From a phage, in assembly GCA_025812035.1 (NCBI GenBank), contig GCA_025812035.1_4719.1: a stretch of 64,000 bases of DNA. One strand, 5' to 3'. Below are positions 1 to 64,000 of this stretch, one piece after another; position 1 is the first letter of the stretch; each line of letters starts with the position of its first letter. The translations under genes were made by a program, and so were the position numbers. The notes beneath the pieces are model-generated. The model did not search any database. It was not told where the DNA came from and saw only the letters and a program-made list of their open reading frames with translations.

Positions 1-542
1 TGGATACGGTTTGCGGTGTAGTACGGGAAATTGAGACCAGCCATCACAGTGGTCTTCATCATTCCCGCAATATCGCGTGCGCCATCGAGGAGATAGAACG
101 TAACGCTCCCCGTCCAAGCCAATCCGGTTGTTTTCAATTCTACGACGTGCGGGAACGGGTACGTATCTCCTCGCACAATCGGAGAATCGACACAACTATC
201 CTGATCGATAACGATTCCGTACGTTGATTGGATCAGAGGGATAAGGTCATGTGTTGTTTTAACGCCAGCATCGATAGCGAGCTTCGGTTCCATCCCCAAG
301 AAGAAGTCTTGGATAGGAATACGGTCGTACCATACGTAGCTGCTTTCGCGATACAACGCTGGTGTGACTGTTGCTGAAGGTGATACCTTAGCACGAGTAT
401 TTCGGTTATACGCATGGTTTCCGTTTTCAGCAACATCCGTGATATCAAGCGCGTCGAAGTTAAAGTCGAAGTCAGGATTGGCGGCCTGAATAAGCTCGGC
501 GACCAGTACTTTAGGACTTTTGTTTAACAATTTCTGACTCAT
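1..542 (-). CDS. hypothetical protein, N-terminal part only (gene runs off the left edge)
   Basis: ATG at 540-542 (minus) with AAGGAA SD 6 nt upstream, overlapping the stop of the upstream gene; hand translation stays open for >120 codons (MSQKLLNKSPKVLVAELIQAANPDFDF...); absent from ORF track, presumably because edge-truncated. Confidence 0.5.
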   Translation of the reverse strand, partial: MSQKLLNKSPKVLVAELIQAANPDFDFNFDALDITDVAENGNHAYNRNTRAKVSPSATVTPALYRESSYVWYDRIPIQDFFLGMEPKLAIDAGVKTTHDLIPLIQSTYGIVIDQDSCVDSPIVRGDTYPFPHVVELKTTGLAWTGSVTFYLLDGARDIAGMMKTTVMAGLNFPYYTANRI

Positions 543-552
543 TGTTTATTCC

Positions 553-1488
553 TTAGCCTTGTTCTTCAGGAGAACGACCCTGGAGGCTTGCGGTATGTCC
601 GTCGACATTGTAATAGAAAATCAATGGACCACCGACAGCAGTGCAGTAGTTTTCATCCAGACCGATTTCGATACCGTATTGGTAACCAGCTCGTGCTGGA
701 ATGCGCCCGCCTAATTCACCGTTGAAATCCACTCTAGCGTTATACAAGTTGTACGGTGCTGTGTTGTCGTCGAGTACCCAACGATCGGCAGTCATTTCAG
801 CCAGAAGATCGGCGACCATCACATCACTAATAACGGTACCCGTTACCAGCGAAGCCAACAATTCGCCGTAATTAGACGTATCGCGACTGTAACTATAGAT
901 CTCACCGCTAGCACGTACACCTTGCCCGAAGAACTTAAGACCGTCCAGCTCTTTGATCGCGATAATATCATCAAGATTCGGTACACGCGATTTCATCAAG
1001 ATGCGAACGCTCCCCGTCCAAGCCAGACAGTTAGATACGACACGAAGCAACTGCCCGTTAACGGTATCCCAGTTAAGTTCGTCATTGACGATTTCTTCGG
1101 CGGTAAGACCAAGACCGAAACGTTCCTTGATGATAGGCCAGATATCACGCATCTTGGTGGCGTCTGGCGCATCAATAAGAATAGGTGCTACGTTACGCAG
1201 ATATGCACCGATGTTAATACGATCGTAATACAGCGTCGTTGAACCTTCATAATCGTCTAACTCGGTAAGCTTAGCGGTTGCCGTTGCTGTAATCTGGGTG
1301 TCGCGCTCGTAGGCGCTTTGGTTGGTGGTTGGTGTTCCTAAAACCAATAATTCAGGTGTTAGAACATGTTCTCCGTTCTGAGGTGGGTTATCATGGTTGA
1401 TAAGACCATACACGAGATCGGATGAGGGTAAAGAGACGTCGACCGGGTAAAGTTCGGTGTCGTCAATAGTTGTTACCGTATCACTCAC
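553..1488 (-). CDS. hypothetical protein (311 aa)
   Basis: ORF track; GTG start preceded by GAGGAGG SD; same strand as neighbours. Confidence 0.6.
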   Translation of the reverse strand: MSDTVTTIDDTELYPVDVSLPSSDLVYGLINHDNPPQNGEHVLTPELLVLGTPTTNQSAYERDTQITATATAKLTELDDYEGSTTLYYDRINIGAYLRNVAPILIDAPDATKMRDIWPIIKERFGLGLTAEEIVNDELNWDTVNGQLLRVVSNCLAWTGSVRILMKSRVPNLDDIIAIKELDGLKFFGQGVRASGEIYSYSRDTSNYGELLASLVTGTVISDVMVADLLAEMTADRWVLDDNTAPYNLYNARVDFNGELGGRIPARAGYQYGIEIGLDENYCTAVGGPLIFYYNVDGHTASLQGRSPEEQG

Positions 1489-1547
1489 GGTGGCCTCCTC
1501 GCCAGGAAATAGTTAAAAAAGACATTACGATTTGCTGCGCTATCACG

Positions 1548-3959
1548 TTAAGCGTCCTTGGTAGGCAAAGGTTTAACAATCAAACGATTGAGCGTATTCG
1601 ATAAACGCATGCCAATAGGCTTGTACGCAACATGATTCGTTTCACTTAGAACCGCGGATTTGAAACGACCATTCAACTGTTTGTAAATCGGCTCTATCCA
1701 GAGACCCTGAAGATCACGTTTACGGAAACGTTGCTCAAACGGTTTGATTGGGTTTACGGTCAGACCATGCAACGATTCTGATAGCAGACGTTCACGAAGA
1801 TCACGCGGTGCTCTACCTGGGAACGGTGCAAGCCACAACCCGTTGAGCGGGTTTTTACGGAAACGCAACGAGACAGGATCGGTAATAACTTGCGCCCAAT
1901 ATTGCGTACTGAATCGTACGGTTTGAGTATTCTCGTAACCGCTACAATCACACCAGGTTGGTTTTGGAGGCGCTTCCAAACTTTCAACCGCCGATTCACG
2001 CCAGTTCGTCATCGGGTTGTTATCGTGTACGAATTTGATAACTTCCGTAGCCTGGTTATCCGTATCATGAACGCATGCTTGTGCCCAGTCCTCCCACAGT
2101 TCTTCACTACCGCTTACTAAACTCGAACCAAGACGGATGGCAATTTTGTTCAGCGGTTTGATAGGATCGCTGTTGATTGTCTGGATAAAATGGATGGTGT
2201 AACTACTCAATGTCTTGAGCAATTGCAACATTCCGTATTGAATATCCTTAAGGCTGGTGACATCTTCCAAGTCTTGACCGGTGGCCTTTGTGAAGATATC
2301 GAGAGCCAGAATTCCCGCCTCTTCTTGACTGATTGCGTCAAGCTCCCAATCCATCGCTAAGAACCATTCCTTGTAAAGCTGTCCAATACCGAAGTCGACA
2401 CCAACATCCATGTAGAAATTCTCAACGATCGCTTCAGCCATACCTCGAGCTTGATAATGCTCTTGGAGCTGATACATGAATTGATGGCGACGCCAGCCCT
2501 GGTAGATCTCGGTAACGACGTTGAGAAACTCTTCAGTACTGACGACCGGACGCAATGTTACTTGCTTATCTAAACACCACCAGATCAGTTTATCGGGAAT
2601 GATAACAGGATCGGTAATACTGCGGAGATGGTCGAATGTCGGTAACGTTAACACCCGGACATGATTGGCATGTATCTTAGGTACTTCAATCAGCGTCATG
2701 CCCATCGAATAGTTCAGCAAATACAAGAACAGCTTGTAGGCATCTTTCATCGACATCGTCATGGTATCACCCGTCACCGGGTTGGTTGTCGTCAACCGTG
2801 ACTGATACATGCCTATCGCGCTAAGATGGATCCACTCATTCAGCAGGAAATCATACTTAGGATACAATTCACTGTCTGTAAGGTCTTCTGCTTCACTTTC
2901 CAATACCTTGGTCGTTAAGGTATTGTTGTCGTGCATCGACATCTTCTCTATCGTGCGGTTAAGCTCGGTATAATACTCTGCTTCGTTATCCCGCGCTAAA
3001 GGGAACTGTTGCTGCATGACGGTGGTGACCTTACGTCTAACCGTACCGTTGCCGACGATCTCTTGAAGGTTCAGCGGTTTACGCTCCATGTAAACGGTAG
3101 GTTTTAACGTCTGAGGTATCTCGGAAGCGTCTTGTTTGATTGAGAACGCACCGATTGGAATTCCACGATCGGTTAATACCTTTTGAATGAGCTTATCGTA
3201 GTTTTCCGTTCTACCCATGTTTCTTTCAACGTAAGCGATGTTACGATAGAACCAGAGCATCTGGGATTCCGTCATGTATCGCTCGAATCGATCAAGACCC
3301 TGATGGCTTGCCAGATAACTCCAGATATGGAAGCTATGGGCATAATGGGTATGACAGTTTTCCCAACGAATACCTTTTATCATCTCAGGTATTTGTGTGA
3401 ATAGAATGGCGTATAACGCAGGCCAATGAAGCATATCGACGCTTTCATACGCCGGATGTTCCCAACGTCTAAAGTAATCGTCGATTTCCTGCTGTAATCG
3501 CGGGATAAGGTTGGCCTCGCGTGACTCAACCTCTCGTGTATCGTACCAGAGAATCTCATGATTGCGAGCCGCAATTGCTTTCTCGATATCGATGGGGTTA
3601 AGGATACCCAAAATCAACATACGTTGTTCTGGGTACCGCGCAATTAAACGATTGAAATAATCTCCGCCGTACGCGTATTCTCTTGCGGTCATGCGATGCC
3701 GTAGCATGTTTTCCTTGGTGAACTCGATCTCCTCGAGCGTATCCAGGGAATTTACGGTCATCATTGTCTGACAAGGATGATACTCGCCAGCGAGATTCAT
3801 GTAGTATAACCACGTGCGTGGGTCGTCCCCGACGGCCATCTGGTAGACTTCGGAAACCTTGAGGTTTAACCGTTCTGCCGTGATGTCACTTTTAATAATC
3901 AGGGTGTCCGTTAGACGCTGCACGCTTTCCGAATAAAGCTGATAGTCAGTGTTGGACAC
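1548..3959 (-). CDS. hypothetical large protein (~803 aa; track ORF extends to 4028 with a TTG)
   Basis: ORF track 1548..4028; first start with a good SD is the in-frame GTG at 3957-3959 (GGAGGA 6 nt upstream); C-terminal tandem peptide repeat RFRKNPLNGLWLAPF / RFRKRDLQGLWIEPI; no Walker A seen, so not called terminase. Confidence 0.5.
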   Translation of the reverse strand: MSNTDYQLYSESVQRLTDTLIIKSDITAERLNLKVSEVYQMAVGDDPRTWLYYMNLAGEYHPCQTMMTVNSLDTLEEIEFTKENMLRHRMTAREYAYGGDYFNRLIARYPEQRMLILGILNPIDIEKAIAARNHEILWYDTREVESREANLIPRLQQEIDDYFRRWEHPAYESVDMLHWPALYAILFTQIPEMIKGIRWENCHTHYAHSFHIWSYLASHQGLDRFERYMTESQMLWFYRNIAYVERNMGRTENYDKLIQKVLTDRGIPIGAFSIKQDASEIPQTLKPTVYMERKPLNLQEIVGNGTVRRKVTTVMQQQFPLARDNEAEYYTELNRTIEKMSMHDNNTLTTKVLESEAEDLTDSELYPKYDFLLNEWIHLSAIGMYQSRLTTTNPVTGDTMTMSMKDAYKLFLYLLNYSMGMTLIEVPKIHANHVRVLTLPTFDHLRSITDPVIIPDKLIWWCLDKQVTLRPVVSTEEFLNVVTEIYQGWRRHQFMYQLQEHYQARGMAEAIVENFYMDVGVDFGIGQLYKEWFLAMDWELDAISQEEAGILALDIFTKATGQDLEDVTSLKDIQYGMLQLLKTLSSYTIHFIQTINSDPIKPLNKIAIRLGSSLVSGSEELWEDWAQACVHDTDNQATEVIKFVHDNNPMTNWRESAVESLEAPPKPTWCDCSGYENTQTVRFSTQYWAQVITDPVSLRFRKNPLNGLWLAPFPGRAPRDLRERLLSESLHGLTVNPIKPFEQRFRKRDLQGLWIEPIYKQLNGRFKSAVLSETNHVAYKPIGMRLSNTLNRLIVKPLPTKDA

Positions 3960-3986
3960 GATCGGTCCTCCAAGGAGCCAGTGTAA
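3960..3986. promoter_or_regulatory. 27-bp divergent intergenic region with back-to-back Shine-Dalgarno sequences
   Basis: GGTCCTCCAAGGAGCC reads AAGGAG on plus (for 3987 ATG) and GGAGGA on minus (for 3959 GTG). Confidence 0.4.
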
Positions 3987-6893
3987 ATGAACGATATAAA
4001 TAAAGGGCGCGTCGCCCTCGAACGTCAAATGAGCAATAATGACGTTGCGAAGGCACTCATGAACAAATTTGTCGCTCCTGCCCCGCAGTCACGTCTTTAT
4101 AATACACGTGAGGCGGAAGGAGGGAACGGTCGTTTCGGGTTAGTTGTTCCCGACCAGATGACGATGAACACGGTTACGCGTGCGACAGCGACAAACATCG
4201 AGGATAATAAAAACATTCTCGAGTTGTTCCCTGAACTTAAACGCGTGATGCAGATCTATGTTGCCGCGTTGACGAACCCTAACGATCTTAAGACGGTCGA
4301 GATGTTTATCGATAGCGAAGATTTCCCCGGCAGAGTCGCAGAAATCGTTCAGCCGATGATCGATACCATCGACACGCATTTTAAGAATATCTATAAAATA
4401 AAGACGCTTATCCCTCGTATCATCGAAGACGTCTTCTTTATCAAGGGTAGTTATAACTTCGTTGTTCTGCCCGAAAGTACGCTCGATCGTGCTATTAACG
4501 GTAACGGCCAACTGAAACTTGAAGAATACGGATTCAGAGATAACCATTTTGCAAGTTGGGGGCTTTTAGGTAACGATAGTCGCAAGCGTCAAGAAAACCA
4601 ACTGCCCGCGACGGTTTCGATGGAAGATTATTTCTCAGGCGTTAACGAAACCTTATCGTACGATCCGGTTGTTCGTATAGACAGCATTAAGTTTACCAAT
4701 ACCCTGCTTCGTGATAAGGATGGTAAATTCATTGAAGCGAAGATCGATATTCCGGATATGGTTACGGTTGTCGATAACCCGGATATCCTCCGCATGCCCA
4801 TTTTGCATCAGCGTCGAGCAGCGACAGCGGTGCAACGTGCGTTACGTGCAAACACATTAGGAGGTAGTGGTCTGGTAACGCTGTCTGGTGATCCGACTCA
4901 AACCGCAAACCGGCGTGAGCTGACGCAAGAACAGGTTAACGAGATCTGGAATAAACTCAACATCCAGCGTCATACCAAGGTATCTCCCGTTTACGCGTTG
5001 GCAACCCCAGATACGCTTGACCGTCAAAGCGTTGGTCACCCCGGCGTGATGCATGTACCGCCTGAGGCATTAGAACCAGTACATGCGCCAGGTGATCCGG
5101 AGAACCATATCGGGTATTTAGTTCAGTTGGATGAGTTTGGTTATCCGGTGCGTTTGGTTGAAGATGCGGCGTATTACAAGCAGTTGGAAGGTCGGTTGTC
5201 GAAGATCACCGCGGATATCGCAGGTACTTCAAGCAATGGCATGGCGAGCGAGATGATTGGTGCGGCCAAGAACATGGTCCAAGGTACGTCATGTAATCAG
5301 GTAGACATGTCGGCCTTCGTATCATCGTACGAATCACTGATGCAACGCTACATCGTTGAACGTATTGTCAACGGTTATCTAGGTAGTGCAGTGGAGATCG
5401 GTGCGACATCATCGTTTTACCTATCGATGCTTGCTCGTAGTCTCGCCCACAAGCAGACTCGTGTTTTGTTTATTCCTCGAGAGATGGTTACATACATCGC
5501 TTATGAATACAACAAATACGGTATCGGCCGTTCGTTGCTTGAAAGCACGAAGATGATCTCGTCACAACGCGCCATGCTCATGGTTCAGGAACTGATGGCG
5601 AAAATCAAGAGTTCGTTGAACTACACAACGCTAAGTGTAATGCTTGAAGACACCGACAGAAACCCGGTCGATACCGTCGAACAAGCGTTACATAGCTTCG
5701 CTCGTGTTTACCAGTCTGGTTTCCCACTGGGTGAAACTAACCCAATGGATATCATCAATGCGTACGAACGAAGCTCGATTCGATTGAAGGTCGAGGGGAA
5801 TAACCCACGTTTCCCGAAATTGAATACCGATGTTAGCGTCGAGCAGCGTAACTATCAGTCCCCTGATAATGAATTGATGGATCGTTACCGTCGTGACCAT
5901 TTCATGGGTCTGGGTGTTTCTCCAGAGATCGTTGATACTTCTTACCAATCTGAATTCGCAGCTTCTGTGATTACAGCTAACGCGATGCAAGAGAAACAGT
6001 TCACGGTTTGTCGTGAGGTTATCGTGAATGGGTTAACCGATCACATCAAGAAGTACACGGCTTACAGTCCTGTACTGCTGACGTCGCTGCGAAACACGGT
6101 TCGTGCGAACATGTCTAAGCTCTCCCAAGCACAATTGAAGCAGCTTTTTGGTAGCGATTTCGAAAACGGTGTCATTCGTAACGTTAACGCTTACCAGGAG
6201 ATCGATGACCAGTCAGCAACGATGGATCTGGATTACTCTAAACCAGAAGTTCAGGAAGTTATTGCCGATGCTTACGTATCCATGTTCTTAAACAGTCTGC
6301 AGGTACGTTTACCGGATAGCAATGCTCGCCGCCTTGAAGATCAGGTGCGGGAATATAATCAGTACAAGGAAGCGATTACCGCACAACTTGATGATTATTT
6401 AACGCCTGATTACGTTATGGGTCTGGGTGGAGTCGATGAAACAACATTGCAGATGATTCGTGCGTGCATTATCGGTACTGCAATGCGTACTTGGGCAAAA
6501 GAGAACAACTTCAATCAGGAGTTAGCGGATCTCTTCAGTCTCGATGATAAGAAGAATGCCGTGCAAGATTGGAAACGTGCATCCATGGAACATATCGAAA
6601 TCATGGGTAAATGCATGGGTGATTTTGCACTGTATATTCAGAATCTGACGAAGAAGATTGAAGAGAAGATGGGAGATCAAGCGCAGGACGGTAGCGTTTC
6701 ATCTGATGGCTCTTGGTCGTCTGATTCAAGTAGCGATACAGGTTCTTCTGATGACTTCGGTGGTGATGATTTCGGGGATACCGATTTCGATACCGAAACG
6801 GTGGAGGAAACCTCAACAGAGGAGACAACTACGTCTGAGGATACGACTACCGACACAACGTCGGAAGACGAGACTTCAGGTGATATTGTCTAA
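3987..6893 (+). CDS. hypothetical large protein (968 aa) with acidic Ser/Thr/Asp/Glu-rich C-terminal tail
   Basis: ORF track; AAGGAG SD 9 nt upstream of ATG; last ~75 residues are low-complexity (SSDGSWSSDSSSDTGSSDDFGGDDFGDTDFDTETVEETSTEETTTSEDTTTDTTSEDETSGD). Confidence 0.65.
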   Translation: MNDINKGRVALERQMSNNDVAKALMNKFVAPAPQSRLYNTREAEGGNGRFGLVVPDQMTMNTVTRATATNIEDNKNILELFPELKRVMQIYVAALTNPNDLKTVEMFIDSEDFPGRVAEIVQPMIDTIDTHFKNIYKIKTLIPRIIEDVFFIKGSYNFVVLPESTLDRAINGNGQLKLEEYGFRDNHFASWGLLGNDSRKRQENQLPATVSMEDYFSGVNETLSYDPVVRIDSIKFTNTLLRDKDGKFIEAKIDIPDMVTVVDNPDILRMPILHQRRAATAVQRALRANTLGGSGLVTLSGDPTQTANRRELTQEQVNEIWNKLNIQRHTKVSPVYALATPDTLDRQSVGHPGVMHVPPEALEPVHAPGDPENHIGYLVQLDEFGYPVRLVEDAAYYKQLEGRLSKITADIAGTSSNGMASEMIGAAKNMVQGTSCNQVDMSAFVSSYESLMQRYIVERIVNGYLGSAVEIGATSSFYLSMLARSLAHKQTRVLFIPREMVTYIAYEYNKYGIGRSLLESTKMISSQRAMLMVQELMAKIKSSLNYTTLSVMLEDTDRNPVDTVEQALHSFARVYQSGFPLGETNPMDIINAYERSSIRLKVEGNNPRFPKLNTDVSVEQRNYQSPDNELMDRYRRDHFMGLGVSPEIVDTSYQSEFAASVITANAMQEKQFTVCREVIVNGLTDHIKKYTAYSPVLLTSLRNTVRANMSKLSQAQLKQLFGSDFENGVIRNVNAYQEIDDQSATMDLDYSKPEVQEVIADAYVSMFLNSLQVRLPDSNARRLEDQVREYNQYKEAITAQLDDYLTPDYVMGLGGVDETTLQMIRACIIGTAMRTWAKENNFNQELADLFSLDDKKNAVQDWKRASMEHIEIMGKCMGDFALYIQNLTKKIEEKMGDQAQDGSVSSDGSWSSDSSSDTGSSDDFGGDDFGDTDFDTETVEETSTEETTTSEDTTTDTTSEDETSGDIV

Positions 6894-6923
6894 ACGGATG
6901 TAAAAAAAATAACACATAGTTAA

Positions 6924-6958
6924 CCTTCTCCCCAACCCGATGAGGGAAGGGGAGAAGG
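6924..6958. terminator. bidirectional hairpin between convergent genes
   Basis: Perfect 10-bp stem CCTTCTCCCC/GGGGAGAAGG around inner CCC-GATGA-GGG; A8 tract upstream and T-rich downstream on plus. Confidence 0.6.
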
Positions 6959-6975
6959 GCTATGCGCTATTTAAT

Positions 6976-7251
6976 TTATTTCGAGGTTAACCACGATTCA
7001 ATTGCGGTGAGGTTGCATTTCAGTTCACGCCAACTAGGGTGTGGTGGGATCACAGCACCTTTGTCGATTATGGTTAGCTGAACCTGGTACTTCTGTTGCA
7101 TACGCGCTACCGTATCGCTTGCCGAGAGGAAAAGCTGGTAACGTTCGTACGCCGTCAGTTCGCGGTCCTGATAAACCGCGTAGGTGGCTAACGTAACTTC
7201 GCGTAAGTCCTTTGCGTCCACAGAGACGGTGATGAGTTTATATTGACTCAT
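6976..7251 (-). CDS. hypothetical small protein (~91 aa)
   Basis: ORF track 6976..7281; internal ATG at 7249-7251 has AAGGAAA SD, first ATG does not. Confidence 0.5.
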   Translation of the reverse strand: MSQYKLITVSVDAKDLREVTLATYAVYQDRELTAYERYQLFLSASDTVARMQQKYQVQLTIIDKGAVIPPHPSWRELKCNLTAIESWLTSK

Positions 7252-7313
7252 ACGGTTTCCTTTGCAACTAGGGTATTGCAAACGACAATACCCATCATCG
7301 GATGATAACTTAA

Positions 7314-9857
7314 TTACTGCTCTTCACGTTCCAACAGATACTCGGAAGCGGTAATACCATTTACCGTACGTACTGCTTTCAGACGAGTATCATCGTTCAG
7401 AATCACGGTAACAGACTGTAGACCTTTTACTTTGGTCTCGAAGGTCTTGAACACCTGATCCAGCATACGAGCAATGCTTGGGTTGGTTGCAGCTGACGCG
7501 TGAGTGTAACCGCTCTGGTTCAGATTCAGAATCTTGGCATTGGTCGGTACGCGAACAACAACATGCGGACGCATAGCGAACACGCTGTGATTGAACCAGT
7601 AAGCATCGTTGCTGTCTTCGTCAGTGACGATGTCTGGATTAACACGCATATCCTCAACAGCCGCATCAGCCAAACGACGTTCGATTTCGTCAGCGTCCAG
7701 AGAGCCATCTTTCTCCAGTTCTGCACGATACTCACTCATGGCAACCAAATGACGTTCACGATTCACCGTAGATTTTTCGTGAGCGACTTTCAGGTAGTCA
7801 TGCATGTTGTACAGTTCTGCCATAGACAGACGAATGTTCCACTGACCATCACCGTCACGGTTGCAGTAGAGACACTTCAGCATGTTGACCCAGGTATGGT
7901 AGCAATTGGAGAACTCATCTTCAATAAACTTCTGATCCATTTTAAGATCGTGAATCAGCCAGCCGGACAGTTCTCCGATATCATCAACGAAGCTAGAGAT
8001 GGTGGTTTCAGAGAAGTCCTTCGGTACGATACGTTTGATCAACTTGTTGACGTCTTTGGTCATGCTATCGTTCAGGAAATGCCAAATACGCAGAGGAATG
8101 ACATCTCGATACTGTTGCATGATCTGACGATAAGCCGCAATATCGTCGCTACGACCTTTATCAATAGACAACGCATCCAGGAATTCATGGATAGCATCCA
8201 GCTCTTTGTCGGTATAAGTTCCCAGATAGGAATTGACCGTGGCAAGGAATGCTAATGCGTCGTTTTGGTTGACGTCGGTGTTGGTCTGCTGGATGATCGC
8301 CACAGCAGCTTTGGTTTCAGCATCCTCAACGCTCGATGCTGCGATCGCATCGGTAACGGTAAACAGTTTCATTTCGCGTTGTTCGCCGACAACGATTGGT
8401 TCACGTTGAACCGGTTTGTTGAGGCTAACGCGGACAACCTCCGATTGCGCGATGCGGTCCAGTTTTATCATTTCCTGCTCTGCCATACGACGAGCGGTTG
8501 GATCTGATTCAAGTTCGATGTATTCCACTTCTTCCTCCGTGAGGGATGTAATGTCAACAATGGTTTCATGAAGAATTCCGTTTTCGTCGATACGTGCTCG
8601 ACGAGCGAAGTGCCTGAAGTCATACAACGTTGGCCAGCGACAATTAGGTGCGTAGTCTTTGGCCTTCAGACGCATCTGCATAAATTCTTCATGTTGAACA
8701 ACACGACCGTAACGCTTAGCATCTTCGGTCGCATCAATGGGATTAACGGTCTTTGTTGCCGTAGCGGAACGAACCGTACGGATGGGTTCCGGTTTAGTCT
8801 GCACAGGTTCAGGTTGAACAGGTTTCTGCTGTCCAGACTTAACATGCCATTCGGGTTCTTCGTACCGTTCAGCGAACTGTTCGGCTGCTGCAAAGATATC
8901 GTTGATACCACCGACGTCTCCTTCGGGATTCGTCGAGTAGATACGTGGTTGTGGTGCCTCGTAACGCGGCGCTGTGGTAGCAGGTGCATCATCAACGATA
9001 GGATCATCACCAACATCATACAAACGGTTGAACGCACAATCCTTCGAATCAATGTACGATGGAGCTTGTGGTTGAACAACCGTCGGTCGAGGTTGTGCGC
9101 CGTATCCTGGCATCGTTGGAGCCATACCACGCATAACCGCTGGACTCGGTTGGTATTGCGGTTGCGGATAGGTTCCATATGCAGGTTGCTGCGGTTGACC
9201 GTACCCGGTGCTGGCCATCGCATTTGCTTGTGGTCCGCGATACGTCATTCCCATCTGCATCACCTGTTGCTTCAAACCACGCGATTTTTGCGCGATTTGC
9301 GCCAGGCTCCCGTTTTTATTGAGCTGTGTATACTTATTCGCGGCTTCCGGGTTAACGCGTGATAACTCAATCGCACGATAATACTCCGGGTATTGATTAG
9401 GTTCAAAGAGCCACGTTACAAGATGATACAGCGCAACCGTGCTCACGGCAGCAGTGACGATCTGGTCGGTGGACGCATTCTGCGGCATCGGGTTGATGTA
9501 AGAGAATACGTTCCAGCAGCAATCTTCAACAAGCGATTCCATCATCATATCGCTATTGGTATAACGCGCGACGAAATCGGTTTGTATCTTATCTTGCTGT
9601 GCGAAGTCTTTCAAGACGTTAAAGATAGCCTGACGGATTTTGACGATCGTTGCTTCTTGGGTGATGAAGTTATAGTTCTGCTGATACGCCGGTTGCTGGT
9701 ATTGTGGTGGTTGATAGGTGTTATTCGGGTATGGGTTGTACGGCGGTTGCTGGTATTGTTGCTGACGTACCTGCTCCGCGGCATAATTAATCGTGCTCGC
9801 ATAAGGGTTTTCGCTATAGCCCATTTGCTGGTACATGTTGTTACTACCATTATACAT
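7314..9857 (-). CDS. hypothetical protein (847 aa) with Gln/Tyr/Pro/Asn-rich low-complexity regions
   Basis: ORF track; AAAGGAT SD; N-terminal ~70 aa (MYNGSNNMYQQMGYSENPY...QQQYQQPPYNPYPNNTYQPPQYQQPAYQQNYNF) and internal GYGQPQQPAYGTYPQPQYQPSP segment. Confidence 0.65.
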   Translation of the reverse strand: MYNGSNNMYQQMGYSENPYASTINYAAEQVRQQQYQQPPYNPYPNNTYQPPQYQQPAYQQNYNFITQEATIVKIRQAIFNVLKDFAQQDKIQTDFVARYTNSDMMMESLVEDCCWNVFSYINPMPQNASTDQIVTAAVSTVALYHLVTWLFEPNQYPEYYRAIELSRVNPEAANKYTQLNKNGSLAQIAQKSRGLKQQVMQMGMTYRGPQANAMASTGYGQPQQPAYGTYPQPQYQPSPAVMRGMAPTMPGYGAQPRPTVVQPQAPSYIDSKDCAFNRLYDVGDDPIVDDAPATTAPRYEAPQPRIYSTNPEGDVGGINDIFAAAEQFAERYEEPEWHVKSGQQKPVQPEPVQTKPEPIRTVRSATATKTVNPIDATEDAKRYGRVVQHEEFMQMRLKAKDYAPNCRWPTLYDFRHFARRARIDENGILHETIVDITSLTEEEVEYIELESDPTARRMAEQEMIKLDRIAQSEVVRVSLNKPVQREPIVVGEQREMKLFTVTDAIAASSVEDAETKAAVAIIQQTNTDVNQNDALAFLATVNSYLGTYTDKELDAIHEFLDALSIDKGRSDDIAAYRQIMQQYRDVIPLRIWHFLNDSMTKDVNKLIKRIVPKDFSETTISSFVDDIGELSGWLIHDLKMDQKFIEDEFSNCYHTWVNMLKCLYCNRDGDGQWNIRLSMAELYNMHDYLKVAHEKSTVNRERHLVAMSEYRAELEKDGSLDADEIERRLADAAVEDMRVNPDIVTDEDSNDAYWFNHSVFAMRPHVVVRVPTNAKILNLNQSGYTHASAATNPSIARMLDQVFKTFETKVKGLQSVTVILNDDTRLKAVRTVNGITASEYLLEREEQ

Positions 9858-9891
9858 TTCTTACGATCCTTTTTATTTATTCGGTTATGTG

Positions 9892-11688
9892 TCAATCGAT
9901 TATGTCACGATCGTTAATTTCTACAATTTCTTCATCGAATCGACCGACGTCTTTCTTCAAGCCTGCATTTGTTGCTGCAACGTCATTTGCAATTTGTGGG
10001 GTAACGATTAACCGACCACGCTCGTCGATAGGTGCGTACATACTGAACTTCTGACGTCCGGTTGGTTCGGAGTGTGGAAGATTCAGATAGCTCGCACAGA
10101 ACGGGATGGAACCACTAACCAAACGACTCTCGTCAGCCAACGCAGCACCGCCTGCGTTTTGGCTCTGGAGAACAACATGCGTGCTCACTTTGAACAGCAT
10201 GCAATCACCCGGTGACTGAATCGATGTTGCCACTTTCTCACGCTTATCACGATTGCTCTGGATATTGAGAATCGCTTCTGTTGCAACTTGATTTCGCAAC
10301 GCCTTCTGTACATCGCGATTGGTCATCTCTTTACGGTTGTTCTGTCGTTTACCACGTTCTGTGGTTTTAAGATGGAACCCCAGTTTAAAGATGCTCTTAC
10401 GCACATCCTCCATGACATATTCCAACACCATCAATTCCTTACCGAACATCGTCGTGGTATCAACACGACTCATTTCGATAGTAACATTGTCAATCAGATA
10501 CGCCATAAATTCGTAGAAGTCATCGCAAGGAATATTTTCCTGTTTGAACTTCTTCTGCTGAATTTCGTCGACGTAAAGATCAAGGCTATCGATGTGGTGG
10601 TTTACATCACGCAACAAACGCGCATCCGCGTTGTTGTTATTAAAGATAATCAAACCGAGTAATGTACGCCAATGGTCTGGCGCATTAGCGAACTCTTCAA
10701 CCGGATAGTCTTCCGGAAAACGATCGTAATAGCGGTCGATGAGATACAAGAACGCACCGACAAGGCCAAGAACAATACGTTCCGTGCCTCCACGTCTTAC
10801 AGCAATTTGAATATCAGGATGTTTATAACGTACAGCGTTAGCGCTACGGCTTTTACCGCTCTTACTAATACTAAAGCCTTTAGGAATAACCCCCATGGTG
10901 CGATAGATTACCCATTGGTCGCGCGGAAAATCGCGTTCAGCAAGATTCCGTCCGGTTACCGCTTCGACACCCGCGAAACGTCGGAAACATTCACCTACCC
11001 CGTACTTCGCAAAGAGATAGTGACCCAATGTGGTTACACTGGTGTGGTTGATGTTGTCACCGTTCACTTTACTTTGTTTGGTAAGATGATAGATTTGCGA
11101 CCAGGGTAACGATAGATAGTGACGATAATCGACACCGGTTGGAGTATCATTACTCAGGAACTGATACGGCGTACGTTTAACTGTGATTTTGTCACGCGGA
11201 AGCATGATGAACGCCATGTCTTTCGTGTAACTGATTACAGGGTCAGCGAGTACCGCACTGAGAATAAAGTTTGCACCACGTAGACGCATTTTACCACCCT
11301 GCCCTACTGCGGGTAATAGGAGAGGGTGTCGGATAATGCAGTAGTCCTTTCCTGGTTCACGACGGTCACCTGATTCCATCGCGCCATACCAGCGGAATTC
11401 TAACATCACCATAAACACATCGGACGGCGCAAGGTCAAAGGTCAGCTTACCGCTATCCTTCCCTTTGGTTTTCTTTCCTCCGCTTAAGTAGTGAAACTGT
11501 TCGCGGGCCACACAACGACGTAGGCCATGATACACCAGATCCTTAGGTAAACTATCTTTGCTGTTCCGCCAAAGACGATCAACATAGGACTCAACATCTT
11601 GCATCTTATCGACGACGATGTTGCGCGCTATCTTCTCGTTCATCTTCGGTGCAAGCCCAGCGACAGCTTTGCAGAATCTAGGATCCAT
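9892..11688 (-). CDS. hypothetical protein (~598 aa)
   Basis: ORF track 9892..11691; ATG at 11686-11688 preceded by AAAGGAG SD; no polymerase or terminase motifs recognised. Confidence 0.6.
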   Translation of the reverse strand: MDPRFCKAVAGLAPKMNEKIARNIVVDKMQDVESYVDRLWRNSKDSLPKDLVYHGLRRCVAREQFHYLSGGKKTKGKDSGKLTFDLAPSDVFMVMLEFRWYGAMESGDRREPGKDYCIIRHPLLLPAVGQGGKMRLRGANFILSAVLADPVISYTKDMAFIMLPRDKITVKRTPYQFLSNDTPTGVDYRHYLSLPWSQIYHLTKQSKVNGDNINHTSVTTLGHYLFAKYGVGECFRRFAGVEAVTGRNLAERDFPRDQWVIYRTMGVIPKGFSISKSGKSRSANAVRYKHPDIQIAVRRGGTERIVLGLVGAFLYLIDRYYDRFPEDYPVEEFANAPDHWRTLLGLIIFNNNNADARLLRDVNHHIDSLDLYVDEIQQKKFKQENIPCDDFYEFMAYLIDNVTIEMSRVDTTTMFGKELMVLEYVMEDVRKSIFKLGFHLKTTERGKRQNNRKEMTNRDVQKALRNQVATEAILNIQSNRDKREKVATSIQSPGDCMLFKVSTHVVLQSQNAGGAALADESRLVSGSIPFCASYLNLPHSEPTGRQKFSMYAPIDERGRLIVTPQIANDVAATNAGLKKDVGRFDEEIVEINDRDIID

Positions 11689-11727
11689 CACACACTCCTT
11701 TCAGAAAGTTGCTTAAGCAGATTAAAG

Positions 11728-13197
11728 TTACTTTTTCGATGAAGCTTTCTCAAGAATCTTGAAAAAGGTCATACCTATACCAACAACGGCCGCGGTTATA
11801 CTCGCAGCGGCTTTCCAGACATCGACGTTACGTTGACGTCGCGCTTCTTCCGCTTCGCGTTGTCTTTTTGCTTCATCATCACGACGGCGTAGCTCAGTTG
11901 TGAATTCATCGTGCTTACGTTTCGCGTCCTCGTCTCGGCGACGCATTTCAGCGATAAGCTCATCATGCTTACGTTTTGCCTCTTCATCACGACGTTTAAG
12001 TTCAGCTTGATGTTCTTCTCGTATTTGTTTACGAAGATCATCTTGACGTTTCATTTCGGCTTGGTGGTGTTCCATCCTACGTTCAGTATCGTCTTTAAGC
12101 TGTTTAACAATTTCCGCATGTTGCTTATTTTGTCGTTCCGCATCGGTTTTATACAATTCGTGTAATTGCTTTATTTCCGATGCGTGAGCGTCAGCCTGTC
12201 GTTTCATTTCGTTGGTATGATCGACCTGCAGTTGCTTTATTTCAGCCATCAGCCCTTTAAGGGTTTCTTCTGTTGACTTACGTTCATAGCTACGTTGGTC
12301 GAAATCATTTTTGTAGGCTTCTTTTTGGATGGGGTCGCGCCAATGCAATGCCGATTCACGTGTCGGAAAAACATTGTACTTCCACATCTCTTTTTCCAAA
12401 TCTTCGACCGGTACGAAGACGGAGTCATTATTCCCGAAGGTAACCAACATACCTGGCGCGCCTGCTCCATTCGTTGGTTTTATTTCGAACGCTTTTCCCA
12501 GAACGTTAACCCATAAGCTATACGGATTATGAAAGTCTGGTGGCGTCCAATGGATAGTGAGTTGCGTTCCGAGAATCCGGAAACCCTCTGTTTTTCCCGT
12601 CAAGCTTCGCGCACACGTTGCGATGTAGGGGTGATCAATCCCTTTCGTAACGTGGTCTGCGCTTTTGTATTCTCCTTTAACTTTTACGACTGCCACGTTG
12701 ATTTGCGCGACATAAATAGGTTGATTAAAGTTCAACGTGTTGAGGTCAATTTGGCATACTTCATCCAGCGTATCGTACCAGTCTTGCTGGTCTAATAGAC
12801 GCGGTATTTTCTCCGTGTTAACGATGCGACGGATATGCGGTTTCCTTATCGCGTAACCTGTGCCGTTTTTAACACGAAGTATATCCCGACGTCTACCCGC
12901 GTAGACGAAGTTTCTGAATGCACCATTCGCATTAGATACGTCATGGCTGTCAACTATTACAGGACTACGAAATTTTGAACGCCTTACGATCCTGAATGTA
13001 TTGCCGTCCTCAACCCTACCAGGAATGTACTGGAACATATTGTCGGAGGTGATAACCAACACGGTATGGTTGGATTCATTAATACACGCCCATCCTAATT
13101 CCAGGTCATATAACGGTTCAGCATAACCGTCAATGCGATATGCGTGCGTACCATCCCACGGTTCGAACGCGGTATCACATATTGGCATGGAGGGCAT
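11728..13197 (-). CDS. hypothetical protein with C-terminal charged coiled-coil repeats and C-terminal transmembrane anchor
   Basis: ORF track 11728..13203 (TTG); ATG at 13195-13197 with GGAGG SD; C-terminal ~150 aa are K/R/E/D-rich heptad-like repeats (ELKRRDEEAKRKHDE / RRRDEDAKRKHDE / RRRDDEAKRQRE) followed by hydrophobic AAASITAAVVGIGMTFFKIL and KK end. Confidence 0.6.
   Translation of the reverse strand: MPSMPICDTAFEPWDGTHAYRIDGYAEPLYDLELGWACINESNHTVLVITSDNMFQYIPGRVEDGNTFRIVRRSKFRSPVIVDSHDVSNANGAFRNFVYAGRRRDILRVKNGTGYAIRKPHIRRIVNTEKIPRLLDQQDWYDTLDEVCQIDLNTLNFNQPIYVAQINVAVVKVKGEYKSADHVTKGIDHPYIATCARSLTGKTEGFRILGTQLTIHWTPPDFHNPYSLWVNVLGKAFEIKPTNGAGAPGMLVTFGNNDSVFVPVEDLEKEMWKYNVFPTRESALHWRDPIQKEAYKNDFDQRSYERKSTEETLKGLMAEIKQLQVDHTNEMKRQADAHASEIKQLHELYKTDAERQNKQHAEIVKQLKDDTERRMEHHQAEMKRQDDLRKQIREEHQAELKRRDEEAKRKHDELIAEMRRRDEDAKRKHDEFTTELRRRDDEAKRQREAEEARRQRNVDVWKAAASITAAVVGIGMTFFKILEKASSKK
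11830..12010 (-). repeat. imperfect tandem DNA repeats (~54-63 bp) encoding the charged coiled-coil repeats
   Basis: Plus-strand units such as TCATCGTGCTTACGTTTCGCGTCCTCGTCTCGGCGACG / TCATCATGCTTACGTTTTGCCTCTTCATCACGACG; in-frame within gene 11728..13197. Confidence 0.5.
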
Positions 13198-13346
13198 CGT
13201 CAACCTCCATCAGATTGAAAACTATCACGCATAATGCATTTCCCTTTTCTTGTTCTTATCGAGCCGACAGCCGACGGTTTCAGCATCGTTCCTAGCGCGA
13301 GAACGACCTTACGTGTTGTCTATGCCTTATTCATCGCAGGCGTCTG

Positions 13347-13403
13347 TCACCTAGGTAATGTAAGCGTCAAATTTTTTCTATTTGCAACGATAAACAGCAT
13401 AGA
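13347..13403 (-). promoter_or_regulatory. conserved intergenic element, copy 1 (candidate promoter, partly diverged)
   Basis: Shares TCACCTAGGTAAT(G/A)TA and ACAGCATAGAA ends with the copies at 21507 and 59630; sits between a terminator hairpin and the next minus-strand gene. Confidence 0.35.
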
Positions 13404-13437
13404 AGCCTCCCCCAACCCTTGCGGGCTGAGGGAGGCT
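13404..13437 (-). terminator. hairpin terminator downstream of the capsid-candidate gene
   Basis: Stem AGCCTCCC/GGGAGGCT with inner CCC-TTGC-GGG; on minus strand followed by TTCTATGCTGTTTATCG. Confidence 0.55.
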
Positions 13438-13534
13438 GACTTATGTATCACGGTGCCGGATGAATGTCCGGTGCAATGAAACCATCTGCAACGTTGTCGT
13501 CAAGAATATCATCCAACGAAGCAGCTACGGTAGT

Positions 13535-15757
13535 TCAGTTAGTCTGAACCGGCAGCTTGATGTTTTCAGTGTAGACCTTACGCAGGTTCACGACGTTAAT
13601 CAGACCCAGCAGCGGGCAGTTGTTAACGAAGCGGCAGCGCGGCTGAACCATGGTTTCTTTAGAAACCTGACCGTTACGGGTAACCTGAGCAACAGATACC
13701 AGTTCCGGTACATACAGGAACATACCGAAGGTCAGCGGATCCGGAGAACCCTGGATACCACGAGACAGGGTCACGAAGATCTTATCACGCAGCAGGACGT
13801 TCGGGTTATCTACAACCACGAAGTTGAAGCTTACACCAACGGTACGGAAATCACCATCGGTCTGCAGGAACTGCGGGATGTAGTTGTCGGTTGCTACTAC
13901 GCAACGCGGTTTCTCATCAGCGTTGGAAGACAGCAGCTGCAGAGCTGGCTGATAACCAGACTCAGAGTACATGCGGTATGCCATCTCACGAATCACGTTC
14001 ATGATCGCAGCGGACACTTCAGCACGACGTTCTGCAGTGGTGGTACCCTGAACGGATTTCGCCAGGTCCAGGTTGATTTCTTCGAACCACGGACGGATCA
14101 GGTAACGACCGAAACCTTCGATCTGGATGTCACCGAACTGACGGAAGCGAGAGGTCGCAACTGCTTTCAGTGCGTCTTTGTAGCTGAACAGTTTCTCAAC
14201 CATCAGGTTGTCGAAACGTGCGTTAGCCGCTTGGATCAGAACGTCCAGGTCAGCAGCGTTTTCTTCCCAATCAAGCGGACGAGGAATGGAGAACGGAGCC
14301 AGCAGACCGATTGCGTAACGCTCTTGCTTCATGTTGAAGTCAAGGTGCTTACCACGTTCACGACGGTTGCTGTTGTTACGACGGATACGCAGTTCGTAAC
14401 CAACCAGTTTGAAGCTCAGGTCGTCAGCCAGGTCTTTGAATTCTTGGCTCTTACGCGGCTGTTCGATGTTGTCCTGATCAACCAGGCGATACAGTTCAGC
14501 GTTAGCGCCGTTAACACGCAGACCCGCTTTCTCTACGTTGGAAGAACCGTAAACTTCGATAGCCAGCTGAGCAGCGGATTTCGCATCGATGATGTCCTGC
14601 AGCGCTTCGGCTTTCGCACCTTTAACGTCAACGGTGTTCTCATCAACGAAGATGGAGTGAGTGTCGAACGCCAGGGTCATTTTGCGGAAGTCGCCTTCCA
14701 GAGATTTCTGGAAACCGTTGGTGATCAGACCGGATACGTCGAACGGAACGTAAGAGGTTTTGCTGTGCTTAGCGGATTTGATTTCCACCAGGATTTTGGT
14801 CAGCGTGATCTGAGCATCCAGCGCGTCGGTGTTGTCGCTGTAACCGTTAGCCAGAATGCTATCGTCTTCAGCGATACCGATCATGTCGATCAGTTTATCA
14901 ACAGCCAGGTAAGACGTTTTATAAGTTACGCCTTTAATTTCGATGTCACGCGGAGCAACGATAGCTTTGTCAACGAAGTACTGCGCGTTAGCATCGTCAG
15001 CACGATAGATCGGGTGCAGGTCGGTCACGTCGTTGGACAGAACGTCGTTGTACATGAACGCGTCCAGCAGCGGACGACGTACCCAATCAGCCGGAGTACC
15101 GTCAGCGTTACGACGCAGATGGTTGAATACCAGCGGACGACGGAAAGATACGTCATAACCGATCTGGTTCGGAGCCAGAACGATGGTGTTGTACAGTTCG
15201 TTACCCATGCGGCTCAGACGAGAAGCCTTCACGTTGAACACAACGGAGTACGGCATCATGTCGCGCAGTTCTTTCTGGTCGTAGGACAGCTGAACCAGTT
15301 CTTCAGATTCGCAACCGCAGGAATCAGCAGCCATCATGACGAAGTTAGAGCTGTCAACTTCACGACCTGACGGAGTGGTGCTGATGTTCATGGAACGTGC
15401 TTGTTTAGCGTATTCCACCGGGTTACCATGAGCCAGCATGATCAGTGCTGCTGCACGAGCCTGCTGTGCGTTCATGGTGAACAGCTGTTCTTCAATACGC
15501 TGCTTCTCTTCCGGAGTGGTGGTTTCGAAGCCCAGCATAGACAGAACCGGTTCTTCTGCTTTACGGATGTCGCTGCTGAAGCTCTTAACATCCATATCGT
15601 TAACCAGTTTGTCCATGGATTTGAAATCAACCTTAGAAGCAGATTCCATAGACAGGAAGGTGTTTTCCAGACCTTTGTCTGCTGGTTTGCTACCATTAGC
15701 GGTCAGGAACTGGCGAGTGGCCGCGACCTGCTGGCTAAGAAGGGTTTTATCATTCAT
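13535..15757 (-). CDS. candidate major capsid protein (740 aa); tail sheath not excluded
   Basis: Strongest codon bias in the window (CGT/CTG/ACC/GGT-rich), implying very high expression; length matches the ~740-750 aa major capsid proteins I recall for phiKZ-like phages; AAAGGA SD; acidic N-terminal region with S-x-E motifs; no homology search run. Confidence 0.5.
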   Translation of the reverse strand: MNDKTLLSQQVAATRQFLTANGSKPADKGLENTFLSMESASKVDFKSMDKLVNDMDVKSFSSDIRKAEEPVLSMLGFETTTPEEKQRIEEQLFTMNAQQARAAALIMLAHGNPVEYAKQARSMNISTTPSGREVDSSNFVMMAADSCGCESEELVQLSYDQKELRDMMPYSVVFNVKASRLSRMGNELYNTIVLAPNQIGYDVSFRRPLVFNHLRRNADGTPADWVRRPLLDAFMYNDVLSNDVTDLHPIYRADDANAQYFVDKAIVAPRDIEIKGVTYKTSYLAVDKLIDMIGIAEDDSILANGYSDNTDALDAQITLTKILVEIKSAKHSKTSYVPFDVSGLITNGFQKSLEGDFRKMTLAFDTHSIFVDENTVDVKGAKAEALQDIIDAKSAAQLAIEVYGSSNVEKAGLRVNGANAELYRLVDQDNIEQPRKSQEFKDLADDLSFKLVGYELRIRRNNSNRRERGKHLDFNMKQERYAIGLLAPFSIPRPLDWEENAADLDVLIQAANARFDNLMVEKLFSYKDALKAVATSRFRQFGDIQIEGFGRYLIRPWFEEINLDLAKSVQGTTTAERRAEVSAAIMNVIREMAYRMYSESGYQPALQLLSSNADEKPRCVVATDNYIPQFLQTDGDFRTVGVSFNFVVVDNPNVLLRDKIFVTLSRGIQGSPDPLTFGMFLYVPELVSVAQVTRNGQVSKETMVQPRCRFVNNCPLLGLINVVNLRKVYTENIKLPVQTN

Positions 15758-15906
15758 TGAAAGTATCCTTTACAGAATTAACTTATATAAGTCGGTCGAT
15801 AGACCATAGCGTACACGCGTGCATGCGCCACTATAGTATCAGTAAACACTTACCGTTGTTTAGGCTGTGATACAACACTAAAAATGCCGCATAACTTTTT
15901 CCTACG

Positions 15907-16527
15907 TCACAAACGACGCAGGCGATAATGGATGGAACGATTGGTGCAATATGAACGGAACAGCGGCAATTGCGCAACTTCCGCAAGACTCATATTAATT
16001 CGCAGGTGTTCAATAACGGCGCTGTAGTTATCAGCAATACGATCGCTCAATAACTCTTCTGCCAATAAAGGAAGACAATCGACAACAATCGCGATCATAT
16101 CCTCATTAACATAACGCACCCGAACACTCAACGGACGTTTGTCTGGGCTGTAAGTTGGATCCGCCAAACGACGTTCAATATCACGCGGATAGCTCGTCAG
16201 TAAATGGTAGTAACCATTATCATAACGATTGATGTACTCACACAGCACATCAACATTCTTTTCTGGCGGCAAACCTGTTTCGTCATAGTGATACGCAAAC
16301 ATACCACCAAGCAGGTTGTTAAGATGAACTGCAGGGTTCGCTTGTTCGTGTTCTTTCGTGATGAAGAAAGGCACGTTCTGAGCTGCGAAATAAAAACCTA
16401 CATCATTGGGCGATAGTATGCCGAAAAGACTTTTAGGATCCAACAGCACCTGTAAGTCATCACGCGCATTTCGAATGATTGCGTGTTCTACCCAATTCGG
16501 AACGACGAGATATCGGAGTTCCTTCAT
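15907..16527 (-). CDS. hypothetical protein (206 aa)
   Basis: ORF track; AGAGGT SD 8 nt upstream of ATG; divergent from the helicase gene. Confidence 0.55.
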   Translation of the reverse strand: MKELRYLVVPNWVEHAIIRNARDDLQVLLDPKSLFGILSPNDVGFYFAAQNVPFFITKEHEQANPAVHLNNLLGGMFAYHYDETGLPPEKNVDVLCEYINRYDNGYYHLLTSYPRDIERRLADPTYSPDKRPLSVRVRYVNEDMIAIVVDCLPLLAEELLSDRIADNYSAVIEHLRINMSLAEVAQLPLFRSYCTNRSIHYRLRRL

Positions 16528-16566
16528 TATGATTACCTCTTTGTAAGTATCGAAAGGATTGAGTCG

Positions 16567-18177
16567 ATGGACCCAAAACAGATAGCCATTAAGATTATTA
16601 CGTTACTGTTTCGTAACGCACAATTGAACCATCCAGATCCCAGTACGATCGACCATGTTAAATCCGTCTTAGATAAAGTCGAACCCCCGAAAAACCATCT
16701 CGCTACGGACATAGATAGAGAGGTTTTCAACAACCTGATGAATACCATTCATTGGATGTTGGAACAACCATTATCGGAACCTTTCGATAAACAACAGTTG
16801 TTACAAAGGATACGTTTGGATTGTCTTGAGCAAAGCAATCTTTACGAGATTCTTGCCGACGGACTGTACGATATCGAAGACGATGCTCATATCAGTAAGG
16901 TCTGTTCGCTTTATTACAACGAATTGCGTAACTTGGTTACCCGTCGTCGTGTTTTCGAAACCTTTAAAAACACATACATGGATATCAGTAATGGGCGTCT
17001 TGGGGATAAAGAATTTTTCGACGCGATGGCGAATTTGAAACTCTCGCTAGACAGTATCGAAATGGATACCGAAAATCCCGAAGAGATGTCGTGTATGATT
17101 GACGGTTTTATCGCCGACAGTGAAGACGATATCGAGAAAGTCGAACGTATGTTCATCAAAGCGATGGAACGTAACAGTCCTGAAGGTGGATTTGTAACCG
17201 GCTGGCAAGGTTTTAATAAAATGCTAGGGTCGGTCGGTGTTTTACGTCGCGGTACCTTAGGACTGATTGGTGCGATGCAGCACAGGAACAAGTCGGGCGT
17301 GCTGTTAAAACTGTTCACACATCTGGCGTTGTACAATAAACCTCATTTCTTTTTTCCGGAGCGAGCAAAGAAAGCATTACTGATTCATTTGTCAACAGAA
17401 AACGAAGTAGAAGAAAACACGCTTCAGATATACAAAAACATGCGAGAACAGGAAACAGGCGAATATGTCGATATTCGTAAGATTGACCCTCGCGAGGCAT
17501 CACGTTATGTGTTGAAGGTTTTCAATGACGCGGGTTTCTCTGTGTGTATGCGTCGTGTTGATGGGATGAGCTATAAACAACTTGCGAACCTCATCGACCA
17601 TTTTGAACGCATGGGCTATGAAGTCATGGCGTTGTTCATCGACTATCTGAAAATGTTCTCATCGGAAGGGCTGGATAGAAACGGACCAACCGGCGCATGG
17701 CTACAAGAACTCTTCAACAAAGTCCGTAACCTCTGCAGCGTTAAACGTATTTTAGGTATGACCGTACACCAGCTATCATCCGACGCGAAGATGCGTGCGC
17801 GTGACGGTAACGATGAAGAGTTTGTTGACCAGGTCGCAGGCTTAAGTTACTGGGATGGCTGTAAAGGGATTGACCGTGAGATCGATCTTGAAGTGATTGT
17901 TGATATCGTTAAGGAACCGGGTAAACGTCAAAGCTGGCAAGTCTTTGCATTAGGGAAAGACCGTCAACCGGATAACGGTTCAACGAAACCTGAGGATAAA
18001 CATTTCACGATGCCGTTCCAAACCATCGGGATGCTTCCTGATGATTACGGTAAGAAAGCAGTATACTGCCGCAAGGTTGGCGGACAACCTGTCTCTGAGG
18101 GAGGCAAAGGTCCGTGGAACAAGTTCGATGAAAACGCAGCGCCGAGCAATGAATTACAATTTGATTTAGAATTTTAA
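16567..18177 (+). CDS. DnaB-like (SF4) replicative DNA helicase
   Basis: ORF track 16483..18177; start moved to ATG 16567 (AAGGA SD) to avoid overlap with the divergent gene. In DnaB order and spacing: GFVTGWQGFNKMLGSVGVLRRGTLGLIGAMQHRNKSG (H1/Walker A region), ALFIDYLKMF (Walker B, cf. DnaB VDYLQLM), MTVHQLSSDAKMRAR (H3, cf. SQLNR..E.R). Confidence 0.6.
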   Translation: MDPKQIAIKIITLLFRNAQLNHPDPSTIDHVKSVLDKVEPPKNHLATDIDREVFNNLMNTIHWMLEQPLSEPFDKQQLLQRIRLDCLEQSNLYEILADGLYDIEDDAHISKVCSLYYNELRNLVTRRRVFETFKNTYMDISNGRLGDKEFFDAMANLKLSLDSIEMDTENPEEMSCMIDGFIADSEDDIEKVERMFIKAMERNSPEGGFVTGWQGFNKMLGSVGVLRRGTLGLIGAMQHRNKSGVLLKLFTHLALYNKPHFFFPERAKKALLIHLSTENEVEENTLQIYKNMREQETGEYVDIRKIDPREASRYVLKVFNDAGFSVCMRRVDGMSYKQLANLIDHFERMGYEVMALFIDYLKMFSSEGLDRNGPTGAWLQELFNKVRNLCSVKRILGMTVHQLSSDAKMRARDGNDEEFVDQVAGLSYWDGCKGIDREIDLEVIVDIVKEPGKRQSWQVFALGKDRQPDNGSTKPEDKHFTMPFQTIGMLPDDYGKKAVYCRKVGGQPVSEGGKGPWNKFDENAAPSNELQFDLEF

Positions 18178-18202
18178 ACGCAAAAAAAAAGAATGTACGG
18201 TT

Positions 18203-18234
18203 CCCTCCTCCAACCCGTAAGGGAAGGAGGAGGG
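18203..18234. terminator. bidirectional intrinsic terminator
   Basis: CCCTCCTCC-AA-CCC-GTAA-GGG-AA-GGAGGAGGG hairpin (GNRA-type loop); A9 tract on plus = U9 after the hairpin on minus; between convergent genes. Confidence 0.7.
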
Positions 18235-18249
18235 TTATGACCGTGTTGG

Positions 18250-18576
18250 CTAACTTATCGTCATGAATTCACTCGGTGAGAATTTCCAACCATTCTCATT
18301 GAGAAGTGTGTTGAGTTTCGCTGCAACGATAAGCCATGCATGCATAGCCGTTACGTCGTATTGGCGATTTACCCGACGTTGGTTTTCGATATTGATTTGC
18401 TCCTGTTCAGTGATGTTTGGATAAAGTGCGATAGCGCTGGGCTTACCCAAAGCGCTAGTCATCACCGCGGTACATTCACTGATAATGTTGTTTAAGTGGT
18501 AGTTGTACACCGTTCCACGCATGACACGATGACGGCATTCGATAATAGCGTCGTAAATGATTTCTCGAGTAATCAT
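18250..18576 (-). CDS. hypothetical small protein (108 aa)
   Basis: ORF track; follows a bidirectional terminator; weak SD. Confidence 0.5.
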   Translation of the reverse strand: MITREIIYDAIIECRHRVMRGTVYNYHLNNIISECTAVMTSALGKPSAIALYPNITEQEQINIENQRRVNRQYDVTAMHAWLIVAAKLNTLLNENGWKFSPSEFMTIS

Positions 18577-18582
18577 GATAAC

Positions 18583-18984
18583 TTAAAACATGCGGTCGTT
18601 TTTAGCACGGGCGTCCATTACGAGATCGTAGATACCTGCGGTTCGTAAACATTCTTCGTAATAACGATGTGTGCCTTCCTCAGCCATCCACGATAATCCT
18701 CGGTTATCCGCAACAATAACCAGTTTGTTATTGTTGAACGCGCACACCACACGGTAGGTCGCGTTGTTATTCGGATCGCGAGTGATAAGCTCGTAGACGC
18801 CATTGACAGGTTTACTGAATTCACCGTTTAACGGGACAAGTTCAGTAGTACCTTCAGCGAACGTCGCGTTGATTGGTGATGGATCTTTAGCGATAACTGT
18901 ATATTCCACGTTATGTTCTTTACTGGTCATAATGCCGAAGTAAGAACTAATAGGGGAACGTGGTACACTAAGAATATTAAACAT
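18583..18984 (-). CDS. hypothetical small protein (~133 aa)
   Basis: ORF track 18583..19086; internal ATG at 18982-18984 has AAGAGGA SD. Confidence 0.5.
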   Translation of the reverse strand: MFNILSVPRSPISSYFGIMTSKEHNVEYTVIAKDPSPINATFAEGTTELVPLNGEFSKPVNGVYELITRDPNNNATYRVVCAFNNNKLVIVADNRGLSWMAEEGTHRYYEECLRTAGIYDLVMDARAKNDRMF

Positions 18985-19039
18985 GAATGTTGTCCTCTTA
19001 TTTGGATTTAGATTGTTGGGTTTGTCATTGAGAAATGAA

Positions 19040-19609
19040 TTAGACGATGAGCGCCCAGGTAGTAAGCACACCGCTTGCGAATTCAAGCTTAAGACGTTTG
19101 CCGATAAGTTGTTGTTGGATCATCTTCTCAGTGGTACGACGATCTTGCTGAACAGCTTTATCGAACGCTTCTTTCGCTTCGGCCTGGTAGAAGTTCGTTT
19201 CTTCGTTTTCATCGATCTCCTCGAGCGTACCCTCGTCGATGTCGGCAAGTTTTACTCGACCGTTCTCATCGGGTTGTTCTGCAGGTTCATTGTCATAAGG
19301 CGTGTCTTTTGTTGGTGCGACACGATGCTGCAACTCGACCTGTGTTAACATGATCTCCATCTCACCATCGATAGGAATGATTTCGTCGGCGCAGCCGTTT
19401 TCGGTCAGCTCTCGACTTTCCAGTAACGTCGTGGTAACAGAGAACACCTCTTCAACAGGAACCTCATCATCGTCGATGGTGTTAACCGTATTGCTGGTAA
19501 CTTCGGCAACAACCATCAAATCGAACGCGTGAGGATCGCCTGGCATTTTGATTCCTGGAAGTTTGTTGAGATACCAAGGATCAAGAATCATGATTTCTGG
19601 ATTGAACAT
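19040..19609 (-). CDS. hypothetical acidic protein (189 aa)
   Basis: ORF track; GAAAGG SD; highly acidic (DDDEVPVEE..., EEIDENEE). Confidence 0.55.
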   Translation of the reverse strand: MFNPEIMILDPWYLNKLPGIKMPGDPHAFDLMVVAEVTSNTVNTIDDDEVPVEEVFSVTTTLLESRELTENGCADEIIPIDGEMEIMLTQVELQHRVAPTKDTPYDNEPAEQPDENGRVKLADIDEGTLEEIDENEETNFYQAEAKEAFDKAVQQDRRTTEKMIQQQLIGKRLKLEFASGVLTTWALIV

Positions 19610-19683
19610 CGTTTTACCTTTCTATGTTAGGTGGGTTGCGGATAGAAGAATCAATGCATAGACTGATTTAAGTTTGTTAAGGT

Positions 19684-20586
19684 TTACTTAGTCTTCGAGT
19701 TACAAGGACTGACCTGTTGTTGTACTCGTTGAATTGTGTCGTAGTACGGGTTAGATTGGTTGAACATGTTGTTGTGTGGATGATAGCCGTATGGCGCATT
19801 TTGCCTTGTTGATGAGAAACCTTGTTGAGAAGGACGATTTGAATTAACCGCGAGTACGTAGTAAACCAAATTTTGACGGTCGAACGTTCCTTCGTTTTTG
19901 AAGGTGTCGGCGTAGGTGCTTATCGCTGGAGCGAGTCTATCACCATCGGCGGTAATAATTGTACCGTCTGGGTAAACTTCACGAACGACGCACCATGTTC
20001 CGATAAGAACGTCTTTGGGTGGCGTATTGCCGTATCCGGTTGTAACGGTAAGGTAAGTATCGAACCCTTCAGAACAACAAGGATGACGATAGATAGGTCC
20101 TGTCATTTCCGTTCTATCGGTATCATCGCATTTCTCTATTGAGAGCGATGATGTGTCGGTTTTGAAATTGTCAAATTCTTTCTTTAAGTCGATTACAGGT
20201 TCTTTCGTATAGTACTTCTTGATTGCTTTGACGTAAAGATCAGGAACGGTTGTCAGCATTCCGTTATACCTGATTCTCAGGTTTTCGAGTAATCCAAAGA
20301 TACTCGCGCATGCTTGTTCGCGAGGTTTTGTAAGATAAGAGATCCCCCCAGGAACGCTGGGATCTTTGAGAAAGAAGATTGCGTTATTGTCGTTGTGTGG
20401 TGCATTGAAGAAAACGATTGATTCGATATATACGGAGCATAGGCTGTCGTTGGCGTCGTCAGATAACACCCAGATGCACTCATCGGTCGTCTTGTTTAAA
20501 AGTTCTGTTTTGTCCACCAAACGTTGTTTCATTGCGAGGAAATGTGCCTGTTGTTCAGCGGATAATTCACGATAAATAGTGGTCAT
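19684..20586 (-). CDS. hypothetical protein, paralog A of a tandem pair (~300 aa)
   Basis: ORF track 19684..20664; ATG 20584-20586 with AAGGAG SD; shares IYRHPCCSEGFDTYLTVTTGY...REVYPDGTI core with the next gene. Confidence 0.6.
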   Translation of the reverse strand: MTTIYRELSAEQQAHFLAMKQRLVDKTELLNKTTDECIWVLSDDANDSLCSVYIESIVFFNAPHNDNNAIFFLKDPSVPGGISYLTKPREQACASIFGLLENLRIRYNGMLTTVPDLYVKAIKKYYTKEPVIDLKKEFDNFKTDTSSLSIEKCDDTDRTEMTGPIYRHPCCSEGFDTYLTVTTGYGNTPPKDVLIGTWCVVREVYPDGTIITADGDRLAPAISTYADTFKNEGTFDRQNLVYYVLAVNSNRPSQQGFSSTRQNAPYGYHPHNNMFNQSNPYYDTIQRVQQQVSPCNSKTK

Positions 20587-20671
20587 ACTCGGCTCCTTGA
20601 TTACGATAAGGATGATTGCGGTTTTGTGATGCTGGTAGGGCCCTAAACAAAGGAGCCCTACCAATATTGGG

Positions 20672-21451
20672 TTACTCAGGATCGGCGTAGAAATGATGGG
20701 GATAGCCGGAGTACGATCCCGCGTTACCGGCTATGGATTTTTTCTGGGAATCGACGACGAGCGCATAGAACTGTCGGGAATTTGTTAGCGTTGAGAAATA
20801 AGAGGAAAGGACTTTTTCATTCAACGCATCGCAAGGTAGACAGGTGCGACCGCAAAACGTCACAATACGACCGTCAGGATAGATCTCACGAATCATTCTC
20901 CATTCGCCGATATCAACCGGCGATGGCGCTGCTACAGCACCCGTTATTGTTAAGTAACGATCGTACGTGGTGTGGCATTCTGGATGAATGTAGATCGGTT
21001 GGGTATCAGTGCTTTCGTTTTCTACCTGATCTTTGCTTACGTATACCTCAAGATAAATCGTTGGTAGTCCGGTTAGAACGCCGGTATCGCGACGTTTTTT
21101 GGTAATCCGGGGACGGATATTATCGAGCACACCTTCCAGTTTTTCTGCGATTTCGTCAGCCGGTAATATATACCCGTATGTTGGTTCTAGATCATCATCG
21201 TGACTGAATAAGATACGACAGTCGTTGTTATTTTCTGGTGCTTCAGGCGGAAAGATGATGGCTTGAACCGTATGACGTTCTGCGATATAAAATCCTTCAG
21301 GTCCCTCAGTTTTGGTAAGTGTAAAGGACCAGGATGAATGATCTTCAAGTGATGTGCCTTCCAGGAAAAAGTTCGTCCGGATTGGTGCGTCCCATTTTGT
21401 GATCATATTGGCGTGACCGATAGCGCCTAACTTTTGATAAATATCTGTCAT
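20672..21451 (-). CDS. hypothetical protein, paralog B of a tandem pair (~260 aa)
   Basis: ORF track 20672..21547; ATG 21449-21451 with GAGGA SD; core IYIHPECHTTYDRYLTITG...REIYPDGRI matches the upstream gene. Confidence 0.6.
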   Translation of the reverse strand: MTDIYQKLGAIGHANMITKWDAPIRTNFFLEGTSLEDHSSWSFTLTKTEGPEGFYIAERHTVQAIIFPPEAPENNNDCRILFSHDDDLEPTYGYILPADEIAEKLEGVLDNIRPRITKKRRDTGVLTGLPTIYLEVYVSKDQVENESTDTQPIYIHPECHTTYDRYLTITGAVAAPSPVDIGEWRMIREIYPDGRIVTFCGRTCLPCDALNEKVLSSYFSTLTNSRQFYALVVDSQKKSIAGNAGSYSGYPHHFYADPE

Positions 21452-21506
21452 GATTGTATCCTCGGTTGTTAAGAGAAATTTACAGCGATAACAGTAACCG
21501 TTGTTA

Positions 21507-21565
21507 TCACCTAGGTAATATAGTCGTGAAATAAACTGGATTAACAAGAATAAGACAGCATAGAA
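21507..21565 (-). promoter_or_regulatory. conserved intergenic element, copy 2 (candidate promoter)
   Basis: ~85% identical over ~59 nt to the copy at 59630-59690 (plus strand TCACCTAGGTAATATAGTCGTGAAATAAACTGGATTAACAAGAATAAGACAGCATAGAA); on minus reads …TTGTTAATCCAGTTTATTTCACGACTATATTACCTAGGTGA, upstream of the gene starting at 21451. Confidence 0.4.
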
Positions 21566-21597
21566 CCCTCTCCCAACCCATCAGGGAAGGGAGAGGG
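21566..21597 (-). terminator. hairpin terminator of the CCCTCC family
   Basis: CCCTCTCCC…GGGAGAGGG with inner CCC-ATCA-GGG; followed on minus by TTCTATGCTGTCTTATTC. Confidence 0.55.
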
Positions 21598-21601
21598 AAT
21601 A

Positions 21602-22969
21602 TTAAACGGTTGGACGAACGGTATTGTCTTTTTCTGGTGCAATCCATAACGTGACTGTGCCATGGCATGTCCACTGTGGTTCGCGTACAGATGAACCTGC
21701 CATTGTGACAGCGCAATCGGTGCGCATGATGACCCCGTACGCTTCGCAGAGGTTGTTATCCTGCATCCACACAACTTTAGCGGGCATACCGGGATACAAC
21801 AGATCCATGTTTGCATACTCCCACACCAACTGCATTGTCCTGCCGCGTAATCCAGCAGTATTACTTAATTCACGCCATCGGTTATCGGTTACGCGCCCCA
21901 TCCCTTTCGCCACCTTCACGTTATCGCTACGTTCTTCAGTTACGTACTCGCTGACGTTTACGGTACGACTGATTATCGTATCGCCTCCTTTTGATAATGT
22001 CATTCCCTGACTCATCTGACTTGCCGAAACAAAACGTCCGCCAGCATTACCTAATAGCGAAGACGCGTTATTGATGTCGCTTACCGACGCCCCTCTCGTA
22101 CATGCAATTTCCACGTATTTATCACGATTGATCCAGGTTTTGTCCATACCTGGAAACATATCGGCAGGATAGTTGTAAAAGATAGCTGTACGTCGACCGT
22201 CAGAGAAACGGGTTTCGTCGTATAACGGATAGATATACAGATACGGAGATTGATAATAACAACCGACATCCGCTGAATAAATACCAACCTGGTTCTGGAT
22301 TTTATCTACGAGATCCATTGCGTTGGTACCGTGGGGGAGAATAAGCAATTTGAATGGGTTGTCGTTATTCGGTGCAACGATATCCACACCCTGCATTTTG
22401 AATCCGGTGTCAGCTTCAACCGCAGAAAGTATCTTACTGAATTCGAGTCGCAATACATCCAGAACTTTCGATCCGGTATAGTTTTCACCGGTTTCTGATT
22501 GCATGAAGCTTTCAAGAACAGGATCGAACAGTTGAAATTGAAGATCGACCATTTGTTCGTAGTCTTTCTTCGAAGAATCGGTTGCGGTGCGTTCATCGGT
22601 AGCAGACATACGGCTGTCTACGGTTGTTAAACAAACCGCCCGATAGACATAGGCTTGTGTAGCATCGTCTACGGTTTGGCGTTGTCCACGCATCAGGCTG
22701 TATGCCTGTACGATGACACGCATCTTAAGTTGTTGTTGATACGGTAAAATGTATTTTCCGTAATTGCCTGGTGGGAACTTTACAGAGATATAAAGTTCAT
22801 CTCCTGCGTTACGTTCGTAGTCCCGATACGTGTGGACTTGAGTCACTAAAGGAACAGACACCGTCATTGACGGCGTGATTAATTCCGCGGTGACTTTATA
22901 CGCAACAGCAACTGCCTCCTGCGCAAACGTACCGATATACCGTCCTAACGGCGTCTGTTTGTAATCCAT
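21602..22969 (-). CDS. hypothetical protein (455 aa); last gene of an overlapping five-gene operon
   Basis: ORF track; start 5 nt from the stop of the upstream gene. Confidence 0.6.
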   Translation of the reverse strand: MDYKQTPLGRYIGTFAQEAVAVAYKVTAELITPSMTVSVPLVTQVHTYRDYERNAGDELYISVKFPPGNYGKYILPYQQQLKMRVIVQAYSLMRGQRQTVDDATQAYVYRAVCLTTVDSRMSATDERTATDSSKKDYEQMVDLQFQLFDPVLESFMQSETGENYTGSKVLDVLRLEFSKILSAVEADTGFKMQGVDIVAPNNDNPFKLLILPHGTNAMDLVDKIQNQVGIYSADVGCYYQSPYLYIYPLYDETRFSDGRRTAIFYNYPADMFPGMDKTWINRDKYVEIACTRGASVSDINNASSLLGNAGGRFVSASQMSQGMTLSKGGDTIISRTVNVSEYVTEERSDNVKVAKGMGRVTDNRWRELSNTAGLRGRTMQLVWEYANMDLLYPGMPAKVVWMQDNNLCEAYGVIMRTDCAVTMAGSSVREPQWTCHGTVTLWIAPEKDNTVRPTV

Positions 22970-22971
22970 GT

Positions 22972-23577
22972 TTAACGACTCCGTTGCTGTTGTTGAATGA
23001 TGAACTCTTCGATCTTCGTACCACGGAATTCGCTGTGACGAACCGCTTGCAGTTGTTCTTCAACGGTTGGGCCAGCATTGAGACCGCCACGACGTGCGCG
23101 GTTGATACCGATTCGGCGACGTTGACCGATCTCACGTAAACGTGAAGATAATCCGCTCATCTCAGTAGGGTCTTTAATACGACCACGTGCGACGTTCCAT
23201 AAACCACCCATGAACTCTTCGAGAATACGGCTGGCTTCGAGGGACGGTACTCGCGCGTTAGGATCGTTTTCAAGATTGTATTTAACGTATTCCGTGTGTT
23301 CCAGAAGAAGCATGAACATCTTCATGGCGTTCACGTCAGGATTTGCGATACGCATAGGGACACCACGAGAATGTTTTTCAGCAGCCTGCGGTACAGTGAG
23401 CTGTGCGGGCACCTCTTCGTTCATGGCCATATCGTCGATTTCTGCAACACCTGAAGAGTAGACACCGCTGACTTCGTTGGTGTAATTATCCACCATGAAT
23501 TTACGGGGGATCCAGAATTCGAATTTACGTTCAAATAGACGTTTGGTTGGGGTATCTTTAACGTGTTGTAGACTCAT
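22972..23577 (-). CDS. hypothetical protein (201 aa)
   Basis: ORF track; overlaps upstream gene by 4 nt. Confidence 0.6.
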   Translation of the reverse strand: MSLQHVKDTPTKRLFERKFEFWIPRKFMVDNYTNEVSGVYSSGVAEIDDMAMNEEVPAQLTVPQAAEKHSRGVPMRIANPDVNAMKMFMLLLEHTEYVKYNLENDPNARVPSLEASRILEEFMGGLWNVARGRIKDPTEMSGLSSRLREIGQRRRIGINRARRGGLNAGPTVEEQLQAVRHSEFRGTKIEEFIIQQQQRSR

Positions 23578-24890
23578 GGTTCAATAGCTCCTGCTCGTAA
23601 CAGCATAATAACGAACGGTGTGAAATAGTAACGATCCAGCGGAGAAAGCAATGGCACTGCGTCAACCATCTGCTTCAGTGCCGGATGGCTGATCGCTTTC
23701 TCATCGACCATATCACGTACCATACTCTCAATGATTGTCATCGGGGGTTGGTTGCGATAGAACGCCTCTGTGAAAACATAGTACGGATCGTCTGTTATTG
23801 ATGGAAACAATGGAACACCGTCATACTCCATCGATGTAAGGTTGGTCACCAACGGGTTTGTTGGGGGCGTGATTTCAGGTACAGCCAATTCTTTACCCAC
23901 ATCTTCGCCGAGTGACGTGGTCGCAGGCCACATACAGAATCGCGCACCACTAAAACGAATCCCGCCTGCAGCCGGGTATTGATAGAAACGCTTGGTTGAC
24001 AGCAGTTTGAATTTCACCGTCATCCGCGCTTCGTCTTCCCGACGTCCTTCCATTACCCATTCAAAGACAGAAATCGCATTCGCTTCCTGGTTGTCATCTA
24101 CGTTAAGGCGTCCGAAGTTCCATGATGGTTTTCCTTCAAGTGCCGACCATAATTTCGTAAACGCGTTAACACACCAGGGATCGTAGGTTGCGGCATCTTG
24201 ACCAGGAACCAGCAACGTGTTTAGTTCACGGCTGTAGAATTCATGGTAGTACGCATAACAAAGTCCCAGCGCGCGACGGAGATAATCATACTTACGATTG
24301 TATTTCTCCGTTGCCATTACGGGATGTTTCCCGTGCTTTAACTGGTCTTGGTCGTACAGTGTATCCTCAACGATTTTCGCTTCCAGTTCGATAAGCTGCT
24401 TTTCATCAAGAATACGCTGGAAGGAAATATCGCATTCGTAAGCCGGTGCTAAGCTGATGTTCTTCGGCGTGATTCTGGTGATCGTGTAAACAGCAATACG
24501 ATGATCGAGACCGGAGATTAACAGCATGTTACCTAAAAGGGGAACCGACACCGCCGGAAGTATACATGTACCCTCGGATTGAAAACGTGCGGTGCCGTTG
24601 TCGTACGACGGTGTCAATGACGACATTAACTTGATAGGGTAATGTCGGATACGACGGTATTGTTGTTCAGCGATATCACGGTTAGCTTGAAAACTGCTTT
24701 GTTCATCATCACGACCGAGAATCTGTTCGTAATAATCACATTCTACGGAATAACCGGATGCGTAATTCACCAACCCGATTTGACTGTTGTATTGCTCATC
24801 CACCACCGCAGAACGATAAACATCATCGCGAGCCTTCGCGGGTTGTTGGGGGTTGATGATAGGTTTCGCGGGCTTCTTAGCGAGCGCCAT
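23574..24890 (-). CDS. hypothetical protein (438 aa)
   Basis: ORF track; overlaps upstream gene by 14 nt. Confidence 0.6.
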   Translation of the reverse strand: MALAKKPAKPIINPQQPAKARDDVYRSAVVDEQYNSQIGLVNYASGYSVECDYYEQILGRDDEQSSFQANRDIAEQQYRRIRHYPIKLMSSLTPSYDNGTARFQSEGTCILPAVSVPLLGNMLLISGLDHRIAVYTITRITPKNISLAPAYECDISFQRILDEKQLIELEAKIVEDTLYDQDQLKHGKHPVMATEKYNRKYDYLRRALGLCYAYYHEFYSRELNTLLVPGQDAATYDPWCVNAFTKLWSALEGKPSWNFGRLNVDDNQEANAISVFEWVMEGRREDEARMTVKFKLLSTKRFYQYPAAGGIRFSGARFCMWPATTSLGEDVGKELAVPEITPPTNPLVTNLTSMEYDGVPLFPSITDDPYYVFTEAFYRNQPPMTIIESMVRDMVDEKAISHPALKQMVDAVPLLSPLDRYYFTPFVIMLLRAGAIEP

Positions 24891-26469
24891 AACGTTTCAC
24901 TCCTACGATGGTACCGACAAGAATTCTCGGCACAAATAAACTACGATGTTTGAACCATGAAGCTGTTGTTGGGATACGTTTGATGGCTTCGATAAGCCCA
25001 GTCAACGTATAGCACCCACGGCTGTTCTTCTTAGGCCAGTATTTCTTATCTAAACCTAATACCGCGAACAGTTCATCCACCAGATCGGGATAACAACATA
25101 ATGCTTCAAGCGTCTCAACCTGTAATTGACTTAAGTCTAACAATATCGCCAGACGAACATGGTAATCACTGCGTAAGTCTAACGGATCTTTCGCTTCAAG
25201 ATCACCAACGTCGGTTAACGTCCACGCGTCTCGTGCGTAACGGTATTTACCCTTCCAAACCTCAAGGAAAAACGGAGATTGGTAATGGCATTTTGACCAT
25301 TCTGGATACTCACGAAACCATCGAACAAGATCGGGATGGAACTCGCCTTCTTCGGCTAACGAATCCAACGTCACCAACAGGTTAGGTTGTTCAGGATCGA
25401 TAGCAAGTAATGCAGTGAAAAGCGTGCTTGATGGAAGCTCGGTCTCTACGCTCGATGGAGGCAACCATTCATCCAGATCAGGATACCGATACGCTTGAAT
25501 CGTCGCACCCTGTTCGGGCAAGAACGAATCGCGAAGAATGTCCTGATACTGTACTACCATACCACCACGACGCACGCGGGATTTATCGCGCACCGAGAGG
25601 CTCGGTTTGTAGAGGTACTCTTCGGGGAGTACCTGCTGGTGCACTTGAACGGGATACCGCGCTACGATGTGTGTTGGTGTGTCGTAGGTGTAACGGTAAG
25701 AGAATGTTGCGTTGTACGATGAACTGTTCTCGTTCTTCTCGGGTTTCGGTGCGTCGGTGAAATCAAATTGACCAGAGATCTCTTCCTGCATTTCCCTGAT
25801 AACCAGTTTAACGCTTTTACCATCACCTGCGACTGTCGTCATGGTGGTTGCACGGTTGTCGAATCCGTCTCTAAGATACTCACTGAATTTATCCCCATAT
25901 CCCGCGATTGCTTCTCGGTGCGTGTGAATAACCTTTAACAGCATGAGAAACTGCGTGGGGATCGCATAGCTGTATTCAGCACTGAGAAACGCTGCAACAT
26001 GCTGACTTGTCAACAAGCGTTTCATGTCGTACCACCAACGTTCGGCGGTGACCTGATCCTCGAAACGTTTGGTGATCTGCATGGTCGCAACCATCGTGCT
26101 GTACGCGGGCACTAACGATACGCCAAGGTTACGGTCTTCGAATACGGGAAGACTGTTTCGTTTATAAACGGTGTCGTACATTGATGCCTGTTCTTCAGGC
26201 ACGATATTGAGTTCAATTTGAATAAACCCGTCTGCTGGACCTTTTACATCTTGGTTGACGACCTGCGGTGGTTGCTCGTTTGCGGCGCTCATTTTAGCGT
26301 GAATCGCTTCGCCACGGAAAAGAATATTTTCGCGATTATAATCCCACCCACAAAGCTCGCTAATCTGTCGCAATACTGCGATCGCGATAGGTCGCGTTAC
26401 TGTCGCATACACGTCATTGATTTTTCGATCAAGTTTAGGCATCGGTGTCGTCCTCGCTAAATTCCTCAT
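24877..26469 (-). CDS. hypothetical protein (530 aa)
   Basis: ORF track; overlaps upstream gene. Confidence 0.6.
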   Translation of the reverse strand: MRNLARTTPMPKLDRKINDVYATVTRPIAIAVLRQISELCGWDYNRENILFRGEAIHAKMSAANEQPPQVVNQDVKGPADGFIQIELNIVPEEQASMYDTVYKRNSLPVFEDRNLGVSLVPAYSTMVATMQITKRFEDQVTAERWWYDMKRLLTSQHVAAFLSAEYSYAIPTQFLMLLKVIHTHREAIAGYGDKFSEYLRDGFDNRATTMTTVAGDGKSVKLVIREMQEEISGQFDFTDAPKPEKNENSSSYNATFSYRYTYDTPTHIVARYPVQVHQQVLPEEYLYKPSLSVRDKSRVRRGGMVVQYQDILRDSFLPEQGATIQAYRYPDLDEWLPPSSVETELPSSTLFTALLAIDPEQPNLLVTLDSLAEEGEFHPDLVRWFREYPEWSKCHYQSPFFLEVWKGKYRYARDAWTLTDVGDLEAKDPLDLRSDYHVRLAILLDLSQLQVETLEALCCYPDLVDELFAVLGLDKKYWPKKNSRGCYTLTGLIEAIKRIPTTASWFKHRSLFVPRILVGTIVGVKRYGAR

Positions 26470-26818
26470 CTCCTTGTTGCCGGTATCCAGTATAATGAAT
26501 CAAACTGCTCTGTAAAAGCTCTTTAACGAGCCCTAGACGCGTTTTATCTACGTCGTTAGCCGTTCCTATTAATGTTTCGATTTCGTTGTTTAAAACGGCG
26601 TATAGCGCTTCTAATGGCAATCCCTGAATGATCGGTTTGTTGATACCTTCTGGTAGGGCCGCAACAGGAATCTGCACGACGGTCTCATGCGCGGTATGTG
26701 GGTTAATACGGCAAATATACATACCCGGTAACGAATGTCGCGGACACGCCGCTACCAAACATGTCTGTTGTTGCGCACCGTTAAGTGCGAGTGGAAGAAA
26801 TTTTGCTTCACGTGTCAT
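26435..26818 (-). CDS. hypothetical protein (127 aa)
   Basis: ORF track; first gene after terminator hairpin at ~26871-26890. Confidence 0.55.
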   Translation of the reverse strand: MTREAKFLPLALNGAQQQTCLVAACPRHSLPGMYICRINPHTAHETVVQIPVAALPEGINKPIIQGLPLEALYAVLNNEIETLIGTANDVDKTRLGLVKELLQSSLIHYTGYRQQGDEEFSEDDTDA

Positions 26819-26870
26819 CGCAGATTCCTGTTTGAAAGATAAGATATCACATGATGGTTGACAGCATAAA

Positions 26871-26890
26871 GCCCACCCCGAAGGGCGGGC
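26871..26890 (-). terminator. hairpin terminator
   Basis: GCCCACCC-CGAA-GGGCGGGC (one mismatch); followed on minus by TTTATGCTGTCAACC. Confidence 0.5.
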
Positions 26891-26906
26891 TGTTTATGCG
26901 TACTGG

Positions 26907-29900
26907 TTACTTGTAGGCACCGCAATGTGCTTTGATGAGGAAAAGCACCGCTTGCATCGGCTTATTGAACTGCTGCCATAACGTCAATGCAGGATGGAAC
27001 AACCAATCTTCCAGGCCAAGAACAATACCATAGTTAACGACATTATTAACATCGTTCTCAACGTTGAGTTCGCTATCCAGGAATTTATCGATTGAACGCA
27101 GGGTCTGCATGGCGTTGTCAGCGATGAGCCAAGCCTCATGCGCTTCACGAGCCGCACGTAGCAACGCATCCAGCTCGCTGACGCTGGCTACCGGTAATTC
27201 CTCGCTGGTGAGGTCGTCAGAAACCGTGAAGCTGCGGTTGATACCGGTATAGATCCACTGCATCAGTTTCGCTGCTTCCTCGTTCGGGTTGTTACGCGTT
27301 GTCGCATAGGTTGCGCTCACCTTCACGATATGCGTTTCACCGAGATACGCTTTGGAACCAACACCTTTACGATCGCTGTCTTTCCATGGCTGTACGGTAG
27401 CAACCATAAGCTTATCCCATTTCTGGATAGGAATACGCTTCAGACCAACAACCGAGCCAGTGGACGTGTCGGACTGGTTGCTCTTCCGCACTTCGCTGAG
27501 CTCACGATCGATAGCGACGATTAATTCGCGTGCCATGTTACCGAGCATTTTGATTTCACCCAACGCAGCGATGAGTTTCTTCACATCGGTAACAGGCTCA
27601 CCACCGATGGTAAGATGACGGATGAATCGTTTCAGAATAATCCGTTCCGCAGCTGGGTTACCGTGACGCGCTTTAGCTAGTGCTTGCTGTGTTTCGGCGA
27701 ACAGCTTATCCCATGGAGCCGTAGCAGCAGTGTAGTAACGGTGATTGGTTTCGATCCAATTCCCGATACGGTTAACCGCGTTCTTAACGGTATCCATGAA
27801 TCCTTCCATCGCGATTTCGGTAGCTTCAACGTTACCCCGGAAGTTATCAGGACCGATCTCGCGTGCCGCTACCAGAATACCTTCCACCGCACTTACCGCA
27901 TGGCGACCGATAGCCAGATTTCGCTGTGCTTCTTCAGCACGCTCAACGAATTCCACCACAGCCGGATCGTCAACGATTTCCGCTTCGGCAACAGCACGTG
28001 TACCTGCATCGCCTTCCAACGTCTCGATGGTGACAACAGGATCGTTTTCACCAGCAACGTCCTGATACTCTTCCTGTTTGAGATCGCCGTTATCAGCCGC
28101 TGCGACAGCGGTGAGTATACGGACAGTAACATCGCCGAGTTCTTTCGCTGCGAATCCGTAGACGGTGCATGCTGTTGTCGCAAAGTTCATCAGCGTACGT
28201 GTACGTTTAACGATGTAACCAACACCATAATCGCTACCGCTCTTATCGATGTCGCGGATTAACTGTTCAGCCGTCTCCTGAAGTTGAGTAGCTGCTTTCA
28301 GAAGGTTTTCGTCAAACAGTTTCGTTGATGCACTGATCAGCATTTCAACGCTGACATTGGACGGCACAGCATCGTCCTGCTGTTTCATGGCGCTAAGTTC
28401 GTCACGGAACTTACGAATACCGTCTAAAGCGGCATCGGCGTTATGTCCGAATGCGGCTACGCCCGACATTGTTGTTGCTGACAACATATCCGAATCGGCG
28501 TTTGGACTTTCGCCTTCTTTAAGATCCTTCAATTGGTCGAAGAATTTACGGGACGCGTCGGCAATACGTTTACTGTCTTTGACTGCGTTTACGATTTTAT
28601 CGACCGATTTAGCATCGTTCGCAAGCAGCGTATCGAGCTTGTTCCATTCGACGTCGACTTTCTTCGCATCCGCAGTATTACTCGGCGGAGGAAGCAGTTT
28701 CATCACTGGCGTTGTGCGTTGTTCTTTGGTGAGCTTACCAGCCTTCTCATCGATTTTCTTTTTACTAACACCGAAGAGCTTTCTTAGGCGTGCTACGAGG
28801 GCTTTTAAGAACTTCACAACCGCTTCGTAAACCGACTTCAGGATCTGCTTAAAGCGACCTGGCTGTTTTTCCCCGTCTTCCAGATTGAGATCGCTGTTCA
28901 ATGCGATATCAAGCTGTTTGTACGATTCCATGATGTATTCGTCTTTGATTTCAGGACGAATCTCGAAGCTTTCCATCGGACCTTCAGCCGGACGGAATTC
29001 CATTTTCAGTTCGCCTTGCAGGGTAGGGTCGACAATAGCGATAGCTTCGCCCTGGCCATCCGCATTAAAACGTTCAGCGTAACGAGTACGACGAACGATA
29101 ACGCTCTTATCCCCTTCAAAACGACGTACCACCATGGTGCCTGGAATGTACGGTTGTTCTGTTTCGATAACGGTAACGCCTGTTTCACCTTCACCGAGAA
29201 TAACGGAGGCCTGCTGCTCAACAACAGGAACATCTAAAACACCACGTGCTTCCAGCTCTTGACGAATTTCGAACGACTCTTGTTTCAGATCTTCATCTTC
29301 TTCGTTTTCGTCGTCTTCATCGTCGTCACCTTCGGTGTTTTCATTACCCTCGGTGGTTGTGGTGTCTGTGTTGGTAGGTTCTTCGGACGCAGGTTCGGTG
29401 GTGCTGTCTTCGGCAGGCGTTTCGTCAGCGTTATCGACGTCAACATCACCTTGCAGCTCCGTTTCTTGAGCAACTGCTTCGGCTTTCTGCTCGCCGGTAT
29501 TGCCGTCATTAGCGTCAACAACCGGTTGTTCGTCAGCGACGGTATCTTCAACCTTTTCTACTTTCTCCACGACGCGTTTAATCACGGTGACTTTGATGGG
29601 TTCTTCCGTCGTTTTGGTTTCTGGTGTTACATCGGCTGCCGTGGCTGTTGTTTCAGCTGCAGGTTCTTCTTTTTCCGGTTCGACGACATTACCTTTAACC
29701 CCTTGGGTGGTTTCTGCCGGTTGCGCAGCCTGTTCGATTTGTGCCGGGTTGGTTGGATCGATGGCGTTAGCCGCATCCTGAATCTTGTTCTTCAGGTTGT
29801 CGCGGTCAGCGCTGATGGTCGGGTCATTGGTCACTTTCGGTGCCGGTGTTTCGGTCGGTGCGTTTGCCGGATACGGGTTCTTCGGTTCTTCGCCTGGTGC

Positions 29901-30272
29901 GGTCGGTACCGCGATCAGAACGAACGGCTGAACATCGTTACCGTCTTCCATGGTTACACCGCCGTTACTTGGTGTGAAACGAATGCGCAAACTCCCATCA
30001 ATAGGACGGGTTACAATAACAGCACGTACGACGTCTTCACCGTTCTCATCCGTGCTACGAATCACACGAACGGCATCATCAACGGTGGTCCCTTCCTCGA
30101 GCGTATCTGATTCGATCGTCGCTTCGATGCTGTCTGGCCGTGCCGCGGTAGGTAACGCGATCACTTGCTCTTCTTTATCGGTAGAAAGCGTTGCTTTGAC
30201 TTCGATAGGGGTATCGCCGCTTTCCAGGTTAAGATGCGACTTACGCATCAGATCAGCTAACGATTTTTTCAT
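26907..30272 (-). CDS. large virion-type protein (1121 aa) with internal acidic Thr/Glu/Asp-rich linker; member of the EGF-helix paralog family
   Basis: ORF track; AAGAGGAA SD; ~120-aa low-complexity acidic segment (…TEPASEEPTNTDTTTTEGNENTEGDDDEDDENEEDEDLK…); core ESFEIRPEIKDEYIMESYKQLDIAL…VYEAVVKFLKALVARLRKLFG resembles the paralogs at 30.3-36.9 kb. Confidence 0.6.
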   Translation of the reverse strand: MKKSLADLMRKSHLNLESGDTPIEVKATLSTDKEEQVIALPTAARPDSIEATIESDTLEEGTTVDDAVRVIRSTDENGEDVVRAVIVTRPIDGSLRIRFTPSNGGVTMEDGNDVQPFVLIAVPTAPGEEPKNPYPANAPTETPAPKVTNDPTISADRDNLKNKIQDAANAIDPTNPAQIEQAAQPAETTQGVKGNVVEPEKEEPAAETTATAADVTPETKTTEEPIKVTVIKRVVEKVEKVEDTVADEQPVVDANDGNTGEQKAEAVAQETELQGDVDVDNADETPAEDSTTEPASEEPTNTDTTTTEGNENTEGDDDEDDENEEDEDLKQESFEIRQELEARGVLDVPVVEQQASVILGEGETGVTVIETEQPYIPGTMVVRRFEGDKSVIVRRTRYAERFNADGQGEAIAIVDPTLQGELKMEFRPAEGPMESFEIRPEIKDEYIMESYKQLDIALNSDLNLEDGEKQPGRFKQILKSVYEAVVKFLKALVARLRKLFGVSKKKIDEKAGKLTKEQRTTPVMKLLPPPSNTADAKKVDVEWNKLDTLLANDAKSVDKIVNAVKDSKRIADASRKFFDQLKDLKEGESPNADSDMLSATTMSGVAAFGHNADAALDGIRKFRDELSAMKQQDDAVPSNVSVEMLISASTKLFDENLLKAATQLQETAEQLIRDIDKSGSDYGVGYIVKRTRTLMNFATTACTVYGFAAKELGDVTVRILTAVAAADNGDLKQEEYQDVAGENDPVVTIETLEGDAGTRAVAEAEIVDDPAVVEFVERAEEAQRNLAIGRHAVSAVEGILVAAREIGPDNFRGNVEATEIAMEGFMDTVKNAVNRIGNWIETNHRYYTAATAPWDKLFAETQQALAKARHGNPAAERIILKRFIRHLTIGGEPVTDVKKLIAALGEIKMLGNMARELIVAIDRELSEVRKSNQSDTSTGSVVGLKRIPIQKWDKLMVATVQPWKDSDRKGVGSKAYLGETHIVKVSATYATTRNNPNEEAAKLMQWIYTGINRSFTVSDDLTSEELPVASVSELDALLRAAREAHEAWLIADNAMQTLRSIDKFLDSELNVENDVNNVVNYGIVLGLEDWLFHPALTLWQQFNKPMQAVLFLIKAHCGAYK

Positions 30273-30287
30273 AAAGCGTTATTCCTC

Positions 30288-31394
30288 TTAAAAGTAGTAT
30301 TTCAGCGCCTCGCGAGAGACCTCAAGCATAGCCGCCGTTGAATTCGTAAAGAACTCGGCATAGCCCACAAGCGGCACCTTGATCCACGCGGTATACGCTG
30401 TAAGGTATCGAGAAAGGGCTACCATAGCATCATCAGAAGCAGTAGCAACTGACAACTGACCTTGTTGACGATAAACGTCGTTAAGTTTTGCTTGTAGATT
30501 CCCTGCAATTTCGAGTAACTCGTTGGCGTACTTTTTACGGTGGTAAGCAACCAGCAAATCAACGCCCGTATTTACCGACTCGAGTAGAACACCAACTTGT
30601 TCTAATGATGGCATCGTAACCACCATATCTCGTTCAACGGATGGTATATCCTGAACTTCAAACCGCGCCGATTGAATAGCGAGGGATTGTTGAATTGAAC
30701 CAGAACCCGAGGTGGTAACCTGATCGAGTCGCAACATACGGTTACCCAGTAACGTGACGTTGACGAGTCTCGATTCGTTCAGTGTGTTGTAGACTTTATA
30801 CAGTAACGTATACGCATCACGGTTAATCACATCGATTAATGCGGTATCCGTCTGTTTTAAGATAATGTCGAGTGCTCTATCTAACGTATTAGCGAACTGC
30901 TTGAAATCGTCACGGAACGACGAAGACAAGAGATATTCAGCGATTGCTAAATTCTGCTTGTATAACGTATTCCCGGTTGTGAAGTCGAACCCAAAACTGT
31001 TTCCATACCGTAGGTGCGGAGCCAGCGTCGACGATGCTTCGAAGCTTTGCGCGATGGGTTTACGACCAACGGCTTTTGTATAATGGCGACGGATGTTACT
31101 GAGTTCGAGCTGTAGTGCGCGACTACGATCGATAAACCGTGCGATAAAAGCAGTAATATTCCGCAACGTTGTCCAGATTGCATCAATGATGGCTTTGATG
31201 ATTTTCATCGCAAGTTGACTGTGCGATTCCATCGTGAGGAGATCAGCACTTTCTGTGGTGTAACCGGTTACCTGGATACCACCTGCTTGCTGATAAATAA
31301 GCTGGTGAATTTCTCGTTGCGTTGCTGTCTCTGGTACAGGTAATGTCTTTAACAAGCTTAACGCTTGAATCTGTCCGTCATAGGTCTGCAGCAT
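30288..31394 (-). CDS. paralogous virion (inner-body/ejection-like) protein 1 (~368 aa)
   Basis: ORF track 30288..31457; ATG 31392-31394 with GAGGAAA SD; amphipathic KIIKAIIDAIWTTLRNITAFIARFIDR segment as in neighbours. Confidence 0.55.
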   Translation of the reverse strand: MLQTYDGQIQALSLLKTLPVPETATQREIHQLIYQQAGGIQVTGYTTESADLLTMESHSQLAMKIIKAIIDAIWTTLRNITAFIARFIDRSRALQLELSNIRRHYTKAVGRKPIAQSFEASSTLAPHLRYGNSFGFDFTTGNTLYKQNLAIAEYLLSSSFRDDFKQFANTLDRALDIILKQTDTALIDVINRDAYTLLYKVYNTLNESRLVNVTLLGNRMLRLDQVTTSGSGSIQQSLAIQSARFEVQDIPSVERDMVVTMPSLEQVGVLLESVNTGVDLLVAYHRKKYANELLEIAGNLQAKLNDVYRQQGQLSVATASDDAMVALSRYLTAYTAWIKVPLVGYAEFFTNSTAAMLEVSREALKYYF

Positions 31395-32679
31395 TGCTGG
31401 TTTCCTCAAGTTCGAGATGCGCGTCAAGATAATCATTAAGACCATCGATGACGTCACAGACAGTTAACAGGAATCGGGCAAAAGCGACCGCCTGGAAGCC
31501 GACGACGTTACGCGCGATACCCACACGTTGAACGATGGCGGATGATGCGGTATCGCTGCTGTCCATCTGTTGTAGCAAACGCTCGTAAGGTTGAATCCAT
31601 TCGTCCTGGTCGGCAAGGCTTGCTTCAAGACAACGTTTGAATTCCAACTGTCGTAGCGTAGACCATAACGTACTTAGTGCGTTGATTATCGCGTTGGTTC
31701 CGTCGATAACATCGTTTAACGGTAAGAAACGGAATCCGTCTTTTGCTGATTGGAACGGTGCAGCTTCCCACACAACGCTGAACTGCGTTCCTGTTGCGTC
31801 TTCGATGTTGTGTAATTTAAGATAGGAAGCACCGACGGGTACGTCAACGACGATATCGTCTGTTCCGATAGACGTTAACGGCTTCTCGCATAACGCATCG
31901 TTGATGACCTCGAGAATATTCTCCCAGCACGCTTCGTTCTCCGCTGCGATACCTTCTTTGTTATCCGCTGACGGCGCTTTTAGTAGCTTCATTAATAACG
32001 GATCAAGTTGACGGTGCCATGTTGCGAGTATTCCCGTGTTCGTTACGATGTTTTCTGCTGTTTGCTGTAAATCAGCAATACTGCTTACCGCACCCCCTTT
32101 CGGATGAAGATATCGCCAGTTGTAAGGAAAGTTCTCCCAGAATGCGTTATCTTCATTAACGTCGTATTCGGTAATGCTTTTCAGCTTAGCCGCTTTCTTT
32201 AATAACGGCTTCACCTGACGAACGAATCGACGGTAACAGCGATTACAGATATCGATCGCGTAGCGGTATAGCTCATTCATGTAAAGCCATAACGCTCGGG
32301 TTGCTTCTTTTGCGGTCTGGTCAAAACTTTCCATGTTCAGACTCATTCCGTTGGAAGTCTCCTCTTCCATACCCTCGATGATTTGGTTTGGATCCATTCC
32401 CATCCCAGCCGCTGCGGTTGATGCGATATGCTTGATGGTGTTGATATCGCGTTCTTCAACCTCAGTCATGTTTGGGACAATATCCAGCCTGAGTTTATTT
32501 AGTGTTTGAAGATGTTGTTCACCTTCTTTCATCACCGTGTTTGTTTCGTCGATTGAGTGAAACTGATTCTCAATATTACCGGCGTCGAGAATATTGCCAG
32601 CGATACCGAACGATTCTACAGGTTCATCATCAATCCCTTGAAACAACGATGACATGGGTTGTTGCATCACGTTTTCCAT
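31378..32679 (-). CDS. paralogous virion (inner-body/ejection-like) protein 2 (433 aa)
   Basis: ORF track; GGAG SD; shared core HIASTAAAGMGMDPNQII…MESFDQTAKEATRALWLYMNELYRYAIDI. Confidence 0.6.
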   Translation of the reverse strand: MENVMQQPMSSLFQGIDDEPVESFGIAGNILDAGNIENQFHSIDETNTVMKEGEQHLQTLNKLRLDIVPNMTEVEERDINTIKHIASTAAAGMGMDPNQIIEGMEEETSNGMSLNMESFDQTAKEATRALWLYMNELYRYAIDICNRCYRRFVRQVKPLLKKAAKLKSITEYDVNEDNAFWENFPYNWRYLHPKGGAVSSIADLQQTAENIVTNTGILATWHRQLDPLLMKLLKAPSADNKEGIAAENEACWENILEVINDALCEKPLTSIGTDDIVVDVPVGASYLKLHNIEDATGTQFSVVWEAAPFQSAKDGFRFLPLNDVIDGTNAIINALSTLWSTLRQLEFKRCLEASLADQDEWIQPYERLLQQMDSSDTASSAIVQRVGIARNVVGFQAVAFARFLLTVCDVIDGLNDYLDAHLELEETSNAADL

Positions 32680-32699
32680 TTGGGACTCCTACGTAGGGA

Positions 32700-32780
32700 A
32701 ATCTTGGCGGGTGATCATGTCCGCCATTTACCTTCTGAATCATTAATTCAGAATGCGGAATATGAAGCAAGGCTTCATAC
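32700..32780 (-). promoter_or_regulatory. structured 5' leader with three consecutive stem-loops upstream of gene 31378..32679
   Basis: GGCGG-GTGATCATGT-CCGCC; TTCTGAAT-CATTA-ATTCAGAA; TGAAGC-AAG-GCTTCA, between the terminator hairpin and the SD. Confidence 0.35.
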
Positions 32781-32818
32781 CCAAGTCAAAAGATAACCGG
32801 ATGTTAACAGCATAATCA

Positions 32819-32850
32819 CCTCCTCCAACCCGTAAGGGAAGGAGGAGGGT
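32819..32850 (-). terminator. hairpin terminator of the CCCTCC family
   Basis: CCTCCTCC-AACCCGTAAGGGAA-GGAGGAGGG; followed on minus by GATTATGCTGTTAACATCC. Confidence 0.55.
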
Positions 32851-32858
32851 TATGGTGG

Positions 32859-34148
32859 TTATGCTTTTTCGGTCACAGCGTTGAAGTATTTCTCTGCAGC
32901 AAATACAGCATCCGCATATTGACGTACGGAGGCACGAAGGATCTTGGTTGACAGTACGGTACTTAAACGCGCCATTTCAGAAACCGCACCCACATAAGGA
33001 CGGATGGTTTCACGATCGGCTTCAGGCAGCTTGTCAAGCATGTCGCCCCACTTCGTTTTGATTTTCATACCGTTGAGTTTAGCGGTACGCTCCACAGAAC
33101 CAGCTAAAGCTTCAACCATGTGGAAATAAGAGGGGTCGATCGTACGGAACACGTTAAGATAGGAAGTTAACGCACCTTTCAGTTCGTTATCATCTTTGAA
33201 AATGTTTGCGTTCTCTATCTCACCGGCCACCGTCATCTCGGCTTCAACACGAATATTTTTCACCAACGCATAGGCTTTAATCGCGTCACGTTCGTTTTCA
33301 ACAGCATCGAGACCTTGAATAACGAATTCCTTCCCACCGCTCTCTGGAAAAACAACTTTATTCAGCGCGGATTTGATCGCCAGCAGGTATTTGTCTAAGA
33401 TAGATGGAAGCAGTGTGATGTCGGTGAGGTCTGCGACCTTTTTATTGATATCAGCTACTTGCTTAAACAATGAATCTACACCGCTTGCGCTTCCAGCGAG
33501 TTGTTCGATATGCTTGCTTGCGAACATGGCATTCGCTGACTTCGCATTAGGGAACATATTGACCATATTTTCAGTGGGCTTATCCAGTTGTTTGATATGG
33601 CGTTCACCTTTATTCACGGCGGTTGCGATGCCGACAATTTTGTTGTATGCGACGACCAGGTTCTTGAACAGTACCTGGAGCAGTTTGAACAGCTGCTCAG
33701 CGATATTTGCAATGATTACCCAAACCGCATATAACGCTTGTGCTGCGCGTTCTTTAAAGCCTTCCAATACAATGGCTTGCCCTTCCACTAACTTATCATT
33801 AGCCTGGAACATGTCTTCATCGGACATCCCCAGGTTTGCTGCTGACGTCGAAGCAATCTGACGGATAAGTGCGACGTCGCTAGGACGCGCTTCCGAGATC
33901 GTTGGTGCGATCATGTACGCTGTATCTTCCAGCGTTGCTGAGGTACGCACTGCGATTTCAGCCAGTTCGCTGGATTCATCGATTGTTTCGTCGGTACGTT
34001 GAATCACCAACTCAACTTCGTCCTCTTCGATTTCTGCGTTAGGGTCGTTCTGCTCCGCCGGAATCGCTGCGAGGAGATCTTCAGCACTCAGTAGAGAGAG
34101 TTCGAATGCGTTTTTATTGATGTTATCAAAAAGAGAAATACGAGCCAT
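32859..34148 (-). CDS. paralogous virion (inner-body/ejection-like) protein 3 (429 aa)
   Basis: ORF track; AAGGAA SD; core APTISEARPSDVALIRQIASTSAANLGM…VLEGFKERAAQALYAVWVIIANIAEQLFKLL. Confidence 0.65.
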   Translation of the reverse strand: MARISLFDNINKNAFELSLLSAEDLLAAIPAEQNDPNAEIEEDEVELVIQRTDETIDESSELAEIAVRTSATLEDTAYMIAPTISEARPSDVALIRQIASTSAANLGMSDEDMFQANDKLVEGQAIVLEGFKERAAQALYAVWVIIANIAEQLFKLLQVLFKNLVVAYNKIVGIATAVNKGERHIKQLDKPTENMVNMFPNAKSANAMFASKHIEQLAGSASGVDSLFKQVADINKKVADLTDITLLPSILDKYLLAIKSALNKVVFPESGGKEFVIQGLDAVENERDAIKAYALVKNIRVEAEMTVAGEIENANIFKDDNELKGALTSYLNVFRTIDPSYFHMVEALAGSVERTAKLNGMKIKTKWGDMLDKLPEADRETIRPYVGAVSEMARLSTVLSTKILRASVRQYADAVFAAEKYFNAVTEKA

Positions 34149-34157
34149 GTTAGTTCC

Positions 34158-35474
34158 TTAACCTTTGGTATAAGCGTTAACGAGAGTGTTGATGAATGAA
34201 GTCAATGCACGAAGATATTGATAAGCGAATTGGTTTTCAAGGCGGTTCTCTTTACCACAAAGTAGAATCGCGCGTTTAACGAGCTTAGGATAGATCTCGA
34301 CGTACGGTTGATAGCTTGTATCAAAATTCTGCTCGTTGAAGCGTTTCATGGTGATTTCCTGGATACGCTCCATGGTGCGAATTTTATTGCGAGAGAACAT
34401 CTCAGAGAAAGCACGTCCACGTTTTGTTACCATCAGCAAATCTTTCGCGAACGTAAGTTGTCGAACACTACGTAATTCGTCAGGTGTTGGCAGGACGTAT
34501 GTTTCTGGATCGCTATCCCATTCAACATCTTCAACGACGATATCCAAGTCAAGGTAGTGTTTAACCGCATCGATGATATTGTCTTTTGACGCATCGAATT
34601 CTTTCAGGAAGACCGCCCCGTTGATGTAACGGATGCGTTTCCCGGAAACCGTTGGAGTGATAACGTCAGCACCTTCCACGGAACCGCGATTTTCCAGTGT
34701 CGATTTGACAGCGTTTAAGAAAGACAGATAATCAACGGGAAGTTTTTCAACCTTATCTAAATGGAAGTCGATGATGTTTAATCCTAACCCATCAATAACC
34801 GAATAGCCGTCCGATTTAAGGAACATCTGATTGAAGGTTTCGATGTTGCTTTTCAGCGCGTCTACACCCCCAACTTTGTTACGGTTAGGGAAAAGCGTCC
34901 GCCACCCCGCTTTAAACGCAACCTCTTTATTTTCCTTGTATTTGCCTTTGGGCATCTGTTCGAGGGCCGCAACGGCTTTCTGAAAATTGCGTGTTTCGTC
35001 GTAAACAAGATGGGTAAGCTTCTCGAAGGCCGCTGCCAGGGTCAGGGCAATATCAACTATGATATCCCAGATCTTTTTCATGGCTTTTACAACGGTGTCC
35101 TTAAACCCTTCAACAACCAAAGCTTCTCCAACTTCAACACGATCGGTTGGAGCTAACAGTGTTTCAGAGGGTAGACCCAAGGCAATCGATGCGGATTCTT
35201 GAACGTTACGAACCAATGCAACGTCGCTGTAATTGGCCGATTCGATCGTCGGGGCAACATCAAAACTGATTTCCCGTAACGCCTCAACAGCAGGGAAAGC
35301 ACGATCAAGCGCATCCTCATGTTCGTCGATTGTCACCAAACGTAATTCAACGCCGTCCGCGTCGATGACTTCAGCTGTCGGTTCCACAGCAAGTGCTTCG
35401 GCAACGACGGGATCTTTTTCAAAAGCTTCAAGGCTAATATCGCCTTGTGTTTTAAATAGTGGTATACGTACCAT
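34158..35474 (-). CDS. paralogous virion (inner-body/ejection-like) protein 4 (~438 aa)
   Basis: ORF track 34158..35498; ATG 35472-35474 with GGAGA SD; N-terminus MVRIPLF parallels MARISLF of protein 3; core APTIESANYSDVALVRNVQESASIALGL…VVEGFKDTVVKAMKKIWDIIVDIALTL. Confidence 0.65.
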   Translation of the reverse strand: MVRIPLFKTQGDISLEAFEKDPVVAEALAVEPTAEVIDADGVELRLVTIDEHEDALDRAFPAVEALREISFDVAPTIESANYSDVALVRNVQESASIALGLPSETLLAPTDRVEVGEALVVEGFKDTVVKAMKKIWDIIVDIALTLAAAFEKLTHLVYDETRNFQKAVAALEQMPKGKYKENKEVAFKAGWRTLFPNRNKVGGVDALKSNIETFNQMFLKSDGYSVIDGLGLNIIDFHLDKVEKLPVDYLSFLNAVKSTLENRGSVEGADVITPTVSGKRIRYINGAVFLKEFDASKDNIIDAVKHYLDLDIVVEDVEWDSDPETYVLPTPDELRSVRQLTFAKDLLMVTKRGRAFSEMFSRNKIRTMERIQEITMKRFNEQNFDTSYQPYVEIYPKLVKRAILLCGKENRLENQFAYQYLRALTSFINTLVNAYTKG

Positions 35475-35521
35475 GTGTTGTCTCCAGTAACAATTCAAAA
35501 GATAAACCAGAACGGCATAAA

Positions 35522-35553
35522 CCCCTCTCCCAACCCGTAAGGGAAGGGAGAGG
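35522..35553 (-). terminator. hairpin terminator of the CCCTCC family
   Basis: CCCTCTCCC-AACCCGTAAGGGAA-GGGAGAGGG; followed on minus by U-rich TTTATGCCGTTCTGGTTTATCTTTTG. Confidence 0.6.
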
Positions 35554-35576
35554 GAATATATCAGTTTATTAACCGA

Positions 35577-36905
35577 TTATTGCTGTGCTGCGTCAGCCGG
35601 TTTCTCAGCCGCCTGGCCGCCGTACTCTTTCAGCATTTTAGCAGCGCCATCCAGTACAGCATTACCTGCCTGAACACCGTACTTCATCAGGCCGGTCTGC
35701 GGATTCACGTAGCAGGAACGTGCGTCTTTCAGAGCAGACAGTACAGCTTGAACACGCTGTTTTTCCTGAGCGGAAACTTCGCCTTTCTTAGACAGATCAG
35801 CTTCCATATCGTCGCCGAATTTAACAGCGTCTTTGAAGCCCTGGGATTTCTTACCGATGTTGCCTTTCAGCGCCAGCAGTTTGTCAGCCAGTACTTCAAC
35901 ACTGCTAACTGCGGCAGCCAGCTGATTCAGAGACAGTACAGTTGCTTCAACTTCTTTCGCTTCACCGGAACGTTCCCAGGTTACTTTACCGTCGTTGGTT
36001 TTGAAACCCCAACCCGCCGGGCCAGCAACGTCAGCAATCGCCGGTGCGTTCAGTTTATCTGCGTACTCGGTGTGGGACTTAGCAACAACGGTGTTGACGA
36101 ATTTATCAGCACGGTCGTCAGCAGCCTTCATTGCTTTCTCGAAGGTGTCAGCGATTTTAGTTGCACCGGTAACCAGATCGTCACCGCCGATATAACCTGA
36201 AACGCCGCTACCCAGTTTAACTTTGGCATTTTTAGCAGCGCCTTTACGTTTGGCGATCATTTCTTTCAGTTTAGCGGCACGTGCTTTCAGTTTGGTTGCG
36301 CCGTCGAAGATACGATCCATGAACTTCACGAAGGTTTCCCAGGAAGTTTTCAGGAAGTTCTTGATGGTTGCCCACAGTTTCTGCCACCATTTTTGTTCTT
36401 CCAGGAAGATCATGTTGGTTGCATCGTAACGGGAAGCGGAGCCACCGAAGCTTTCGAAGGACGGCATGGTTTCCGGCAGTTTGAAACCGATAGTACCACA
36501 CAGGCGTTTCAGGTTACGCATGTGTTCCTGAGCGGTTTGTGCAGACATACCACCGTCTTTCAGGTAGCTTTCGGTTGCAACAACGGTTTCCGTCAGTTCG
36601 TCCATGGCTTCGTCCATGGCTTCTGCGGTTTCGTCGTCTTTTGCAATTTCGATAACAACAGCATCAACCTGCTCGATATCGCCACGAACTTCGATAGCCA
36701 GTTCGGTTTCAGCTGCGGTATCTTCAGCGATTTCAGCGCGTTCGGTCAGTTCAGCTACAACGGTTTCATCATCTGCTGCTGCTGCGGCATCAGCTGCCGG
36801 TTCTGCTTCAACGGTTGCCGCTGCATCCGGATCGATCTCAGCAGCCAGTTGAACCAGCTGTGCGTTAGATGGATTTGCGACAAGACGATCAAAAATAGAA
36901 GGCAT
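35577..36905 (-). CDS. paralogous virion protein 5 (442 aa), very highly expressed by codon usage, Ala/Glu-rich N-terminal region
   Basis: ORF track; AAAGGAAA SD; codon bias like the capsid candidate; core ESFGGSASRY…WWQKLWATIKNFLKTSWETFVKFMDRIF. Confidence 0.65.
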   Translation of the reverse strand: MPSIFDRLVANPSNAQLVQLAAEIDPDAAATVEAEPAADAAAAADDETVVAELTERAEIAEDTAAETELAIEVRGDIEQVDAVVIEIAKDDETAEAMDEAMDELTETVVATESYLKDGGMSAQTAQEHMRNLKRLCGTIGFKLPETMPSFESFGGSASRYDATNMIFLEEQKWWQKLWATIKNFLKTSWETFVKFMDRIFDGATKLKARAAKLKEMIAKRKGAAKNAKVKLGSGVSGYIGGDDLVTGATKIADTFEKAMKAADDRADKFVNTVVAKSHTEYADKLNAPAIADVAGPAGWGFKTNDGKVTWERSGEAKEVEATVLSLNQLAAAVSSVEVLADKLLALKGNIGKKSQGFKDAVKFGDDMEADLSKKGEVSAQEKQRVQAVLSALKDARSCYVNPQTGLMKYGVQAGNAVLDGAAKMLKEYGGQAAEKPADAAQQ

Positions 36906-36948
36906 AATTTGTTTCCTTTACAATAAATTGCACATTAGCTAATGCGGC

Positions 36949-36973
36949 TTAAGTGAACCGTTAGCTCACTTAA
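36949..36973 (-). terminator. AT-rich hairpin overlapping the stop of gene 36970..37500
   Basis: TTAAGTGA-ACCGTTAGC-TCACTTAA, 8-bp stem; weaker than the G+C-rich family. Confidence 0.3.
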
Positions 36974-37500
36974 AAGCCCTTAAAACCCGGTGCCATAGGT
37001 TGCCCAAACACCGCATTCAAAGTACATATGATGTCCTGGATGCCATTGTCCCAATGGAGCCAAGTACGCACCATCTCTTCGTCTGACAACGTGATATAAC
37101 TCATAAGTTTACCGCTGCTTTCCAGACGTTGGTGGGAACTTAATGATTGACGATCTGACCAGTTATCAATCAATTGTCCAGCAATCTGTACGTTCGTGTC
37201 TCGTCTACCCGTATGAATAAACCGTAGCGTATCACGGATAAACTCCAGACTGGTGAAGTTCAGATTTGGGTTATGGCTGTTCATTTCCACCCAGTCGGTA
37301 ATGGGGTACATCAAACGATAAAGGGTGGAAAGAACCTGACGTTCATATTTCCAGTCGTCGAGAGGAGTACCGTCAACCAGACGCTGATACAGACTAACAA
37401 CGTCACGATCGAAGTTCTCTTGGCGTTTTACACCGTTAACAGGAAAACCAAAGAACCCGGTACCGTATAACGTTAAAGGGACGTCACGAAGTGCACTCAT
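36970..37500 (-). CDS. hypothetical protein (176 aa)
   Basis: ORF track; 4-nt overlap with upstream gene. Confidence 0.55.
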   Translation of the reverse strand: MSALRDVPLTLYGTGFFGFPVNGVKRQENFDRDVVSLYQRLVDGTPLDDWKYERQVLSTLYRLMYPITDWVEMNSHNPNLNFTSLEFIRDTLRFIHTGRRDTNVQIAGQLIDNWSDRQSLSSHQRLESSGKLMSYITLSDEEMVRTWLHWDNGIQDIICTLNAVFGQPMAPGFKGF

Positions 37501-38399
37501 ACAGCCGCCTCTTCTTTTCGTTTGATATCATAACGAAGTTTCTTCAGTCGGTCTTCGTGATATTCGATCTGCTGTTGGATTTTCGGATCGTTACCTGCAT
37601 TCTGTTGCTTTTGCTTCAGCGACAAAATCCAATACTCCAACGCCTGGGCTTCTTCTTTGGCTGCCTGTAACGATGCTTCTTCACGCTCGCTGCGCCAGAT
37701 ACGGAAACGGTAAACAAGCGTGTCGGTTACATCACCATTAGCCCATGAACCCATACGCATCGGGTCGGTGTTACCTGCATTATACAGACCGTTACCAACG
37801 CCGTCTTCATCAGAAACCACAACATCCGGGATTTTATCCAACCCAGCCAGGATCTGTTGTTTCTGCCCACACAACACTTCGGTGGCAACGGCGAAACCGT
37901 ACATATTGGCGGTCAGGTAAGCAATCTCATTTTTGGTGAAGAATTCACCAAGTGCTTTATCACCACCTGGCATGCTTTCACAGATGACTGTTGCACGAAG
38001 CAACGTACGGGCATAGCTAACGTAGAAGCCCAGGGACTCAACAAGACGTACCAGAGCGGCTTCTTTGAAACTTAGACCGTCAGCAGCGACATCGATTTCC
38101 AGGTTTTTATTAACACGTTTAACGATTTCTGGAATCAGGTCAACCGCATTACGTAGTGCTAAGTGAACATTTTCGACCCAGTTTCCAGAACGAACGCGGG
38201 TTAGGCGTTGATGTAGATCCTTATCAGCAAGTTTCCATAACGCGCTTTCTCCCTTCTGGAGAAGCGAAGCGGATGTCTCGTAGTAAGGAATCGCGGTGTT
38301 GTTGATTTCGTCGCGGATTGATTCAAGTGCGTCAGCAACACCGGTGCGTTTAAAAAGCGGTTTCAGACCGCGAATGAATTCTTTAAAATCAATTGCCAT
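37497..38399 (-). CDS. hypothetical protein (300 aa)
   Basis: ORF track. Confidence 0.55.
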   Translation of the reverse strand: MAIDFKEFIRGLKPLFKRTGVADALESIRDEINNTAIPYYETSASLLQKGESALWKLADKDLHQRLTRVRSGNWVENVHLALRNAVDLIPEIVKRVNKNLEIDVAADGLSFKEAALVRLVESLGFYVSYARTLLRATVICESMPGGDKALGEFFTKNEIAYLTANMYGFAVATEVLCGQKQQILAGLDKIPDVVVSDEDGVGNGLYNAGNTDPMRMGSWANGDVTDTLVYRFRIWRSEREEASLQAAKEEAQALEYWILSLKQKQQNAGNDPKIQQQIEYHEDRLKKLRYDIKRKEEAAV

Positions 38400-38438
38400 G
38401 AGTGAGCACCTATGCTATTTCGAAACAGGTTACGTGTA

Positions 38439-39545
38439 TTAACGAATCTGTGGGACGTTTCCGGTACGGAGCGCCTGGAGGATCGTCAGAAGATCGGAAC
38501 CCGAGGTTGACGAACTGTTTGATTTTTCCAGTTGTTTGAAGCTTACGGTGGTCCCTTGATCCAGACTGTGGAAATAGAAGGTCACCATCTCCTCAGCTTC
38601 GTCGATGATGATCAGTTGCATTGCAAGGGCTTCAGCCATGACTTTCTGGCGTGTATTGTAATCAGATAAACGACGTCCGATCTTACGCTCGATGGCTTCC
38701 TGGTTAGCCTTAGAGATGATATAGGTGGAGGCGATTGCTCCAGAAGAAGGGATCTTTGTGCTCGCTGCCGCTTTTGCAGCATTGATGCGCGCAGCATTCA
38801 CCGCTTTACGGATACCCTCTTTATCCATGCGTGAGATTCGTTTATGTTCACGAACCAAATCGCTAAGCAGGATCATATCACTCCAGAAAGATAGCTCACC
38901 GGCCATCATGCGATGCCAGCGTGCTCGCCAGGTGTTCTGTGGGCCACCGATTGCTAAAATCGATGCAAGCACTTCCGCTGGTGAACTTGCGATACGCATG
39001 CTGATGTTCAACGGCATTTTCATTGTTGCCTGACCGTCGGTCAGCGTCACCGTTAAGAACTTGCCGGTGACCGCGTTTGCATCTTTGTTCAGCAGTTCGA
39101 TCGCAGCGTCGCTGGCTCCAACATCGATGCTATTTTTTTGTTTCCCCTGCAGGTTGAATCCTTTGTCGTCAAGGAAAACAAGGCTTTTGCTATCCGCACT
39201 TTCCAGTGCTAATTTAACAGCCTTATCCATCAGGTTAGCGTTACGATTTGGGTTAACACGACCCAGCGTTTTATCTACACTGATGTTACCCACCTGCATG
39301 ATGGTGTTCAACGCCAGTAAATAGAACCCGGTATACATGTTTTCAGCGGTGCGCATGCAGTTGCCTAACGCATTGCGTGCGTCGCTATAATACAACTCAC
39401 GTTCAAAGATCAGCGGTGCGATAACGCGTGAAGGTTGTGAGAGTTCAACCAGCGAACCTGGTTGGATAAGTTTATTGACTTCGTAGACTTTAGCGATACC
39501 GGACGCAACAACGTTAACAGCGTCGGCAATTTCTGATGCTACCAT
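38439..39545 (-). CDS. hypothetical protein (368 aa)
   Basis: ORF track; AAGGA SD 8 nt upstream of ATG; divergent from the gene at 39580. Confidence 0.6.
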   Translation of the reverse strand: MVASEIADAVNVVASGIAKVYEVNKLIQPGSLVELSQPSRVIAPLIFERELYYSDARNALGNCMRTAENMYTGFYLLALNTIMQVGNISVDKTLGRVNPNRNANLMDKAVKLALESADSKSLVFLDDKGFNLQGKQKNSIDVGASDAAIELLNKDANAVTGKFLTVTLTDGQATMKMPLNISMRIASSPAEVLASILAIGGPQNTWRARWHRMMAGELSFWSDMILLSDLVREHKRISRMDKEGIRKAVNAARINAAKAAASTKIPSSGAIASTYIISKANQEAIERKIGRRLSDYNTRQKVMAEALAMQLIIIDEAEEMVTFYFHSLDQGTTVSFKQLEKSNSSSTSGSDLLTILQALRTGNVPQIR

Positions 39546-39579
39546 ATTGAAATCCTTATTTACAAATAAAGGAAAGAAA

Positions 39580-40785
39580 ATGTCTAATTACTACGACCAA
39601 GCTATTCAAACCATTCAGGAGAATAATGCGTCGTTAACACCCGAAGCTGTGGAGGCAGCGGGTAACGCGGCGTTATTCACCGATTCGGATTGGGCAATAG
39701 CGCGGAAGAATATTCGTACCAGTGTCGGTCAAGGGACATACGAGGACAGTATCGCCAGACGGTATCGGAATGTGTCACCTATTCCGGGTAACAGCCCGAT
39801 TCCGATTAACCGCGATCATGCCGGTATTACCTTCTTCACACGACCTAATTTACATCTTACCGACGCGAACTTAAAACGAGATCGACGTTTGTGGTCGTTA
39901 CGCACGGATAACCCTAACAGCATTCAGGCTGTTGTCCGTGACTACTTGGACCCTGTGGGTGCCAGAAAGCGAAACCATCGAGGACGTGCCATCGTCGATG
40001 AGCGCAATCCATTCATAAGTATACTGACGGATAACCTGACGGATATCAGTGGTTTCAACGACATGGAAATGCAGGTCTATCAGGGTAAACCAGGATTACG
40101 CCAAGAAACCGTTGTGATGGCCGACGGTTCGGTGGATATGTTCCAGCCATATAACCTGAACGCGACGTTCAAGAACATCATGGGTAACCCCATCATGTTC
40201 CTTCATTATATTTGGTTAATTTACATCGCAGGTGTGCATAACGGTGAACTGACACCAAGCCCTCAGGCCATCGTTGATAATGAAATGGATTACTGGACAA
40301 GATGCTATCGCATCATCCTGGATCCGACCGGGATGTATGTTCGTTATATCTTCGCACCGACCGCGATGTTTCCTGTTGGGCTACCGATTGGTAATATGGC
40401 TAACTACAGCGTTGACAAACCCTTCACGCAAGATAACGAACGTATCACTATTCCATATCAAGCGGTTGGCAACAACGCGTTCGATGAGATTCTGAAGGAT
40501 GAATTCAATCGACTTGTCCTGATGTTCTATTACGGTGAGAACGATACCCGTACGTTCCTTGAAGATGAGGAGCTGGTACCTATCTCACCCTACGAGCGTC
40601 GAATCATGTCTTATCGTGTTGATATGTATCCGTTCATTCATCCGTTAACCTCAGAGCTTCTCTGGTTCGTACCCGCTGATGATTACAACGAATTCTATCT
40701 GGACCTTGAACCGTCAGCGTTACCACCGGATACGTTCAGTCGCGATCTTGTCCGTACCACCATTCCGCAAAATTACGAGGGATAA
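39580..40785 (+). CDS. hypothetical protein (~401 aa)
   Basis: ORF track 39547..40785; ATG at 39580 has AAGGAAA SD and avoids overlap with the divergent gene. Confidence 0.55.
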   Translation: MSNYYDQAIQTIQENNASLTPEAVEAAGNAALFTDSDWAIARKNIRTSVGQGTYEDSIARRYRNVSPIPGNSPIPINRDHAGITFFTRPNLHLTDANLKRDRRLWSLRTDNPNSIQAVVRDYLDPVGARKRNHRGRAIVDERNPFISILTDNLTDISGFNDMEMQVYQGKPGLRQETVVMADGSVDMFQPYNLNATFKNIMGNPIMFLHYIWLIYIAGVHNGELTPSPQAIVDNEMDYWTRCYRIILDPTGMYVRYIFAPTAMFPVGLPIGNMANYSVDKPFTQDNERITIPYQAVGNNAFDEILKDEFNRLVLMFYYGENDTRTFLEDEELVPISPYERRIMSYRVDMYPFIHPLTSELLWFVPADDYNEFYLDLEPSALPPDTFSRDLVRTTIPQNYEG

Positions 40786-40788
40786 TAA

Positions 40789-43782
40789 ATGAGCGTAACC
40801 AACAAAGATCTTGCTGAACAGCTCAATCGCTACATGCTTTCACCTATTGAAATGCAGGCTGTTGCAAGCGATATGATCCGTTTGGCTTCTGACGGCGAGT
40901 TAACCTTGGTTGATCCCAGCTGTCCGTTTGTCTATCTGCTGGAGGTTGCAACGGCAACGGCGGCGAACCAGAATGCACGGGATGAATCACGTGTTCGCGA
41001 ACTGTATCCGAAACTTGCAACGAACTGGAGCCAGCTCTATCGTTGGATGTATGACGAGTCGTACGTCGGTCGTTTCGCGATGCCGGGTAAAACAGAAATC
41101 ATTTATTCGTTAGGGTACCAGGAAATCCTTGATCGCGCTGTAGAAATTCCAAACACCGCTGCCTCCGACGATTTAAGTCGTTCCTACAGCCGTAAGTTAG
41201 TGATACCGCGTACAACGGCGTTTACGGTAGCCGGAATGGATTTCGGATTGCATTACCCTATCGAAATCCAAGTGCAAGCGCACGATCAGATACGTGCTGT
41301 TTATAACACCGACAACATCAGCCCGTTACAAACCTTGGAGAGTAACCAGGTCGAATACGGGGTTGTTCGCGTAAAAGCGGGTAAGGTGTTGGTTATGCGT
41401 ATCCCGCTGTTCCAGTTTAAAACGCTGGTAAAAGATGTGCCGTTTAACAGCATTCACGGGATGAACAGCAGCATTACCTTCGAAGATCAGTTTTACCATT
41501 GCCGTGCGTATATGTCGTCGGATAACGATACCTGGACGGAGATAGCGACAACACACAGCCAGCAGATCTATGATCCGTTAACACCAACCATCGCGTTACA
41601 AGTAGAAGGGAATAAACTTAACTGGCGTGTTCCTGAAATTTATTTGTCTCAAGGTACGATGGATAAAAGCACCATTCGACTTGAGGTGTTGACGACGAAA
41701 GGGAAAATCAGCGTCGACCCATCCGATTACGATGTGACCGATTGGAAAGATAACTACATCGATTTGTCGCCAAAAGCTGAACAGAAATACAGTGCGCCGT
41801 TAAGTGCGTTCAACATTAAAGGGATTTATAGTGAAGGAGCGTTGTCGGGTGGACGATCCGCGTTAACGTTCGAGGAACAACGTGAGCGTGTTATGGCGGG
41901 CGTGAACAAAACCAAGATACCTATCACGGGTACGCAGGTAGAGCTGGTGCTTCAAGATGCGGGTTACGGGATGGTGACCACCATCGACAACGTAACCAAT
42001 CGTTCGTTCCTGGCAACCCGAGATTTACCGCAACTGAGCGATAGCGTGCCTCAAGCCGGTTCGTTGATGGGGTCTTTCTATACGTCAGCTGCAGCATTGG
42101 TGAAAAGTAAGTTTGTCGCTGATAACGGCGATCGCATTACGATTAAACCGGATTGTTTGTATCGCGATAGTAACGGAAGCATTACGTTGTTACCGGACGA
42201 TGAAATCGATCGAATTAACGCGAGTGATTCGGACACTAAGCTGAATGCGGTAAACAATGCCATGCTTTGCTATAGTCCGTTTCATTACGTATTAGACACA
42301 TCTGGTGATTTTGACATCCATGCTTATTACTTGGATAATCCTAAAATCGGCACGCAGGCTTTCCTCGACGCGAACGAGACAATCCCGTTAACCGCCATGG
42401 TAACCGGATACCGTCTGGATCGTATTGCTGAAGGATATCGCCTGAGCCTCATTGTAGAGGGTAACGACGCATGGAAAGCGCTCGACGATAAAAACGTGCA
42501 CGTACAGCTGGGGTTCAATCCGCGGGGTGAGGGTGACTACGCTACGATGTTAGCGTCACCTACAACCGATGAGCAGGGTCGTCGTTTGTTCACCTTCGAC
42601 ATCACCACGAACTATGATTTTACGCGTATCCTGTCTGACGATTCCACGGCGTATGAACCGTATATCGCGTTGACTTCGTTCTCGATGTATGAATCAACGC
42701 CACGGGATTATTGGGCATCGCTGCAGCAGTATCTGGAAATCTTCCACGTGGTGACGGATTATGCGCCAGAAGACGTCGATGGTATTTTACACAGTGCTTC
42801 CGATAATTACCTGGTTAAGAAACTCACGCTTCAAAACGGGTATTGTTTCTACCGTGAACGTCTTACCGCAACCTTTGGTTATGATCTGGATGGTCTCTGG
42901 ATGCGTTCTCGTACGGTGGCCTCGGAGATTACGTATAAGCGTTATACCGAGAACATTCCGTGGTTATACGAAGAAGATATTCCAGCAACCGATGAGACCG
43001 GTTCTGTTATCATTGAACAAGGTGATGATGGTACATTATCGGTTAAATATCTACACCGTAAGGGAGATCCGAAATTAAACAGTGATGGAAGCCAAGCCTA
43101 TCGCTACCTGAAAGGCGACATCATGAAAGATAATTACGGTAATCCGATCCCTGTCGATGAGCGTGAGGTTCTGCGTAACCTGGACATGTTCTTTATTGAT
43201 GCGTCGTATCTGTTAGCGAACGATACAGACGTGATTGCGTATCGTAATGCGATCCCTACGCAACTTATCGAGTGGATCCAGAATGATATCAGCACGTTCA
43301 GGAATTTCTGTTATGAAGAAACAGAGATTTCGCTGTATCCTAAACAATCGCTGGGGTATGTGGATGTTATTGTGGAAAACGGATTGGAAACAACGCTTCC
43401 TGCTGCCCTATCGTTCAACGTGACGCTTTACTTACCGGCTAAGCAATACGCTGACTTGGATTTACGTCAAGTCCTTCAAGCGATGGTGTCGAGAGTCATT
43501 AATGAATGCTTAACATCCCGTACAGTGGCTAAAGCAGAAATGATCGCGATGATTCGTGAGGAAGGAGGTGACGATATCCTGAACGTTGAAATCGATGATT
43601 TTGGACCAGGTAAGAACCTCAGTGTTTATACGGCGAAGAACGATGGCGTTCGTTGTGCTGTGAAGAAAGAGCTTTATGTGAAAGCGGATGGTATCTTGTC
43701 CGTACGCGAAGCGATTGATGTGAGTTTTGTGAAACACGCACAAAGCAACAGCACCGCGTTAGCGCAAGGTCTTCGGATCTAA
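40789..43782 (+). CDS. hypothetical large protein (997 aa), probably structural
   Basis: ORF track; starts 4 nt after the upstream stop; ends at a bidirectional terminator. Confidence 0.6.
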   Translation: MSVTNKDLAEQLNRYMLSPIEMQAVASDMIRLASDGELTLVDPSCPFVYLLEVATATAANQNARDESRVRELYPKLATNWSQLYRWMYDESYVGRFAMPGKTEIIYSLGYQEILDRAVEIPNTAASDDLSRSYSRKLVIPRTTAFTVAGMDFGLHYPIEIQVQAHDQIRAVYNTDNISPLQTLESNQVEYGVVRVKAGKVLVMRIPLFQFKTLVKDVPFNSIHGMNSSITFEDQFYHCRAYMSSDNDTWTEIATTHSQQIYDPLTPTIALQVEGNKLNWRVPEIYLSQGTMDKSTIRLEVLTTKGKISVDPSDYDVTDWKDNYIDLSPKAEQKYSAPLSAFNIKGIYSEGALSGGRSALTFEEQRERVMAGVNKTKIPITGTQVELVLQDAGYGMVTTIDNVTNRSFLATRDLPQLSDSVPQAGSLMGSFYTSAAALVKSKFVADNGDRITIKPDCLYRDSNGSITLLPDDEIDRINASDSDTKLNAVNNAMLCYSPFHYVLDTSGDFDIHAYYLDNPKIGTQAFLDANETIPLTAMVTGYRLDRIAEGYRLSLIVEGNDAWKALDDKNVHVQLGFNPRGEGDYATMLASPTTDEQGRRLFTFDITTNYDFTRILSDDSTAYEPYIALTSFSMYESTPRDYWASLQQYLEIFHVVTDYAPEDVDGILHSASDNYLVKKLTLQNGYCFYRERLTATFGYDLDGLWMRSRTVASEITYKRYTENIPWLYEEDIPATDETGSVIIEQGDDGTLSVKYLHRKGDPKLNSDGSQAYRYLKGDIMKDNYGNPIPVDEREVLRNLDMFFIDASYLLANDTDVIAYRNAIPTQLIEWIQNDISTFRNFCYEETEISLYPKQSLGYVDVIVENGLETTLPAALSFNVTLYLPAKQYADLDLRQVLQAMVSRVINECLTSRTVAKAEMIAMIREEGGDDILNVEIDDFGPGKNLSVYTAKNDGVRCAVKKELYVKADGILSVREAIDVSFVKHAQSNSTALAQGLRI

Positions 43783-43803
43783 AACAAAATAGCAAGTACA
43801 TAA

Positions 43804-43835
43804 CCCTCCTCCAACCCGTAAGGGAAGGAGGAGGG
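43804..43835. terminator. bidirectional hairpin between convergent large genes
   Basis: CCCTCCTCC-AACCCGTAAGGGAA-GGAGGAGGG, same inner loop as the 18203 copy. Confidence 0.65.
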
Positions 43836-43844
43836 AATATGTTG

Positions 43845-46800
43845 TTATCTTACGTTAGTACTATTCTGCTGTTCGCTGAACCAACCATAAACCTTGAGAT
43901 CGGTACCGTATTTCAGTGCGATATACGCATTCAGTGCTGCACAGAACAAAGACGCGAATGCCCATACCAGCGAAGGATCGACATCTTCCGTTACCGCCAC
44001 CAGGGTAGCCTCTGGTTCCCATGACGGAGAACTGTCTGTAAACGTCGTGAACCATGCCCGACGTTGTTCTTCAGTGGTAAAGTCGCTATGTGGCTCCAAC
44101 GCTTCTTTTGCCAAACGTCGATATTCGGTCATATGAATCGCGAGAGCCGCTGAGCTATCATATTTGCATTCATAGTTCGGATCAACAGCACAACAGAGTT
44201 CTGCGGAATCCAACAAAGCAAGCGCTTGTTTGATGCTGTCGGTGGTGCCTGCACTATAAAGCTCGATAGACTGCGAAAGCTTTTCACAGAACGCATTTAA
44301 CGCGGCAGGATCGGATACCTGAAGGTCAAGACCTAATGTCCACGGATAGTTACTGAACACACCCGTAAACTGCGGCATAACACCCAACAGATGTTGTCCG
44401 ATTACAGCGCGGTTATAAGTAGCCCGATTATAGACTTGAAACGCGGCCTCCAATGCTTGGTTATAATGACGACGAAGTTCGTCACGCGTGTTGCGGAATC
44501 TGTTCGCCGCGAGACTCGTAGCTGCGACGCTACAAACATCGTAACCAGTGGACGAGAGCACAACGTCGTTAAGATCGAACGCTTCCTGTTTCAACGATCC
44601 ATTAACAGCTACCGCTTCGCTGTTCGCTTTATCGACAACCGTACTCAACGCGTTGATATAACGTTTAGCGCGGACTTCCAACCATTGTGCAATACCGAGA
44701 ATATCTACCGCGGCTTTAGCAAGATCGCGTGCGTTCACGATTTCGTTCTTCAAGGCACCCAACCCTTTATTCTCAGGCGAAGAGGCTTGTTGACGAATCA
44801 TGCTGTTTAACATGGTAAGCAGATTATCCAACTCATGTCCGCTGACCTTGTTACGCGCATCGGTAATCGGCCCTTGCAGGAATTTACGGCAACCATCGTT
44901 GTATCGAATCAGTTTATCCACATCGATCGACTCGTTAGCGGATTCCTTGAACTGATTCTTCAATTCTTCACGGTAATCATGAATTTCACTTGCAAGATTG
45001 TCGACAGTGATACCATCATGTTCGAGAAGAACTTTATTGAAGTTACCTTTCTCGAATGCAAGAGCAAGACCTTCGCGAATCTTAGCGAGTTTATCCTGAT
45101 CGAGTTCACGACCGTTTGATAACTCTTTCACTTCCGAGCTGATTAATGCTGCAACGTTACCCAGATTGTCGGTAACCCCTTTGAATGTCCCCGACCAAAT
45201 CGTTCCCGCTTCAGCATATTTCGCAATGGTCTGAATACCGACGGTATGCAATGACGCTAAACGTTTCTTCGTGCCTTCGGTAAGCAGTGCGTCTTTAGCT
45301 CGCGTAAGCTGGCTGTTATTAGCTTCCGCTTGCTGAATCGCTGCTTTCGCATTTCCATTACGCCAGCTCTTAACCAACCAATCAACCAGACGTTTTAGGA
45401 TGTTGACGGTATATTCCATCGTCCGCCGTAACGTCTCCCACGCGCTTTCAGCGGTATAAATGCCGTACCCTTCCATCGTCAACGCTTTCAAGCTTGTTTG
45501 ACGTGCCAGCCATTCTACCGTTGCAGAGCAAACGTTTACTAATGCTTCCAGGTAGTTGTAATAGACGTCTGTTGCCGACGTTTCGTTGAACTTTGAATGC
45601 AGATAGAACTGATCGTAAAGTTCGTCGTCATCACCGAAGGCATCATAGTTCCACAGTTCTGTATCACAACCTGTGCCGCAGAAGACGTCAGCTGTCGTAA
45701 ACTCTTTAAGCGCTTTAGCGGCGTCATTTGTCAGGAATTTACCTGTTTCAACTACATCGTCGACATTAAGTTTGGGGAGTTCGTCGGTGACCGGCTCTTC
45801 CAACATCAGCATATTGAAGAATGTGCTATACTTGTATCCGAGCCATTTTGGATAGCTGCTTTCAGGGATCGTAGACAGCGGCTTGATTTTCTTGGCTTCA
45901 GCCAACGTGTCTTTTGCGACCTGATATTGGTTTTCCCCAGCCTTGACGCGACGTAATGCTTTTTCTTCCAACTGCTTGAGTTTGGTATGTCGTGCTTGTG
46001 CTGGAGCTTCAACAAGTTTTTGTACGGACCGCATTGCTGATATCGCTTCTTTTAATACGATCATCGGCATACGAACTTTACCGTCGTCGAAACTAAGAGC
46101 GCGAGCGACACGTTTACTTACGACAGGCTTATCATGGATATTTCGTTCCACCCACGATTTGTTTGCGTAAGTTTGAGCGATCTGCTGTTGGATATTTTCA
46201 AGGTATTTCCAGCCGTTGGAAGCTTTGTTATCCAGAAGCGGATTCGGTCCCTTCTTATCGAAAAGTTTCAGAATCGGACCAAAGAAACCTTCCTGTACGA
46301 GTTCGATACGCGTGTATCCGTCAGCCGCTTCGATTTCTTCTTGGGTTTTGTCCCAGAGCTGTTCACTACGGACAGCAGTAGCTGTTTCAGATACCGACAT
46401 AACAAGCTCGGCAACAACTTCAGCGCAGGTCAGTACGGTACGCACGCATTGCAGTAGCATACGCTGGTAAACGATACGTGCGTTTTGTAGACGTGCGATA
46501 ACCGCTAAATAACCGATATTGTCAAGACGTTCGTCGGCTTGAGCAGAGTCAACACGTTCTATCAGTTGTTTCACCAACGCGGCTGTTTCCGGATAATCGT
46601 TCACGACGTCACGCATAATTCGTGATGCGAAAACCGCGGTACCTAAAACGTTAAGAAGTGTTTTACCGTCCCATTCTTTTGGTGTCGCTACCGATTCGGT
46701 AGGGATGAGATTTCCCGCTTGGTCGAAGTACGGCATAAGGACATTGATATCCGTAGACGGTACTGCGGTGACTGCGTTGTACTCTTCATCCGCACCATCG

Positions 46801-47450
46801 TCGCCGGATGGTTGTATAGCGAGTGCCTGTTCAAGGATTTTGCGGTCAACAGCATAAAGCGCTGATAGGGCCTGTGTTACCGCAACCAGATCAACAACCG
46901 GTGACCAGAGCTGTGCGAGTTTATCCTTGTATTTCTGTACAGCAATAACGAGGTCTTCTTTTACGTCAGGATGATTGATTAAACCACCCAACGCTTCATG
47001 GACTGCAGAAAAACGTTCAGAATGCGCTTGAGTTAATGCGACAAAATCGTCAACGTACGATGCATTTTCTTCAAGGCGTGCAAGTTCCTGCTCCAGGAGA
47101 TCTTTTACTTGCGTGGCGGATGCGTTTCTCAACTGTTCCCCGATAATCGCGATGGCTTTATCGACAACACGACAAGCTTCATTGAACCCGGTCGTTGATG
47201 GTAACTCGGTCCATAATGCCAGCGGCTTACCTTCCATTGCGTCAGGAAGGGAGTACGACAGCATTGTTAGTTGCTGACGCGATACCTGTTTATCACGATG
47301 TAGCGTTTCTTTCAACGCCAGAAGCTCATCAAGACCCACACTGCTGGGGATCGTGGGATGTGATACAGCGTTGATGTTTTCTGCTAATGACTCAAGAACC
47401 AATAAACCATTTTCAGCGGTAGAGAAACCTGCTTTAAGGTATTTGTTCAT
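43845..47450 (-). CDS. hypothetical very large protein (1201 aa), probably virion-associated
   Basis: ORF track; GGAG SD; start immediately follows a 12-bp-stem hairpin. Confidence 0.6.
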   Translation of the reverse strand: MNKYLKAGFSTAENGLLVLESLAENINAVSHPTIPSSVGLDELLALKETLHRDKQVSRQQLTMLSYSLPDAMEGKPLALWTELPSTTGFNEACRVVDKAIAIIGEQLRNASATQVKDLLEQELARLEENASYVDDFVALTQAHSERFSAVHEALGGLINHPDVKEDLVIAVQKYKDKLAQLWSPVVDLVAVTQALSALYAVDRKILEQALAIQPSGDDGADEEYNAVTAVPSTDINVLMPYFDQAGNLIPTESVATPKEWDGKTLLNVLGTAVFASRIMRDVVNDYPETAALVKQLIERVDSAQADERLDNIGYLAVIARLQNARIVYQRMLLQCVRTVLTCAEVVAELVMSVSETATAVRSEQLWDKTQEEIEAADGYTRIELVQEGFFGPILKLFDKKGPNPLLDNKASNGWKYLENIQQQIAQTYANKSWVERNIHDKPVVSKRVARALSFDDGKVRMPMIVLKEAISAMRSVQKLVEAPAQARHTKLKQLEEKALRRVKAGENQYQVAKDTLAEAKKIKPLSTIPESSYPKWLGYKYSTFFNMLMLEEPVTDELPKLNVDDVVETGKFLTNDAAKALKEFTTADVFCGTGCDTELWNYDAFGDDDELYDQFYLHSKFNETSATDVYYNYLEALVNVCSATVEWLARQTSLKALTMEGYGIYTAESAWETLRRTMEYTVNILKRLVDWLVKSWRNGNAKAAIQQAEANNSQLTRAKDALLTEGTKKRLASLHTVGIQTIAKYAEAGTIWSGTFKGVTDNLGNVAALISSEVKELSNGRELDQDKLAKIREGLALAFEKGNFNKVLLEHDGITVDNLASEIHDYREELKNQFKESANESIDVDKLIRYNDGCRKFLQGPITDARNKVSGHELDNLLTMLNSMIRQQASSPENKGLGALKNEIVNARDLAKAAVDILGIAQWLEVRAKRYINALSTVVDKANSEAVAVNGSLKQEAFDLNDVVLSSTGYDVCSVAATSLAANRFRNTRDELRRHYNQALEAAFQVYNRATYNRAVIGQHLLGVMPQFTGVFSNYPWTLGLDLQVSDPAALNAFCEKLSQSIELYSAGTTDSIKQALALLDSAELCCAVDPNYECKYDSSAALAIHMTEYRRLAKEALEPHSDFTTEEQRRAWFTTFTDSSPSWEPEATLVAVTEDVDPSLVWAFASLFCAALNAYIALKYGTDLKVYGWFSEQQNSTNVR

Positions 47451-47465
47451 AAAACACTCCGTTGA

Positions 47466-47496
47466 CCTAGGTGGAGGTTATTGGCCTCCACCTAGG
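47466..47496 (-). terminator. hairpin with perfect 12-bp stem, immediately upstream of the 1201-aa gene
   Basis: CCTAGGTGGAGG-TTATTGG-CCTCCACCTAGG; on minus followed by CAACGGAGTGTTTTATG (SD and start of next gene). Confidence 0.5.
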
Positions 47497-47531
47497 GTTG
47501 AACAACACGTACGGTTATACGGTACGCACGA

Positions 47532-50336
47532 TTACGCTAATTTACCGAAACCGGCTTTCTGTAGTTTCTCGTTGATCAGTTTTGCTTCAGCGAAAACATA
47601 ATCACGATATGCGGTAACTAACCCATCCACCCGTGAACGCAAGGCTTCTTCGAAGCTATACCACGCAGCGATTTCACGAATCTGAGCGTTGATATAATCA
47701 ACGGTTGAGCGAAGCTCGGTTGCATTTTCTTGCGGGATGGCTTTCACCTGGCGAGCAACGTCATTTAAACGACGGAACTGTGTTTCGATTTCTTTAAACT
47801 TACTGTCAGCAAGTTTGCTGAATTCGTCACCGGAACGAGTAAATAACAGATAGCTGTTGCCATCAAGTGCGGTCGCTAACTGCTGAAGTACATTGGTGTC
47901 CGGATACACAGGAGTACCGCTTTGCAGTACTTTCTCACCGAATTCCGCGAAGTCCTTCGGCGGTAAGTGTGCAGACGTTGTCAATTCGTTGAAACGGAAA
48001 GTCAGCGAACTATCATACAACATCCGGTACGCTTCCATACCCTGTTTCATGGTACCAGCCAGGTTAGCCAGACGCGGAGCAATTTCACCCTCTTTAGCGC
48101 GCTTCTGGTCTTCTAACGCCCCTTCCAGTTCTTTACACTGGTCGTTCAGATACACGATACGATCGGGACGCAGACGACGCATCTCACGAAGAATAGTATC
48201 CAGCTTACCTTCCTGGAAATAACCTAGCGTTAAAGACGTACACGCTTGTTGAAGACGATCGAACACTGGTAAGGTTACCATCTCTTTACGGATACCATCA
48301 ACAATCGCAGAAACAGCCGAAAGTTTCTGTTCTGTGGTTAATGGAACGTCAGAGACCGACTTGCTGGGCGCACCAACAACGTTACGCATTGCGTCGGTAT
48401 CCTCGGTTTTATCAACCTCTTTACGAACATTCTCGTCGGGAACATAAACGTTCGCATTACGTTTTGCCTGTTTGATGGCATCGCTGGCCGCTTTTTCGGT
48501 GGCCGCTACGCTATCGGCACGTTTCTTCAAGAGTTCAATAATCCAAAGCAACAGACGACGAATCGCAGTGTAGGCTGTCGTGATGATGACGCCGATAACA
48601 GCCATCTTCATGATACCGAACGATTCCATGGTCGGCTCTAACGCCTGGTCAGGCATATACCGTTCACGCAGCTCCAGATAGATCTGCTCATCCGGTTTGC
48701 TGATCTCACCACGATGCGAAGTCCGATAGATGGCTTCGTCAATCTCAACAAGATCTTTACGTGCTTGACGGTCTGTTTCGGTCAAATAAGCGCAGCCGGA
48801 TACGTCGTCTTCAAAACTTTCGAACTTAAAGAAATCGACAACCATCTTGGCAAGCGCCTCTTTCTTAGCAGGATCGAGCGTCTTCGCATCTTCTTTTTGC
48901 TTATCCATTTTTTCCTTGAATTTCTCTTTGTAGTCATTCAAGGGTTTTACCGCTCTTGCCCTCAACGCGTTATAGATAGTTTTCCAACTTTCTTCGCGTT
49001 CTAAGATAAGGAAGTAGTTTTTGAGTTCGAAAGCACGGTAACGTGCAACGAGCTGTTCTACCTGAGCATGAGCGAGTTGTACATCCATCAACCAGCGGGA
49101 CAATGCTGAAACCAAACGACTATAAGCAAGCAGCGTTTGATATGTCAGCTTCATGTGTTTCTCGTAGAGTTCAATATCTCCGCCCCGGATATCAGCTGTC
49201 GGGTTCATCTCCTTAGTTGCTTTGAAGACTTGTTCAGCTTCATTCAACACTTGCTCGAACTTGACTTCATTGAACGCGTTGAATGGTTCGGCCAGTTCAT
49301 CCATCTGTTCGTGAAGCTCGCGAACCCAAGCTTCTTTGTGATTACGAATGACCGCATCAGCGTGGAGCACGGTTTGATGTTTCTGTACCCATTCTTCGAC
49401 GATATCTGCCGCTGCAACAACACCCATGTTGTCGGAAATCAACGGAATAACATTGGAGAGCATACCAGCACACGCTGGTGTTTTCCAATGATCGTTTAAC
49501 GCGTTACGGAACGCAATAATGTCCGTCATAGACGTAGTGATATCGAGGAACGTGTTACCGTTACGACTCATGCTTGCGATATTTGCAGCAAACGTCTTTT
49601 GCTGATCTACAACGAATGGAATCAATAGCATCAACCATTCAGCAACGCATTTTGCTTTGTCTTTCAGGTTTTTGTCGGCTATTTCTTTGAGATTGATTGC
49701 GCTACCATAACCCGCAAGTTCGTTATATACGTCGTTCAAGGTCATCTGCTTATCCAGCATTTCTCTGAAACGCGGATAATCTTCCCCTAACGCATCGATG
49801 ACATCTTGGATAACATCGTCAGTTGTGGCGATAAATTTCTTCGCGTCGACTTTAGATTTCCAGACGTGTCGTACCGCTTTCTTGATTCCTTCAAAGATAA
49901 ACGCCCAGATACGCTTGATGAGTTCCCAGACTTTCTTCGCACCATCGACAAACAGTTTAGAGACTTTGGCAACGAATCCTTCCTGCACCAACTCAACGCC
50001 GTTACGTGATGGAATTTCGGTGAAGAAAGCATCCGGCAGTTGTTTCGGGAACGCATCACCAAGACGCATACGCAATTCGGGTACATCGGCACGAGAAATA
50101 CCACGCGTCGTTAGCTGCTCGTGAAGACGAACGTTTTCTTCACCAGAGGCTACGAATTCGTTAACGTCAAATGAAACCAGTTCTTGATCTTCGGTGGTAA
50201 CGACGCTTGAACCATCACTGGTTTGGATGTCTTCGTCAGGGAATGCCATGAGCATACCGTGACGCATTTCAACCACCCCGTAATCGGTTGCTAAACCGAA
50301 TTCGTTGTGATCGGGGGTAATAACTGGGATACTCAT
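47532..50336 (-). CDS. large virion-type protein (934 aa) with two copies of the EGF/ESF + amphipathic-helix motif
   Basis: ORF track; motifs VQEGFVAKVSKLFVDGAKKVWELIKRIWAFIFEGIKK and MESFGIMKMAVIGVIITTAYTAIRRLLLWIIELLKK resemble the paralog family. Confidence 0.6.
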   Translation of the reverse strand: MSIPVITPDHNEFGLATDYGVVEMRHGMLMAFPDEDIQTSDGSSVVTTEDQELVSFDVNEFVASGEENVRLHEQLTTRGISRADVPELRMRLGDAFPKQLPDAFFTEIPSRNGVELVQEGFVAKVSKLFVDGAKKVWELIKRIWAFIFEGIKKAVRHVWKSKVDAKKFIATTDDVIQDVIDALGEDYPRFREMLDKQMTLNDVYNELAGYGSAINLKEIADKNLKDKAKCVAEWLMLLIPFVVDQQKTFAANIASMSRNGNTFLDITTSMTDIIAFRNALNDHWKTPACAGMLSNVIPLISDNMGVVAAADIVEEWVQKHQTVLHADAVIRNHKEAWVRELHEQMDELAEPFNAFNEVKFEQVLNEAEQVFKATKEMNPTADIRGGDIELYEKHMKLTYQTLLAYSRLVSALSRWLMDVQLAHAQVEQLVARYRAFELKNYFLILEREESWKTIYNALRARAVKPLNDYKEKFKEKMDKQKEDAKTLDPAKKEALAKMVVDFFKFESFEDDVSGCAYLTETDRQARKDLVEIDEAIYRTSHRGEISKPDEQIYLELRERYMPDQALEPTMESFGIMKMAVIGVIITTAYTAIRRLLLWIIELLKKRADSVAATEKAASDAIKQAKRNANVYVPDENVRKEVDKTEDTDAMRNVVGAPSKSVSDVPLTTEQKLSAVSAIVDGIRKEMVTLPVFDRLQQACTSLTLGYFQEGKLDTILREMRRLRPDRIVYLNDQCKELEGALEDQKRAKEGEIAPRLANLAGTMKQGMEAYRMLYDSSLTFRFNELTTSAHLPPKDFAEFGEKVLQSGTPVYPDTNVLQQLATALDGNSYLLFTRSGDEFSKLADSKFKEIETQFRRLNDVARQVKAIPQENATELRSTVDYINAQIREIAAWYSFEEALRSRVDGLVTAYRDYVFAEAKLINEKLQKAGFGKLA

Positions 50337-50773
50337 GCATTCTCTCCTTGCAGTGCGTTAGCGAAAGCCGTTGCGAGTTGCGCAACCAGCTTAGGATCAA
50401 CACCTTCGATAACGTCAGGCAGCCCTGCGGTTTCTTGGTCACGAACAGCGGAGGCTAATAACAGCATGGTTTCAGGTGCGGTTGGCTCATGCACCATGCG
50501 GTAACGCAGGCACCAGAAGTAGCGGGCAACGTCTAACGCATCAGTCAGCCCAATAACCAGTACCTTGTTCAGCTTATCCAACCCGTCACGGATTTTAGGG
50601 AGATGTTCACGAACGAAGATGCTATCCGCAGTCAGATCTTCTTTTTCAGCGAATACTGGCATGCTGTAACCGGCGATGTAACCTGCAGCAATACTTAATG
50701 CGCGGGTCTGTTGTTCGGCTGGGAAGTCACGTACCAGGTCTTTCAGCTGAACGGCGAAATCAGAAATATTCAT
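50333..50773 (-). CDS. hypothetical protein (146 aa)
   Basis: ORF track; 4-nt overlap with downstream gene. Confidence 0.55.
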   Translation of the reverse strand: MNISDFAVQLKDLVRDFPAEQQTRALSIAAGYIAGYSMPVFAEKEDLTADSIFVREHLPKIRDGLDKLNKVLVIGLTDALDVARYFWCLRYRMVHEPTAPETMLLLASAVRDQETAGLPDVIEGVDPKLVAQLATAFANALQGENA

Positions 50774-50806
50774 GTTAAATTCCTTTATAGTAGAAGGTGA
50801 ATTAGG

Positions 50807-52117
50807 TTACGCGACGACAGAGTCGAGTTTCGCTGACACTTTGAACAGATCGTTGTTCATTGTGGAAGAAAGGACTTGTTGAATTTCTTCCTGTTTAACG
50901 GCTTTACGAACCCCAGGGCGAAGGATAAGCGTAACCATCTGTGAGAAGGTACGGTTATTGTTCATCACACTCAGTGTTTCATCGATTGTTTTGATGGTAT
51001 CCAACGTCATGGAACGAACGTCGCTTGGGACATCACGATCTTTCAGACGTATGATTAAATCTTGTTTGATTTTACGGAATCGTTCCATGTCGTTATCGTA
51101 AATGCTGTATGTTGGATCTAACCAAACAGAAAGCGCGGTTACGGCTACAACAACGAACACACCGATAGCGCCAACAGAAGCTAAACCTATCGCCATCATA
51201 GAGGCTATAGTAGCATCCATGATGAAGGAGAGCCAGAACATCGTTTTAGACTTCATGGAGTTGGTACCATAAAGCCGAAACATTTTAGCAAGCCCGCTAA
51301 CAAGATACTCCCCACCACCATGACGCGTAGCGAACTGATCAGCCATGAATTCGGAAGCAACGTCAGTGTATCGTCCAGCATTGTTTACGTTTCTTAACTG
51401 CATTGCTTTGTTAGAAACATAAACCGTATACCAGACACTACCGTCGTCTGAGTCGCTGATTTTGTTTACATCAACGTTAGTATCCAGCGTTTTGTTTAAC
51501 GCTTTAGCCAGTTCGATACGTTTTACTTTATCGGTTGTTCCCAACAGTTCACGCTGTACGGTCATGATCGAGGCTTCGACACGAACCGTTTCCGATAATG
51601 TTTCAAGGAAAGTAAATGCGTGACCGATTTCATGCAGCATTATGGCTGCTTTTTCTTCCGGAAGAAAGGGTTCTGTCGCTGTTAGCAGTTCATACGTGAT
51701 GGCAGAACGAATCTTCAACTCTTCAAAGATCCCGTAAACACGACCTTTTTCTAAATCGACATAACCGACAGGCGTATCTTTAATCTTCTTAAGGAGCGCA
51801 ATACCATCGACACCACGCATCCATAATCGATGATAGTCTGCCATGATTGTGTTGTTTGTCGAAATATCCGGTGGGTATACGTAGGCATTCATCTGACCCA
51901 TTTTCACGTCAACCGAAAATTCGATGTTCAACCCAGTATAGCGTTTAACCATCTCGGTTAAATGGCCGTCCTTGAAAACGTTTAAAACATCTTTTTTATC
52001 CAGTCCCTGTTTGCTTCTGAAGAACTCGGTCATCTCCTTGAACAAAGAGCCATCTTGAAAATTGATGGCCTCCATCTTTAATTCATCATGACCATACACA
52101 CGTTGTAATAATGACAT
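50807..52117 (-). CDS. membrane-associated Zn metalloprotease, M48 (HtpX/Ste24)-like
   Basis: ORF track; HEIGH (HExxH) followed ~95 aa later by SEFMADQFA (E-x-x-A-D-x-x-A type third ligand motif as I recall for M48), then a ~40-aa hydrophobic stretch (MFWLSFIMDATIASMMAIGLASVGAIGVFVVVAVTALSVWL). Confidence 0.55.
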   Translation of the reverse strand: MSLLQRVYGHDELKMEAINFQDGSLFKEMTEFFRSKQGLDKKDVLNVFKDGHLTEMVKRYTGLNIEFSVDVKMGQMNAYVYPPDISTNNTIMADYHRLWMRGVDGIALLKKIKDTPVGYVDLEKGRVYGIFEELKIRSAITYELLTATEPFLPEEKAAIMLHEIGHAFTFLETLSETVRVEASIMTVQRELLGTTDKVKRIELAKALNKTLDTNVDVNKISDSDDGSVWYTVYVSNKAMQLRNVNNAGRYTDVASEFMADQFATRHGGGEYLVSGLAKMFRLYGTNSMKSKTMFWLSFIMDATIASMMAIGLASVGAIGVFVVVAVTALSVWLDPTYSIYDNDMERFRKIKQDLIIRLKDRDVPSDVRSMTLDTIKTIDETLSVMNNNRTFSQMVTLILRPGVRKAVKQEEIQQVLSSTMNNDLFKVSAKLDSVVA

Positions 52118-52338
52118 TGTACACTCTCTAAATTTACGTAAATTTAAGGGCTAACGGATCGGCTGGCCGCACCAATCACAATGTGTTCGTTGCTATGCAA
52201 CGGCATTCATAGAAATACCTTTTGACGGTAACATCACCTTTCACACCCCAAGCAATAAGAGTGGTCGGTTAAAAACAACAGAACGTGAGGATGATATAGA
52301 AATTCACCTTTTAACACCTATTACGAGTTTATCAAGCC

Positions 52339-54090
52339 ATGAGCGAACAAGAACGAAAACCTAAGAAGAAACTGCTCGGTATTCAATGTCGACACATCAG
52401 TTATAACGAAGCGAACGATGGCAGTAAGAACGATCTCATGATTGCAAAAGAGATCATGTTCTTTGATGATAATACGCAGGCAACGAACCTTCGATTCTTC
52501 GAGAATTACAAACGTCCATTTTGGGTGACGGTAGAGAGTAAACGTAAGAACAAATATAAAAAGGAAAGCGAGAAGCTCTCGCATGTACGTCGCTATGATG
52601 TCCGTCAAAGTGAACTGGTCGATAAAATCAGTTCGGTGCTTTATAAAAGACGTGCTGATGATAACACCCGCTTACAACAGCTCGCACGGAGTCCATACCT
52701 CTATGGAACGGACGTTAGCGCTAGCTGTTATTTAAAAACCCAATACAATACAAAATGGCCGGAATACGCCGATAAATTACCTGCCACCATCGCATGTTTC
52801 GATATCGAAACCGACGTTGTTCATGGGCACGGTAAGATCGTTTGTATGTCTATTACAATGGGCTACAATGCGATACTTTGCTATACCAAGGACTTCGTTG
52901 GTCATATTCCGAATGCGATCGAGAAAACCCACGAGAAGATTCGATATTACCTGGCCGAACGTCTGAACACCAAAGAGGATCCTCACGCGTTCGAAAAATA
53001 TCATTACGATGTTCGAATCGTAGAAAGCCCAGCACAAGCGGTCATCCAATGCATGCAGAAGGTTCACGAATGGCAGCCGGATTATCTCCTTGGCTGGAAT
53101 ATCGCGTTCGATATTCCACGTATGCTCCAGGCGCTGAACGAGGAAGGGTATCGTCCCGAGGATGTTTTCTCCGATCCTCGCGTACCCCCTAAGTATCGCA
53201 TTGCTCGCTGGGTACCACCGAAGACCGACAAGGTATCTGCTTCAGGTCGTAAAACCAACCTTACCCTTGAGCAGACCTGGCCGATGTTTTATACGATGGC
53301 TACATACCAGGTTATGGATGCGATGTGTGGTTATAAGTTCGTTCGTTTAGGAAGACCGGATGAAGGACGTTATTCACTCGATGCGGTGTTAGAGCGTAAT
53401 AAATGTCATACGAAACTAAAAGCGATTCCTGGTACAGAAGGGTTCACGGAGCTCGCCTGGCACGAAGAGATGCAAACGAACCATCAAATCGACTACGGCG
53501 TATATAACCTTTGGGATAACCAAGGTATTGAGGCATTGGACCAGAAAACAAAAGACTATTCGATGACCATCCCTATTCGTTTAGCGGCGTCGGATTTGAA
53601 AGATTTCAGTTCCAACCCTAAACGTATCTGTGATAAACTTTTCTTCGTTTATCTTAACCGTGGGGAAGTCATGGGATGCACCGCCGACGACATGACCCAG
53701 GAAGAAGATAAATGGGTTATCTCACGAGCAGGACATATCGTCACATTACCATGCGATCTCATGGCAGACAACGGCATACATCTCTTCTGGGATATGCCGA
53801 ACTTGAGAAGTTATATCCGTCTATTCGTTGCAGACCTTGACATAAGCAGTTCATACCCGAATGGGCAGATCCTGCTCAATCTATCCAGGGCGTGTGTTTT
53901 TCGTGAGCTCTCACGTATTGAGGGCGTCTCTGACTATCAATTCAGGAAGCTAGGTATCAACTTTATTACCGGAGGTAAAACGAACGCGGTAGACTTCTGT
54001 AGAATCGTTTATAAAGCACCATCGATGTTCGAACTCTTAGAACATTTCGATGCGACGCGTCCGAAAGAGGAAGCGCGAACCATCGAATGA
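52339..54090 (+). CDS. family B DNA polymerase, N-terminal part (3'-5' exonuclease domain plus palm motif A); motifs B and C not encoded here
   Basis: ORF track; Exo I ACFDIETD, Exo II LGWNIAFDIPRM, Exo III YGVYNLWD, motif A-like DLDISSSYPNG (cf. DxxSLYPS); ORF ends ~70 aa after motif A with no YGDTDS-type motif; followed by a hairpin and T-rich tract. Confidence 0.6.
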   Translation: MSEQERKPKKKLLGIQCRHISYNEANDGSKNDLMIAKEIMFFDDNTQATNLRFFENYKRPFWVTVESKRKNKYKKESEKLSHVRRYDVRQSELVDKISSVLYKRRADDNTRLQQLARSPYLYGTDVSASCYLKTQYNTKWPEYADKLPATIACFDIETDVVHGHGKIVCMSITMGYNAILCYTKDFVGHIPNAIEKTHEKIRYYLAERLNTKEDPHAFEKYHYDVRIVESPAQAVIQCMQKVHEWQPDYLLGWNIAFDIPRMLQALNEEGYRPEDVFSDPRVPPKYRIARWVPPKTDKVSASGRKTNLTLEQTWPMFYTMATYQVMDAMCGYKFVRLGRPDEGRYSLDAVLERNKCHTKLKAIPGTEGFTELAWHEEMQTNHQIDYGVYNLWDNQGIEALDQKTKDYSMTIPIRLAASDLKDFSSNPKRICDKLFFVYLNRGEVMGCTADDMTQEEDKWVISRAGHIVTLPCDLMADNGIHLFWDMPNLRSYIRLFVADLDISSSYPNGQILLNLSRACVFRELSRIEGVSDYQFRKLGINFITGGKTNAVDFCRIVYKAPSMFELLEHFDATRPKEEARTIE

Positions 54091-54138
54091 TTAAAGTATG
54101 TTGATCCTCGTTTAACAAAAAAGAAAACGCATGCGAAG

Positions 54139-54170
54139 CCCCTCCCCCTGGCGGAAGCCGGAGGGAGGGG
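54139..54170. terminator. hairpin terminator after the polymerase gene
   Basis: CCCCTCCC…CGG-AAG-CCG…GGGAGGGG imperfect nested stem, then TGGAGGTTTTATGTGTTTTTAATT on plus; convergent with the first gene of the small-paralog array. Confidence 0.6.
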
Positions 54171-54188
54171 TGGAGGTTTTATGTGTTT

Positions 54189-54638
54189 TTAATTATTATT
54201 GGTGGGGTTATCGTCCGGTTTATATTCAATGCCGTAGGCGACGTAACGGTCTGTTGTATGGACGACAAGCGAGATAGGGAAATCATAATGCATAGTTTTG
54301 TCTCGAACGAGCTGAGTAAAGAGATCCATATAACGTATTAAGTCTTCACTGGTGTAATCAGAAGGGAAGAAGACATCGATGGTTATTGAATCTTCATAGA
54401 GGCGTACGACCAACTTATCCAGAAGGTCGGCATATTGGTTAGCCGGGGTGACGTCCATCTGACAGATGCCACGATCTCCTTCGTCTCGCGATACCCACAT
54501 CGTGGTATCCTGTAATGAGGTTTCAAGGATCTCGAAAATACATTTTGCTGTAAGTCTTAGTTTATTTGTTACGTCATGGTTAGGTGAATAATGGTCACGG
54601 ATGTTTTTCACTGCGTCTTTGATAGAGAAAGTCATCAT
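54189..54638 (-). CDS. small acidic protein, member 1 of tandem paralog array (149 aa)
   Basis: ORF track; C-terminal signature HYDFPISLVVHTTDRYVAYGIEYKPDDNP shared with neighbours. Confidence 0.6.
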   Translation of the reverse strand: MMTFSIKDAVKNIRDHYSPNHDVTNKLRLTAKCIFEILETSLQDTTMWVSRDEGDRGICQMDVTPANQYADLLDKLVVRLYEDSITIDVFFPSDYTSEDLIRYMDLFTQLVRDKTMHYDFPISLVVHTTDRYVAYGIEYKPDDNPTNNN

Positions 54639-54648
54639 TGATGCTCCT

Positions 54649-55158
54649 TCAAATGAAATTAATACGTGCGGCTGTCGAAACGAGTTCGCTTGTAAAGCAA
54701 TGCTTACCGTCGGGATTTACCGTGTGGGTAAGTTTACAAACCTTAGCGGCAGGGTTAGCGCCGATGACAAGGACGGTCGTCATATCGAACAGTTCCACAC
54801 GTTGAAGAAATGCCGTATCGGCTACCTTCTGTAAACCGGTTGCTTCAAAATCGATGTGGTCGTTAAGAGGCACCAATTGGATTTCAATACGTTCTTTGAA
54901 AAGTTTAAACGTTACTGAAAACCGATGAGGTTCGGCATTAAGCCATAAAGGTCCGCGTTGGAAGTGCTGATATGCTTCATTCGCGGTGTTCTCGAAAACC
55001 CAGCAGTCGTGGACAAGAGAAGCCTCTTGTAACGATGATTCCAGGTAGTCAAATACCTTGTTTATCGTTTTCTCAAGCATAGGTGCTAGTGAACCAGGGT
55101 ATCCAGCAAATGCTGCTTCGGCAATCGATTTTATTGATACGATGTTGTTCTGACTCAT
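54649..55158 (-). CDS. small protein, member 2 of tandem paralog array (~169 aa)
   Basis: ORF track 54649..55185; ATG 55156-55158 with AAGGAA SD; N-terminal helix LEKTINKVFDYLESSL and FDMTTVLVIG…VNPDG weak family signature. Confidence 0.5.
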   Translation of the reverse strand: MSQNNIVSIKSIAEAAFAGYPGSLAPMLEKTINKVFDYLESSLQEASLVHDCWVFENTANEAYQHFQRGPLWLNAEPHRFSVTFKLFKERIEIQLVPLNDHIDFEATGLQKVADTAFLQRVELFDMTTVLVIGANPAAKVCKLTHTVNPDGKHCFTSELVSTAARINFI

Positions 55159-55162
55159 TTCT

Positions 55163-55615
55163 TTATTCCTTGTTGGCTTCTTCAATGTACTTGGTGTCGT
55201 AAGACAAATGCTGAATTAATTTTCTAGGCTCGATGAAAATACGACACGTGATAAACACATCAGGGTTGTATTGTTCCACGCAACGTCCGAAGGCTTGTTT
55301 TGCGGCGTGACGCATCAACACTAATTCCCGATCGTTCATCTCATCATCAAATTCGATATGTATCGTGATTTTATCGGGAAATAAATAGATAGAGTAATCG
55401 CTACCAATACCGTCGTCGTCAAAGCGATAATCGTTGTGGTAATGGTGAAGTTTACCTTCGTGTACCGTCTGGTACCACCCGACGATACTATCAAGACCCA
55501 TACCCAGGCGTCCGAATGCCTGATTAATAATATCCTCGACGACGGATGCGGGGGTGGGACCATTGAACAATCTATCCAGACGTTTTTTCATCGATTTGTC
55601 TGTTTTCACATTCAT
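55163..55615 (-). CDS. small protein, member 3 of tandem paralog array (~150 aa)
   Basis: ORF track 55163..55666; ATG 55613-55615 with AGGAA SD avoids the hairpin at ~55646-55681; C-terminal FITCRIFIEP…. Confidence 0.5.
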   Translation of the reverse strand: MNVKTDKSMKKRLDRLFNGPTPASVVEDIINQAFGRLGMGLDSIVGWYQTVHEGKLHHYHNDYRFDDDGIGSDYSIYLFPDKITIHIEFDDEMNDRELVLMRHAAKQAFGRCVEQYNPDVFITCRIFIEPRKLIQHLSYDTKYIEEANKE

Positions 55616-55645
55616 CGATTCTGTTCCTGTTATAGTCAGTATAAA

Positions 55646-55681
55646 CCCTCCTTCCCTAGCCATCAAGGCCGGGGAAGGGGG
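55646..55681 (-). terminator. imperfect hairpin inside the small-paralog array
   Basis: CCCTCCTTCCC…GGGGAAGGGGG with mismatches; lies between members 3 and 4. Confidence 0.4.
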
Positions 55682-55693
55682 TATGTGCGTTAT

Positions 55694-56101
55694 TTATGCT
55701 TCGTTGTCAACTAAAGGTGCTGTATGTTTCTTACCGTCGATGTGCCAAATGAGACACGCTGGATAGAGGTTAACATCTAGAGAGCAGGGGAGGCCATATT
55801 TCTCTTCCAGTTCGTAAAGACGTTCAGCGAGCTGCTTCCGTCCATCATCATCGTTTTGCAATGCATGATGGCCGAATCGTTGCTGGTCGTTCTTTACATA
55901 CGCCTCGAAAAGTATATGTTGTTGAAAAACGATGATTCTTACACCTTCAAGTATGTCGGTGTCGAGCATGCGAGAAAAACTCATACATGCCTCTGATGCC
56001 GAAGACGAGTTTTCCTCTTTAACAATATCAATCATCGCGGTGATACGTGGCTGATCGATGTTGTCGTTAACCGCTTTAACGATGGAATCTACAATACTCA
56101 T
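55694..56101 (-). CDS. small protein, member 4 of tandem paralog array (135 aa)
   Basis: ORF track; N-terminal helix SIVDSIVKAVNDNI; weak C-terminal signature LPCSLDVNLYP. Confidence 0.5.
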   Translation of the reverse strand: MSIVDSIVKAVNDNIDQPRITAMIDIVKEENSSSASEACMSFSRMLDTDILEGVRIIVFQQHILFEAYVKNDQQRFGHHALQNDDDGRKQLAERLYELEEKYGLPCSLDVNLYPACLIWHIDGKKHTAPLVDNEA

Positions 56102-56138
56102 TTTTTATCCTTAATGTTACCGGTTTAGAAATATTATT

Positions 56139-56903
56139 TTATTTACTGTTATCCTTATCGACAGTTGTTACCCATGATGGGAAAGCCGGATGGAAACAGA
56201 GCGTGAACGTAACCTTCGCATCGTATTTAAGCGCGTGGTTCACTAACCGGGTATCGAACGTTTTCCTTAGCCCGTCATCATCATTATCGATGATAGTCAT
56301 ATCCCTTAATATCCCAAGCACGTTAACGCCATCGGGTGTCTGGGTTACGACGACTCGTCGTAACGGCCCATGTGTATAGTCACGTACGTATCCTTTCTTC
56401 GGGTCCGATACTCTGTTTAACGCATCGCGATTTTCGATGAGTTCATCAGCAATACGATAGATGTGTTCCCTTGCTTTATCGTGATCGTATTCTGCTAATA
56501 GTTCCTTTGTATCGAACGATATCGCGTTACTATCATTCGATTCAGAAGGGAAATAAAGAACTAAACGAACAGGGTATTCGTATTGATCCGTTCTCGTTTC
56601 GAAAACACCGGCTAAACATGGTTTATATGCCTTTGCGTCGACGTTGTCTAAACACGGATGCAATAATGCGTGAATAACGACACCATCGTCAGTTAAACCG
56701 AATTCCAGAAATTGTGTTTCATCGGTATCTGTTACCGTTTTCTGAAGATACGCTTTACCGTTAACGATATCGGTATCCCATATATCGTCGTTTAATGATT
56801 CTTCAAACTTATCGAATATAAGGTTTACGGTATCGATGAGTCCATCGATACGCCACTGCTGATTGCTCTCAATTAATTGCTGAACCTTATCTTTGATAGA
56901 CAT
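56139..56903 (-). CDS. member 5 of tandem paralog array, apparently duplicated-domain form (254 aa)
   Basis: ORF track; two signature-like segments (EYPVRLVLYFPSESNDSNAISFD and KVTFTLCFHP). Confidence 0.55.
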   Translation of the reverse strand: MSIKDKVQQLIESNQQWRIDGLIDTVNLIFDKFEESLNDDIWDTDIVNGKAYLQKTVTDTDETQFLEFGLTDDGVVIHALLHPCLDNVDAKAYKPCLAGVFETRTDQYEYPVRLVLYFPSESNDSNAISFDTKELLAEYDHDKAREHIYRIADELIENRDALNRVSDPKKGYVRDYTHGPLRRVVVTQTPDGVNVLGILRDMTIIDNDDDGLRKTFDTRLVNHALKYDAKVTFTLCFHPAFPSWVTTVDKDNSK

Positions 56904-56905
56904 GA

Positions 56906-57364
56906 TTACTCCTTAGTTCCTTCTTCGTCAGGTGTATACGCCAATGTGAAGAATTCATAACCATCAACAAACTTGAATGTTACTGTAATAGGGAAATCGC
57001 ACGGCATGACGGATTTCATAAATGCATCATTAGCAACCTCAGATAACCGACGTATGACATCTCCCCTGCTGGCGTTGAATGGTAGTTTTATGTCGATAAG
57101 GATGCGGTGCTTGTAAACATAGAAAACAACGGTACTGTCAAGATAAATACCAGAGAGCTGCGTTGTTGGGATGCGTTCCACAATGGAAAAATACGTCCCA
57201 TCAGTATCGCTATTTCCCACCGACCATTTATCGGATTTGCGTAGATTTTCTTTGAGGGATTCGACACTTCGAGTGATGACCTCAACGATAGGCGTGACGT
57301 AAGCGTCTTTATGCGTGTCGAAAAGTTCGTTAACAGTAGACTTGAATGAATATTCTGTTGTCAT
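56906..57364 (-). CDS. small acidic protein, member 6 of tandem paralog array (152 aa)
   Basis: ORF track; signature CDFPITVTFKFVDGYEFFTLAYTPDEEG. Confidence 0.6.
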   Translation of the reverse strand: MTTEYSFKSTVNELFDTHKDAYVTPIVEVITRSVESLKENLRKSDKWSVGNSDTDGTYFSIVERIPTTQLSGIYLDSTVVFYVYKHRILIDIKLPFNASRGDVIRRLSEVANDAFMKSVMPCDFPITVTFKFVDGYEFFTLAYTPDEEGTKE

Positions 57365-57825
57365 TATTCTACCTCTTTCTTCATCTTCATCGGAACAGAG
57401 AGTGTTGTTACCTCTGTTCCATTATCCGGCTCATATTCCAATGTAACGAGATCGTAACCATCCGATAATTCATAATCGATCGCTAGGGGGAACGAGATAC
57501 CGTGCGACTTTATGCATTTACCAAATGTCTCATTGGCCGTATACATTAGAAGTTGCTTTGCGGCAAGCCCGTTTACGCTGAAAGGTAATCGTGCTGTCGC
57601 AGCGATACGATTATTGTAAACTCTGATATCGGTGATATCTACAATCGTAGCATTGCTATGTTGTAATGTTGGAACGGATAGGCTGTAGAAGTAAGGTTTA
57701 GATCCGGAATCGGGTTCATTAAATAATTCCCAACATCCGTCCTCCTGCAATCTTACCTCGAGTATTTCAAAGCTTTTAATTATCGATTCTACCAGCTGCT
57801 CACCGTAAGAATCCCATGTCGTCAT
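57364..57825 (-). CDS. small acidic protein, member 7 of tandem paralog array (~153 aa)
   Basis: ORF track 57364..57879; ATG 57823-57825 with GAAGGTG SD; signature ISFPLAIDYELSDGYDLVTLEYEPDNG. Confidence 0.6.
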   Translation of the reverse strand: MTTWDSYGEQLVESIIKSFEILEVRLQEDGCWELFNEPDSGSKPYFYSLSVPTLQHSNATIVDITDIRVYNNRIAATARLPFSVNGLAAKQLLMYTANETFGKCIKSHGISFPLAIDYELSDGYDLVTLEYEPDNGTEVTTLSVPMKMKKEVE

Positions 57826-57894
57826 TTTAGCACCTTCGATACCTTTTAACCGACACGTGCCCCACTTAACAAGGGACACGAAGTCGTTGATTAA

Positions 57895-58389
57895 TTACTC
57901 TTCTGTGTTTTCATTGTCAGGATCGTAGTGGAATTCGAACAGCCCTGAACCGTCATGCCCATTGATTGTTAGTATAACGGGCATATCGAATCCTCGGACG
58001 CGCGAATGAAAACACTGTGCTAATTTTAGTTTGGCGTATGCCGCTATTTCATTGATGGCAATACACGACTCACCTGTTATACTCAGTATAACGTCGATAC
58101 TAACAATGTTGTTGTGCAACGCAAAACGCCAACGATCGATATGATTATTATCTTTAGCGGTTGTCTCGTTTACGAGATAGACTTTATCGTCAGCCGACAA
58201 AGCGGGGCTCCAGCAACGTTCGTTTATTAAATTCGCCTGGAGTTTTAGTATCGTCTGATCAATAATATCCCAACACGTAACCAGCGTGGCGTCAGACACT
58301 GAATTGAGAAGGGCGAGCACTTTATCCTTTATTTTAAGTGCTTCCGCAGGACGCCCGCAAATACCATGCATTTCAACTTTCTTATTCAT
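57895..58389 (-). CDS. small acidic protein, member 8 of tandem paralog array (~164 aa)
   Basis: ORF track 57895..58395 (GTG); ATG 58387-58389 with AAAAGAGG SD; signature FDMPVILTINGHDGSGLFEFHYDPDNENTEE. Confidence 0.6.
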   Translation of the reverse strand: MNKKVEMHGICGRPAEALKIKDKVLALLNSVSDATLVTCWDIIDQTILKLQANLINERCWSPALSADDKVYLVNETTAKDNNHIDRWRFALHNNIVSIDVILSITGESCIAINEIAAYAKLKLAQCFHSRVRGFDMPVILTINGHDGSGLFEFHYDPDNENTEE

Positions 58390-58432
58390 ATTCACCTCTT
58401 TTTTAATCTAAATGTTAGTTGGGATAGGGCGA

Positions 58433-59065
58433 TCACATGCTTTCTAACATATTGACGATCATGGAACCCATACCGAAACTCGGTCTCTCGCCGATGTACT
58501 CAGCAAGCTGACGATGAACGTCTTTTGGATTCCCTTCTTCACCGTCGGCATCGATGTAAACCGAAAAAGAAAATGAATCGGAATCCACGCTGATAACCAG
58601 ACGACGTTCATTGCGTTCCTTGAGTGTATCGACAATAGCTGCTTTCAGTACTGTGATCGCGTTCATCGCGTGCAAGATATCTCCATCAGGTCTCGCCAGA
58701 TCGATCTTTTCTTTCAGGTCGATATTGATGTTGGTTACAATTGGATTGAGATCGACTTTGACATAATCGTTAGGGGACACGCGAATAATTGCACGATCGA
58801 TATCTGAACCGTAAAAGTCGATACGTGGCTTTAACACTTCTTTGTTTGGATCCATGTTTTCATCCATACCCGCCTGTAGAAAGCGTTCTACGTTATCCAG
58901 TTCACGATAAACTGACGCTTCGATTTCTTTCAGATAGTTGGCTGCGGTTTCATGTTCTTTGCGTAGCTCGTCTTTAAGGAGCTGTACGGTGACTTCACTG
59001 GAACGAATGCTGTTCGCGAATTGTGTAATTGACATATCGAATTCCTTAAGTTCTCTTGAGTTCAA
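58433..59065 (-). CDS. hypothetical protein (210 aa), possibly a distant member of the array
   Basis: ORF track; C-terminal LVISVDSDSFSFSVYIDADGEEG loosely fits the family pattern. Confidence 0.5.
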   Translation of the reverse strand: MNSRELKEFDMSITQFANSIRSSEVTVQLLKDELRKEHETAANYLKEIEASVYRELDNVERFLQAGMDENMDPNKEVLKPRIDFYGSDIDRAIIRVSPNDYVKVDLNPIVTNINIDLKEKIDLARPDGDILHAMNAITVLKAAIVDTLKERNERRLVISVDSDSFSFSVYIDADGEEGNPKDVHRQLAEYIGERPSFGMGSMIVNMLESM

Positions 59066-59094
59066 TTAATGATGAAATGCTGTAAAAAAAAAAT

Positions 59095-59112
59095 GGTGGG
59101 GCGAACCCCACC
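59095..59112 (-). terminator. intrinsic terminator downstream of gene 59137..59562
   Basis: On minus: GGTGGGG-UUCG-CCCCACC followed by U10. Confidence 0.75.
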
Positions 59113-59136
59113 GAAACGTCAGACACACGCAGAAAA

Positions 59137-59562
59137 TCAATTCAGTGATGCATACAACGCATAACGACTGTAGATCTCAACCGCTGGCCCGTTATGCGTT
59201 AACAGACCATCTCGGTTGTAATACTGGAAAAAGGAATAGCGTTTGTCGAAGTGATAAACGAAAGCAATGTCTTTACCGTTAAGACCCGTGATGCGTGGTC
59301 TGTTTTTATCTAGCAATGCTTTGACTTTTAACAGTGTTGCCGCACGTGCTTTAACATTAGGGATTAATCCATCACAGTCGATATAAACCGTGTAACCTGT
59401 TTCAGATGTTGCGACGGTTGTATTGCGATTGACGCGGAAGATTTTTGTTTTGTATGTATTATCTTCAAGGATTGGGTTTTGTTTTTCGTATTTTCGTTTA
59501 TGCAGAAATCCTACAACGGTAATATAGTTAGCGGTAATATGTCCGGTTATAGCCTGTAACAT
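59137..59562 (-). CDS. hypothetical protein (141 aa)
   Basis: ORF track; followed on the minus strand by a hairpin with UUCG loop and a U10 tract. Confidence 0.55.
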   Translation of the reverse strand: MLQAITGHITANYITVVGFLHKRKYEKQNPILEDNTYKTKIFRVNRNTTVATSETGYTVYIDCDGLIPNVKARAATLLKVKALLDKNRPRITGLNGKDIAFVYHFDKRYSFFQYYNRDGLLTHNGPAVEIYSRYALYASLN

Positions 59563-59629
59563 TTTGACATCCTCTTATATTGGATTGATTACAGTTATCT
59601 TAAATAGGCGATAAGATATCTTGCTCTTA

Positions 59630-59690
59630 TCACCTTAGTAATATAGCCGTGAAATAAATTGTGTTAACAAGAAATAAAACAGCATAGAAC
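59630..59690 (-). promoter_or_regulatory. conserved intergenic element, copy 3 (candidate promoter)
   Basis: Plus strand TCACCTTAGTAATATAGCCGTGAAATAAATTGTGTTAACAAGAAATAAAACAGCATAGAA; between a hairpin and the gene starting at 59562. Confidence 0.4.
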
Positions 59691-59730
59691 CCTCCTCCCC
59701 CATCCTTCAAGAGGACGGTGGGAAGAGGGA
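59690..59730 (-). terminator. imperfect nested hairpin of the CCCTCC family
   Basis: CCCTCCTCC…CCATCCT-TCAAG-AGGACGG…GGAAGAGGG; followed on minus by TTCTATGCTGTTTTATTTC. Confidence 0.45.
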
Positions 59731-59736
59731 GAGAGA

Positions 59737-60138
59737 TTAAATGTCGTGGACGGCAACGCTGTTTAACCAGCAATACAGCTTAACGCGACACGGATACCGC
59801 TTCATTGCAGCAACCATTTCATCGCGTAAACGCTGGTAGATTTCATCCTGGTGTTCACGTTCAATGGGGTAATCAGCCCAACATTCGATCATGACGTCAC
59901 CATTAGTCAGAATCGTCGTACGCATCCTGTCCTGGACACGACGATCTTTCCCAGCATTAGGGAAATACATCCCTTCAGTACGAATAAGGTCGCCGCAGGG
60001 CATGACTAACCATTCGTTCGTTTTGCCGGTATTCTTATAATCCATTACAGCTTGCATTGCGGTGTCAACGCTAAAAGAAACATAATTCCAAACGGGTGTC
60101 CAACGATAGATTGCAGGTTGTTCAAGTGTTTCGTTCAT
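59737..60138 (-). CDS. hypothetical protein (133 aa)
   Basis: ORF track; AGGAAAAG SD. Confidence 0.55.
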   Translation of the reverse strand: MNETLEQPAIYRWTPVWNYVSFSVDTAMQAVMDYKNTGKTNEWLVMPCGDLIRTEGMYFPNAGKDRRVQDRMRTTILTNGDVMIECWADYPIEREHQDEIYQRLRDEMVAAMKRYPCRVKLYCWLNSVAVHDI

Positions 60139-60193
60139 GAGGCGCTTTTCCTATTTTTTATTTTCTGCACAGGATAAATTCAACGGCATAAAG

Positions 60194-60225
60194 CCCTTCC
60201 CTGCCCTTATATGGGGCGGGAAGAG
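60194..60225 (-). terminator. imperfect hairpin in a 215-bp noncoding gap
   Basis: CCCTTCCCTGCCC-TTATAT-GGGGCGGGAAGAG; followed on minus by CTTTATGCCGTTGAATTT. Confidence 0.4.
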
Positions 60226-60353
60226 TTTATGACCGCAATGAGAATCTCTCACGACAAGCTCACGACGATTATCGCATCACCCCGCGAGTGAGGGAGATCA
60301 GGATCACCTCCTACGTCGTAATGACAGCAATCCTGTTAACGCCGCCTTAGACG

Positions 60354-60992
60354 TTATGCAAAGCGACGCATGTAACCTGCCAGGTAGTTACGTGTATCGA
60401 AGTAGGCAATTTCAGGAATTGCGATATTAAGGTCGATAGCACGGATTTCAACCTGGCGACGGCTTTCATCATAGATCGCATCCATCAGACGCAGTACTGT
60501 CAGGAAAGCCATGCGGGTATGGTAGTCCAGCGGCATGTTATCGATGCCACGATACAGGTAACGATTTGCGTTGAATGCCCCTTCGCTGTTATCTTTCCAG
60601 ATCTTCAGAATATCAGCAAAGGCGGTGCGGAAAACCTCAGGATTATCCACATCCAGTAACGCACGGAAAGCAGACATTAAAGATCGCTGATGACGGATCA
60701 AGGACTGCGGCGTTTGCGGCATGGTCGGACCCATTTCTTCCGCATATTTCTGGAACGGGGCAACCAGGGTTGCGGCGCGAGAAGCAACGATAGAAATAGC
60801 AGGCGATTCATTCACCGCTGGTTTCGCAGGCTTTTCTTCAACTGCGGTTTCCTTCTTCTCAACAACGACCGTTTTCGGTTGTGCTACAACGTTGTTGGTC
60901 GGAGCAGCAGCCGCACCATTTTCCACGGCGGTCTCTACTGCTGTAATCTTTTCGTCCATTTGTGCGGAACGTTGGTCTTTATTCTTGCTCAT
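60354..60992 (-). CDS. hypothetical protein (212 aa), highly expressed by codon usage, Lys/Glu/Ala/Pro-rich N-terminal region
   Basis: ORF track; AAAGGAAA SD; codon bias similar to the capsid candidate. Confidence 0.6.
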   Translation of the reverse strand: MSKNKDQRSAQMDEKITAVETAVENGAAAAPTNNVVAQPKTVVVEKKETAVEEKPAKPAVNESPAISIVASRAATLVAPFQKYAEEMGPTMPQTPQSLIRHQRSLMSAFRALLDVDNPEVFRTAFADILKIWKDNSEGAFNANRYLYRGIDNMPLDYHTRMAFLTVLRLMDAIYDESRRQVEIRAIDLNIAIPEIAYFDTRNYLAGYMRRFA

Positions 60993-61017
60993 GTTTATTT
61001 CCTTTCATTTAACAAGG

Positions 61018-62319
61018 TTAACTAATATAAAGTTCAGGATCGTAAGGCGCTAACGATACACTGGCGTTATGCATTGCTTTCATCATAGTGTTCATGAAAA
61101 CGTTGTTTACACCGGTGATCTCTGCCCCGATCGCGTCTGGGGTTGGAGCCATCGCGTTACCGCAACAGGTAGCACAGTATTCCAACGGACCCGCTTTACA
61201 GCGCTGAGGATCGCGTAACTTGATGGTCTGTCCTTCCAAGGAAGCAAGTAAGTCAGCATCAATAAGTTTAAGCGCTGCACCGTCGATCATATAACGTCCG
61301 ACAAGCAGCTTATCTTTGATGTGATCACGGTTCACCGTGAACAGGATATGTTCTTGGGTACCGCAGTCGTCCATCGTGATTTTAAGGTTCTGTGTCGCAC
61401 GTTGTGATTCCTTAGCTGTTTGTCCAGCTAAAGCGGTCAACGCACCACGTGAGAACGAACCAGCACGCGCACTGTTGTTATACTCTGCCCAATGGTCGAC
61501 ACGCATCCCTTCAGCCAGGCTGTGTGTGATAACGTTACGTTTACCAGGGTCAACGAAGTCAGCTTCAACCCCCATCATGATGTGCGTTTTCTTTCGAGTA
61601 TTACCGAAACTCTTGCCAGGGTTAATATAGAACCCTTCCGACTCATCACCCTTAAAGGATTCCTTATCCATTTTGGTTAGCGTGGCCTCGAGTTTGATCA
61701 GTTCTTCAGGTGTGAACTTACCTTCTTCTTGTAGACGTGCTAACTCTTTATCACGATAGGCGATAATATCGTCATCGACCGTTAACGCTTTATCGCTCAT
61801 CGATGGAACAATTAAACGGTTGATGGCGGTTAATGCGCTGATATTGTTGGTGAATTTCTTCACCTCGCTCGCATACAACGGACCAATCGGACGTTCGTTA
61901 GGATCAGGTATCCCCTCTTCAGGATCATCCGCTACGCGTGGTGCAATCAATGATTCCAATGTACCGCTGGTCAACCGTCCCGCCTGGTATTCAATCTGAA
62001 TCCCGAAAGCGTCATAAAGGACGTACATATTGAACAACGCTTCACCGAAGGTTGTGGTGGTTGTGTTCTTAACCGACGGTAGATCACCAGGCGCAAGCTC
62101 CAACGGATCCCAGAAATTCAACAAGGGTTTTGTTGGCTCTGTTTCCCATTGATGTTCTTCACCGTCGATGGTAACCGTAACGATGTTTCCCTGACGACGT
62201 AATTTAGGCTGATACTTCTCAGCGCCACCTTCCGTAAAAGCAAATGCGTCGTTAATCCACTCAAGATAACGGTAGTGCCCTTCACGCAACGCGTAAAGGA
62301 AATAATCACGAGGTGTCAT
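61018..62319 (-). CDS. multisubunit RNA polymerase beta' subunit fragment (region F bridge helix to start of trigger loop)
   Basis: ORF track; AAAGGAG SD. Segment order and wording parallel E. coli beta': PDG…ARxG…ALTALAGQTAK (bridge helix, cf. GARKGLADTALKTANSG), TMDDCGTQEHIL (cf. TEDDCGTHEGIM), RCKAGPLEYCATCCGN (cf. CDTDFGVCAHCYGR Zn motif), PDAIGAEITG…TMMKAMH (cf. [25 protein letters not shown]). No NADFDGD, and the protein ends just after the trigger-loop start. Confidence 0.5.
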   Translation of the reverse strand: MTPRDYFLYALREGHYRYLEWINDAFAFTEGGAEKYQPKLRRQGNIVTVTIDGEEHQWETEPTKPLLNFWDPLELAPGDLPSVKNTTTTTFGEALFNMYVLYDAFGIQIEYQAGRLTSGTLESLIAPRVADDPEEGIPDPNERPIGPLYASEVKKFTNNISALTAINRLIVPSMSDKALTVDDDIIAYRDKELARLQEEGKFTPEELIKLEATLTKMDKESFKGDESEGFYINPGKSFGNTRKKTHIMMGVEADFVDPGKRNVITHSLAEGMRVDHWAEYNNSARAGSFSRGALTALAGQTAKESQRATQNLKITMDDCGTQEHILFTVNRDHIKDKLLVGRYMIDGAALKLIDADLLASLEGQTIKLRDPQRCKAGPLEYCATCCGNAMAPTPDAIGAEITGVNNVFMNTMMKAMHNASVSLAPYDPELYIS

Positions 62320-62332
62320 GTAGTAACTCCTT

Positions 62333-63205
62333 TTAAACGTGGGTCAGGTCACCGTGACGTGAAACGAACTCTGATAACGCTCGGATTGCTTCTTTGGATT
62401 CTTCAGCCATCGGGAAGTTGACGGTAACAAGTTCTCGTAAGACAGGAATGATTTCATTGTCTTCGAGATCGGAAGCTAAGGCGAACGCGATCAGTTCTTG
62501 GGCGTATGCGTACGGTTGCTGGCGTAAAGCAGCAAGCTGATTCCGACACTGCGCTATCAGCAGGTCCAGCGGAACCGCTATCGTACCCCCTTCGTCAACA
62601 TATTGGCTGAATACCGGTGGGAATGCATCACTGATTACACGAATTCGTCTGCGAATGCGATCAGGGATCTGGATGTTTTCTTCATCGGCTACGTTTTCGC
62701 TATCTTTCTCCAGCTTCTTGGTCAGCACCTGCTGGATGCGTGGAAGCAGACTTGAATGCACGAAACTGATCAATGGGGTTACGTTAACAGCGTCGACGCC
62801 GTAAATATGTCGTGCGCATTCTGCTAACGCTTCAGCTGCGGTGTAGTCTTCGTCTTCAACGATAGCGAGTAGAAAATCGGTATCGTCATGTGTTTCCAGG
62901 TCTAATAACGTAGACGCTAACGCATGAAGATACTTCAGGCTATCCAGAGATAGTTGCCCTTCGTTAACTCGGATCCCGAAGGCAAGCAATTGTTGTTTAT
63001 AAAGTTCGATACACCCGTTTGTTAAAATGACATCTAATTCGTTTAAATCGTACTGTTCTCCAGCACCTGACAACATTGTACTACAAAACGTTTCCAGTTG
63101 CTCGCATTTAAAATCTTGGTATAAACGATACATGCAGTGCTGTAACAGCGTACGCCTTGTTTCAGGGATTTTACCTTCTAACAAAGCCAAGACGGAATCA
63201 ATCAT
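62333..63205 (-). CDS. hypothetical protein (~291 aa)
   Basis: ORF track 62333..63211 (GTG); ATG 63203-63205 with GGAG SD. Confidence 0.55.
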   Translation of the reverse strand: MIDSVLALLEGKIPETRRTLLQHCMYRLYQDFKCEQLETFCSTMLSGAGEQYDLNELDVILTNGCIELYKQQLLAFGIRVNEGQLSLDSLKYLHALASTLLDLETHDDTDFLLAIVEDEDYTAAEALAECARHIYGVDAVNVTPLISFVHSSLLPRIQQVLTKKLEKDSENVADEENIQIPDRIRRRIRVISDAFPPVFSQYVDEGGTIAVPLDLLIAQCRNQLAALRQQPYAYAQELIAFALASDLEDNEIIPVLRELVTVNFPMAEESKEAIRALSEFVSRHGDLTHV

Positions 63206-63301
63206 ATCCACTCCGATGCGGTAAATGTCTACTAGCTCTCATAATCTATTGAAGAAACTACCGGCTGACGCCAACTTAGATCAATCAGGAGTAACCATCC
63301 C

Positions 63302-63775
63302 ATGCCAGTTTCATCCAAACCAAGAAAAAAATCAGTAGGAAAACCTAAAGCTCAGGAAACAACAGCAATTCGTTGGGACGAGTTACGCGAACCTATCGAA
63401 AACTGCGAATTGTTATTGAGCACCCTGGGTGCGGCTATTTACCAAGCAACGCAACCCTGCCGTTTACGATTAACCCAAAACAAGCGCGATGAGTTCGTTG
63501 CGTTATCAACAAGCACGAATAAAGATCTTACCGAACTTCAAACCGAATTGACGACGATCAAGAACTCCGTCACGCCGATGTACGGTAAAGAAGTTGATGA
63601 ACAAAGTATTCTGTTACAGTACAACTACGGGATGTCGTTAATGAACATCCTGGAACGCGCATCCGATATTCTACGTCCTGACGTCGCACGCCTGAGTCAA
63701 CTGCGTGTTGAAGGGATGGAGAACCAGATCCGATTCGCTAACAGTGTTAAATCTCAAGGAGCCACCGAAGCATGA
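63302..63775 (+). CDS. hypothetical protein (157 aa)
   Basis: ORF track; AGGAGTAA SD 7 nt upstream. Confidence 0.6.
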   Translation: MPVSSKPRKKSVGKPKAQETTAIRWDELREPIENCELLLSTLGAAIYQATQPCRLRLTQNKRDEFVALSTSTNKDLTELQTELTTIKNSVTPMYGKEVDEQSILLQYNYGMSLMNILERASDILRPDVARLSQLRVEGMENQIRFANSVKSQGATEA

Positions 63776-64000
63776 GCGAACAAGAAAAAGAAATTGTGAC
63801 GAGCCAGGAAGATAAGGTTGAGGTAACGGCTCAACCTGTTCATGAAGGTAATACTTCTACGCAGCAGGAAAGTAAAGAAGTTGCTGACGCTCCAGAAGCA
63901 ACCCATGAAGAAGAACCGTCACATCCGCCGCTGATCGATTTCTCAAAAGCAACGATACGTTTCCAGTGCGAAGATATTCGCCCTAAGAGCCCAAAGAAAA
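63772..64000 (+). CDS. hypothetical protein, N-terminal part only (runs off the right edge)
   Basis: ATG overlapping the upstream stop (ATGA); open to the window end (MSEQEKEIVTSQEDKVEVTAQPVHEG…); absent from track because edge-truncated. Confidence 0.5.
   Translation, partial: MSEQEKEIVTSQEDKVEVTAQPVHEGNTSTQQESKEVADAPEATHEEEPSHPPLIDFSKATIRFQCEDIRPKSPKK

Follow-up and report, generated by a model that had tools for sequence, protein, structure and literature searches.

The genes for three abundant virion proteins of the phage analyzed here, the major capsid protein, an internal head protein and an outer capsid decoration protein, prefer the codons of their host, and we attribute this, with a probability of about 0.9, to classical translational selection whose strength scales with the number of copies needed. 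The genes lie in a window of 64,000 nucleotides, the whole stretch of DNA that was analyzed, whose source is, as judged by sequence comparison, an undescribed close relative of the nucleus-forming E. coli jumbo phage Goslar (Chimalliviridae). Nucleotide identity to Goslar (vB_EcoM_Goslar, NC_048170) is 89–94% in blocks, and several indels and replaced segments between the two mark the window as a separate lineage; gene order, codon bias and the assigned roles of the three gene products are shared. The Goslar orthologs are gp41, gp58 and gp77, with amino acid identities of 98.6%, 98.0% and 97.6%, respectively. Neither the window nor Goslar contains tRNA genes, and an Rfam search of the window returned no RNA family. 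Note that codon usage is not mentioned in the searchable Goslar literature, including a preprint of 2026 (bioRxiv 10.64898/2026.04.21.720040). The three genes, whose coordinates an earlier note on this DNA had given correctly, are:

13535..15757, minus strand: major capsid protein gene, Goslar gp41 ortholog, 740 aa (Pfam PhiKZ_MCP, PDB 11BT), the most codon-adapted gene of the window
35577..36905, minus strand: PF12699 (phiKZ_IP) internal head protein gene, Goslar gp58 ortholog, 442 aa (Pfam PF12699)
60354..60992, minus strand: outer capsid decoration protein gene, Goslar gp77 ortholog, 212 aa (PDB 11FG), with moderate codon bias

Codon adaptation indices (CAI) were calculated for each gene against a reference set of 29 E. 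coli K-12 genes, namely those for ribosomal proteins, tufA and fusA. With values of 0.811 for the capsid gene, 0.769 for the gp58 ortholog and 0.566 for the gp77 ortholog against a window median of 0.377 (MAD-sd 0.053), the three genes differ clearly from the background, and the first two score at least as high as 27 of the 29 genes in the host set. The corresponding Nc values are 29.2, 32.3 and 42.8, compared with about 50 in neighbouring genes. When synonymous codons were drawn from the background usage of the window while the protein sequence was kept fixed, 2000 resamples yielded z scores of 26.4, 16.2 and 4.9, and not one of them matched the observed bias of the capsid gene and the gp58 ortholog. 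The codon bias is thus real but graded across the three genes: the assertion that all of them use a restricted codon set unlike their neighbours holds strongly for the first two, while the gp77 ortholog ranks third in the window and is only moderately biased. Six codons (CGT, CTG, ACC, GGT, GAA and AAA) had been named as characteristic, and among these CTG does discriminate, its share being 0.94, 0.97 and 0.69 in the capsid gene and the gp58 and gp77 orthologs versus 0.22 in the background. The usage of GAA and AAA, however, hardly sets the flagged genes apart from their neighbours, with AAA in the gp77 ortholog even below background (0.45 versus 0.66), and GGT in the gp58 ortholog is at background level (0.52 versus 0.51). 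In the capsid gene the host-optimal codon is preferred for every one of the 18 degenerate amino acids.

The assignment of the capsid protein is based on a match to PhiKZ_MCP (Pfam PF25620; 1.5e-217, 724 bits versus a cut-off of 27, profile positions 2–635 of 635), on matches to phrog_3231 'major head protein' (4e-165) and phiKZ gp120 (8Y6V; 9e-56), and on a full-length match to the 'Major capsid protein' of Goslar in PDB 11BT (1627 bits). Goslar gp41 is present in 1615 copies per virion (bioRxiv 10.64898/2026.04.21.720040). The TGA stop codon of the capsid gene is followed by an in-frame extension of 29 codons, for which the chance expectation is about 1 in 4.

The gp58 ortholog matches PF12699 with 68.2 bits (cut-off 27, profile positions 6–385 of 387) and phrog_5750 'internal head protein' at 5e-9. 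Its 112 N-terminal residues are acidic (net charge -28) and the remainder is basic (+10). The acidic part ends in A-T-E, which fits the pattern of a head-protease site (S/A/G-x-E); its complete removal at E112 is not supported, as virions of Goslar yield a gp58 peptide that spans residues 55–72. The internal proteins IPI–III of T4 are functional counterparts, being packaged in the head in high copy number and delivered with the DNA, but have no sequence relation to the gp58 ortholog. Six PF12699 paralogs, gp53–58, form one cluster on one strand, in which gp58 alone is strongly biased (CAI 0.77) while the other five range from 0.29 to 0.50. The PF12699 proteins of the phiKZ inner body (gp93 and paralogs) are likewise high-copy proteins located inside the head, delivered with the DNA and encoded in a paralog cluster, but several of them are present at about 100–200 copies each, whereas in Goslar a single one dominates, with about 2150 copies of gp58 per virion by label-free quantitation (bioRxiv 10.64898/2026.04.21.720040). 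The same study demonstrated injection of Goslar gp58 into the host by means of GFP fusions and saw no ordered inner body (bioRxiv 10.64898/2026.04.21.720040). It is gp58 that bears the strongest demand, level with that for the capsid shell.

The 212-residue product had been described as lacking a recognisable function, which is refuted by its 97.6% identity to chain A of PDB 11FG, 'Capsid Decorator gp77' (E = 3e-134, residues 1–212 of 212). Goslar gp77 sits on the outer capsid surface between subunits of the major capsid protein, and 60 copies were modelled as opposed to about 430 found by label-free quantitation (bioRxiv 10.64898/2026.04.21.720040); the structure resolves just a single well-occupied site in each asymmetric unit, and the N-terminal 65 or so residues are unmodelled. 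Nor is there support for the further suggestion that its expression matches that of the capsid protein, given a CAI of 0.57 versus 0.81 and a copy number that is several-fold lower. When 50,697 phage records were searched by tblastn with the decorator, homologs turned up in Goslar-like phages only, Goslar being the sole match. Lambda gpD and T4 Soc and Hoc are likewise small accessory proteins bound to the outer capsid, without detectable sequence similarity to the gp77 ortholog, and lambda D shows a similarly moderate codon bias (CAI 0.50 on the same scale).

Independent virion proteomics of the 98% identical Goslar orthologs and the correlation of CAI with copy number support the view that a biased codon usage identifies the products of highest abundance. 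Among the 247 genes of Goslar, gp41, gp58 and gp77 rank 1st, 2nd and 6th in CAI, and further genes at the top, gp214, gp23 and the chimallin gene (5th), also encode abundant proteins. CAI correlates with the published virion copy number genome-wide (Spearman rho 0.60, p = 2e-11, n = 105) as well as among the genes of the window alone (rho 0.67, n = 29), where the copy numbers stem from purified Goslar virions, serve as a proxy for expression and, being label-free, are good to about 50% only. Three other genes of the window come close to the gp77 ortholog in CAI:

50333..50773, minus strand: vertex-binding-complex protein gene, Goslar gp66 ortholog, moderate bias (CAI 0.519, z = 4.0)
26907..30272, minus strand: gene for a large PF12699-type paralog, Goslar gp53 ortholog, moderate bias (CAI 0.503, z = 6.8)
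7314..9857: Goslar gp38 ortholog (CAI 0.493)

The gp66 ortholog, which the earlier note had missed, is biased to a degree comparable to the gp77 ortholog. Label-free quantitation puts Goslar gp66 at about 1014 copies per virion, compared with 110 modelled, and gp53 is present at about 330 (bioRxiv 10.64898/2026.04.21.720040); by mass spectrometry gp66 is thus more abundant than gp77 at similar bias. Mismatches occur in both directions, as gp38 is biased (CAI 0.49–0.50) although a virion holds only about 25 copies of it, and conversely gp158 (about 926 copies), gp208 and gp7 of Goslar are abundant but unbiased.

In the explanation we favor, the mRNAs of a phage without tRNA genes would be decoded by the ribosomes and the tRNA pool of the host. 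Where a protein is in very large demand per infected cell, host-optimal codons would be favored, as elongation would be faster and more accurate and fewer ribosomes would be tied up. Synonymous codons would in this way be pushed toward the set read by abundant E. coli tRNAs, and the strength of the shift would scale with the copies of the protein that each virion needs. Selection would accordingly act via translation, and virion abundance would reflect the rate of synthesis in infected cells. Note that elongation speed, accuracy and codon-dependent mRNA stability are not separated as targets of selection by the present data.

The alternative that fares best, although we still hold it to be improbable, is selection on the mRNA itself, through codon-dependent stability, avoidance of nuclease or defence motifs or export from the phage nucleus, with the translation-optimal codons as a mere correlate. 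It draws on the physical separation of transcription and translation in chimalliviruses, by which mRNAs must survive export (PMC11077065), and on very stable stem-loops 3' of the two most biased genes, which hint that transcript stability matters. The following signals flank the three genes:

15766..15772, minus strand: Shine-Dalgarno-like TAAAGGA, 8 nt upstream of the capsid ATG, presumed ribosome-binding site
36914-36920: TAAAGGA before the gp58 ortholog, presumed ribosome-binding site
61000-61006: GAAAGGA before the gp77 ortholog, presumed ribosome-binding site
13404..13437, minus strand: strong stem-loop about 100 nt 3' of the capsid stop codon (RNA fold -33 kcal/mol, z = -5.3 versus shuffles)
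35523..35554, minus strand: strong stem-loop 23 nt 3' of the stop codon of the gp58 ortholog (RNA fold -27.6 kcal/mol, z = -5.2), a putative functional element

The stem-loop behind the capsid gene is likely to be the 3' end of the transcript or a stabiliser. Scans for sigma-70 promoters and intrinsic terminators around the three flagged genes gave nothing above shuffled expectation, an outcome to be expected of phages that transcribe their genes with RNA polymerases of their own. TATG, a motif described for phiKZ late promoters, was found upstream of several biased genes, but a 4-mer is too short to serve as evidence. Against selection on the mRNA stands the codon set, which equals the optima of host ribosomal genes amino acid by amino acid, as decoding selection directly predicts, and motif avoidance is not needed to explain the pattern. 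The two explanations overlap, and selection on the mRNA does not exclude selection through translation.

Translational selection is further set against a purely compositional origin of the bias in local GC content, strand asymmetry or mutation pressure. It is true that the capsid gene and the gp58 ortholog lie in stretches slightly richer in GC (0.50–0.51 versus about 0.47), and GC3 of the capsid gene is 0.59. From GC3s alone, however, Nc values of 59–60 are predicted for the three flagged genes, as opposed to the observed 29, 32 and 43, and the gp58 ortholog reaches its Nc of 32 at an ordinary GC3 of 0.476, within the range of the window. Optimal codons ending in A or T (CGT, GGT, GCT, GTT, TCT, GAA, AAA) are preferred beside those ending in G or C, both of which a one-directional pressure cannot yield, and no such bias is seen in the same-strand neighbours of the flagged genes. 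The bias is independent of base composition and amino acid content, and the comparison of Nc with GC3, together with the match to the host optimum for each of the 18 amino acids, effectively refutes a compositional cause.

Equally improbable is a recent horizontal acquisition of the three genes from a source whose codons are strongly biased in the manner of E. coli, even though their codon usage departs from that of the rest of the genome and mosaicism is seen in other parts of it. PhiKZ_MCP and PF12699, the families of the capsid and gp58 genes, are chimallivirus-specific, the two genes lie in a block that is syntenic with phiKZ (by annotation and the bioRxiv preprint), and the bias is graded over many structural genes with copy number rather than confined to islands. 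The bias is kept in two more Goslar-like genomes from IMG/VR, for a total of four Goslar-like lineages in which the flanking genes are co-linear. The four most biased genes have a dS versus Goslar of 0.09–0.17, the median being 0.30 (Mann-Whitney p = 0.002). The weight of this observation as proof of selection on synonymous sites is reduced by unbiased neighbours that are equally low, gp42 at 0.084 and gp76 at 0.051, and regional recombination could therefore account for the low dS; over all 41 genes dS and CAI are not correlated (rho -0.10).

The host-adapted codon set has a visible side effect in long open reading frames on the opposite strand, the longest of which the earlier note had placed correctly and rightly regarded as spurious:

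13460..15370, plus strand: spurious 636-aa antisense ORF opposite the capsid gene and in codon register with it
35580-36200 and 36393-36926, plus strand: two spurious in-register antisense ORFs opposite the gp58 ortholog (ORF list, register check)

These frames are long because the rare codons TTA, CTA and TCA are avoided, which removes stops from the codon-aligned antisense frame. Their count is 1 versus 25.9 expected in the capsid gene and 1 versus 11.4 in the gp58 ortholog, and the 636-aa ORF ends at 15370 with a stop that corresponds, on the other strand, to the single TCA of the capsid gene. A real overlapping gene is highly improbable: its 610 stop-free in-register codons do exceed the resampled median of 97 and maximum of 324, and the frame is open in Goslar too, but the lack of the three codons fully accounts for the length, the comparison with Goslar yields 42.5 non-synonymous and 3.5 synonymous differences (dN/dS 3.66, versus 0.08 in the capsid frame), a Pfam search found no family, and the composition, rich in Val (15%) and nearly devoid of Met, Lys, Pro and Trp, reflects the codons of the capsid gene.

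An enrichment of head and tail genes in host-preferred codons was described across many phages by Lucks et al. 2008 (PMC2266997), and we regard the present case as the same phenomenon with the same explanation. On the same scale, CAI values of 0.675 for T4 gp23, 0.633 for T7 gp10A and 0.530 for lambda E are weaker than the 0.81 and 0.77 found here, and T4 possesses tRNA genes, while the present phage does not. This is ordinary translational selection, a well-known effect of low novelty that is seen here in a strong form and leaves the current understanding unchanged. It does indicate that translational codon selection can be very strong despite the separation of transcription from translation by a protein nucleus and the lack of tRNA genes. 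It also confirms that protein abundance in a jumbo phage of mostly hypothetical genes can be ranked by a statistic taken from the sequence only, which is useful for uncultured relatives.

We consider it a tentative and rather doubtful possibility that codon adaptation in this phage family is a quantitative read-out of protein demand, obtained from sequence only, so that mismatches with copy number point to unseen biology. If this were true, the roughly 430 copies of gp77 versus the 60 modelled would correspond to about 7 copies in each asymmetric unit, the majority of which would be flexible or partly occupied, and the gp38 ortholog would, like chimallin, be abundant inside the cell without belonging to the virion.

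Three genes of the window had been singled out in the earlier note for extreme codon bias, and all ORF coordinates reported there were confirmed:

13535-15757, minus strand, 740 aa, capsid gene, ortholog of Goslar gp41
35577-36905, minus strand, 442 aa, ortholog of Goslar gp58, internal head protein
60354-60992, minus strand, 212 aa, ortholog of Goslar gp77, capsid decorator

Wright's Nc is 29.2, 32.3 and 42.8 for these genes, respectively, against 45-61 for most of their neighbours. As the values predicted from GC3s are approximately 59-60, base composition is ruled out as the cause of the bias. On a CAI scale whose relative adaptiveness was derived from E. coli K-12 (29 genes: tufA, fusA and those for ribosomal proteins), the capsid gene scores 0.811, the gp58 ortholog 0.769 and the gp77 ortholog 0.566, with a window median of 0.377. 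The first two are on a par with tufA (0.84) and fusA (0.79), and hardly any ribosomal-protein gene scores as high. When synonymous codons were drawn from the background usage of the window with each protein kept fixed, none of 2000 resamples attained the observed values (z = 26.4, 16.2 and 4.9). The commonest codon in the capsid gene is the E. coli optimum for 18 of 18 degenerate amino acids, and the bias extends over the whole gene length, with just a small dip across the first 50 codons. Both the capsid gene and the gp58 ortholog score above T4 gene 23 (0.675), T7 gene 10A (0.633) and lambda E (0.530), so that 'extreme' is a fair term for these two. The CAI check proposed earlier thus upholds the observation for them, but the bias of the gp77 ortholog is only moderate, resembling that of the gp66 (50333-50773, minus strand; 0.519), gp53 (26907-30272, minus strand; 0.503) and gp38 (7314-9857, minus strand; 0.493) orthologs. 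Two relatives from IMG/VR retain the bias, with CAI values of 0.74-0.78 for the gp58 and 0.55-0.58 for the gp77 orthologs and 0.27-0.48 for flanking genes.

The product of 13535-15757 is the major capsid protein, with a match to Pfam PhiKZ_MCP (1.5e-217) and a full-length match to the solved Goslar capsid protein, gp41, of which 1615 copies form the T=27 shell of the virion (bioRxiv 10.64898/2026.04.21.720040). The gp58 ortholog matches PF12699 (phiKZ internal head proteins) over the curated cut-off; a search for a solved structural relative found none. In Goslar one PF12699 protein, gp58, dominates, with about 2150 copies per virion, and it is injected into the host (bioRxiv 10.64898/2026.04.21.720040). 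The 212-aa product of 60354-60992 has no Pfam family and had been described as lacking a recognisable function, yet it shares 97.6% identity with chain A of PDB 11FG, 'Capsid Decorator gp77'. This small, globular protein sits between two subunits of the capsid protein on the outer face of the shell; the model has one copy per asymmetric unit, at least two more were seen at low contour, and label-free quantitation gave an estimate of about 430 copies (bioRxiv 10.64898/2026.04.21.720040). Chain 7 of PDB 36ZA (147 residues, 60 copies), which matches decorator residues 66-212 (E = 1.4e-94), is labelled 'Inner-peripheral baseplate spoke gp220' despite this match, apparently through a mix-up of names in the composite model as deposited.

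For comparison with abundance, the Goslar genome was assembled and CAI scored for all 247 annotated genes. The six highest values belong to gp41, gp58, gp214, gp23, chimallin (gp246) and gp77, and the top 14 also include tail sheath, tail tube, gp22, gp66 and gp53. CAI correlates with published copy estimates in Goslar (Spearman rho 0.60, p = 2e-11, n = 105), as it does for window genes with the copies of their Goslar orthologs (rho 0.67, p = 7e-5, n = 29), and the five top-CAI genes of the window all code for proteins among the six most abundant in the virion. The PF12699 paralogs gp53-gp58, which share fold, cluster and strand, provide a natural control: CAI is 0.77 for the 2150-copy protein, 0.50 for the 330-copy protein and 0.29-0.47 for those with 50-70 copies. 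The core claim, that bias marks abundant products, is therefore borne out, although with a CAI of 0.566 against 0.811 the 212-aa product does not stand on the level of the capsid protein, as had been proposed. Abundant but unbiased are gp158 (about 926 copies, 0.42), gp208 (about 384, 0.37) and gp7 (about 249, 0.36); biased without high virion abundance are Goslar gp97 (85 aa, 0.56) and gp24 (0.56). These outliers lie outside the window. The gp38 ortholog (847 aa; CAI 0.49, z = 5.1; 6 TTA, CTA or TCA codons against 19 expected), for which no family assignment was found, is clearly biased, yet a virion is estimated to contain only about 25 copies of gp38, and the ortholog may thus be an abundant non-virion protein.

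The 636-aa ORF at 13460-15370 on the plus strand shares its codon register with the capsid gene. In this register an antisense stop arises opposite each TTA, CTA or TCA codon of the sense strand, as its reverse complement, and highly expressed E. coli genes seldom use any of the three. Of these codons the capsid gene has one, against 25.9 expected, and this lone TCA, at 15370, ends the antisense ORF. Between window and Goslar, the antisense frame shows 42.5 non-synonymous and 3.5 synonymous differences (dN/dS 3.66), the capsid frame over the same stretch 9.5 and 35.5 (dN/dS 0.08). With no Pfam family either, the ORF is a by-product, as the earlier note had held. Antisense ORFs facing the gp58 ortholog are likewise in register; those facing the gp77 ortholog are unexceptional.

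By megablast, 13400-16000 has Escherichia phage vB_EcoM_Goslar as sole match (97.5% identity). Since whole-window blastn yields co-linear blocks only 85-94% identical to Goslar and broken by indels, the phage is, judged from these alignments, a distinct Goslar-like, nucleus-forming jumbo phage (Chimalliviridae). Goslar apart, two Goslar-like genomes are present in IMG/VR; neither these nor Goslar are identical to the window. No tRNA gene was found in the window or in Goslar, and the phage therefore relies on the host tRNA pool. At 54180-57916, small minus-strand genes stand in a row, with a GC content of only 0.42 and CAI at the window's minimum (0.27-0.32); this is a variable accessory region, because conservation with Goslar is poor and restricted to patches of 85-87% identity. 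A 1.8-kb segment at 19668-21446 is specific to the window, Goslar having only the small gp047 there; no Pfam family was found for its two ORFs:

19684-20664, ORF of 326 aa
20672-21547, ORF of 291 aa

Conversely, the Goslar DNA polymerase gene is split by a 1.8-kb insertion (Goslar 81186-82966) that encodes gp069, a NUMOD1/HNH endonuclease, and includes a group I intron missing from the annotation (Rfam RF00028, 44.7 bits, E = 1.5e-9, slightly under the gathering score). The window lacks it and has an intact 583-aa ORF at 52339-54090 (plus strand), against 499 aa annotated for Goslar gp068. The gp56 ortholog (32859-34148, minus strand), a head-packaged PF12699-fold paralog, is 76.5% identical to that of Goslar (dS 1.28) among neighbours of 94-98%, and the gp64 ortholog (43845-47450, minus strand) has 74% identity and 1201 aa versus 930 in Goslar (+271 aa); both give the impression of packaged-protein modules that were replaced or evolve fast.

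The capsid gene ends in TGA, the gp58 and gp77 orthologs in TAA. Past the capsid TGA, 29 in-frame sense codons precede another TGA (13448-13537, minus strand), a run kept in Goslar with one synonymous change; as it would arise by chance about once in four, read-through is only remotely possible.

The dS of the four most biased genes versus Goslar (0.09-0.17; median 0.30, p = 0.002) would fit selection at silent sites, but as dS is just as low in gp42 and gp76, neighbours that show no bias, regional recombination is a possible cause as well. For the codon bias itself, classical translational selection is the best explanation: host-preferred codons would be selected in genes whose products are required in very large numbers, as described for phage head and tail genes (Lucks et al. 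2008, PMC2266997). Such selection would act via decoding, with virion copy number presumably mirroring synthesis. A strong Shine-Dalgarno-like TAAAGGA 7-8 nt upstream of the ATG in the biased genes, and very stable stem-loops 3' of the capsid gene and the gp58 ortholog (-33 and -27.6 kcal/mol, z about -5.2), fit high-output expression units, in which they may function. This kind of bias is well known, and the proteins have already been characterised in Goslar, whose literature, as far as searchable, makes no mention of a relation between CAI and abundance; new here are solely its occurrence in an undescribed phage of the Goslar type and the explicit correlation of CAI with abundance.

Follow-up and report, generated by a model that had tools for sequence, protein, structure and literature searches.

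The locus under study encodes a divergent DnaB-like replicative helicase, and lies within a 64,000-nucleotide stretch of phage DNA (here called the window) that is closely related to Escherichia phage vB_EcoM_Goslar, at about 94-95% nucleotide identity. A megablast search with positions 14000-20000 returned Goslar as the sole match (95.4% identity), and local blastn showed the whole window to be collinear with Goslar 29919-91077, at 85-94% identity and with a few indels. Goslar is a nucleus-forming jumbo phage of the genus Goslarvirus, and its annotation includes a nuclear shell protein and PhuZ. The helicase gene corresponds to Goslar gp043 (annotated at 46471..48081, RefSeq name "DnaB-like replicative helicase"), and the two proteins share 98.9% amino acid identity. 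The features of the locus are collected in Table 1.

Table 1. Position of the helicase gene, its domains and motifs, and neighbouring features in the window.
Feature	Position	Strand	Basis and remarks
phiKZ-type major head protein gene	13535..15757	-	PHROG match
Shine-Dalgarno-like AAGGA	16554..16558	+	8 nt upstream of ATG 16567; direct sequence reading
CDS, divergent DnaB-like replicative helicase	16567..18177	+	536 codons and a stop codon; orthologous to gp043 of Goslar, gp118 of phiKZ and gp315 of RAY
N-terminal helical domain (residues 1-100) and long hairpin (helices 106-141 and 147-167)	16567..17067	+	AF2 model and Foldseek; matches DnaB N-terminal collar domain
Predicted linker helix (residues 186-202) between N-terminal and RecA-like domains	17122..17172	+	AF2 model
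RecA-like NTPase domain (residues 205-516)	17179..18114	+	Pfam, HMM and hhalign to DnaB C-terminal domains; pLDDT mostly 85-95
Modified Walker A / P-loop, G235-A-M-Q-H-R-N241-K242-S243-G244	17269..17298	+	DNA reading and DnaB alignments
H1a motif, S276-T-E278-N-E280, catalytic Glu278	17392..17406	+	Aligns with DnaB 'sLEm'
Walker B, F357-I-D359-Y360-L361	17635..17649	+	Aligns with DnaB 'iDYLQL'
H3 motif, H401-Q402-L-S-S405, gamma-phosphate sensor Gln	17767..17781	+	Aligns with DnaB 'SQLnR'
Lys/Arg-finger motif, G463-K464-D465-R466	17953..17964	+	Aligns with E. coli DnaB 'GKQRNG'
Disordered acidic/aromatic C-terminal tail (residues 517-536), ending NELQFDLEF	18115..18174	+	pLDDT below 50

The longest form of the open reading frame runs for 564 codons on the + strand, from a GTG at 16483 to the stop at 18177. 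This upstream start was rejected, as it would make the gene overlap its divergently transcribed neighbour, and the resulting extension is absent from every homolog. The ATG at 16567, on the other hand, coincides with the N-terminus of all homologs (consensus MDxKLL) and is where gp043 is annotated to begin in Goslar, and these correspondences, together with the AAGGA motif upstream, support the shorter coding sequence as correct. The divergent intergenic region, shared with a minus-strand gene at 15907..16527, comprises only 39 bp (16528-16566). Scans for sigma-70 promoters and intrinsic terminators around the helicase gene gave results at or below chance level, and are uninformative because Goslar-like phages have their own RNA polymerases.

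Gene order around the helicase is shared with related phages. Goslar has the major head protein gene, one small gene, and then the divergently transcribed helicase gene, as in the window, and the corresponding order in phiKZ is gp120 (capsid), gp119 and gp118 (helicase). Erwinia phage RAY is probably alike, judging by gene numbering (capsid gp317, helicase gp315). The window gene thus sits in a conserved block beside the major capsid gene of a phiKZ-like, chimallin-encoding jumbo phage. The helicase gene has been counted among the core genes of chimalliviruses, and in RAY its product, gp315, is found inside the phage nucleus (PMC10299810).

Family assignment and predicted fold

Comparison with Pfam gave a single strong match, to PF20307 (divDNAB, "Divergent DnaB-like ATPase"), which spanned residues 151-513 of the protein and positions 3-355 of the 356 in the profile. 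The score was 400.9 bits (E 4.9e-120), where the curated gathering threshold is 26. The name of this Pfam family is the term used by Iyer et al. 2021 (PMC7824862). The Pfam models DnaB_C (PF03796) and DnaB N-terminal (PF00772) did not match the protein even at E<=10; three distant homologs have precomputed matches to PF03796. Among the PHROGs, the protein matched phrog_3213 at E 7e-123 and phrog_19, the group of canonical DnaB, at E 3.6e-11, both named 'DnaB-like replicative helicase'.

A family profile was required to reach DnaB in the PDB, where a single-sequence phmmer search retrieved nothing relevant. When a profile HMM was made from an alignment of 24 sequences (alignment A1), DnaB chains 4nmn, 2vye and 2r6a were matched at E values of about 1e-4, and hhalign paired the family with E. 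coli DnaB at a probability of 87.7% (E 3.5e-6). The hhalign comparison with T7 gp4 was insignificant (E 0.13, probability 0.5%), so that the protein is to be described as DnaB-like and not gp4-like. An AlphaFold2 (AF2) model built from alignment A1, with a mean pLDDT of 81, displayed the two-domain architecture of DnaB, consisting of a helical N-terminal domain with a hairpin, a linker helix, and a RecA-like C-terminal domain. The 50 best listed Foldseek matches of this model in the PDB were all to DnaB, T4 gp41 or SPP1 G40P, over ~500 columns and with a best E value of 6e-15. The helix at residues 186-202, which follows a low-confidence loop (residues 169-180), is probably equivalent to the linker helix of DnaB, as suggested by the full-length extent of the Foldseek matches. 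Some of the homologs are longer (P0147, P0159 and P0084), with insertions after residues 260 or 302, outside the P-loop.

The window protein is, then, a homolog of DnaB-type helicases (SF4, RecA fold) and a member of a divergent, curated family. An earlier note on this DNA, made without database searches, had described it as a DnaB-like helicase with a non-canonical P-loop, while allowing that a profile search might fail to support an SF4 helicase; the matches to PF20307 and to PHROGs 3213 and 19, as well as the Foldseek matches to DnaB, gp41 and G40P, all bear the description out. Domain architecture and fold are shared with the DnaB proteins of E. coli, G. stearothermophilus, A. aeolicus and V. 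cholerae, and with T4 gp41 and SPP1 G40P, but identity in the structural alignments is only 12-15%. T7 gp4 belongs to the same broad class of RecA-fold hexameric replicative helicases (SF4), and resembles the window protein in that the chain ends in an acidic tail with an aromatic residue at its C-terminus, but it carries a canonical GKS, and the window protein has no fused primase. The acidic tail of T7 gp4 contacts the polymerase. Such a tail is also usual within the divDNAB family: in the alignment of 171 members described below, the last 8 residues include an aromatic residue in 161 and an acidic residue in 160.

The P-loop and its variation within the divDNAB family

The codons of the P-loop read GGT GCG ATG CAG CAC AGG AAC AAG TCG GGC, and the seventh of these (AAC, 17287-17289) specifies Asn241 at the position that is occupied in DnaB by the glycine of GK[ST]. 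Profile HMM and hhalign comparisons both aligned A236-M-Q-H-R-N-K-S243 on A-R-P-S-M/V-G-K-T of DnaB. The first 'G' of the GxxxxGK[ST] motif is an alanine (A236) in the window protein, and likewise in bacterial DnaB, from which it follows that Asn241 is the sole departure from DnaB at the motif-defining positions. The replacement of the glycine before Lys-Ser by Asn, on which the earlier note was centred, was thus confirmed by the DNA reading and by two DnaB alignments. The coordinates given there for the gene, 16567..18177, are those of the coding sequence. The string that the note gave for the Walker A motif, GAMQHRNKS, is correct as sequence, but its nine letters include one residue too many, the motif beginning at A236. 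The protein does not conform to the canonical pattern, [AG]-x4-G-K-[ST], at this site, and the proposal that a better alignment might reveal a proper GK[ST] elsewhere found no support, as there is none in the whole protein; K[ST] occurs only twice, at K32-S33 in the N-terminal domain and at K242-S243. The AF2 model places the P-loop between a strand (residues 231-236) and a helix (residues 242-256).

The remaining motifs are those of a DnaB protein. H1, Walker B and H3 had been reported to match DnaB in order and spacing, and this proved accurate in both the profile HMM and the hhalign alignments, in which E278, D359, Q402 and K464/R466 all retained the DnaB arrangement. The likeness extends from the Lys-Ser/Thr of Walker A, through the catalytic Glu, the Walker B DYL and the H3 Gln, to the GKxR finger. 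The P-loop differs in that it lacks the GK[ST] glycine and has a conserved Q-H. By analogy with DnaB hexamers, the Lys464 and Arg466 fingers would be expected to act in trans.

Conservation was assessed across the family as a whole. A profile search of 1.84 billion proteins yielded 1,509 matches at E<=1e-3, the best of which provided 150 representatives, one per 50%-identity cluster. These were aligned to the family HMM, as were the 23 homologs collected first and the protein of the window itself, and the counts given here are over the 171 sequences of that alignment, which are mostly representatives of 50%-identity clusters. The residue before the lysine (241) was Tyr in 69 sequences, Phe in 67, Asn in 17, Trp in 7, Gly in 4, His in 4, and Ser, Cys and Asp in one each, so that Tyr or Phe is found in 136 of 171, with Asn as the third most common residue. 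Lys242, Ser/Thr243, Glu278 and Asp359 were present in every member (171/171), and Tyr360 in 170/171. Gln402 was found in 166 of 167 ungapped sequences, and Lys464 and Arg466 in 165/167 each. Within the loop, Gln238 was conserved in 117 sequences and His239 in 148, while position 465, an Asp in the window protein, was His in 150.

The consensus P-loop of the family is [GSA]-A-L-Q-H-N-[YF]-K-[ST]-G, as exemplified by GGLQHQYKSG in phiKZ gp118, and the GAMQHRNKSG of the window protein fits the family-typical A-[LM]-Q-H-x-[YFWN]-K-[ST]-G, a pattern with no glycine before the lysine. The missing glycine is a trait of the whole divDNAB family and not of the window protein. The conserved Q-H-x-[YF] consensus indicates that the loop has been re-patterned rather than having decayed. 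In Goslar gp043, phiKZ gp118 and RAY gp315 the P-loop is re-patterned in the same way, and the invariant catalytic residues are likewise shared. The Goslar clade departs from what is typical of the family in having Asn and not Tyr/Phe before the lysine, Arg and not Asn at position 240, and Asp and not His at position 465; it also has 7 residues inserted ahead of the linker helix, and its C-terminal tail is longer. In a neighbor-joining tree, which is crude at such divergence and gives approximate counts, Asn241 is spread over about 13 separate lineages and Gly over 4, all of them lying among neighbours with Tyr/Phe. The Asn codon of the window gene, AAC, is one transversion away from the Tyr codon TAC.

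A sequence error had been suggested as one source of the unusual residue, and the broader possibility is that Asn241 reflects a sequencing or assembly error, or that in this particular phage the gene is decaying into a pseudogene. Beyond the departure from the textbook motif nothing points that way, and the likelihood is negligible. Goslar has the identical AAC codon and the same GAMQHRNKSG, the motif recurs in three relatives from the databases, of which one is 98% and the other two are 74% identical, and Asn241 is found in 13 other family representatives. The reading frame is intact and of a length typical for divDNAB, and the differences from Goslar gp043 are overwhelmingly synonymous (76, as against 7 non-synonymous; dN/dS 0.02). 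An error as the source of Asn241 is refuted by these comparisons. As to whether the Asn is conserved in related phages, it is kept in Goslar and the three relatives, but across the family Tyr/Phe is typical and Asn a recurrent minority. The earlier interpretation was, therefore, partly supported: the substitution was seen correctly, while the family-wide nature of the glycine loss was missed.

The divDNAB family and its modified ATP-binding motif were already known, both from PF20307 and from Iyer et al. 2021. In that study the ATP-binding motif of the divergent DnaB is described as modified and its Mg2+ site as intact, and activity is predicted for the protein (PMC7824862). The ATP-binding motif meant by those authors is evidently the one discussed here, though their text says "B" (PMC7824862). 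An explicit spectrum of residues at the glycine position was not found either in that study (PMC7824862) or in a 2026 preprint on the phiKZ polymerase (PMC13648687), and a paper on P-loop hydrolysis patterns contained nothing specific on the residue before the lysine. Since the trait is published and family-wide, and the gene is already annotated in a known type of phage, the finding itself is an ordinary one.

Probable activity of the helicase and possible role of the remodelled loop

The explanation that best fits these data is that of a working replicative helicase whose P-loop has been remodelled throughout the family, and not of a dead paralog or a sequencing error; we consider this likely. 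The gene product would be the phage's own hexameric replicative helicase, a divDNAB protein encoded by a core gene of the nucleus-forming jumbo phages (Chimalliviridae). By homology, it would assemble into a ring like that of DnaB, comprising an N-terminal helical collar, a linker helix and a RecA-like motor. NTP would be bound where the subunits meet, and the protein would move along single-stranded DNA within the phage nucleus, unwinding the fork ahead of the split B-family polymerase. Throughout the family, the P-loop has the form [GSA]-A-L-Q-H-x-[YFWN]-K-[ST]-G in place of A-x4-G-K-[ST], with the glycine before the lysine normally exchanged for Tyr/Phe, and the Asn of the Goslar lineage is separated from Tyr by one nucleotide change (TAC to AAC). 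The phosphate-binding loop would then tolerate, or even exploit, a side chain at 241, leaving the NTPase active. That the P-loop tolerates Asn was one of the options put forward in the earlier note, and it is the one favoured by the family data, in which Asn, Tyr, Phe, Trp and His all occur at 241 and the catalytic residues are kept.

An active NTPase is most likely because the residues of the chemistry, Lys242, Ser243, Glu278, Asp359, Gln402, Lys464 and Arg466, are all retained. A side chain at the glycine preceding the lysine in P-loop NTPases usually weakens nucleotide binding, so full activity cannot be assumed. A search of the literature and the PDB found no enzymology or structure for any divDNAB member, and the 2026 preprint on the phiKZ polymerase refers to a replicative helicase of divergent DnaB type that is still only predicted (PMC13648687).

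The absence of the GK[ST] glycine could also mean that the protein is an ATPase-impaired DnaB paralog, serving as a loader, regulator or scaffold, while unwinding is carried out by a phage SF2 helicase or by imported host DnaB. The setting leaves some room for such a role, as chimalliviruses have no recognisable primase, clamp loader or helicase loader, and functions may have been redistributed; a DnaG-type primase, DnaC, DciA or gp59-type loader is not known from phages of the Goslar/phiKZ type (PMC7824862; PMC13648687), and in phiKZ the primase, clamp and clamp loader are likewise not known (PMC13648687). The supplementary data of an ASO screen, moreover, record neither a plaque nor a ChmA phenotype for two antisense oligomers directed at phiKZ gp118 (PMC12571901). 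Against this, no transposon insertions were recorded in phiKZ gp118 in a genome-wide TnSeq experiment, a result like that for the adjoining major capsid gene, which marks the ortholog as essential (supplement, PMC12676376).

Other lines of evidence also make an impaired paralog, which the earlier note had offered as a loader or regulator-like protein, quite improbable. The other catalytic residues are invariant, or nearly so, in 171 divergent members, which would be unexpected for a dead enzyme, and the low dN/dS value relative to Goslar reflects strong purifying selection. The full-length DnaB architecture of the AF2 model also argues for a working motor. No second SF4/DnaB reading frame was found when the window and the whole Goslar genome were searched with the family HMM, E. 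coli DnaB and T7 gp4, the only hits being gp043 and its ortholog in the window, although single-sequence phmmer misses even gp043, and a very divergent SF4 protein could escape. The only other helicases in the Goslar annotation are of the SF2 type (gp160 and gp164). Finally, Gly has been regained in four members, and there is free interchange at 241 between Phe, Tyr, Trp, Asn and His, which gives the position the appearance of being tolerant rather than decayed.

An active motor may also have put its altered loop to use. The side chain at 241 might reach the neighbouring subunit and touch its residue 465, which is flanked by the Lys464 and Arg466 fingers, a proposal that is possible but rather doubtful. 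The coupling between subunits, the preference for one nucleotide over another or the rate of hydrolysis would be tuned in this way, and in the Goslar lineage a Tyr/Phe-His pair would have been exchanged for an Asn-Asp pair; this too is tentative, and to be held with low confidence. The idea draws on the conserved Q-H-x-[YF] that stands in place of P-S-x-G, as expected of a loop that is re-patterned rather than degraded, and on the residues found together at the two positions. Tyr or Phe at 241 with His at 465 is the majority state (125/171), the swapped combination of H241 with Y465 occurs in one clade (3 sequences), N241 is accompanied by D465 in the Goslar clade (4 sequences), and by R465 in two other Asn lineages. 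Residues other than His are found at 465 in 9 of the 28 sequences without an aromatic residue at 241, compared to about 8 of the 139 with one. This association, however, depends on roughly four independent events, and the statistics ignore phylogeny. Of the 17 sequences with Asn241, 11 keep H465, and the proximity of the two positions in trans is assumed from DnaB geometry. Covariation of 241 and 465 was not retained as a firm claim, since the pattern is suggestive but the independent events are too few.

The wider interest of the helicase lies in its setting, as work to reconstitute the chimallivirus replisome has only recently begun, and its polymerase was described in 2026. With the near-universal glycine of the P-loop exchanged for Tyr, Phe or Asn, and with the catalytic residues kept, the divDNAB family offers a natural and useful way to test the strictness of the GK[ST] rule. 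The table of residues at 241 (Y/F/N/W/G/H) and the possible pairing of 241 with 465 point to mutants that would be worth making, although their value is mainly for specialists. It is also possible, but rather doubtful, that the divDNAB P-loop is a functionally distinct variant of Walker A, in which an aromatic residue or Asn at 241, together with the conserved His located two positions upstream, forms a pair with residue 465 in the Lys/Arg-finger loop on the other side of the subunit interface. If that were true, the helicases of the phage nucleus would sense, couple or select nucleotide in a manner unlike all characterised SF4 helicases, and the Asn241/Asp465 combination of Goslar would be a natural variant of the pair.

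The C-terminal tail of the helicase and variation among its homologs

The helicase ends in a disordered tail rich in acidic and aromatic residues, and these features recur across the family: the last eight residues include an aromatic residue in 161 and an acidic residue in 160 of the 171 aligned members. Examples are ETPFWDF and EVAWWAE, while the phiKZ protein ends in DDWGY. C-terminal interaction tails are found in T7 gp4, T7 gp2.5 and SSB, and the helicase tail resembles these. It could serve as a docking site for the split B-family DNA polymerase of the phage or for another partner.

Some family members carry insertions of 24-108 residues after the equivalents of residue 260 or 302, as noted in the homologs P0147 (634 aa), P0159 (562 aa) and P0084 (531 aa). 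The PhiPA3 helicase gene matched in two separate places, the best match covering 73%, which suggests an interrupted gene, possibly through an intron or other insertion.

The divergent region upstream of the helicase gene

The helicase gene and the gp042-like gene are transcribed divergently and lie just 39 bp apart. Any promoters of the two must overlap in this gap. A scan of this interval for the sigma-70 consensus gave nothing above chance. The gp042-like gene had no Pfam or PHROG match.

Coordinates of features in the window
Feature	Position	Strand	Remark
gp042-like gene	15907..16527		206 aa; divergent from helicase gene
Intergenic region	16528-16566		39 bp
Helicase tail	18115-18174		residues 517-536 (...NELQFDLEF)
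ORF	19684..20664	minus	326 aa; in stretch extra to Goslar
ORF	20672..21547	minus	291 aa; tandem with preceding ORF
Unmatched segment	45481-47151		within gp064 ortholog
Unmatched segments	54180-55139, 55733-56915, 57366-57916		among small genes gp070-gp073

Gene content relative to Goslar

Approximately 1.8 kb at 19668-21446 corresponds to only 82 bp in Goslar (49575-49656). The two tandem ORFs here, just downstream of the helicase block, are paralogs (27% identity, E 2e-22). Neither matches a Pfam family; near the C-terminus both have the conserved region IY.HP.C...YLT.T...W...RE.YPDG.I. They look like a lineage-specific accessory gene duplication.

The four unmatched segments, one of them in the ortholog of a large gene, had no blastn match to Goslar in a region otherwise collinear with it at 85-94% identity, and are hypervariable accessory regions. 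In Goslar, the gene for the DNA polymerase N-subunit, gp068, is directly followed by a NUMOD1/HNH homing-endonuclease gene, gp069. The window lacks gp069 (~1.8 kb missing at 53834-53854, relative to Goslar 81186-82966), a presence/absence pattern typical of a mobile endonuclease.

Follow-up and report, generated by a model that had tools for sequence, protein, structure and literature searches.

The window analysed here, a stretch of 64,000 nucleotides from a phage contig, carries a family of stable intergenic hairpins directly followed by a conserved box, TTATGCTGT, with the motif T(T/C)TATGC(C/T)GT. Homology and sequence logic indicate that the hairpins together with the box are likely to be factor-independent terminators of the phiKZ type, in a Goslar-like chimallivirus with its own multisubunit RNA polymerases. 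The family is the Goslarvirus version of a terminator motif already known from phages phiKZ and 201phi2-1, with a nested-hairpin elaboration.

Source of the DNA and gene map

The DNA of the window is approximately 94% identical to that of Escherichia phage vB_EcoM_Goslar, a nucleus-forming, phiKZ-like jumbo phage of E. coli (genus Goslarvirus, Chimalliviridae) with a genome of 237,307 bp. Positions 1-25000 of the window correspond to positions 29919-53209 of Goslar, in the same orientation. None of the other phage records compared with the window matched it, and the complete annotated Goslar record was used as the comparison genome. This record annotates split RNA polymerase beta-type subunits, the nuclear shell protein, and PhuZ. 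By this annotation, and with the identity of about 94%, the hairpins reside in the genome of a chimallivirus that encodes its own multisubunit RNA polymerases. The capsid protein is approximately 26% identical to that of phiKZ.

The gene map of the window was built from open reading frames and synteny with Goslar, and is not a curated annotation. Intergenic DNA makes up about 5% of the window. Most of the genes are on the minus strand, and therefore most of the hairpin elements are to be read on that strand. The two window-specific open reading frames behind the hairpin at 21566 have no match in Pfam.

A family of covarying hairpins

The hairpin observation is real and goes far beyond chance. 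At all 12 intergenic sites listed in the initial annotation, inspection finds a hairpin whose 5′ arm is rich in C/T and whose 3′ arm is rich in G/A, and the site at 18203-18234 reads as described there, CCCTCCTCC-AA-CCC-GTAA-GGG-AA-GGAGGAGGG (Table 1). An unbiased sliding fold of the window finds 24 hairpins at or below -20 kcal/mol, 14 of which are intergenic. Twelve of these 14 are the same sites; hairpins of different types make up the remaining two (20634 and 47466). The inner motif CCCGNRAGGG occurs five times in the window, with 0.32 expected.

Sorting by the composition of the whole arm excluded too much, since the arms also contain inner stems and CATAA/TTATG extensions. It was replaced by a descriptor that calls for a 6-mer arm made up of pyrimidines only, four or more of them C, with the reverse complement of this arm 3-34 nt downstream. 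This pyrimidine-first descriptor has 11 matches in the window (0.4 in shuffles), and the purine-first arrangement of the same descriptor has none. In the whole Goslar genome there are 42 copies, 39 of them intergenic, as compared to 2.5 in shuffles; purine-first matches number 8, as compared to 2.7. With 42 copies across Goslar the family is genome-wide, which argues for a signal family, as initially proposed, rather than a purely local repeat.

Most copies in the window have two tiers. An outer stem of 8-10 bp is followed by a 2x2 AA/AA (UU/UU) internal loop and an inner module, CCC-N4-GGG or another sequence. The stems had been said to covary with preservation of pairing, and this is borne out by 15 distinct copies of the commonest subtype (type 1) from the window and Goslar. 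In these copies 96.7% of the cells are paired, and 7 of the 12 pairs change on both sides (24 cells). There are no one-sided pair changes in this symmetric subfamily, and the observed covariation score was reached in 0 of 500 shuffles. All the changes are from C-G to U-A, with the pyrimidine staying on the 5′ side, and the subfamily contains no G·U pairs. The conserved GNRA loop of the initial annotation, on the other hand, is present only on the plus strand of some copies. On the transcribed strand of minus/minus junctions the loop is UUAC, UGAU, or another sequence, and GNRA is therefore not a defining feature.

Thirteen window hairpins are in sequence that Goslar also has, and in this comparison of two genomes the corresponding Goslar junction carries the orthologous hairpin for each of them. 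The Goslar orthologue at 47466 shows two compensatory pair swaps, that at 32819 a paired insertion/indel, and the inner 17-nt module at 55646 is inverted in Goslar. Identical 32-nt modules with similar flanks also recur at distant loci, twice in the window, and as three exact copies plus one minus its last base in Goslar. In its exact form the two-tier module is confined to Goslar-like genomes: in a scan of IMG/VR, the exact type-1 module was found in Goslar and two Goslar-like contigs only. The whole window has no matches in Rfam at the gathering threshold.

Table 1. Predicted terminators and terminator-like hairpins of the window. Hairpin and box positions are those of the window; (.) is given for the sites between convergent genes.
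Predicted role	Position (strand)	Hairpin	Gene context	Box and flanks	Remarks
Bidirectional terminator	6912..6968 (.)	6924-6958, CCTTCTCCCC-AA-CCC-GATGA-GGG-AA-GGGGAGAAGG	Between convergent 3987-6893 (+) and 6976-7281 (-)	Both flanks: TATG 6961-6964 (+), 6915-6918 (-)	Hairpin identical in Goslar
Terminator	13392..13437 (-)	13404-13437	3′ of major capsid gene 13535-15757 (-)	Minus-strand TCTATGCTGTTT, TATG 13398-13401	Sense RNA folds into one unbroken 15-bp helix (GCAA loop, G·U pairs); -32.1 vs -23.5 kcal/mol on other strand
Bidirectional terminator (site at which the family was reported)	18203..18244 (.)	18203-18234	Between convergent 16483-18177 (+, DnaB-like helicase) and 18250-18576 (-)	+ flank TTATGACCGT, TATG 18236-18239; minus flank without TATG	T9 run 12 nt out on minus flank
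Terminator-like intergenic hairpin, other type	20634..20662 (-)	GGTAGGGCYC...		Without box	In stretch absent from Goslar
Terminator	21555..21597 (-)	21566-21597	4 nt past stop of 21602-22969 (-)	TTCTATGCTGT, TATG 21559-21562	
Terminator, simple-hairpin member	26861..26890 (-)	Sense RNA GCCCGCCC-UUCG-GGGUGGGC, one G·U pair		TTTATGCTGT, TATG 26865-26868	Goslar orthologue (55080-55101) annotated 'putative transcriptional terminator'
Terminator	32806..32850 (-)	32819-32850	8 nt past stop of 32859-34148 (-)	TGATTATGCTGTT, TATG 32811-32814	
Terminator	35511..35554 (-)	35523-35554	22 nt past stop of 35577-36905 (-)	GTTTATGCCGTT, TATG 35516-35519	
Bidirectional terminator	43793..43846 (.)	43804-43835	Between convergent 40789-43782 (+) and 43845-47450 (-)	Both flanks: TATG 43838-43841 (+), 43799-43802 (-)	
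Terminator-like intergenic hairpin, other type	47466..47496 (-)	Purine-first CCTAGGTGGAGG...CCTCCACCTAGG		Without box	
Bidirectional terminator	54139..54183 (.)	54139-54170, inner GGC-GGAA-GCC module	Between convergent 52339-54090 (+, DNA polymerase) and 54189-54638 (-)	+ flank TATG 54180-54183; minus flank GCATGC, then T-runs	
Terminator	55635..55681 (-)	55646-55681, inner module CTAGCCATCAAGGCCGG	12 nt past stop of 55694-56101 (-)	Degenerate box TTTATACTGAC	Inner module inverted in Goslar
Terminator	59678..59729 (-)	59690-59729	7 nt past stop of 59737-60138 (-)	TTCTATGCTGTT, TATG 59683-59686	Sense -31.4 vs -24.8 kcal/mol
Terminator	60182..60224 (-)	60194-60224	Between 60354-60992 (-) and 59737-60138 (-)	CTTTATGCCGTT, TATG 60187-60190	

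Placement at gene ends and preference for the sense strand

At 12 of the 14 window sites, the hairpin starts 4-35 nt past the stop codon of the upstream gene. The exceptions are the hairpins at 13404 and 60194, which lie 97 and 129 nt downstream of the stop. A family hairpin is found at all four convergent junctions of the window and at roughly 10 of its approximately 40 co-directional junctions, and at none of its five divergent junctions. Among the annotated convergent junctions of Goslar, 15 of 19 have a match to the descriptor. Location downstream of genes, with bidirectional copies between convergent genes, is a feature of phiKZ-type terminators. The initial proposal that the hairpins act as terminators, several of them in both directions, is supported by this placement and by the position of the phiKZ 3′ ends within the box (see below).

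The two strands of the hairpins are not equivalent at co-directional junctions. Stability favours the sense RNA at 8 of the 9 minus/minus junctions in the window and in 14 of the 21 copies at such junctions in Goslar (5 show the opposite), where its advantage has a mean of -1.9 kcal/mol and reaches -10. At convergent junctions, both strands are equally stable (mean difference +0.17). The sense-strand advantage is due to G·U pairs, where the opposite strand and the DNA have A·C mismatches. This bias argues for a direction-specific function at the RNA level, along incoming transcription, and against a purely DNA-level palindrome.

At the DNA level, a hairpin element could be a cruciform, a palindrome bound by a protein, or a copy of a mobile miniature repeat spreading from one intergenic site to another. 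The identical 32-nt modules at distant loci, the inversion of an inner module between close relatives, and the absence of G·U pairs from the symmetric subfamily would fit such an element. Nonetheless, it is extremely improbable. The helix is complete only in the sense RNA at one-directional junctions, by way of the G·U pairs, and placement follows gene ends and orientation. Moreover, the 13 shared sites show no presence/absence polymorphism between the two genomes, and no target-site duplications were seen.

The box follows the hairpin

The window has 11 copies of the word TATGCYGT, where 3.6 would be expected; seven of them directly adjoin the 3′ side of a family hairpin on the minus strand. 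In Goslar, alignment of 33 flanks gives the box consensus (T)(T)TATG-C-Y-G-T. TATG is located 0-8 nt from the end of the stem on 17 of the 21 sense-downstream flanks at co-directional junctions, and it is found on 21 of the 30 flanks that face a converging gene. In comparison, it is present on 5 of the 21 antisense-side flanks at co-directional junctions, with a background of 2.4%. The enrichment of the box in Goslar is approximately 10-fold at convergent and 5-fold at co-directional junctions, and there is none at divergent junctions (1 vs 0.59 expected). The Goslar genome has 86 TATGCYG words. Fifty-eight of them are inside genes, which is the chance number, and 25 of the 28 intergenic ones are directly preceded by a strong hairpin, including types other than CCCTCC. 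Outside genes, the box without a hairpin does not exceed chance in Goslar. By these statistics, the box belongs to the hairpin and tracks the direction of the transcription that is ending, whether or not a gene follows.

Classical U-tracts had also been described for some copies. T-runs do exist at some of them, but they are located 11-15 nt past the stem and do not adjoin it. A classical terminator scan of positions 6000-25999, with a U-tract of at least five T in 8 located 0-2 nt past the stem, flags none of the four copies in this region (6924, 13404, 18203, and 21566). A sigma-70 promoter scan of the same positions picks up no family copy, and sigma-70-like sites are depleted in these 20 kb (17 vs 32.8 expected). 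As most copies have no U run at the stem and none was flagged in 20 kb, the release mechanism may differ from textbook intrinsic termination.

According to the initial annotation, the late promoters of phiKZ center on a TATG motif. They do: the non-virion RNA polymerase recognises the late promoter T(-3)ATG(+1) (Yakunina 2015), and its beta-like subunit reads TATG on the non-template strand (IUCrJ 2026). The four-base word is common to this promoter and the box. There is a clear difference, however, in that TATG in the window and Goslar depends on the hairpin, follows incoming transcription, and is present with nothing to transcribe.

The common word bears on the suggestion that hairpin and box form a coupled terminator-initiator unit. 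The TATG of the box would then be a late-type promoter core with G as +1, at which the non-virion polymerase stops and restarts for the next gene. The essential nature of TATG in the phiKZ late promoter is consistent with such a unit, as is the fact that no further promoter could be recognised at 26871, 35523, 55646, and 60194, where 30-55 nt separate the box from the start codon. Moreover, in the part of the phiKZ tables sampled from the bioRxiv supplement (transcription starts P008-P126 and termination sites T034-T076), the late starts P049 and P075 are each at a second TATG, 5-12 nt beyond a terminator hairpin. The flank counts do not support the unit, as the box is about equally frequent facing a converging gene and before a co-directional gene, stays at chance at divergent junctions, and is at chance where there is no hairpin. 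Among the 20 terminators with the motif sampled from the phiKZ tables, not one has a start mapped 2 nt or less from the G of the box, and no start among P008-P126 is at the TATG of a terminator box. Four of the 20 are followed, 10-42 nt beyond, by a start that uses another TATG or promoter; for T046/P054, the start uses a different TATG 20 nt beyond the box. TATG alone is also insufficient for initiation in phiKZ (Yakunina 2015). In the window, a separate early-promoter-like motif follows the box at 13404, 21566, and 59690; TAYATTACYWAGGTGA occurs three times (0.11 expected), each 40-55 nt downstream of one of these hairpins. Together, the phiKZ starts, the layout, and the junction statistics make a general coupled unit unlikely, and a minority of the box TATGs may also fire as starts. 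On balance, the box is more likely to belong to the stop signal than to be a promoter.

A second candidate promoter motif between box and gene start, GTTWATCTTTTGA, is not enriched (4 vs 4.65 expected) and was rejected. Two good copies of GTTWATCTTTTGA precede neighbouring genes of similar size.

The 3′ arm and the box together also have the appearance of a translation start: GGAGG would be the Shine-Dalgarno sequence and the box ATG the start codon, and the hairpin, by masking them, would regulate the next gene or a mini-ORF. The GGAGGG-N3-5-ATG spacing is ideal for initiation, and Goslar gp047, gp111, gp167, and gp183 are annotated as starting at the ATG of the box. The open reading frames that begin there, however, are short and not conserved, with 6 codons at 21566 and approximately 20 at 59690 and 13404, and the gp047 frame ends after 6 codons in the window. 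In-frame extensions are found in 4 of 21 cases, which is about chance, and the same ATG is present on flanks that run antisense into convergent genes. A translational device is therefore very improbable.

Comparison with the terminators of phiKZ and 201phi2-1

In phiKZ, ONT-cappable-seq has mapped 61 terminators with the motif BCCYCCCCHWWDGGGRRGGBYTTATKYYGT, and most of the predicted intrinsic terminators of this phage have the motif, in which a TTAT region comes after a stem-loop (Putzeys et al. 2024, Microlife, PMC10914365). In the window, its 3′ half, GGGRRGGBYTTATKYYGT, has 10 matches with up to three mismatches (2.2 expected), 9 of which are copies of the family. The window hairpins have the C/T-rich 5′ arm (CCYCCCC) and the G/A-rich 3′ arm (GGGRRGG) of phiKZ, with the TTAT region directly after.

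The overall organization is similar in the two phages. A pyrimidine-first CCYCCC/GGGRGG stem is located just past a gene and is followed at once by YTTATG-YY-GT. In the sampled tables, the 3′ end of 18 of the 20 transcribed phiKZ terminators is 1-8 nt (mode 6) past the start of TTAT, inside the box, although ONT 3′ ends cannot tell termination from 3′ trimming; the remaining two are without TTAT. The same tables contain bidirectional pairs at convergent junctions, among them T059/T060 and T070/T071, with TTATG on either side and 3′ ends mapped to the two strands, like the convergent window sites with a box on each side. An early promoter downstream of the terminator tail is likewise found in both phages, and a common layout among the sampled phiKZ sites is a terminator tail, approximately 25 nt, and then an early promoter, ...TATATTAC... 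(P017, P028, and P099).

There are also differences between the two phages. The phiKZ hairpins are simple, with a stem of 7-8 bp and a tetra- or pentaloop. One example from the sample, ACAGCATAA-GCCCTCCC-ATAGT-GGGAGGGC-ATTATGTTC, is like a simplified version of the window copies, which are mostly two-tier and much more stable. Furthermore, the window phage infects E. coli, and its terminators are predictions from sequence; a search of the literature found no transcriptome for any Goslar-like phage.

For the two-tier hairpins, phage 201phi2-1 provides a parallel, as far as the available text of that study goes (Microb Biotechnol 2024, PMC11512511). The host of this phage is Pseudomonas chlororaphis. 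Its terminators have motifs A-E, of which motif A, found in 59 terminators, is close to the phiKZ motif. They include an A/B combination. Co-occurrence of two motifs lengthens the hairpin and gives the strongest termination, and by the text of the paper these elongated hairpins parallel the nested hairpins of the window. Eight terminators were active when tested in the host without infection, and several outperformed lambda T0; they stop the host polymerase in a terminator trap.

The resemblance extends to Rho-independent terminators in general. The window copies are G+C-rich hairpins shortly past a stop codon, the phiKZ 3′ ends are a few nucleotides past the stem, and 201phi2-1 copies work on the host polymerase in the trap. 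The window family differs from them in having a specific conserved sequence instead of an uninterrupted U-tract at the stem, and in the marked pyrimidine/purine asymmetry of the arms.

The mapped ends bear on another explanation, in which the hairpins serve the stability or processing of RNA 3′ ends. They would shield mRNA ends from exonucleases, or the box would be an endonuclease site, and the 3′ ends mapped in the relatives would be processing products instead of termination points. The stability of the hairpins is far above the need of termination, and the sequence-specific box could be a site for a nuclease or an RNA-binding protein. The ambiguity of ONT 3′ ends noted above also leaves room for trimming. 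On the other hand, the available text on 201phi2-1 reports that motif terminators lower a downstream reporter in the uninfected host, some of them beyond lambda T0 (PMC11512511), which is how terminators behave, and the sampled phiKZ 3′ ends are a few nucleotides past the stem, as at intrinsic terminators. We assign the processing explanation a low probability. Termination and 3′-end protection are not mutually exclusive.

Occurrence in other chimalliviruses

Other chimalliviruses were sampled as 42-kb stretches around the capsid gene. Their capsid proteins are approximately 25-31% identical to that of the window phage, with 20-23% for the most distant matches. In these samples, strong hairpins followed by TTTATGCYG are found in RSL2, PhiEaH1, and PCH45. 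The RSL2 copy located directly 3′ of the capsid gene reads CTCCTACTCCTACCCC-GCAA-GGGGTAGGAGTAGGAG-TTTATGCTGT, and the PhiEaH1 copies include a bidirectional pair. In the SPN3US sample, the hairpins have U-rich tails instead of the box.

A cut-off of -13 kcal/mol was swamped by hairpins inside genes, and -18 kcal/mol was used instead. At or below this value, TATG follows 19% of the hairpins in the window and Goslar, 9-10% in PhiEaH1 and PCH45, and 1% in SPN3US, with a background of approximately 2%; these percentages are noisy because most such hairpins are inside genes. The enrichment is clear in the window, Goslar, PhiEaH1, and PCH45, weak in RSL2 and phiKZ, and absent in the SPN3US sample. 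The sequence (T/C)TTATGCYGT is thus found after otherwise unrelated hairpins in Goslar, phiKZ, RSL2, PhiEaH1, and PCH45.

A model for termination

By analogy with phiKZ, the RNA of the window phage probably ends at these sites. Past the stop codon, the nascent RNA would fold into a hairpin of -20 to -32 kcal/mol with the arms 5′-CCCUCC...GGAGGG-3′, often with a second, inner stem of 3 bp. The next 10 or so nucleotides, (U/C)UUAUGC(C/U)GU, would form an A/U-rich proximal hybrid in place of the U-tract, and the hairpin and the UUAUG hybrid together would release the transcript from the phage polymerases. To judge from the sequences, a single, strictly Watson-Crick palindrome with a box on both sides may stop transcription in both directions at convergent junctions. 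At co-directional junctions only the sense side would have to work, and there the helix contains G·U pairs and the box is on the sense flank only.

The conservation of ATGCYGT across distant genera is stricter than a weak hybrid would need. The box could in addition be a sequence-specific stop or pause signal that is read by the multisubunit RNA polymerase of the phage itself, a tentative extension of the model that we consider rather unlikely. One possibility for such reading is the pocket for the late-promoter TATG on the non-template strand, in the beta-lobe of the homologue of phiKZ gp123; the pause signal could be the TATG or the Y-G steps of the box. The agreement of the box with the G(-10)Y(-1)G(+1) rule for elemental pausing by multisubunit polymerases is compatible with such a signal, as is the conservation of the box after unrelated hairpins in phages with capsid proteins only 25-31% identical to that of the window phage.

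Implications

The terminator motif was known from phiKZ and 201phi2-1, and what is added here is the nested-hairpin elaboration and the comparative signal on the box. In Goslar-like phages, the ends of transcription units can be mapped directly from the family, of which just a fraction of the copies is annotated in the Goslar record. Gene callers can be misled by the GGAGG arm together with the ATG of the box, where four Goslar coding sequences start. As compact, very stable, and often bidirectional terminators, the hairpins could also be used as insulators in the engineering of E. coli jumbo phages.

Termination by the sigma-embedded RNA polymerases of nucleus-forming jumbo phages is essentially unstudied, and the box is a concrete sequence to mutate in vitro. 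It is kept from Pseudomonas phages to E. coli phages, and its core is common with the late-promoter word. If the box were a stop that is read by the polymerase, one four-base word would mark both starts and stops in these phages, with the hairpin deciding between them.

Early-promoter-like motifs downstream of the terminator hairpins

Behind three terminator-family hairpins (named by their start positions in the window, see the table) lies a second conserved motif, in addition to the hairpin and the TATG-containing box directly 3′ of it. This motif, TAYATTACYWAGGTGA, occurs three times in the window, compared to 0.11 copies expected, and is located 40–55 nt downstream of the hairpin. It closely resembles the early promoters of phiKZ, which are used by the virion RNA polymerase (for example, ...CAGTATATTACAAAGGTGA). 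The three copies are likely to be early promoters of this phage.

Features in the window and in related genomes
Feature	Sequence	Position or length	Strand	Remark
TAYATTACYWAGGTGA copy	window	13347-13362	minus	downstream of hairpin 13404
TAYATTACYWAGGTGA copy	window	21507-21522	minus	downstream of hairpin 21566
TAYATTACYWAGGTGA copy	window	59630-59645	minus	downstream of hairpin 59690
ORF	window	19684-20664	minus	absent from Goslar
ORF	window	20672-21547	minus	absent from Goslar
Terminator-like hairpin	window	20634-20662		different type, cassette's own
gp047	NC_048170.1 (Goslar)	49584-49772		start at box ATG
gp111	NC_048170.1	116995-117666		start at box ATG
gp167	NC_048170.1	152177-152272		start at box ATG
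gp183	NC_048170.1	166088-166924		start at box ATG
Goslar-like contig	IMGVR_UViG_3300045988_173921	182,865 bp		type-1 module
Goslar-like contig	IMGVR_UViG_3300011560_000001	237,533 bp		type-1 module

Distal T-runs and host-type signals

The four copies at convergent junctions (6924, 18203, 43804, and 54139) carry T-runs (T8–T9 or T4GT4) on their minus-strand flanks, beginning 11–15 nt beyond the hairpin, which is too distant for a classical U-tract. In the phiKZ terminator T034, too, the hairpin is followed by the box and then by a T-run. Within window positions 6000–25999, σ70-like promoter matches are fewer than in shuffled sequences (17 versus 32.8 ± 5.9), and classical hairpin-plus-T-tract terminators show no excess (16 versus 19, the chance level). 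Both observations fit a phage that makes no use of the host's apparatus for transcription.

Comparison with Goslar and related genomes

The 17-nt inner module (CTAGCCATCAAGGCCGG) of hairpin 55646 (55646–55681) is in the opposite orientation in Goslar (84366–84396), while the outer arms and flanks remain aligned. This inversion between the two phages suggests that the family hairpins can flip or be exchanged. The module is also present at Goslar 11186 and 200229.

Four Goslar genes have annotated starts exactly at the box ATG, 3 nt past the hairpin, and the frame of one, gp047, reaches a stop after 6 codons in the window. All four are probably mis-annotations, of the start codon or the whole gene. 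The GGAGG hairpin arm upstream of these starts looks like a Shine-Dalgarno sequence.

A cassette of about 1.9 kb (19668–21547), directly behind hairpin 21566 and its early-promoter-like motif, is missing in Goslar, where nothing but the tiny gp047 lies at this position. Its two ORFs have no matches in Pfam.

One terminator hairpin with its box is found at both ends of the Goslar record, truncated at 1–99 and complete at 237240–237282, which fits the reported circular permutation of that genome.

The exact type-1 module, the commonest two-tier hairpin of the family, is present in several copies in each of two more Goslar-like IMG/VR genomes (loci L012–L019), which would provide extra orthologous hairpins for covariation analysis.

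Follow-up and report, generated by a model that had tools for sequence, protein, structure and literature searches.

Three copies of an intergenic element in a 64,000-nucleotide stretch of phage DNA (contig GCA_025812035.1_4719.1; this whole stretch is called the window below) are very probably early promoters used by the virion RNA polymerase, vRNAP, in a Goslar-like chimallivirus, each joined to the terminator of the preceding late transcription unit. They are a lineage-specific addition to the known phiKZ-type early promoter family, the rule itself having already been stated for phiKZ-like phages. We infer that the polymerase is vRNAP from the reading that the authors of a Goslar ChmA-knockdown study gave to the arrest of infection they observed. 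An earlier note on this DNA had proposed a candidate promoter for a phage-encoded polymerase, and this proposal is supported both by a core and geometry shared with phages phiKZ and AR9 and by the boundaries of early-expressed blocks in Goslar.

The window shows about 92-94% identity to Escherichia phage Goslar (NC_048170) and is collinear with Goslar positions 29919-91077, the long collinear segments being 89-94% identical. Goslar is a phiKZ-like nucleus-forming jumbo phage, and in such phages an injected vRNAP transcribes the early genes while a non-virion polymerase (nvRNAP) transcribes the middle and late genes (PMC7598289, PMC13282480). The Goslar record lists chimallin, PhuZ and seven RNA-polymerase beta-type fragments, one of which (gp078) has its orthologue at window positions 61018-62319; by this identity and annotation, the genome encodes both virion and non-virion multisubunit RNA polymerases.

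Probable terminator and promoter parts of the intergenic element

The three copies reported in the earlier note were all recovered, at 13347-13404, 21507-21565 and 59630-59689 on the minus strand. The 17-nt left end, TCACCTAGGTAATATAG, searched with up to three mismatches, matched only at 13347, 21507 and 59630 in the window (0.06 matches expected by chance), and the 11-nt right end, ACAGCATAGAA, matched exactly at 13394, 21555 and 59679. A 46-nt sequence-only model, run over the window with filters off, returned exactly three matches with E values of 4e-11 to 2e-13 and scores of 38.8-46 bits (46 bits for copy 1 at 21507, 42 bits for copy 2 at 59630 and 38.8 bits for copy 3 at 13347), the next best match scoring 6 bits. 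Copies 1 and 2 differed at 8 of 60 aligned positions when counted by hand, and this identity of about 87% agrees with the value of about 85% over some 60 nt given previously. Copy 3 had been described as sharing both ends; it does so, and the sharing goes further, to the -10 block, the TGA and a variant upstream half.

Every copy lies between a CCCTCC-type hairpin and the start of a minus-strand gene with a Shine-Dalgarno sequence, and the proposed placement from hairpin to gene start, in the sense of minus-strand transcription, was thus seen at all three. A longer duplication including coding sequence, which would have undermined the original proposal, was looked for and is absent: the longest match between copies is 74 nt and wholly intergenic, and this objection falls away because the similarity is confined to intergenic DNA.

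The element did not hold as a single unit of about 60 bp, since its first 11 nt form the tail of a terminator and the remaining 38 nt or so the promoter. Judged by sequence, these first 11 nt, TTCTATGCTGT, belong to the preceding putative hairpin terminator and not to the promoter. The assignment was made because hairpins without a promoter carry the tail, because TATG is enriched behind Goslar hairpins, and because a matching terminator motif has been published for phiKZ. The same tail follows promoterless hairpins in the window at 32819 (TGATTATGCTGT), 35523 (GTTTATGCCGT) and 43804 (TTATGTACTT). In Goslar, TATG occurs within 7 nt of the stem in 44 of 84 hairpin strand-readings, compared with 2.3% at random positions, and 10 of the 13 Goslar promoters described below lack a hairpin or tail of this kind immediately upstream. 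The conserved terminator motif of phiKZ and 201phi2-1 is BCCYCCCCHWWDGGGRRGGBYTTATKYYGT (PMC10914365, PMC11512511). The window terminators share its arrangement, in which (Y)TTATGYYGT comes after a C/T-rich versus G/A-rich hairpin, the 5' 11 nt of the element supplying the YTTATKYYGT part, whereas stems in the window and in Goslar are longer (9-12 bp) with a CCCGTAAGGG-type centre. The terminator parts are as follows.

21555..21565, minus strand: copy 1 tail TTCTATGCTGT, fitting the phiKZ motif ...YTTATKYYGT
21566..21597, minus strand: copy 1 hairpin CCCTCTCCC/GGGAGAGGG, putative end of the upstream late unit (Goslar gp048 orthologue)
59679..59689, minus strand: copy 2 tail TTCTATGCTGT
59690..59735, minus strand: copy 2 long C/T- versus G/A-rich hairpin, putative end of the upstream late unit (gp076 orthologue)
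13394..13404, minus strand: copy 3 tail TTCTATGCTGT
13405..13436, minus strand: copy 3 hairpin, putative end of the major-head-protein unit (gp041 orthologue)

Along the minus strand, each copy opens with the GC-rich hairpin and its tail TTCTATGCTGT; past some 10 nt of spacer stands TTAAYNCA, which 5-6 nt separate from (T)TTCACG, and 2 nt further on comes TAYATTAC and, after another 5 nt, TGA. Alignment of 15 copies showed that the conserved columns fall into three blocks about 10 nt apart, including an invariant TA.ATTAC, and that an invariant TG stands 5 nt past TAYATTAC. Applying the spacing between start and consensus in AR9 and phiKZ gives, as predicted transcription start (+1), the G within the invariant TGA, which stands six bases past TAYATTAC. 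Relative to this predicted +1, TAYATTAC would occupy -14 to -7, TTTCACG -23 to -17 and TTAAYNCA -36 to -29.

21508..21544, minus strand: copy 1 promoter proper, from -36 up to the predicted +1, with the G at 21508 as predicted start
Copy 1 blocks, minus strand: TTAATCCA at 21537-21544; TTTCACG; -10 block TATATTAC at 21515-21522; TGA at 21507-21509
59631..59667, minus strand: copy 2 promoter proper, -10 block TATATTAC at 59638-59645, predicted start G at 59631
13348..13384, minus strand: copy 3 promoter proper, of an A-rich sub-class, AATAGAAAAAATTTGACGCTTACATTACCTAGGTGA, -10 block TACATTAC at 13355-13362, predicted start G at 13348
21487..21508, minus strand: copy 1 stem-loop from the predicted +1, GATAACA-ACGGTTAC-TGTTATC
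59610..59631, minus strand: copy 2 stem-loop at the predicted +1, GATAAGA-GCAAGATA-TCTTATC

The upstream half occurs in two sub-classes, TTAAYNCA...TTTCACGR in copies 1 and 2 and an A-rich form, WTWGAAAAAAATTTSASG, in copy 3 and ahead of Goslar chmA, gp214 and gp200. A parallel split was observed in phiKZ, between TTCAAAC...TTTAAACAG and AAAAAAWWTTRAGAT.

The stem-loops of copies 1 and 2 are related by one compensatory change (C:G to G:C), and copy 3 has none at +1. Among the 13 Goslar sites, six have a stem-loop that begins exactly at the predicted +1, against a background of 8.7% (P = 4e-4). Such a structure may act as a 5'-terminal hairpin that protects early mRNAs. A search of Rfam found no family within the window.

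Probable promoter sites and early expression in Goslar

A genome-wide motif search, suggested in the earlier note and run here with a sequence model, gave three sites in the window and 13 in Goslar. The Goslar genome holds TAYATTAC at 23 places, and a common context of about 40 nt surrounds it at 13 of them, all on the minus strand. A family model seeded with 12 Goslar and the three window copies was searched against the window and the whole Goslar genome (301 kb) and recovered only those sites, with the seeds at 32-46 bits and a weak variant before gp225 at 12 bits. All 13 Goslar and all three window sites are intergenic and co-oriented with the next gene, and the Goslar sites lie on the coding strand 25-152 nt ahead of the start codon. 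One of the 13 belongs to the Goslar shell gene, gp246.

An exact motif scan of 2.9 million viral contigs in IMG/VR matched only seven jumbo contigs (183-238 kb), one of which is Goslar. Four distant jumbo contigs from the same collection (214-229 kb) carry a variant site, TTTCACGTCTATATTACTTGGGTGA, behind another type of hairpin, AACCTACCGGG...CCCGGTAGGTT; here too a short inverted repeat comes after the site. In a close relative, IMGVR_UViG_3300011560_000001, one more terminator-promoter cassette is present, its spacer shortened, and Goslar lacks this cassette.

Per-gene RNA-seq values for control and ChmA-knockdown infections are available for Goslar (Supplementary Table 2, bioRxiv 10.1101/2023.09.20.558163). 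Knockdown holds infection at the early vesicle stage, and its authors concluded that only vRNAP transcribes in this state (10.1101/2023.09.20.558163). These are gene-level counts from Goslar as the reference phage, not from the phage of the window, and under knockdown its genes fell into two clean groups, with log2 fold changes of about -1.3 to +1.4 (expressed) and about -2.5 to -8.8 (late). The first gene past each of the 13 sites had a log2 fold change of +0.5 to +1.4, and all nine early-expressed regions of Goslar start at a site; in Goslar the sites therefore stand ahead of genes that are transcribed early and independently of nvRNAP. The nine regions are listed below by the position of the site, together with the log2 fold changes that bracket the orthologues of the window copies.

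2560, minus strand: early region gp004-001
15060, minus strand: early region gp021-014
43259, minus strand, copy 3 orthologue: early region gp040-037 (upstream gp041 -4.0, downstream gp040 +0.9)
49725, minus strand, copy 1 orthologue: early region gp047-044 (upstream gp048 -3.3, downstream gp047/gp046 +0.8/+1.2)
86698, minus strand, copy 2 orthologue: early region gp075-070 (upstream gp076 -4.5, downstream gp075 +1.05)
142793, minus strand: early region gp159-094
187632, minus strand: early region gp225 through gp162
201937, minus strand: early region gp214-216
226688, minus strand: early region gp200-201

The genes on the upstream side of the three orthologous sites behaved as late genes in the knockdown (gp048-050 about -3; gp076 -4.5 to -6.1; gp041 about -4). 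The four remaining sites are internal to early regions, at gp105, gp175, gp182 and gp246, and the ratio steps up clearly at gp105, gp175 and gp246; at gp182 it rises little, since the value of gp183 lies near +1 already. The early signal also rises around gp183/gp184, where no motif is present. The words promoter and motif do not occur in 10.1101/2023.09.20.558163, no promoter consensus for Goslar was found in the searchable literature, recent reviews included, and a full-text literature search for TATATTAC returned unrelated papers only.

Comparison with known promoters and alternative readings

The early promoters of phiKZ were reportedly described by Ceyssens in 2014. As characterized, phiKZ-type early promoters are AT-rich elements used by vRNAP, centred near -10 and conserved at -10, -20 and -30 (PMC7598289; PMC11512511), and the 15 aligned copies likewise combine an AT-rich core, some 10 nt long, with conserved positions near -20 and -30. 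The early consensus of AR9 is AAATATATATTAT-(6N)-G+1, and transcription in phiKZ and phiR1-37 also starts 6 nt past the consensus (PMC5312081). The window copies have the sequence and geometry of these defined early promoters (TATATTAC/T, 6 nt, G), and the comparison with phiKZ-like consensus sequences proposed in the earlier note gave agreement in both respects for the core TAYATTAC-N5-TGA.

For this comparison, phiKZ sequences were read from phiKZ intergenic DNA and not from published promoter tables. The same core and spacing were found before PHIKZ005 (GTATATTACAAAGGTGA / ...AACAGTATATTACAAAGGTGA), before PHIKZ041.3 (...GGCTATATTACAAACATGA) and before the shell gene PHIKZ054 (TTATATTACTAAATTGA / ...AAAAAAATTTGAGATTTATATTACTAAATTGA), and several phiKZ sites come after a hairpin and a CTTTATG tail, as the window copies do. 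When the Goslar-derived model was run on phiKZ positions 1-50 kb, its best match was the PHIKZ054 promoter (E 5.6e-5, 38 positions), and PHIKZ054 has a primary start site with the early motif (PMC8244752). Promoters of the two lineages have in common the core TATATTAC, the TG(A) five bases on and the AT-rich blocks near -20 and -30; in both they are intergenic, co-oriented and often placed right behind a hairpin with a TTTATG tail (see also PMC10914365), and in both phiKZ and Goslar one copy stands ahead of the nuclear-shell gene. They differ in the flanks, which contain G/C in the Goslar lineage (TTTCACGR ahead of the core and CYTNNG behind it) and read AAACAG or AAGAT in phiKZ, in the tolerance of Y at core position 3 in the Goslar lineage (TACATTAC), unlike phiKZ, and in the number of sites (13 in Goslar, 28-32 in phiKZ). 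Starts are predicted in the Goslar lineage, whereas those of phiKZ are mapped.

Bacillus phage AR9 also has the core TATATTAY six bases before a G, at a promoter used by an injected multisubunit RNA polymerase in chloramphenicol-independent transcription (PMC5312081). In contrast to the Goslar lineage, AR9 is not nucleus-forming, has uracil-containing DNA and has a purely A/T upstream part without TTTCACG and TTAAYNCA.

The virion RNA polymerase of phage N4 is an injected, single-subunit enzyme that transcribes early genes and whose recognition signal is a DNA hairpin located upstream of the start. N4 and the element studied here are alike in having promoters of an injected virion polymerase that drive early genes; they differ in that conservation here resides in a linear sequence, with the inverted repeat on the downstream side of +1.

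A second reading, offered as an alternative in the earlier note, makes the element the target of a regulator from phage or host (an operator or activator site) and not the promoter itself; we consider it very improbable. The element is long (about 38 nt) and its three blocks, being spaced one helical turn apart, face one side of the helix, an arrangement to which a DNA-binding protein could be suited; since no sigma-like vRNAP subunit was identified in the literature searched, an accessory factor can be imagined. Against this, every early block of Goslar starts at a site and no other common motif was seen at the boundaries, the position of the core relative to mapped starts is that of the AR9 and phiKZ early promoters, and a factor that bound the blocks and recruited vRNAP would still make the element a promoter. 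A regulator site is not needed to account for the data, and extra factors acting on the -20 and -30 blocks are possible alongside an early promoter.

Use of the element by nvRNAP and not by vRNAP, as a middle or late promoter, is judged very improbable; it was considered with reference to the tail, which holds TATG, the late-promoter consensus of phiKZ with G as +1, and to the downstream genes, which are still expressed at 30 min of normal infection. TATG is present in every tail, and four bases are too short a motif to be judged as a late promoter. Under the pre-nucleus arrest, however, the downstream genes remain at or above control while late genes drop 10- to 100-fold, and the TACT motif of phiKZ middle promoters at -22 is absent here. 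The published oligonucleotide of the phiKZ late promoter p119L shows no hairpin in the 31 nt upstream of TATG, and for this reason a hairpin followed by TATG is not a late-promoter signature; as a late promoter, the combination was left as a reading of low probability.

A host sigma-70 promoter, at which E. coli RNA polymerase would initiate with TATATT as its -10 box, was rejected as extremely unlikely: TATATT agrees with TATAAT at 5 of 6 positions and TTGACG is present in copy 3, but a sigma-70 consensus scan found nothing at the elements (no site at 13347-13404 or 21507-21565), in keeping with the misfit to a -35/-10 layout claimed previously, and gave 8 sigma-70-type sites in the region compared with 14 in shuffled sequence; in the alignment TATATT lacks a -35 hexamer at a distance of 16-18 nt upstream; sigma-70 contacts do not match the positions that are invariant (the C that follows TTA, the TG five bases on and the TTTCACG beside the core); the same core is found in phages of Pseudomonas and Bacillus, making the motif common to phages of three unrelated hosts; and rifampicin does not affect phiKZ-type infection (PMC13282480).

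Proposed early units, cargo genes and likely transcript ends

Under the preferred reading of the copies as vRNAP early promoters, the GC-rich hairpin and tail TTCTATGCTGT would end the upstream late transcription unit, and vRNAP, injected with the DNA, would recognise the three-block promoter of about 38 nt that begins some 10 nt past the tail. Transcription would start at the G of TGA (21508, 59631 and 13348, minus strand) and cross 4-6 small, mostly uncharacterised early genes, and the early transcripts would end at a hairpin with a T-run, near 18203 for the unit from 21508, near 54139 for that from 59631 and near 6927 for that from 13348. The genes and probable 3' ends concerned are given below.

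20672..21451, minus strand: first gene of copy 1, a 259-aa ORFan that Goslar lacks, with a 57-nt leader and GAGGA as ribosome-binding site
59137..59562, minus strand: first gene of copy 2, 141 aa, Goslar gp075 orthologue, 69-nt leader
11728..13197, minus strand: first gene of copy 3, gp040 orthologue, ATG at 13197 after GGAGG, 151-nt leader
9892-11691: polymerase-like gene (gp039 orthologue, phrog_2943), next after the gp040 orthologue
6927..6955, minus strand: likely 3' end of the copy 3 early unit, hairpin with T8 17 nt further
18182..18234, minus strand: likely 3' end of the copy 1 early unit, hairpin at 18203-18234 with T9 (18182-18190) 12 nt further
54139..54170, minus strand: likely 3' end of the copy 2 early unit, hairpin followed by TTTTCTTTTTT; Goslar gp070 is the last early gene there

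The leader of copy 3 (13198-13348) is unusually long; ahead of the GGAGG-ATG it contains inverted repeats and a pair of very short ORFs. The Goslar record gives gp040 a later start than that of its window orthologue. Searches of the downstream genes against Pfam, PHROGs, NCBIfam and PADLOC found nothing besides the polymerase PHROG for the gp039 orthologue.

Homology to Goslar stops at the start codon behind copy 1, where the window (19668-21446) holds 1779 bp and Goslar 82 bp with a 25-codon ORF. The window segment encodes two paralogous ORFans, the 259-aa product (20675-21451) and one of about 300 aa (19687-20586), with 27% identity between them (E 1e-22); neither had a match in Pfam, PHROGs, NCBIfam or PADLOC, or by tblastn against 50,697 phage records. 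The Goslar gp047 annotation (49584-49772; window about 21450-21560) starts at an ATG inside the terminator tail and spans the promoter, and for these two reasons gp047 is probably mis-annotated, the plausible ORF being that of 25 codons from 49661 behind GAGGA. Further differences from Goslar were observed at window positions of about 53835-53853, 45481-47151 and 54180-57916: the region of the NUMOD1/HNH endonuclease gene gp069 (Goslar 81186-82966) is absent from the window, the gp064 orthologue has 1201 aa compared with 930 aa in Goslar, with a divergent segment, and small early genes of the gp070-073 region are partly replaced.

Arbiol et al. are said to have described in 2010 the PeSL cassettes of T4-type phages, in which an early promoter and a stem-loop flank variable genes. 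The promoters of T4 PeSL cassettes are of the sigma-70 type. The junctions described here are similar in that a terminator stem-loop is followed immediately by an early promoter and is repeated in intergenic regions, and in that the cargo right behind copy 1 differs between close relatives, with the homology break at the start codon. This one cargo swap and the 77-87% similarity of copies 1 and 2 suggest that the terminator-promoter cassettes may have a role in recombination.

Two kinds of terminator seem to be present. Hairpins with a run of at least six T 11-17 nt further on made up 7 of the 84 Goslar readings, compared with a background of 0.3% (positions 70, 11186, 36849, 48107, 146609, 165465 and 200233), and each stands directly 3' of the final gene in an early block or, in the one internal case, after gp182. 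Read density past the gp182 T-run hairpin dropped about five-fold in the vRNAP-only state, to about 0.18 of that of the upstream gene, compared with about 0.9 under normal infection. The hairpins that carry the TTATGYYGT tail stand after late genes; inside early blocks they barely lower read density in the vRNAP-only state (hand-computed median density ratio for nine such hairpins of about 0.8 in control and about 0.9 in knockdown). It is possible, if doubtful, that the junction is a hand-over between two polymerases with different stop signals. If so, chimalliviruses would have polymerase-specific terminators, and the non-virion enzyme would take the TATG tail as a signal to stop or to restart. 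The terminator-promoter cassette may, in addition, be a portable unit for swapping early accessory genes.

In summary, the 13 sites account for every early-expressed block in the published Goslar RNA-seq and form an apparently complete early-promoter map for the lineage of Goslar, an E. coli model for nucleus-forming phages. The promoter is compact and host-independent, and as such of use for engineering. The map marks the genes that are made before the phage nucleus exists, and the lineage-specific ORFans right behind the promoter are natural candidates for host-takeover or anti-defence functions.
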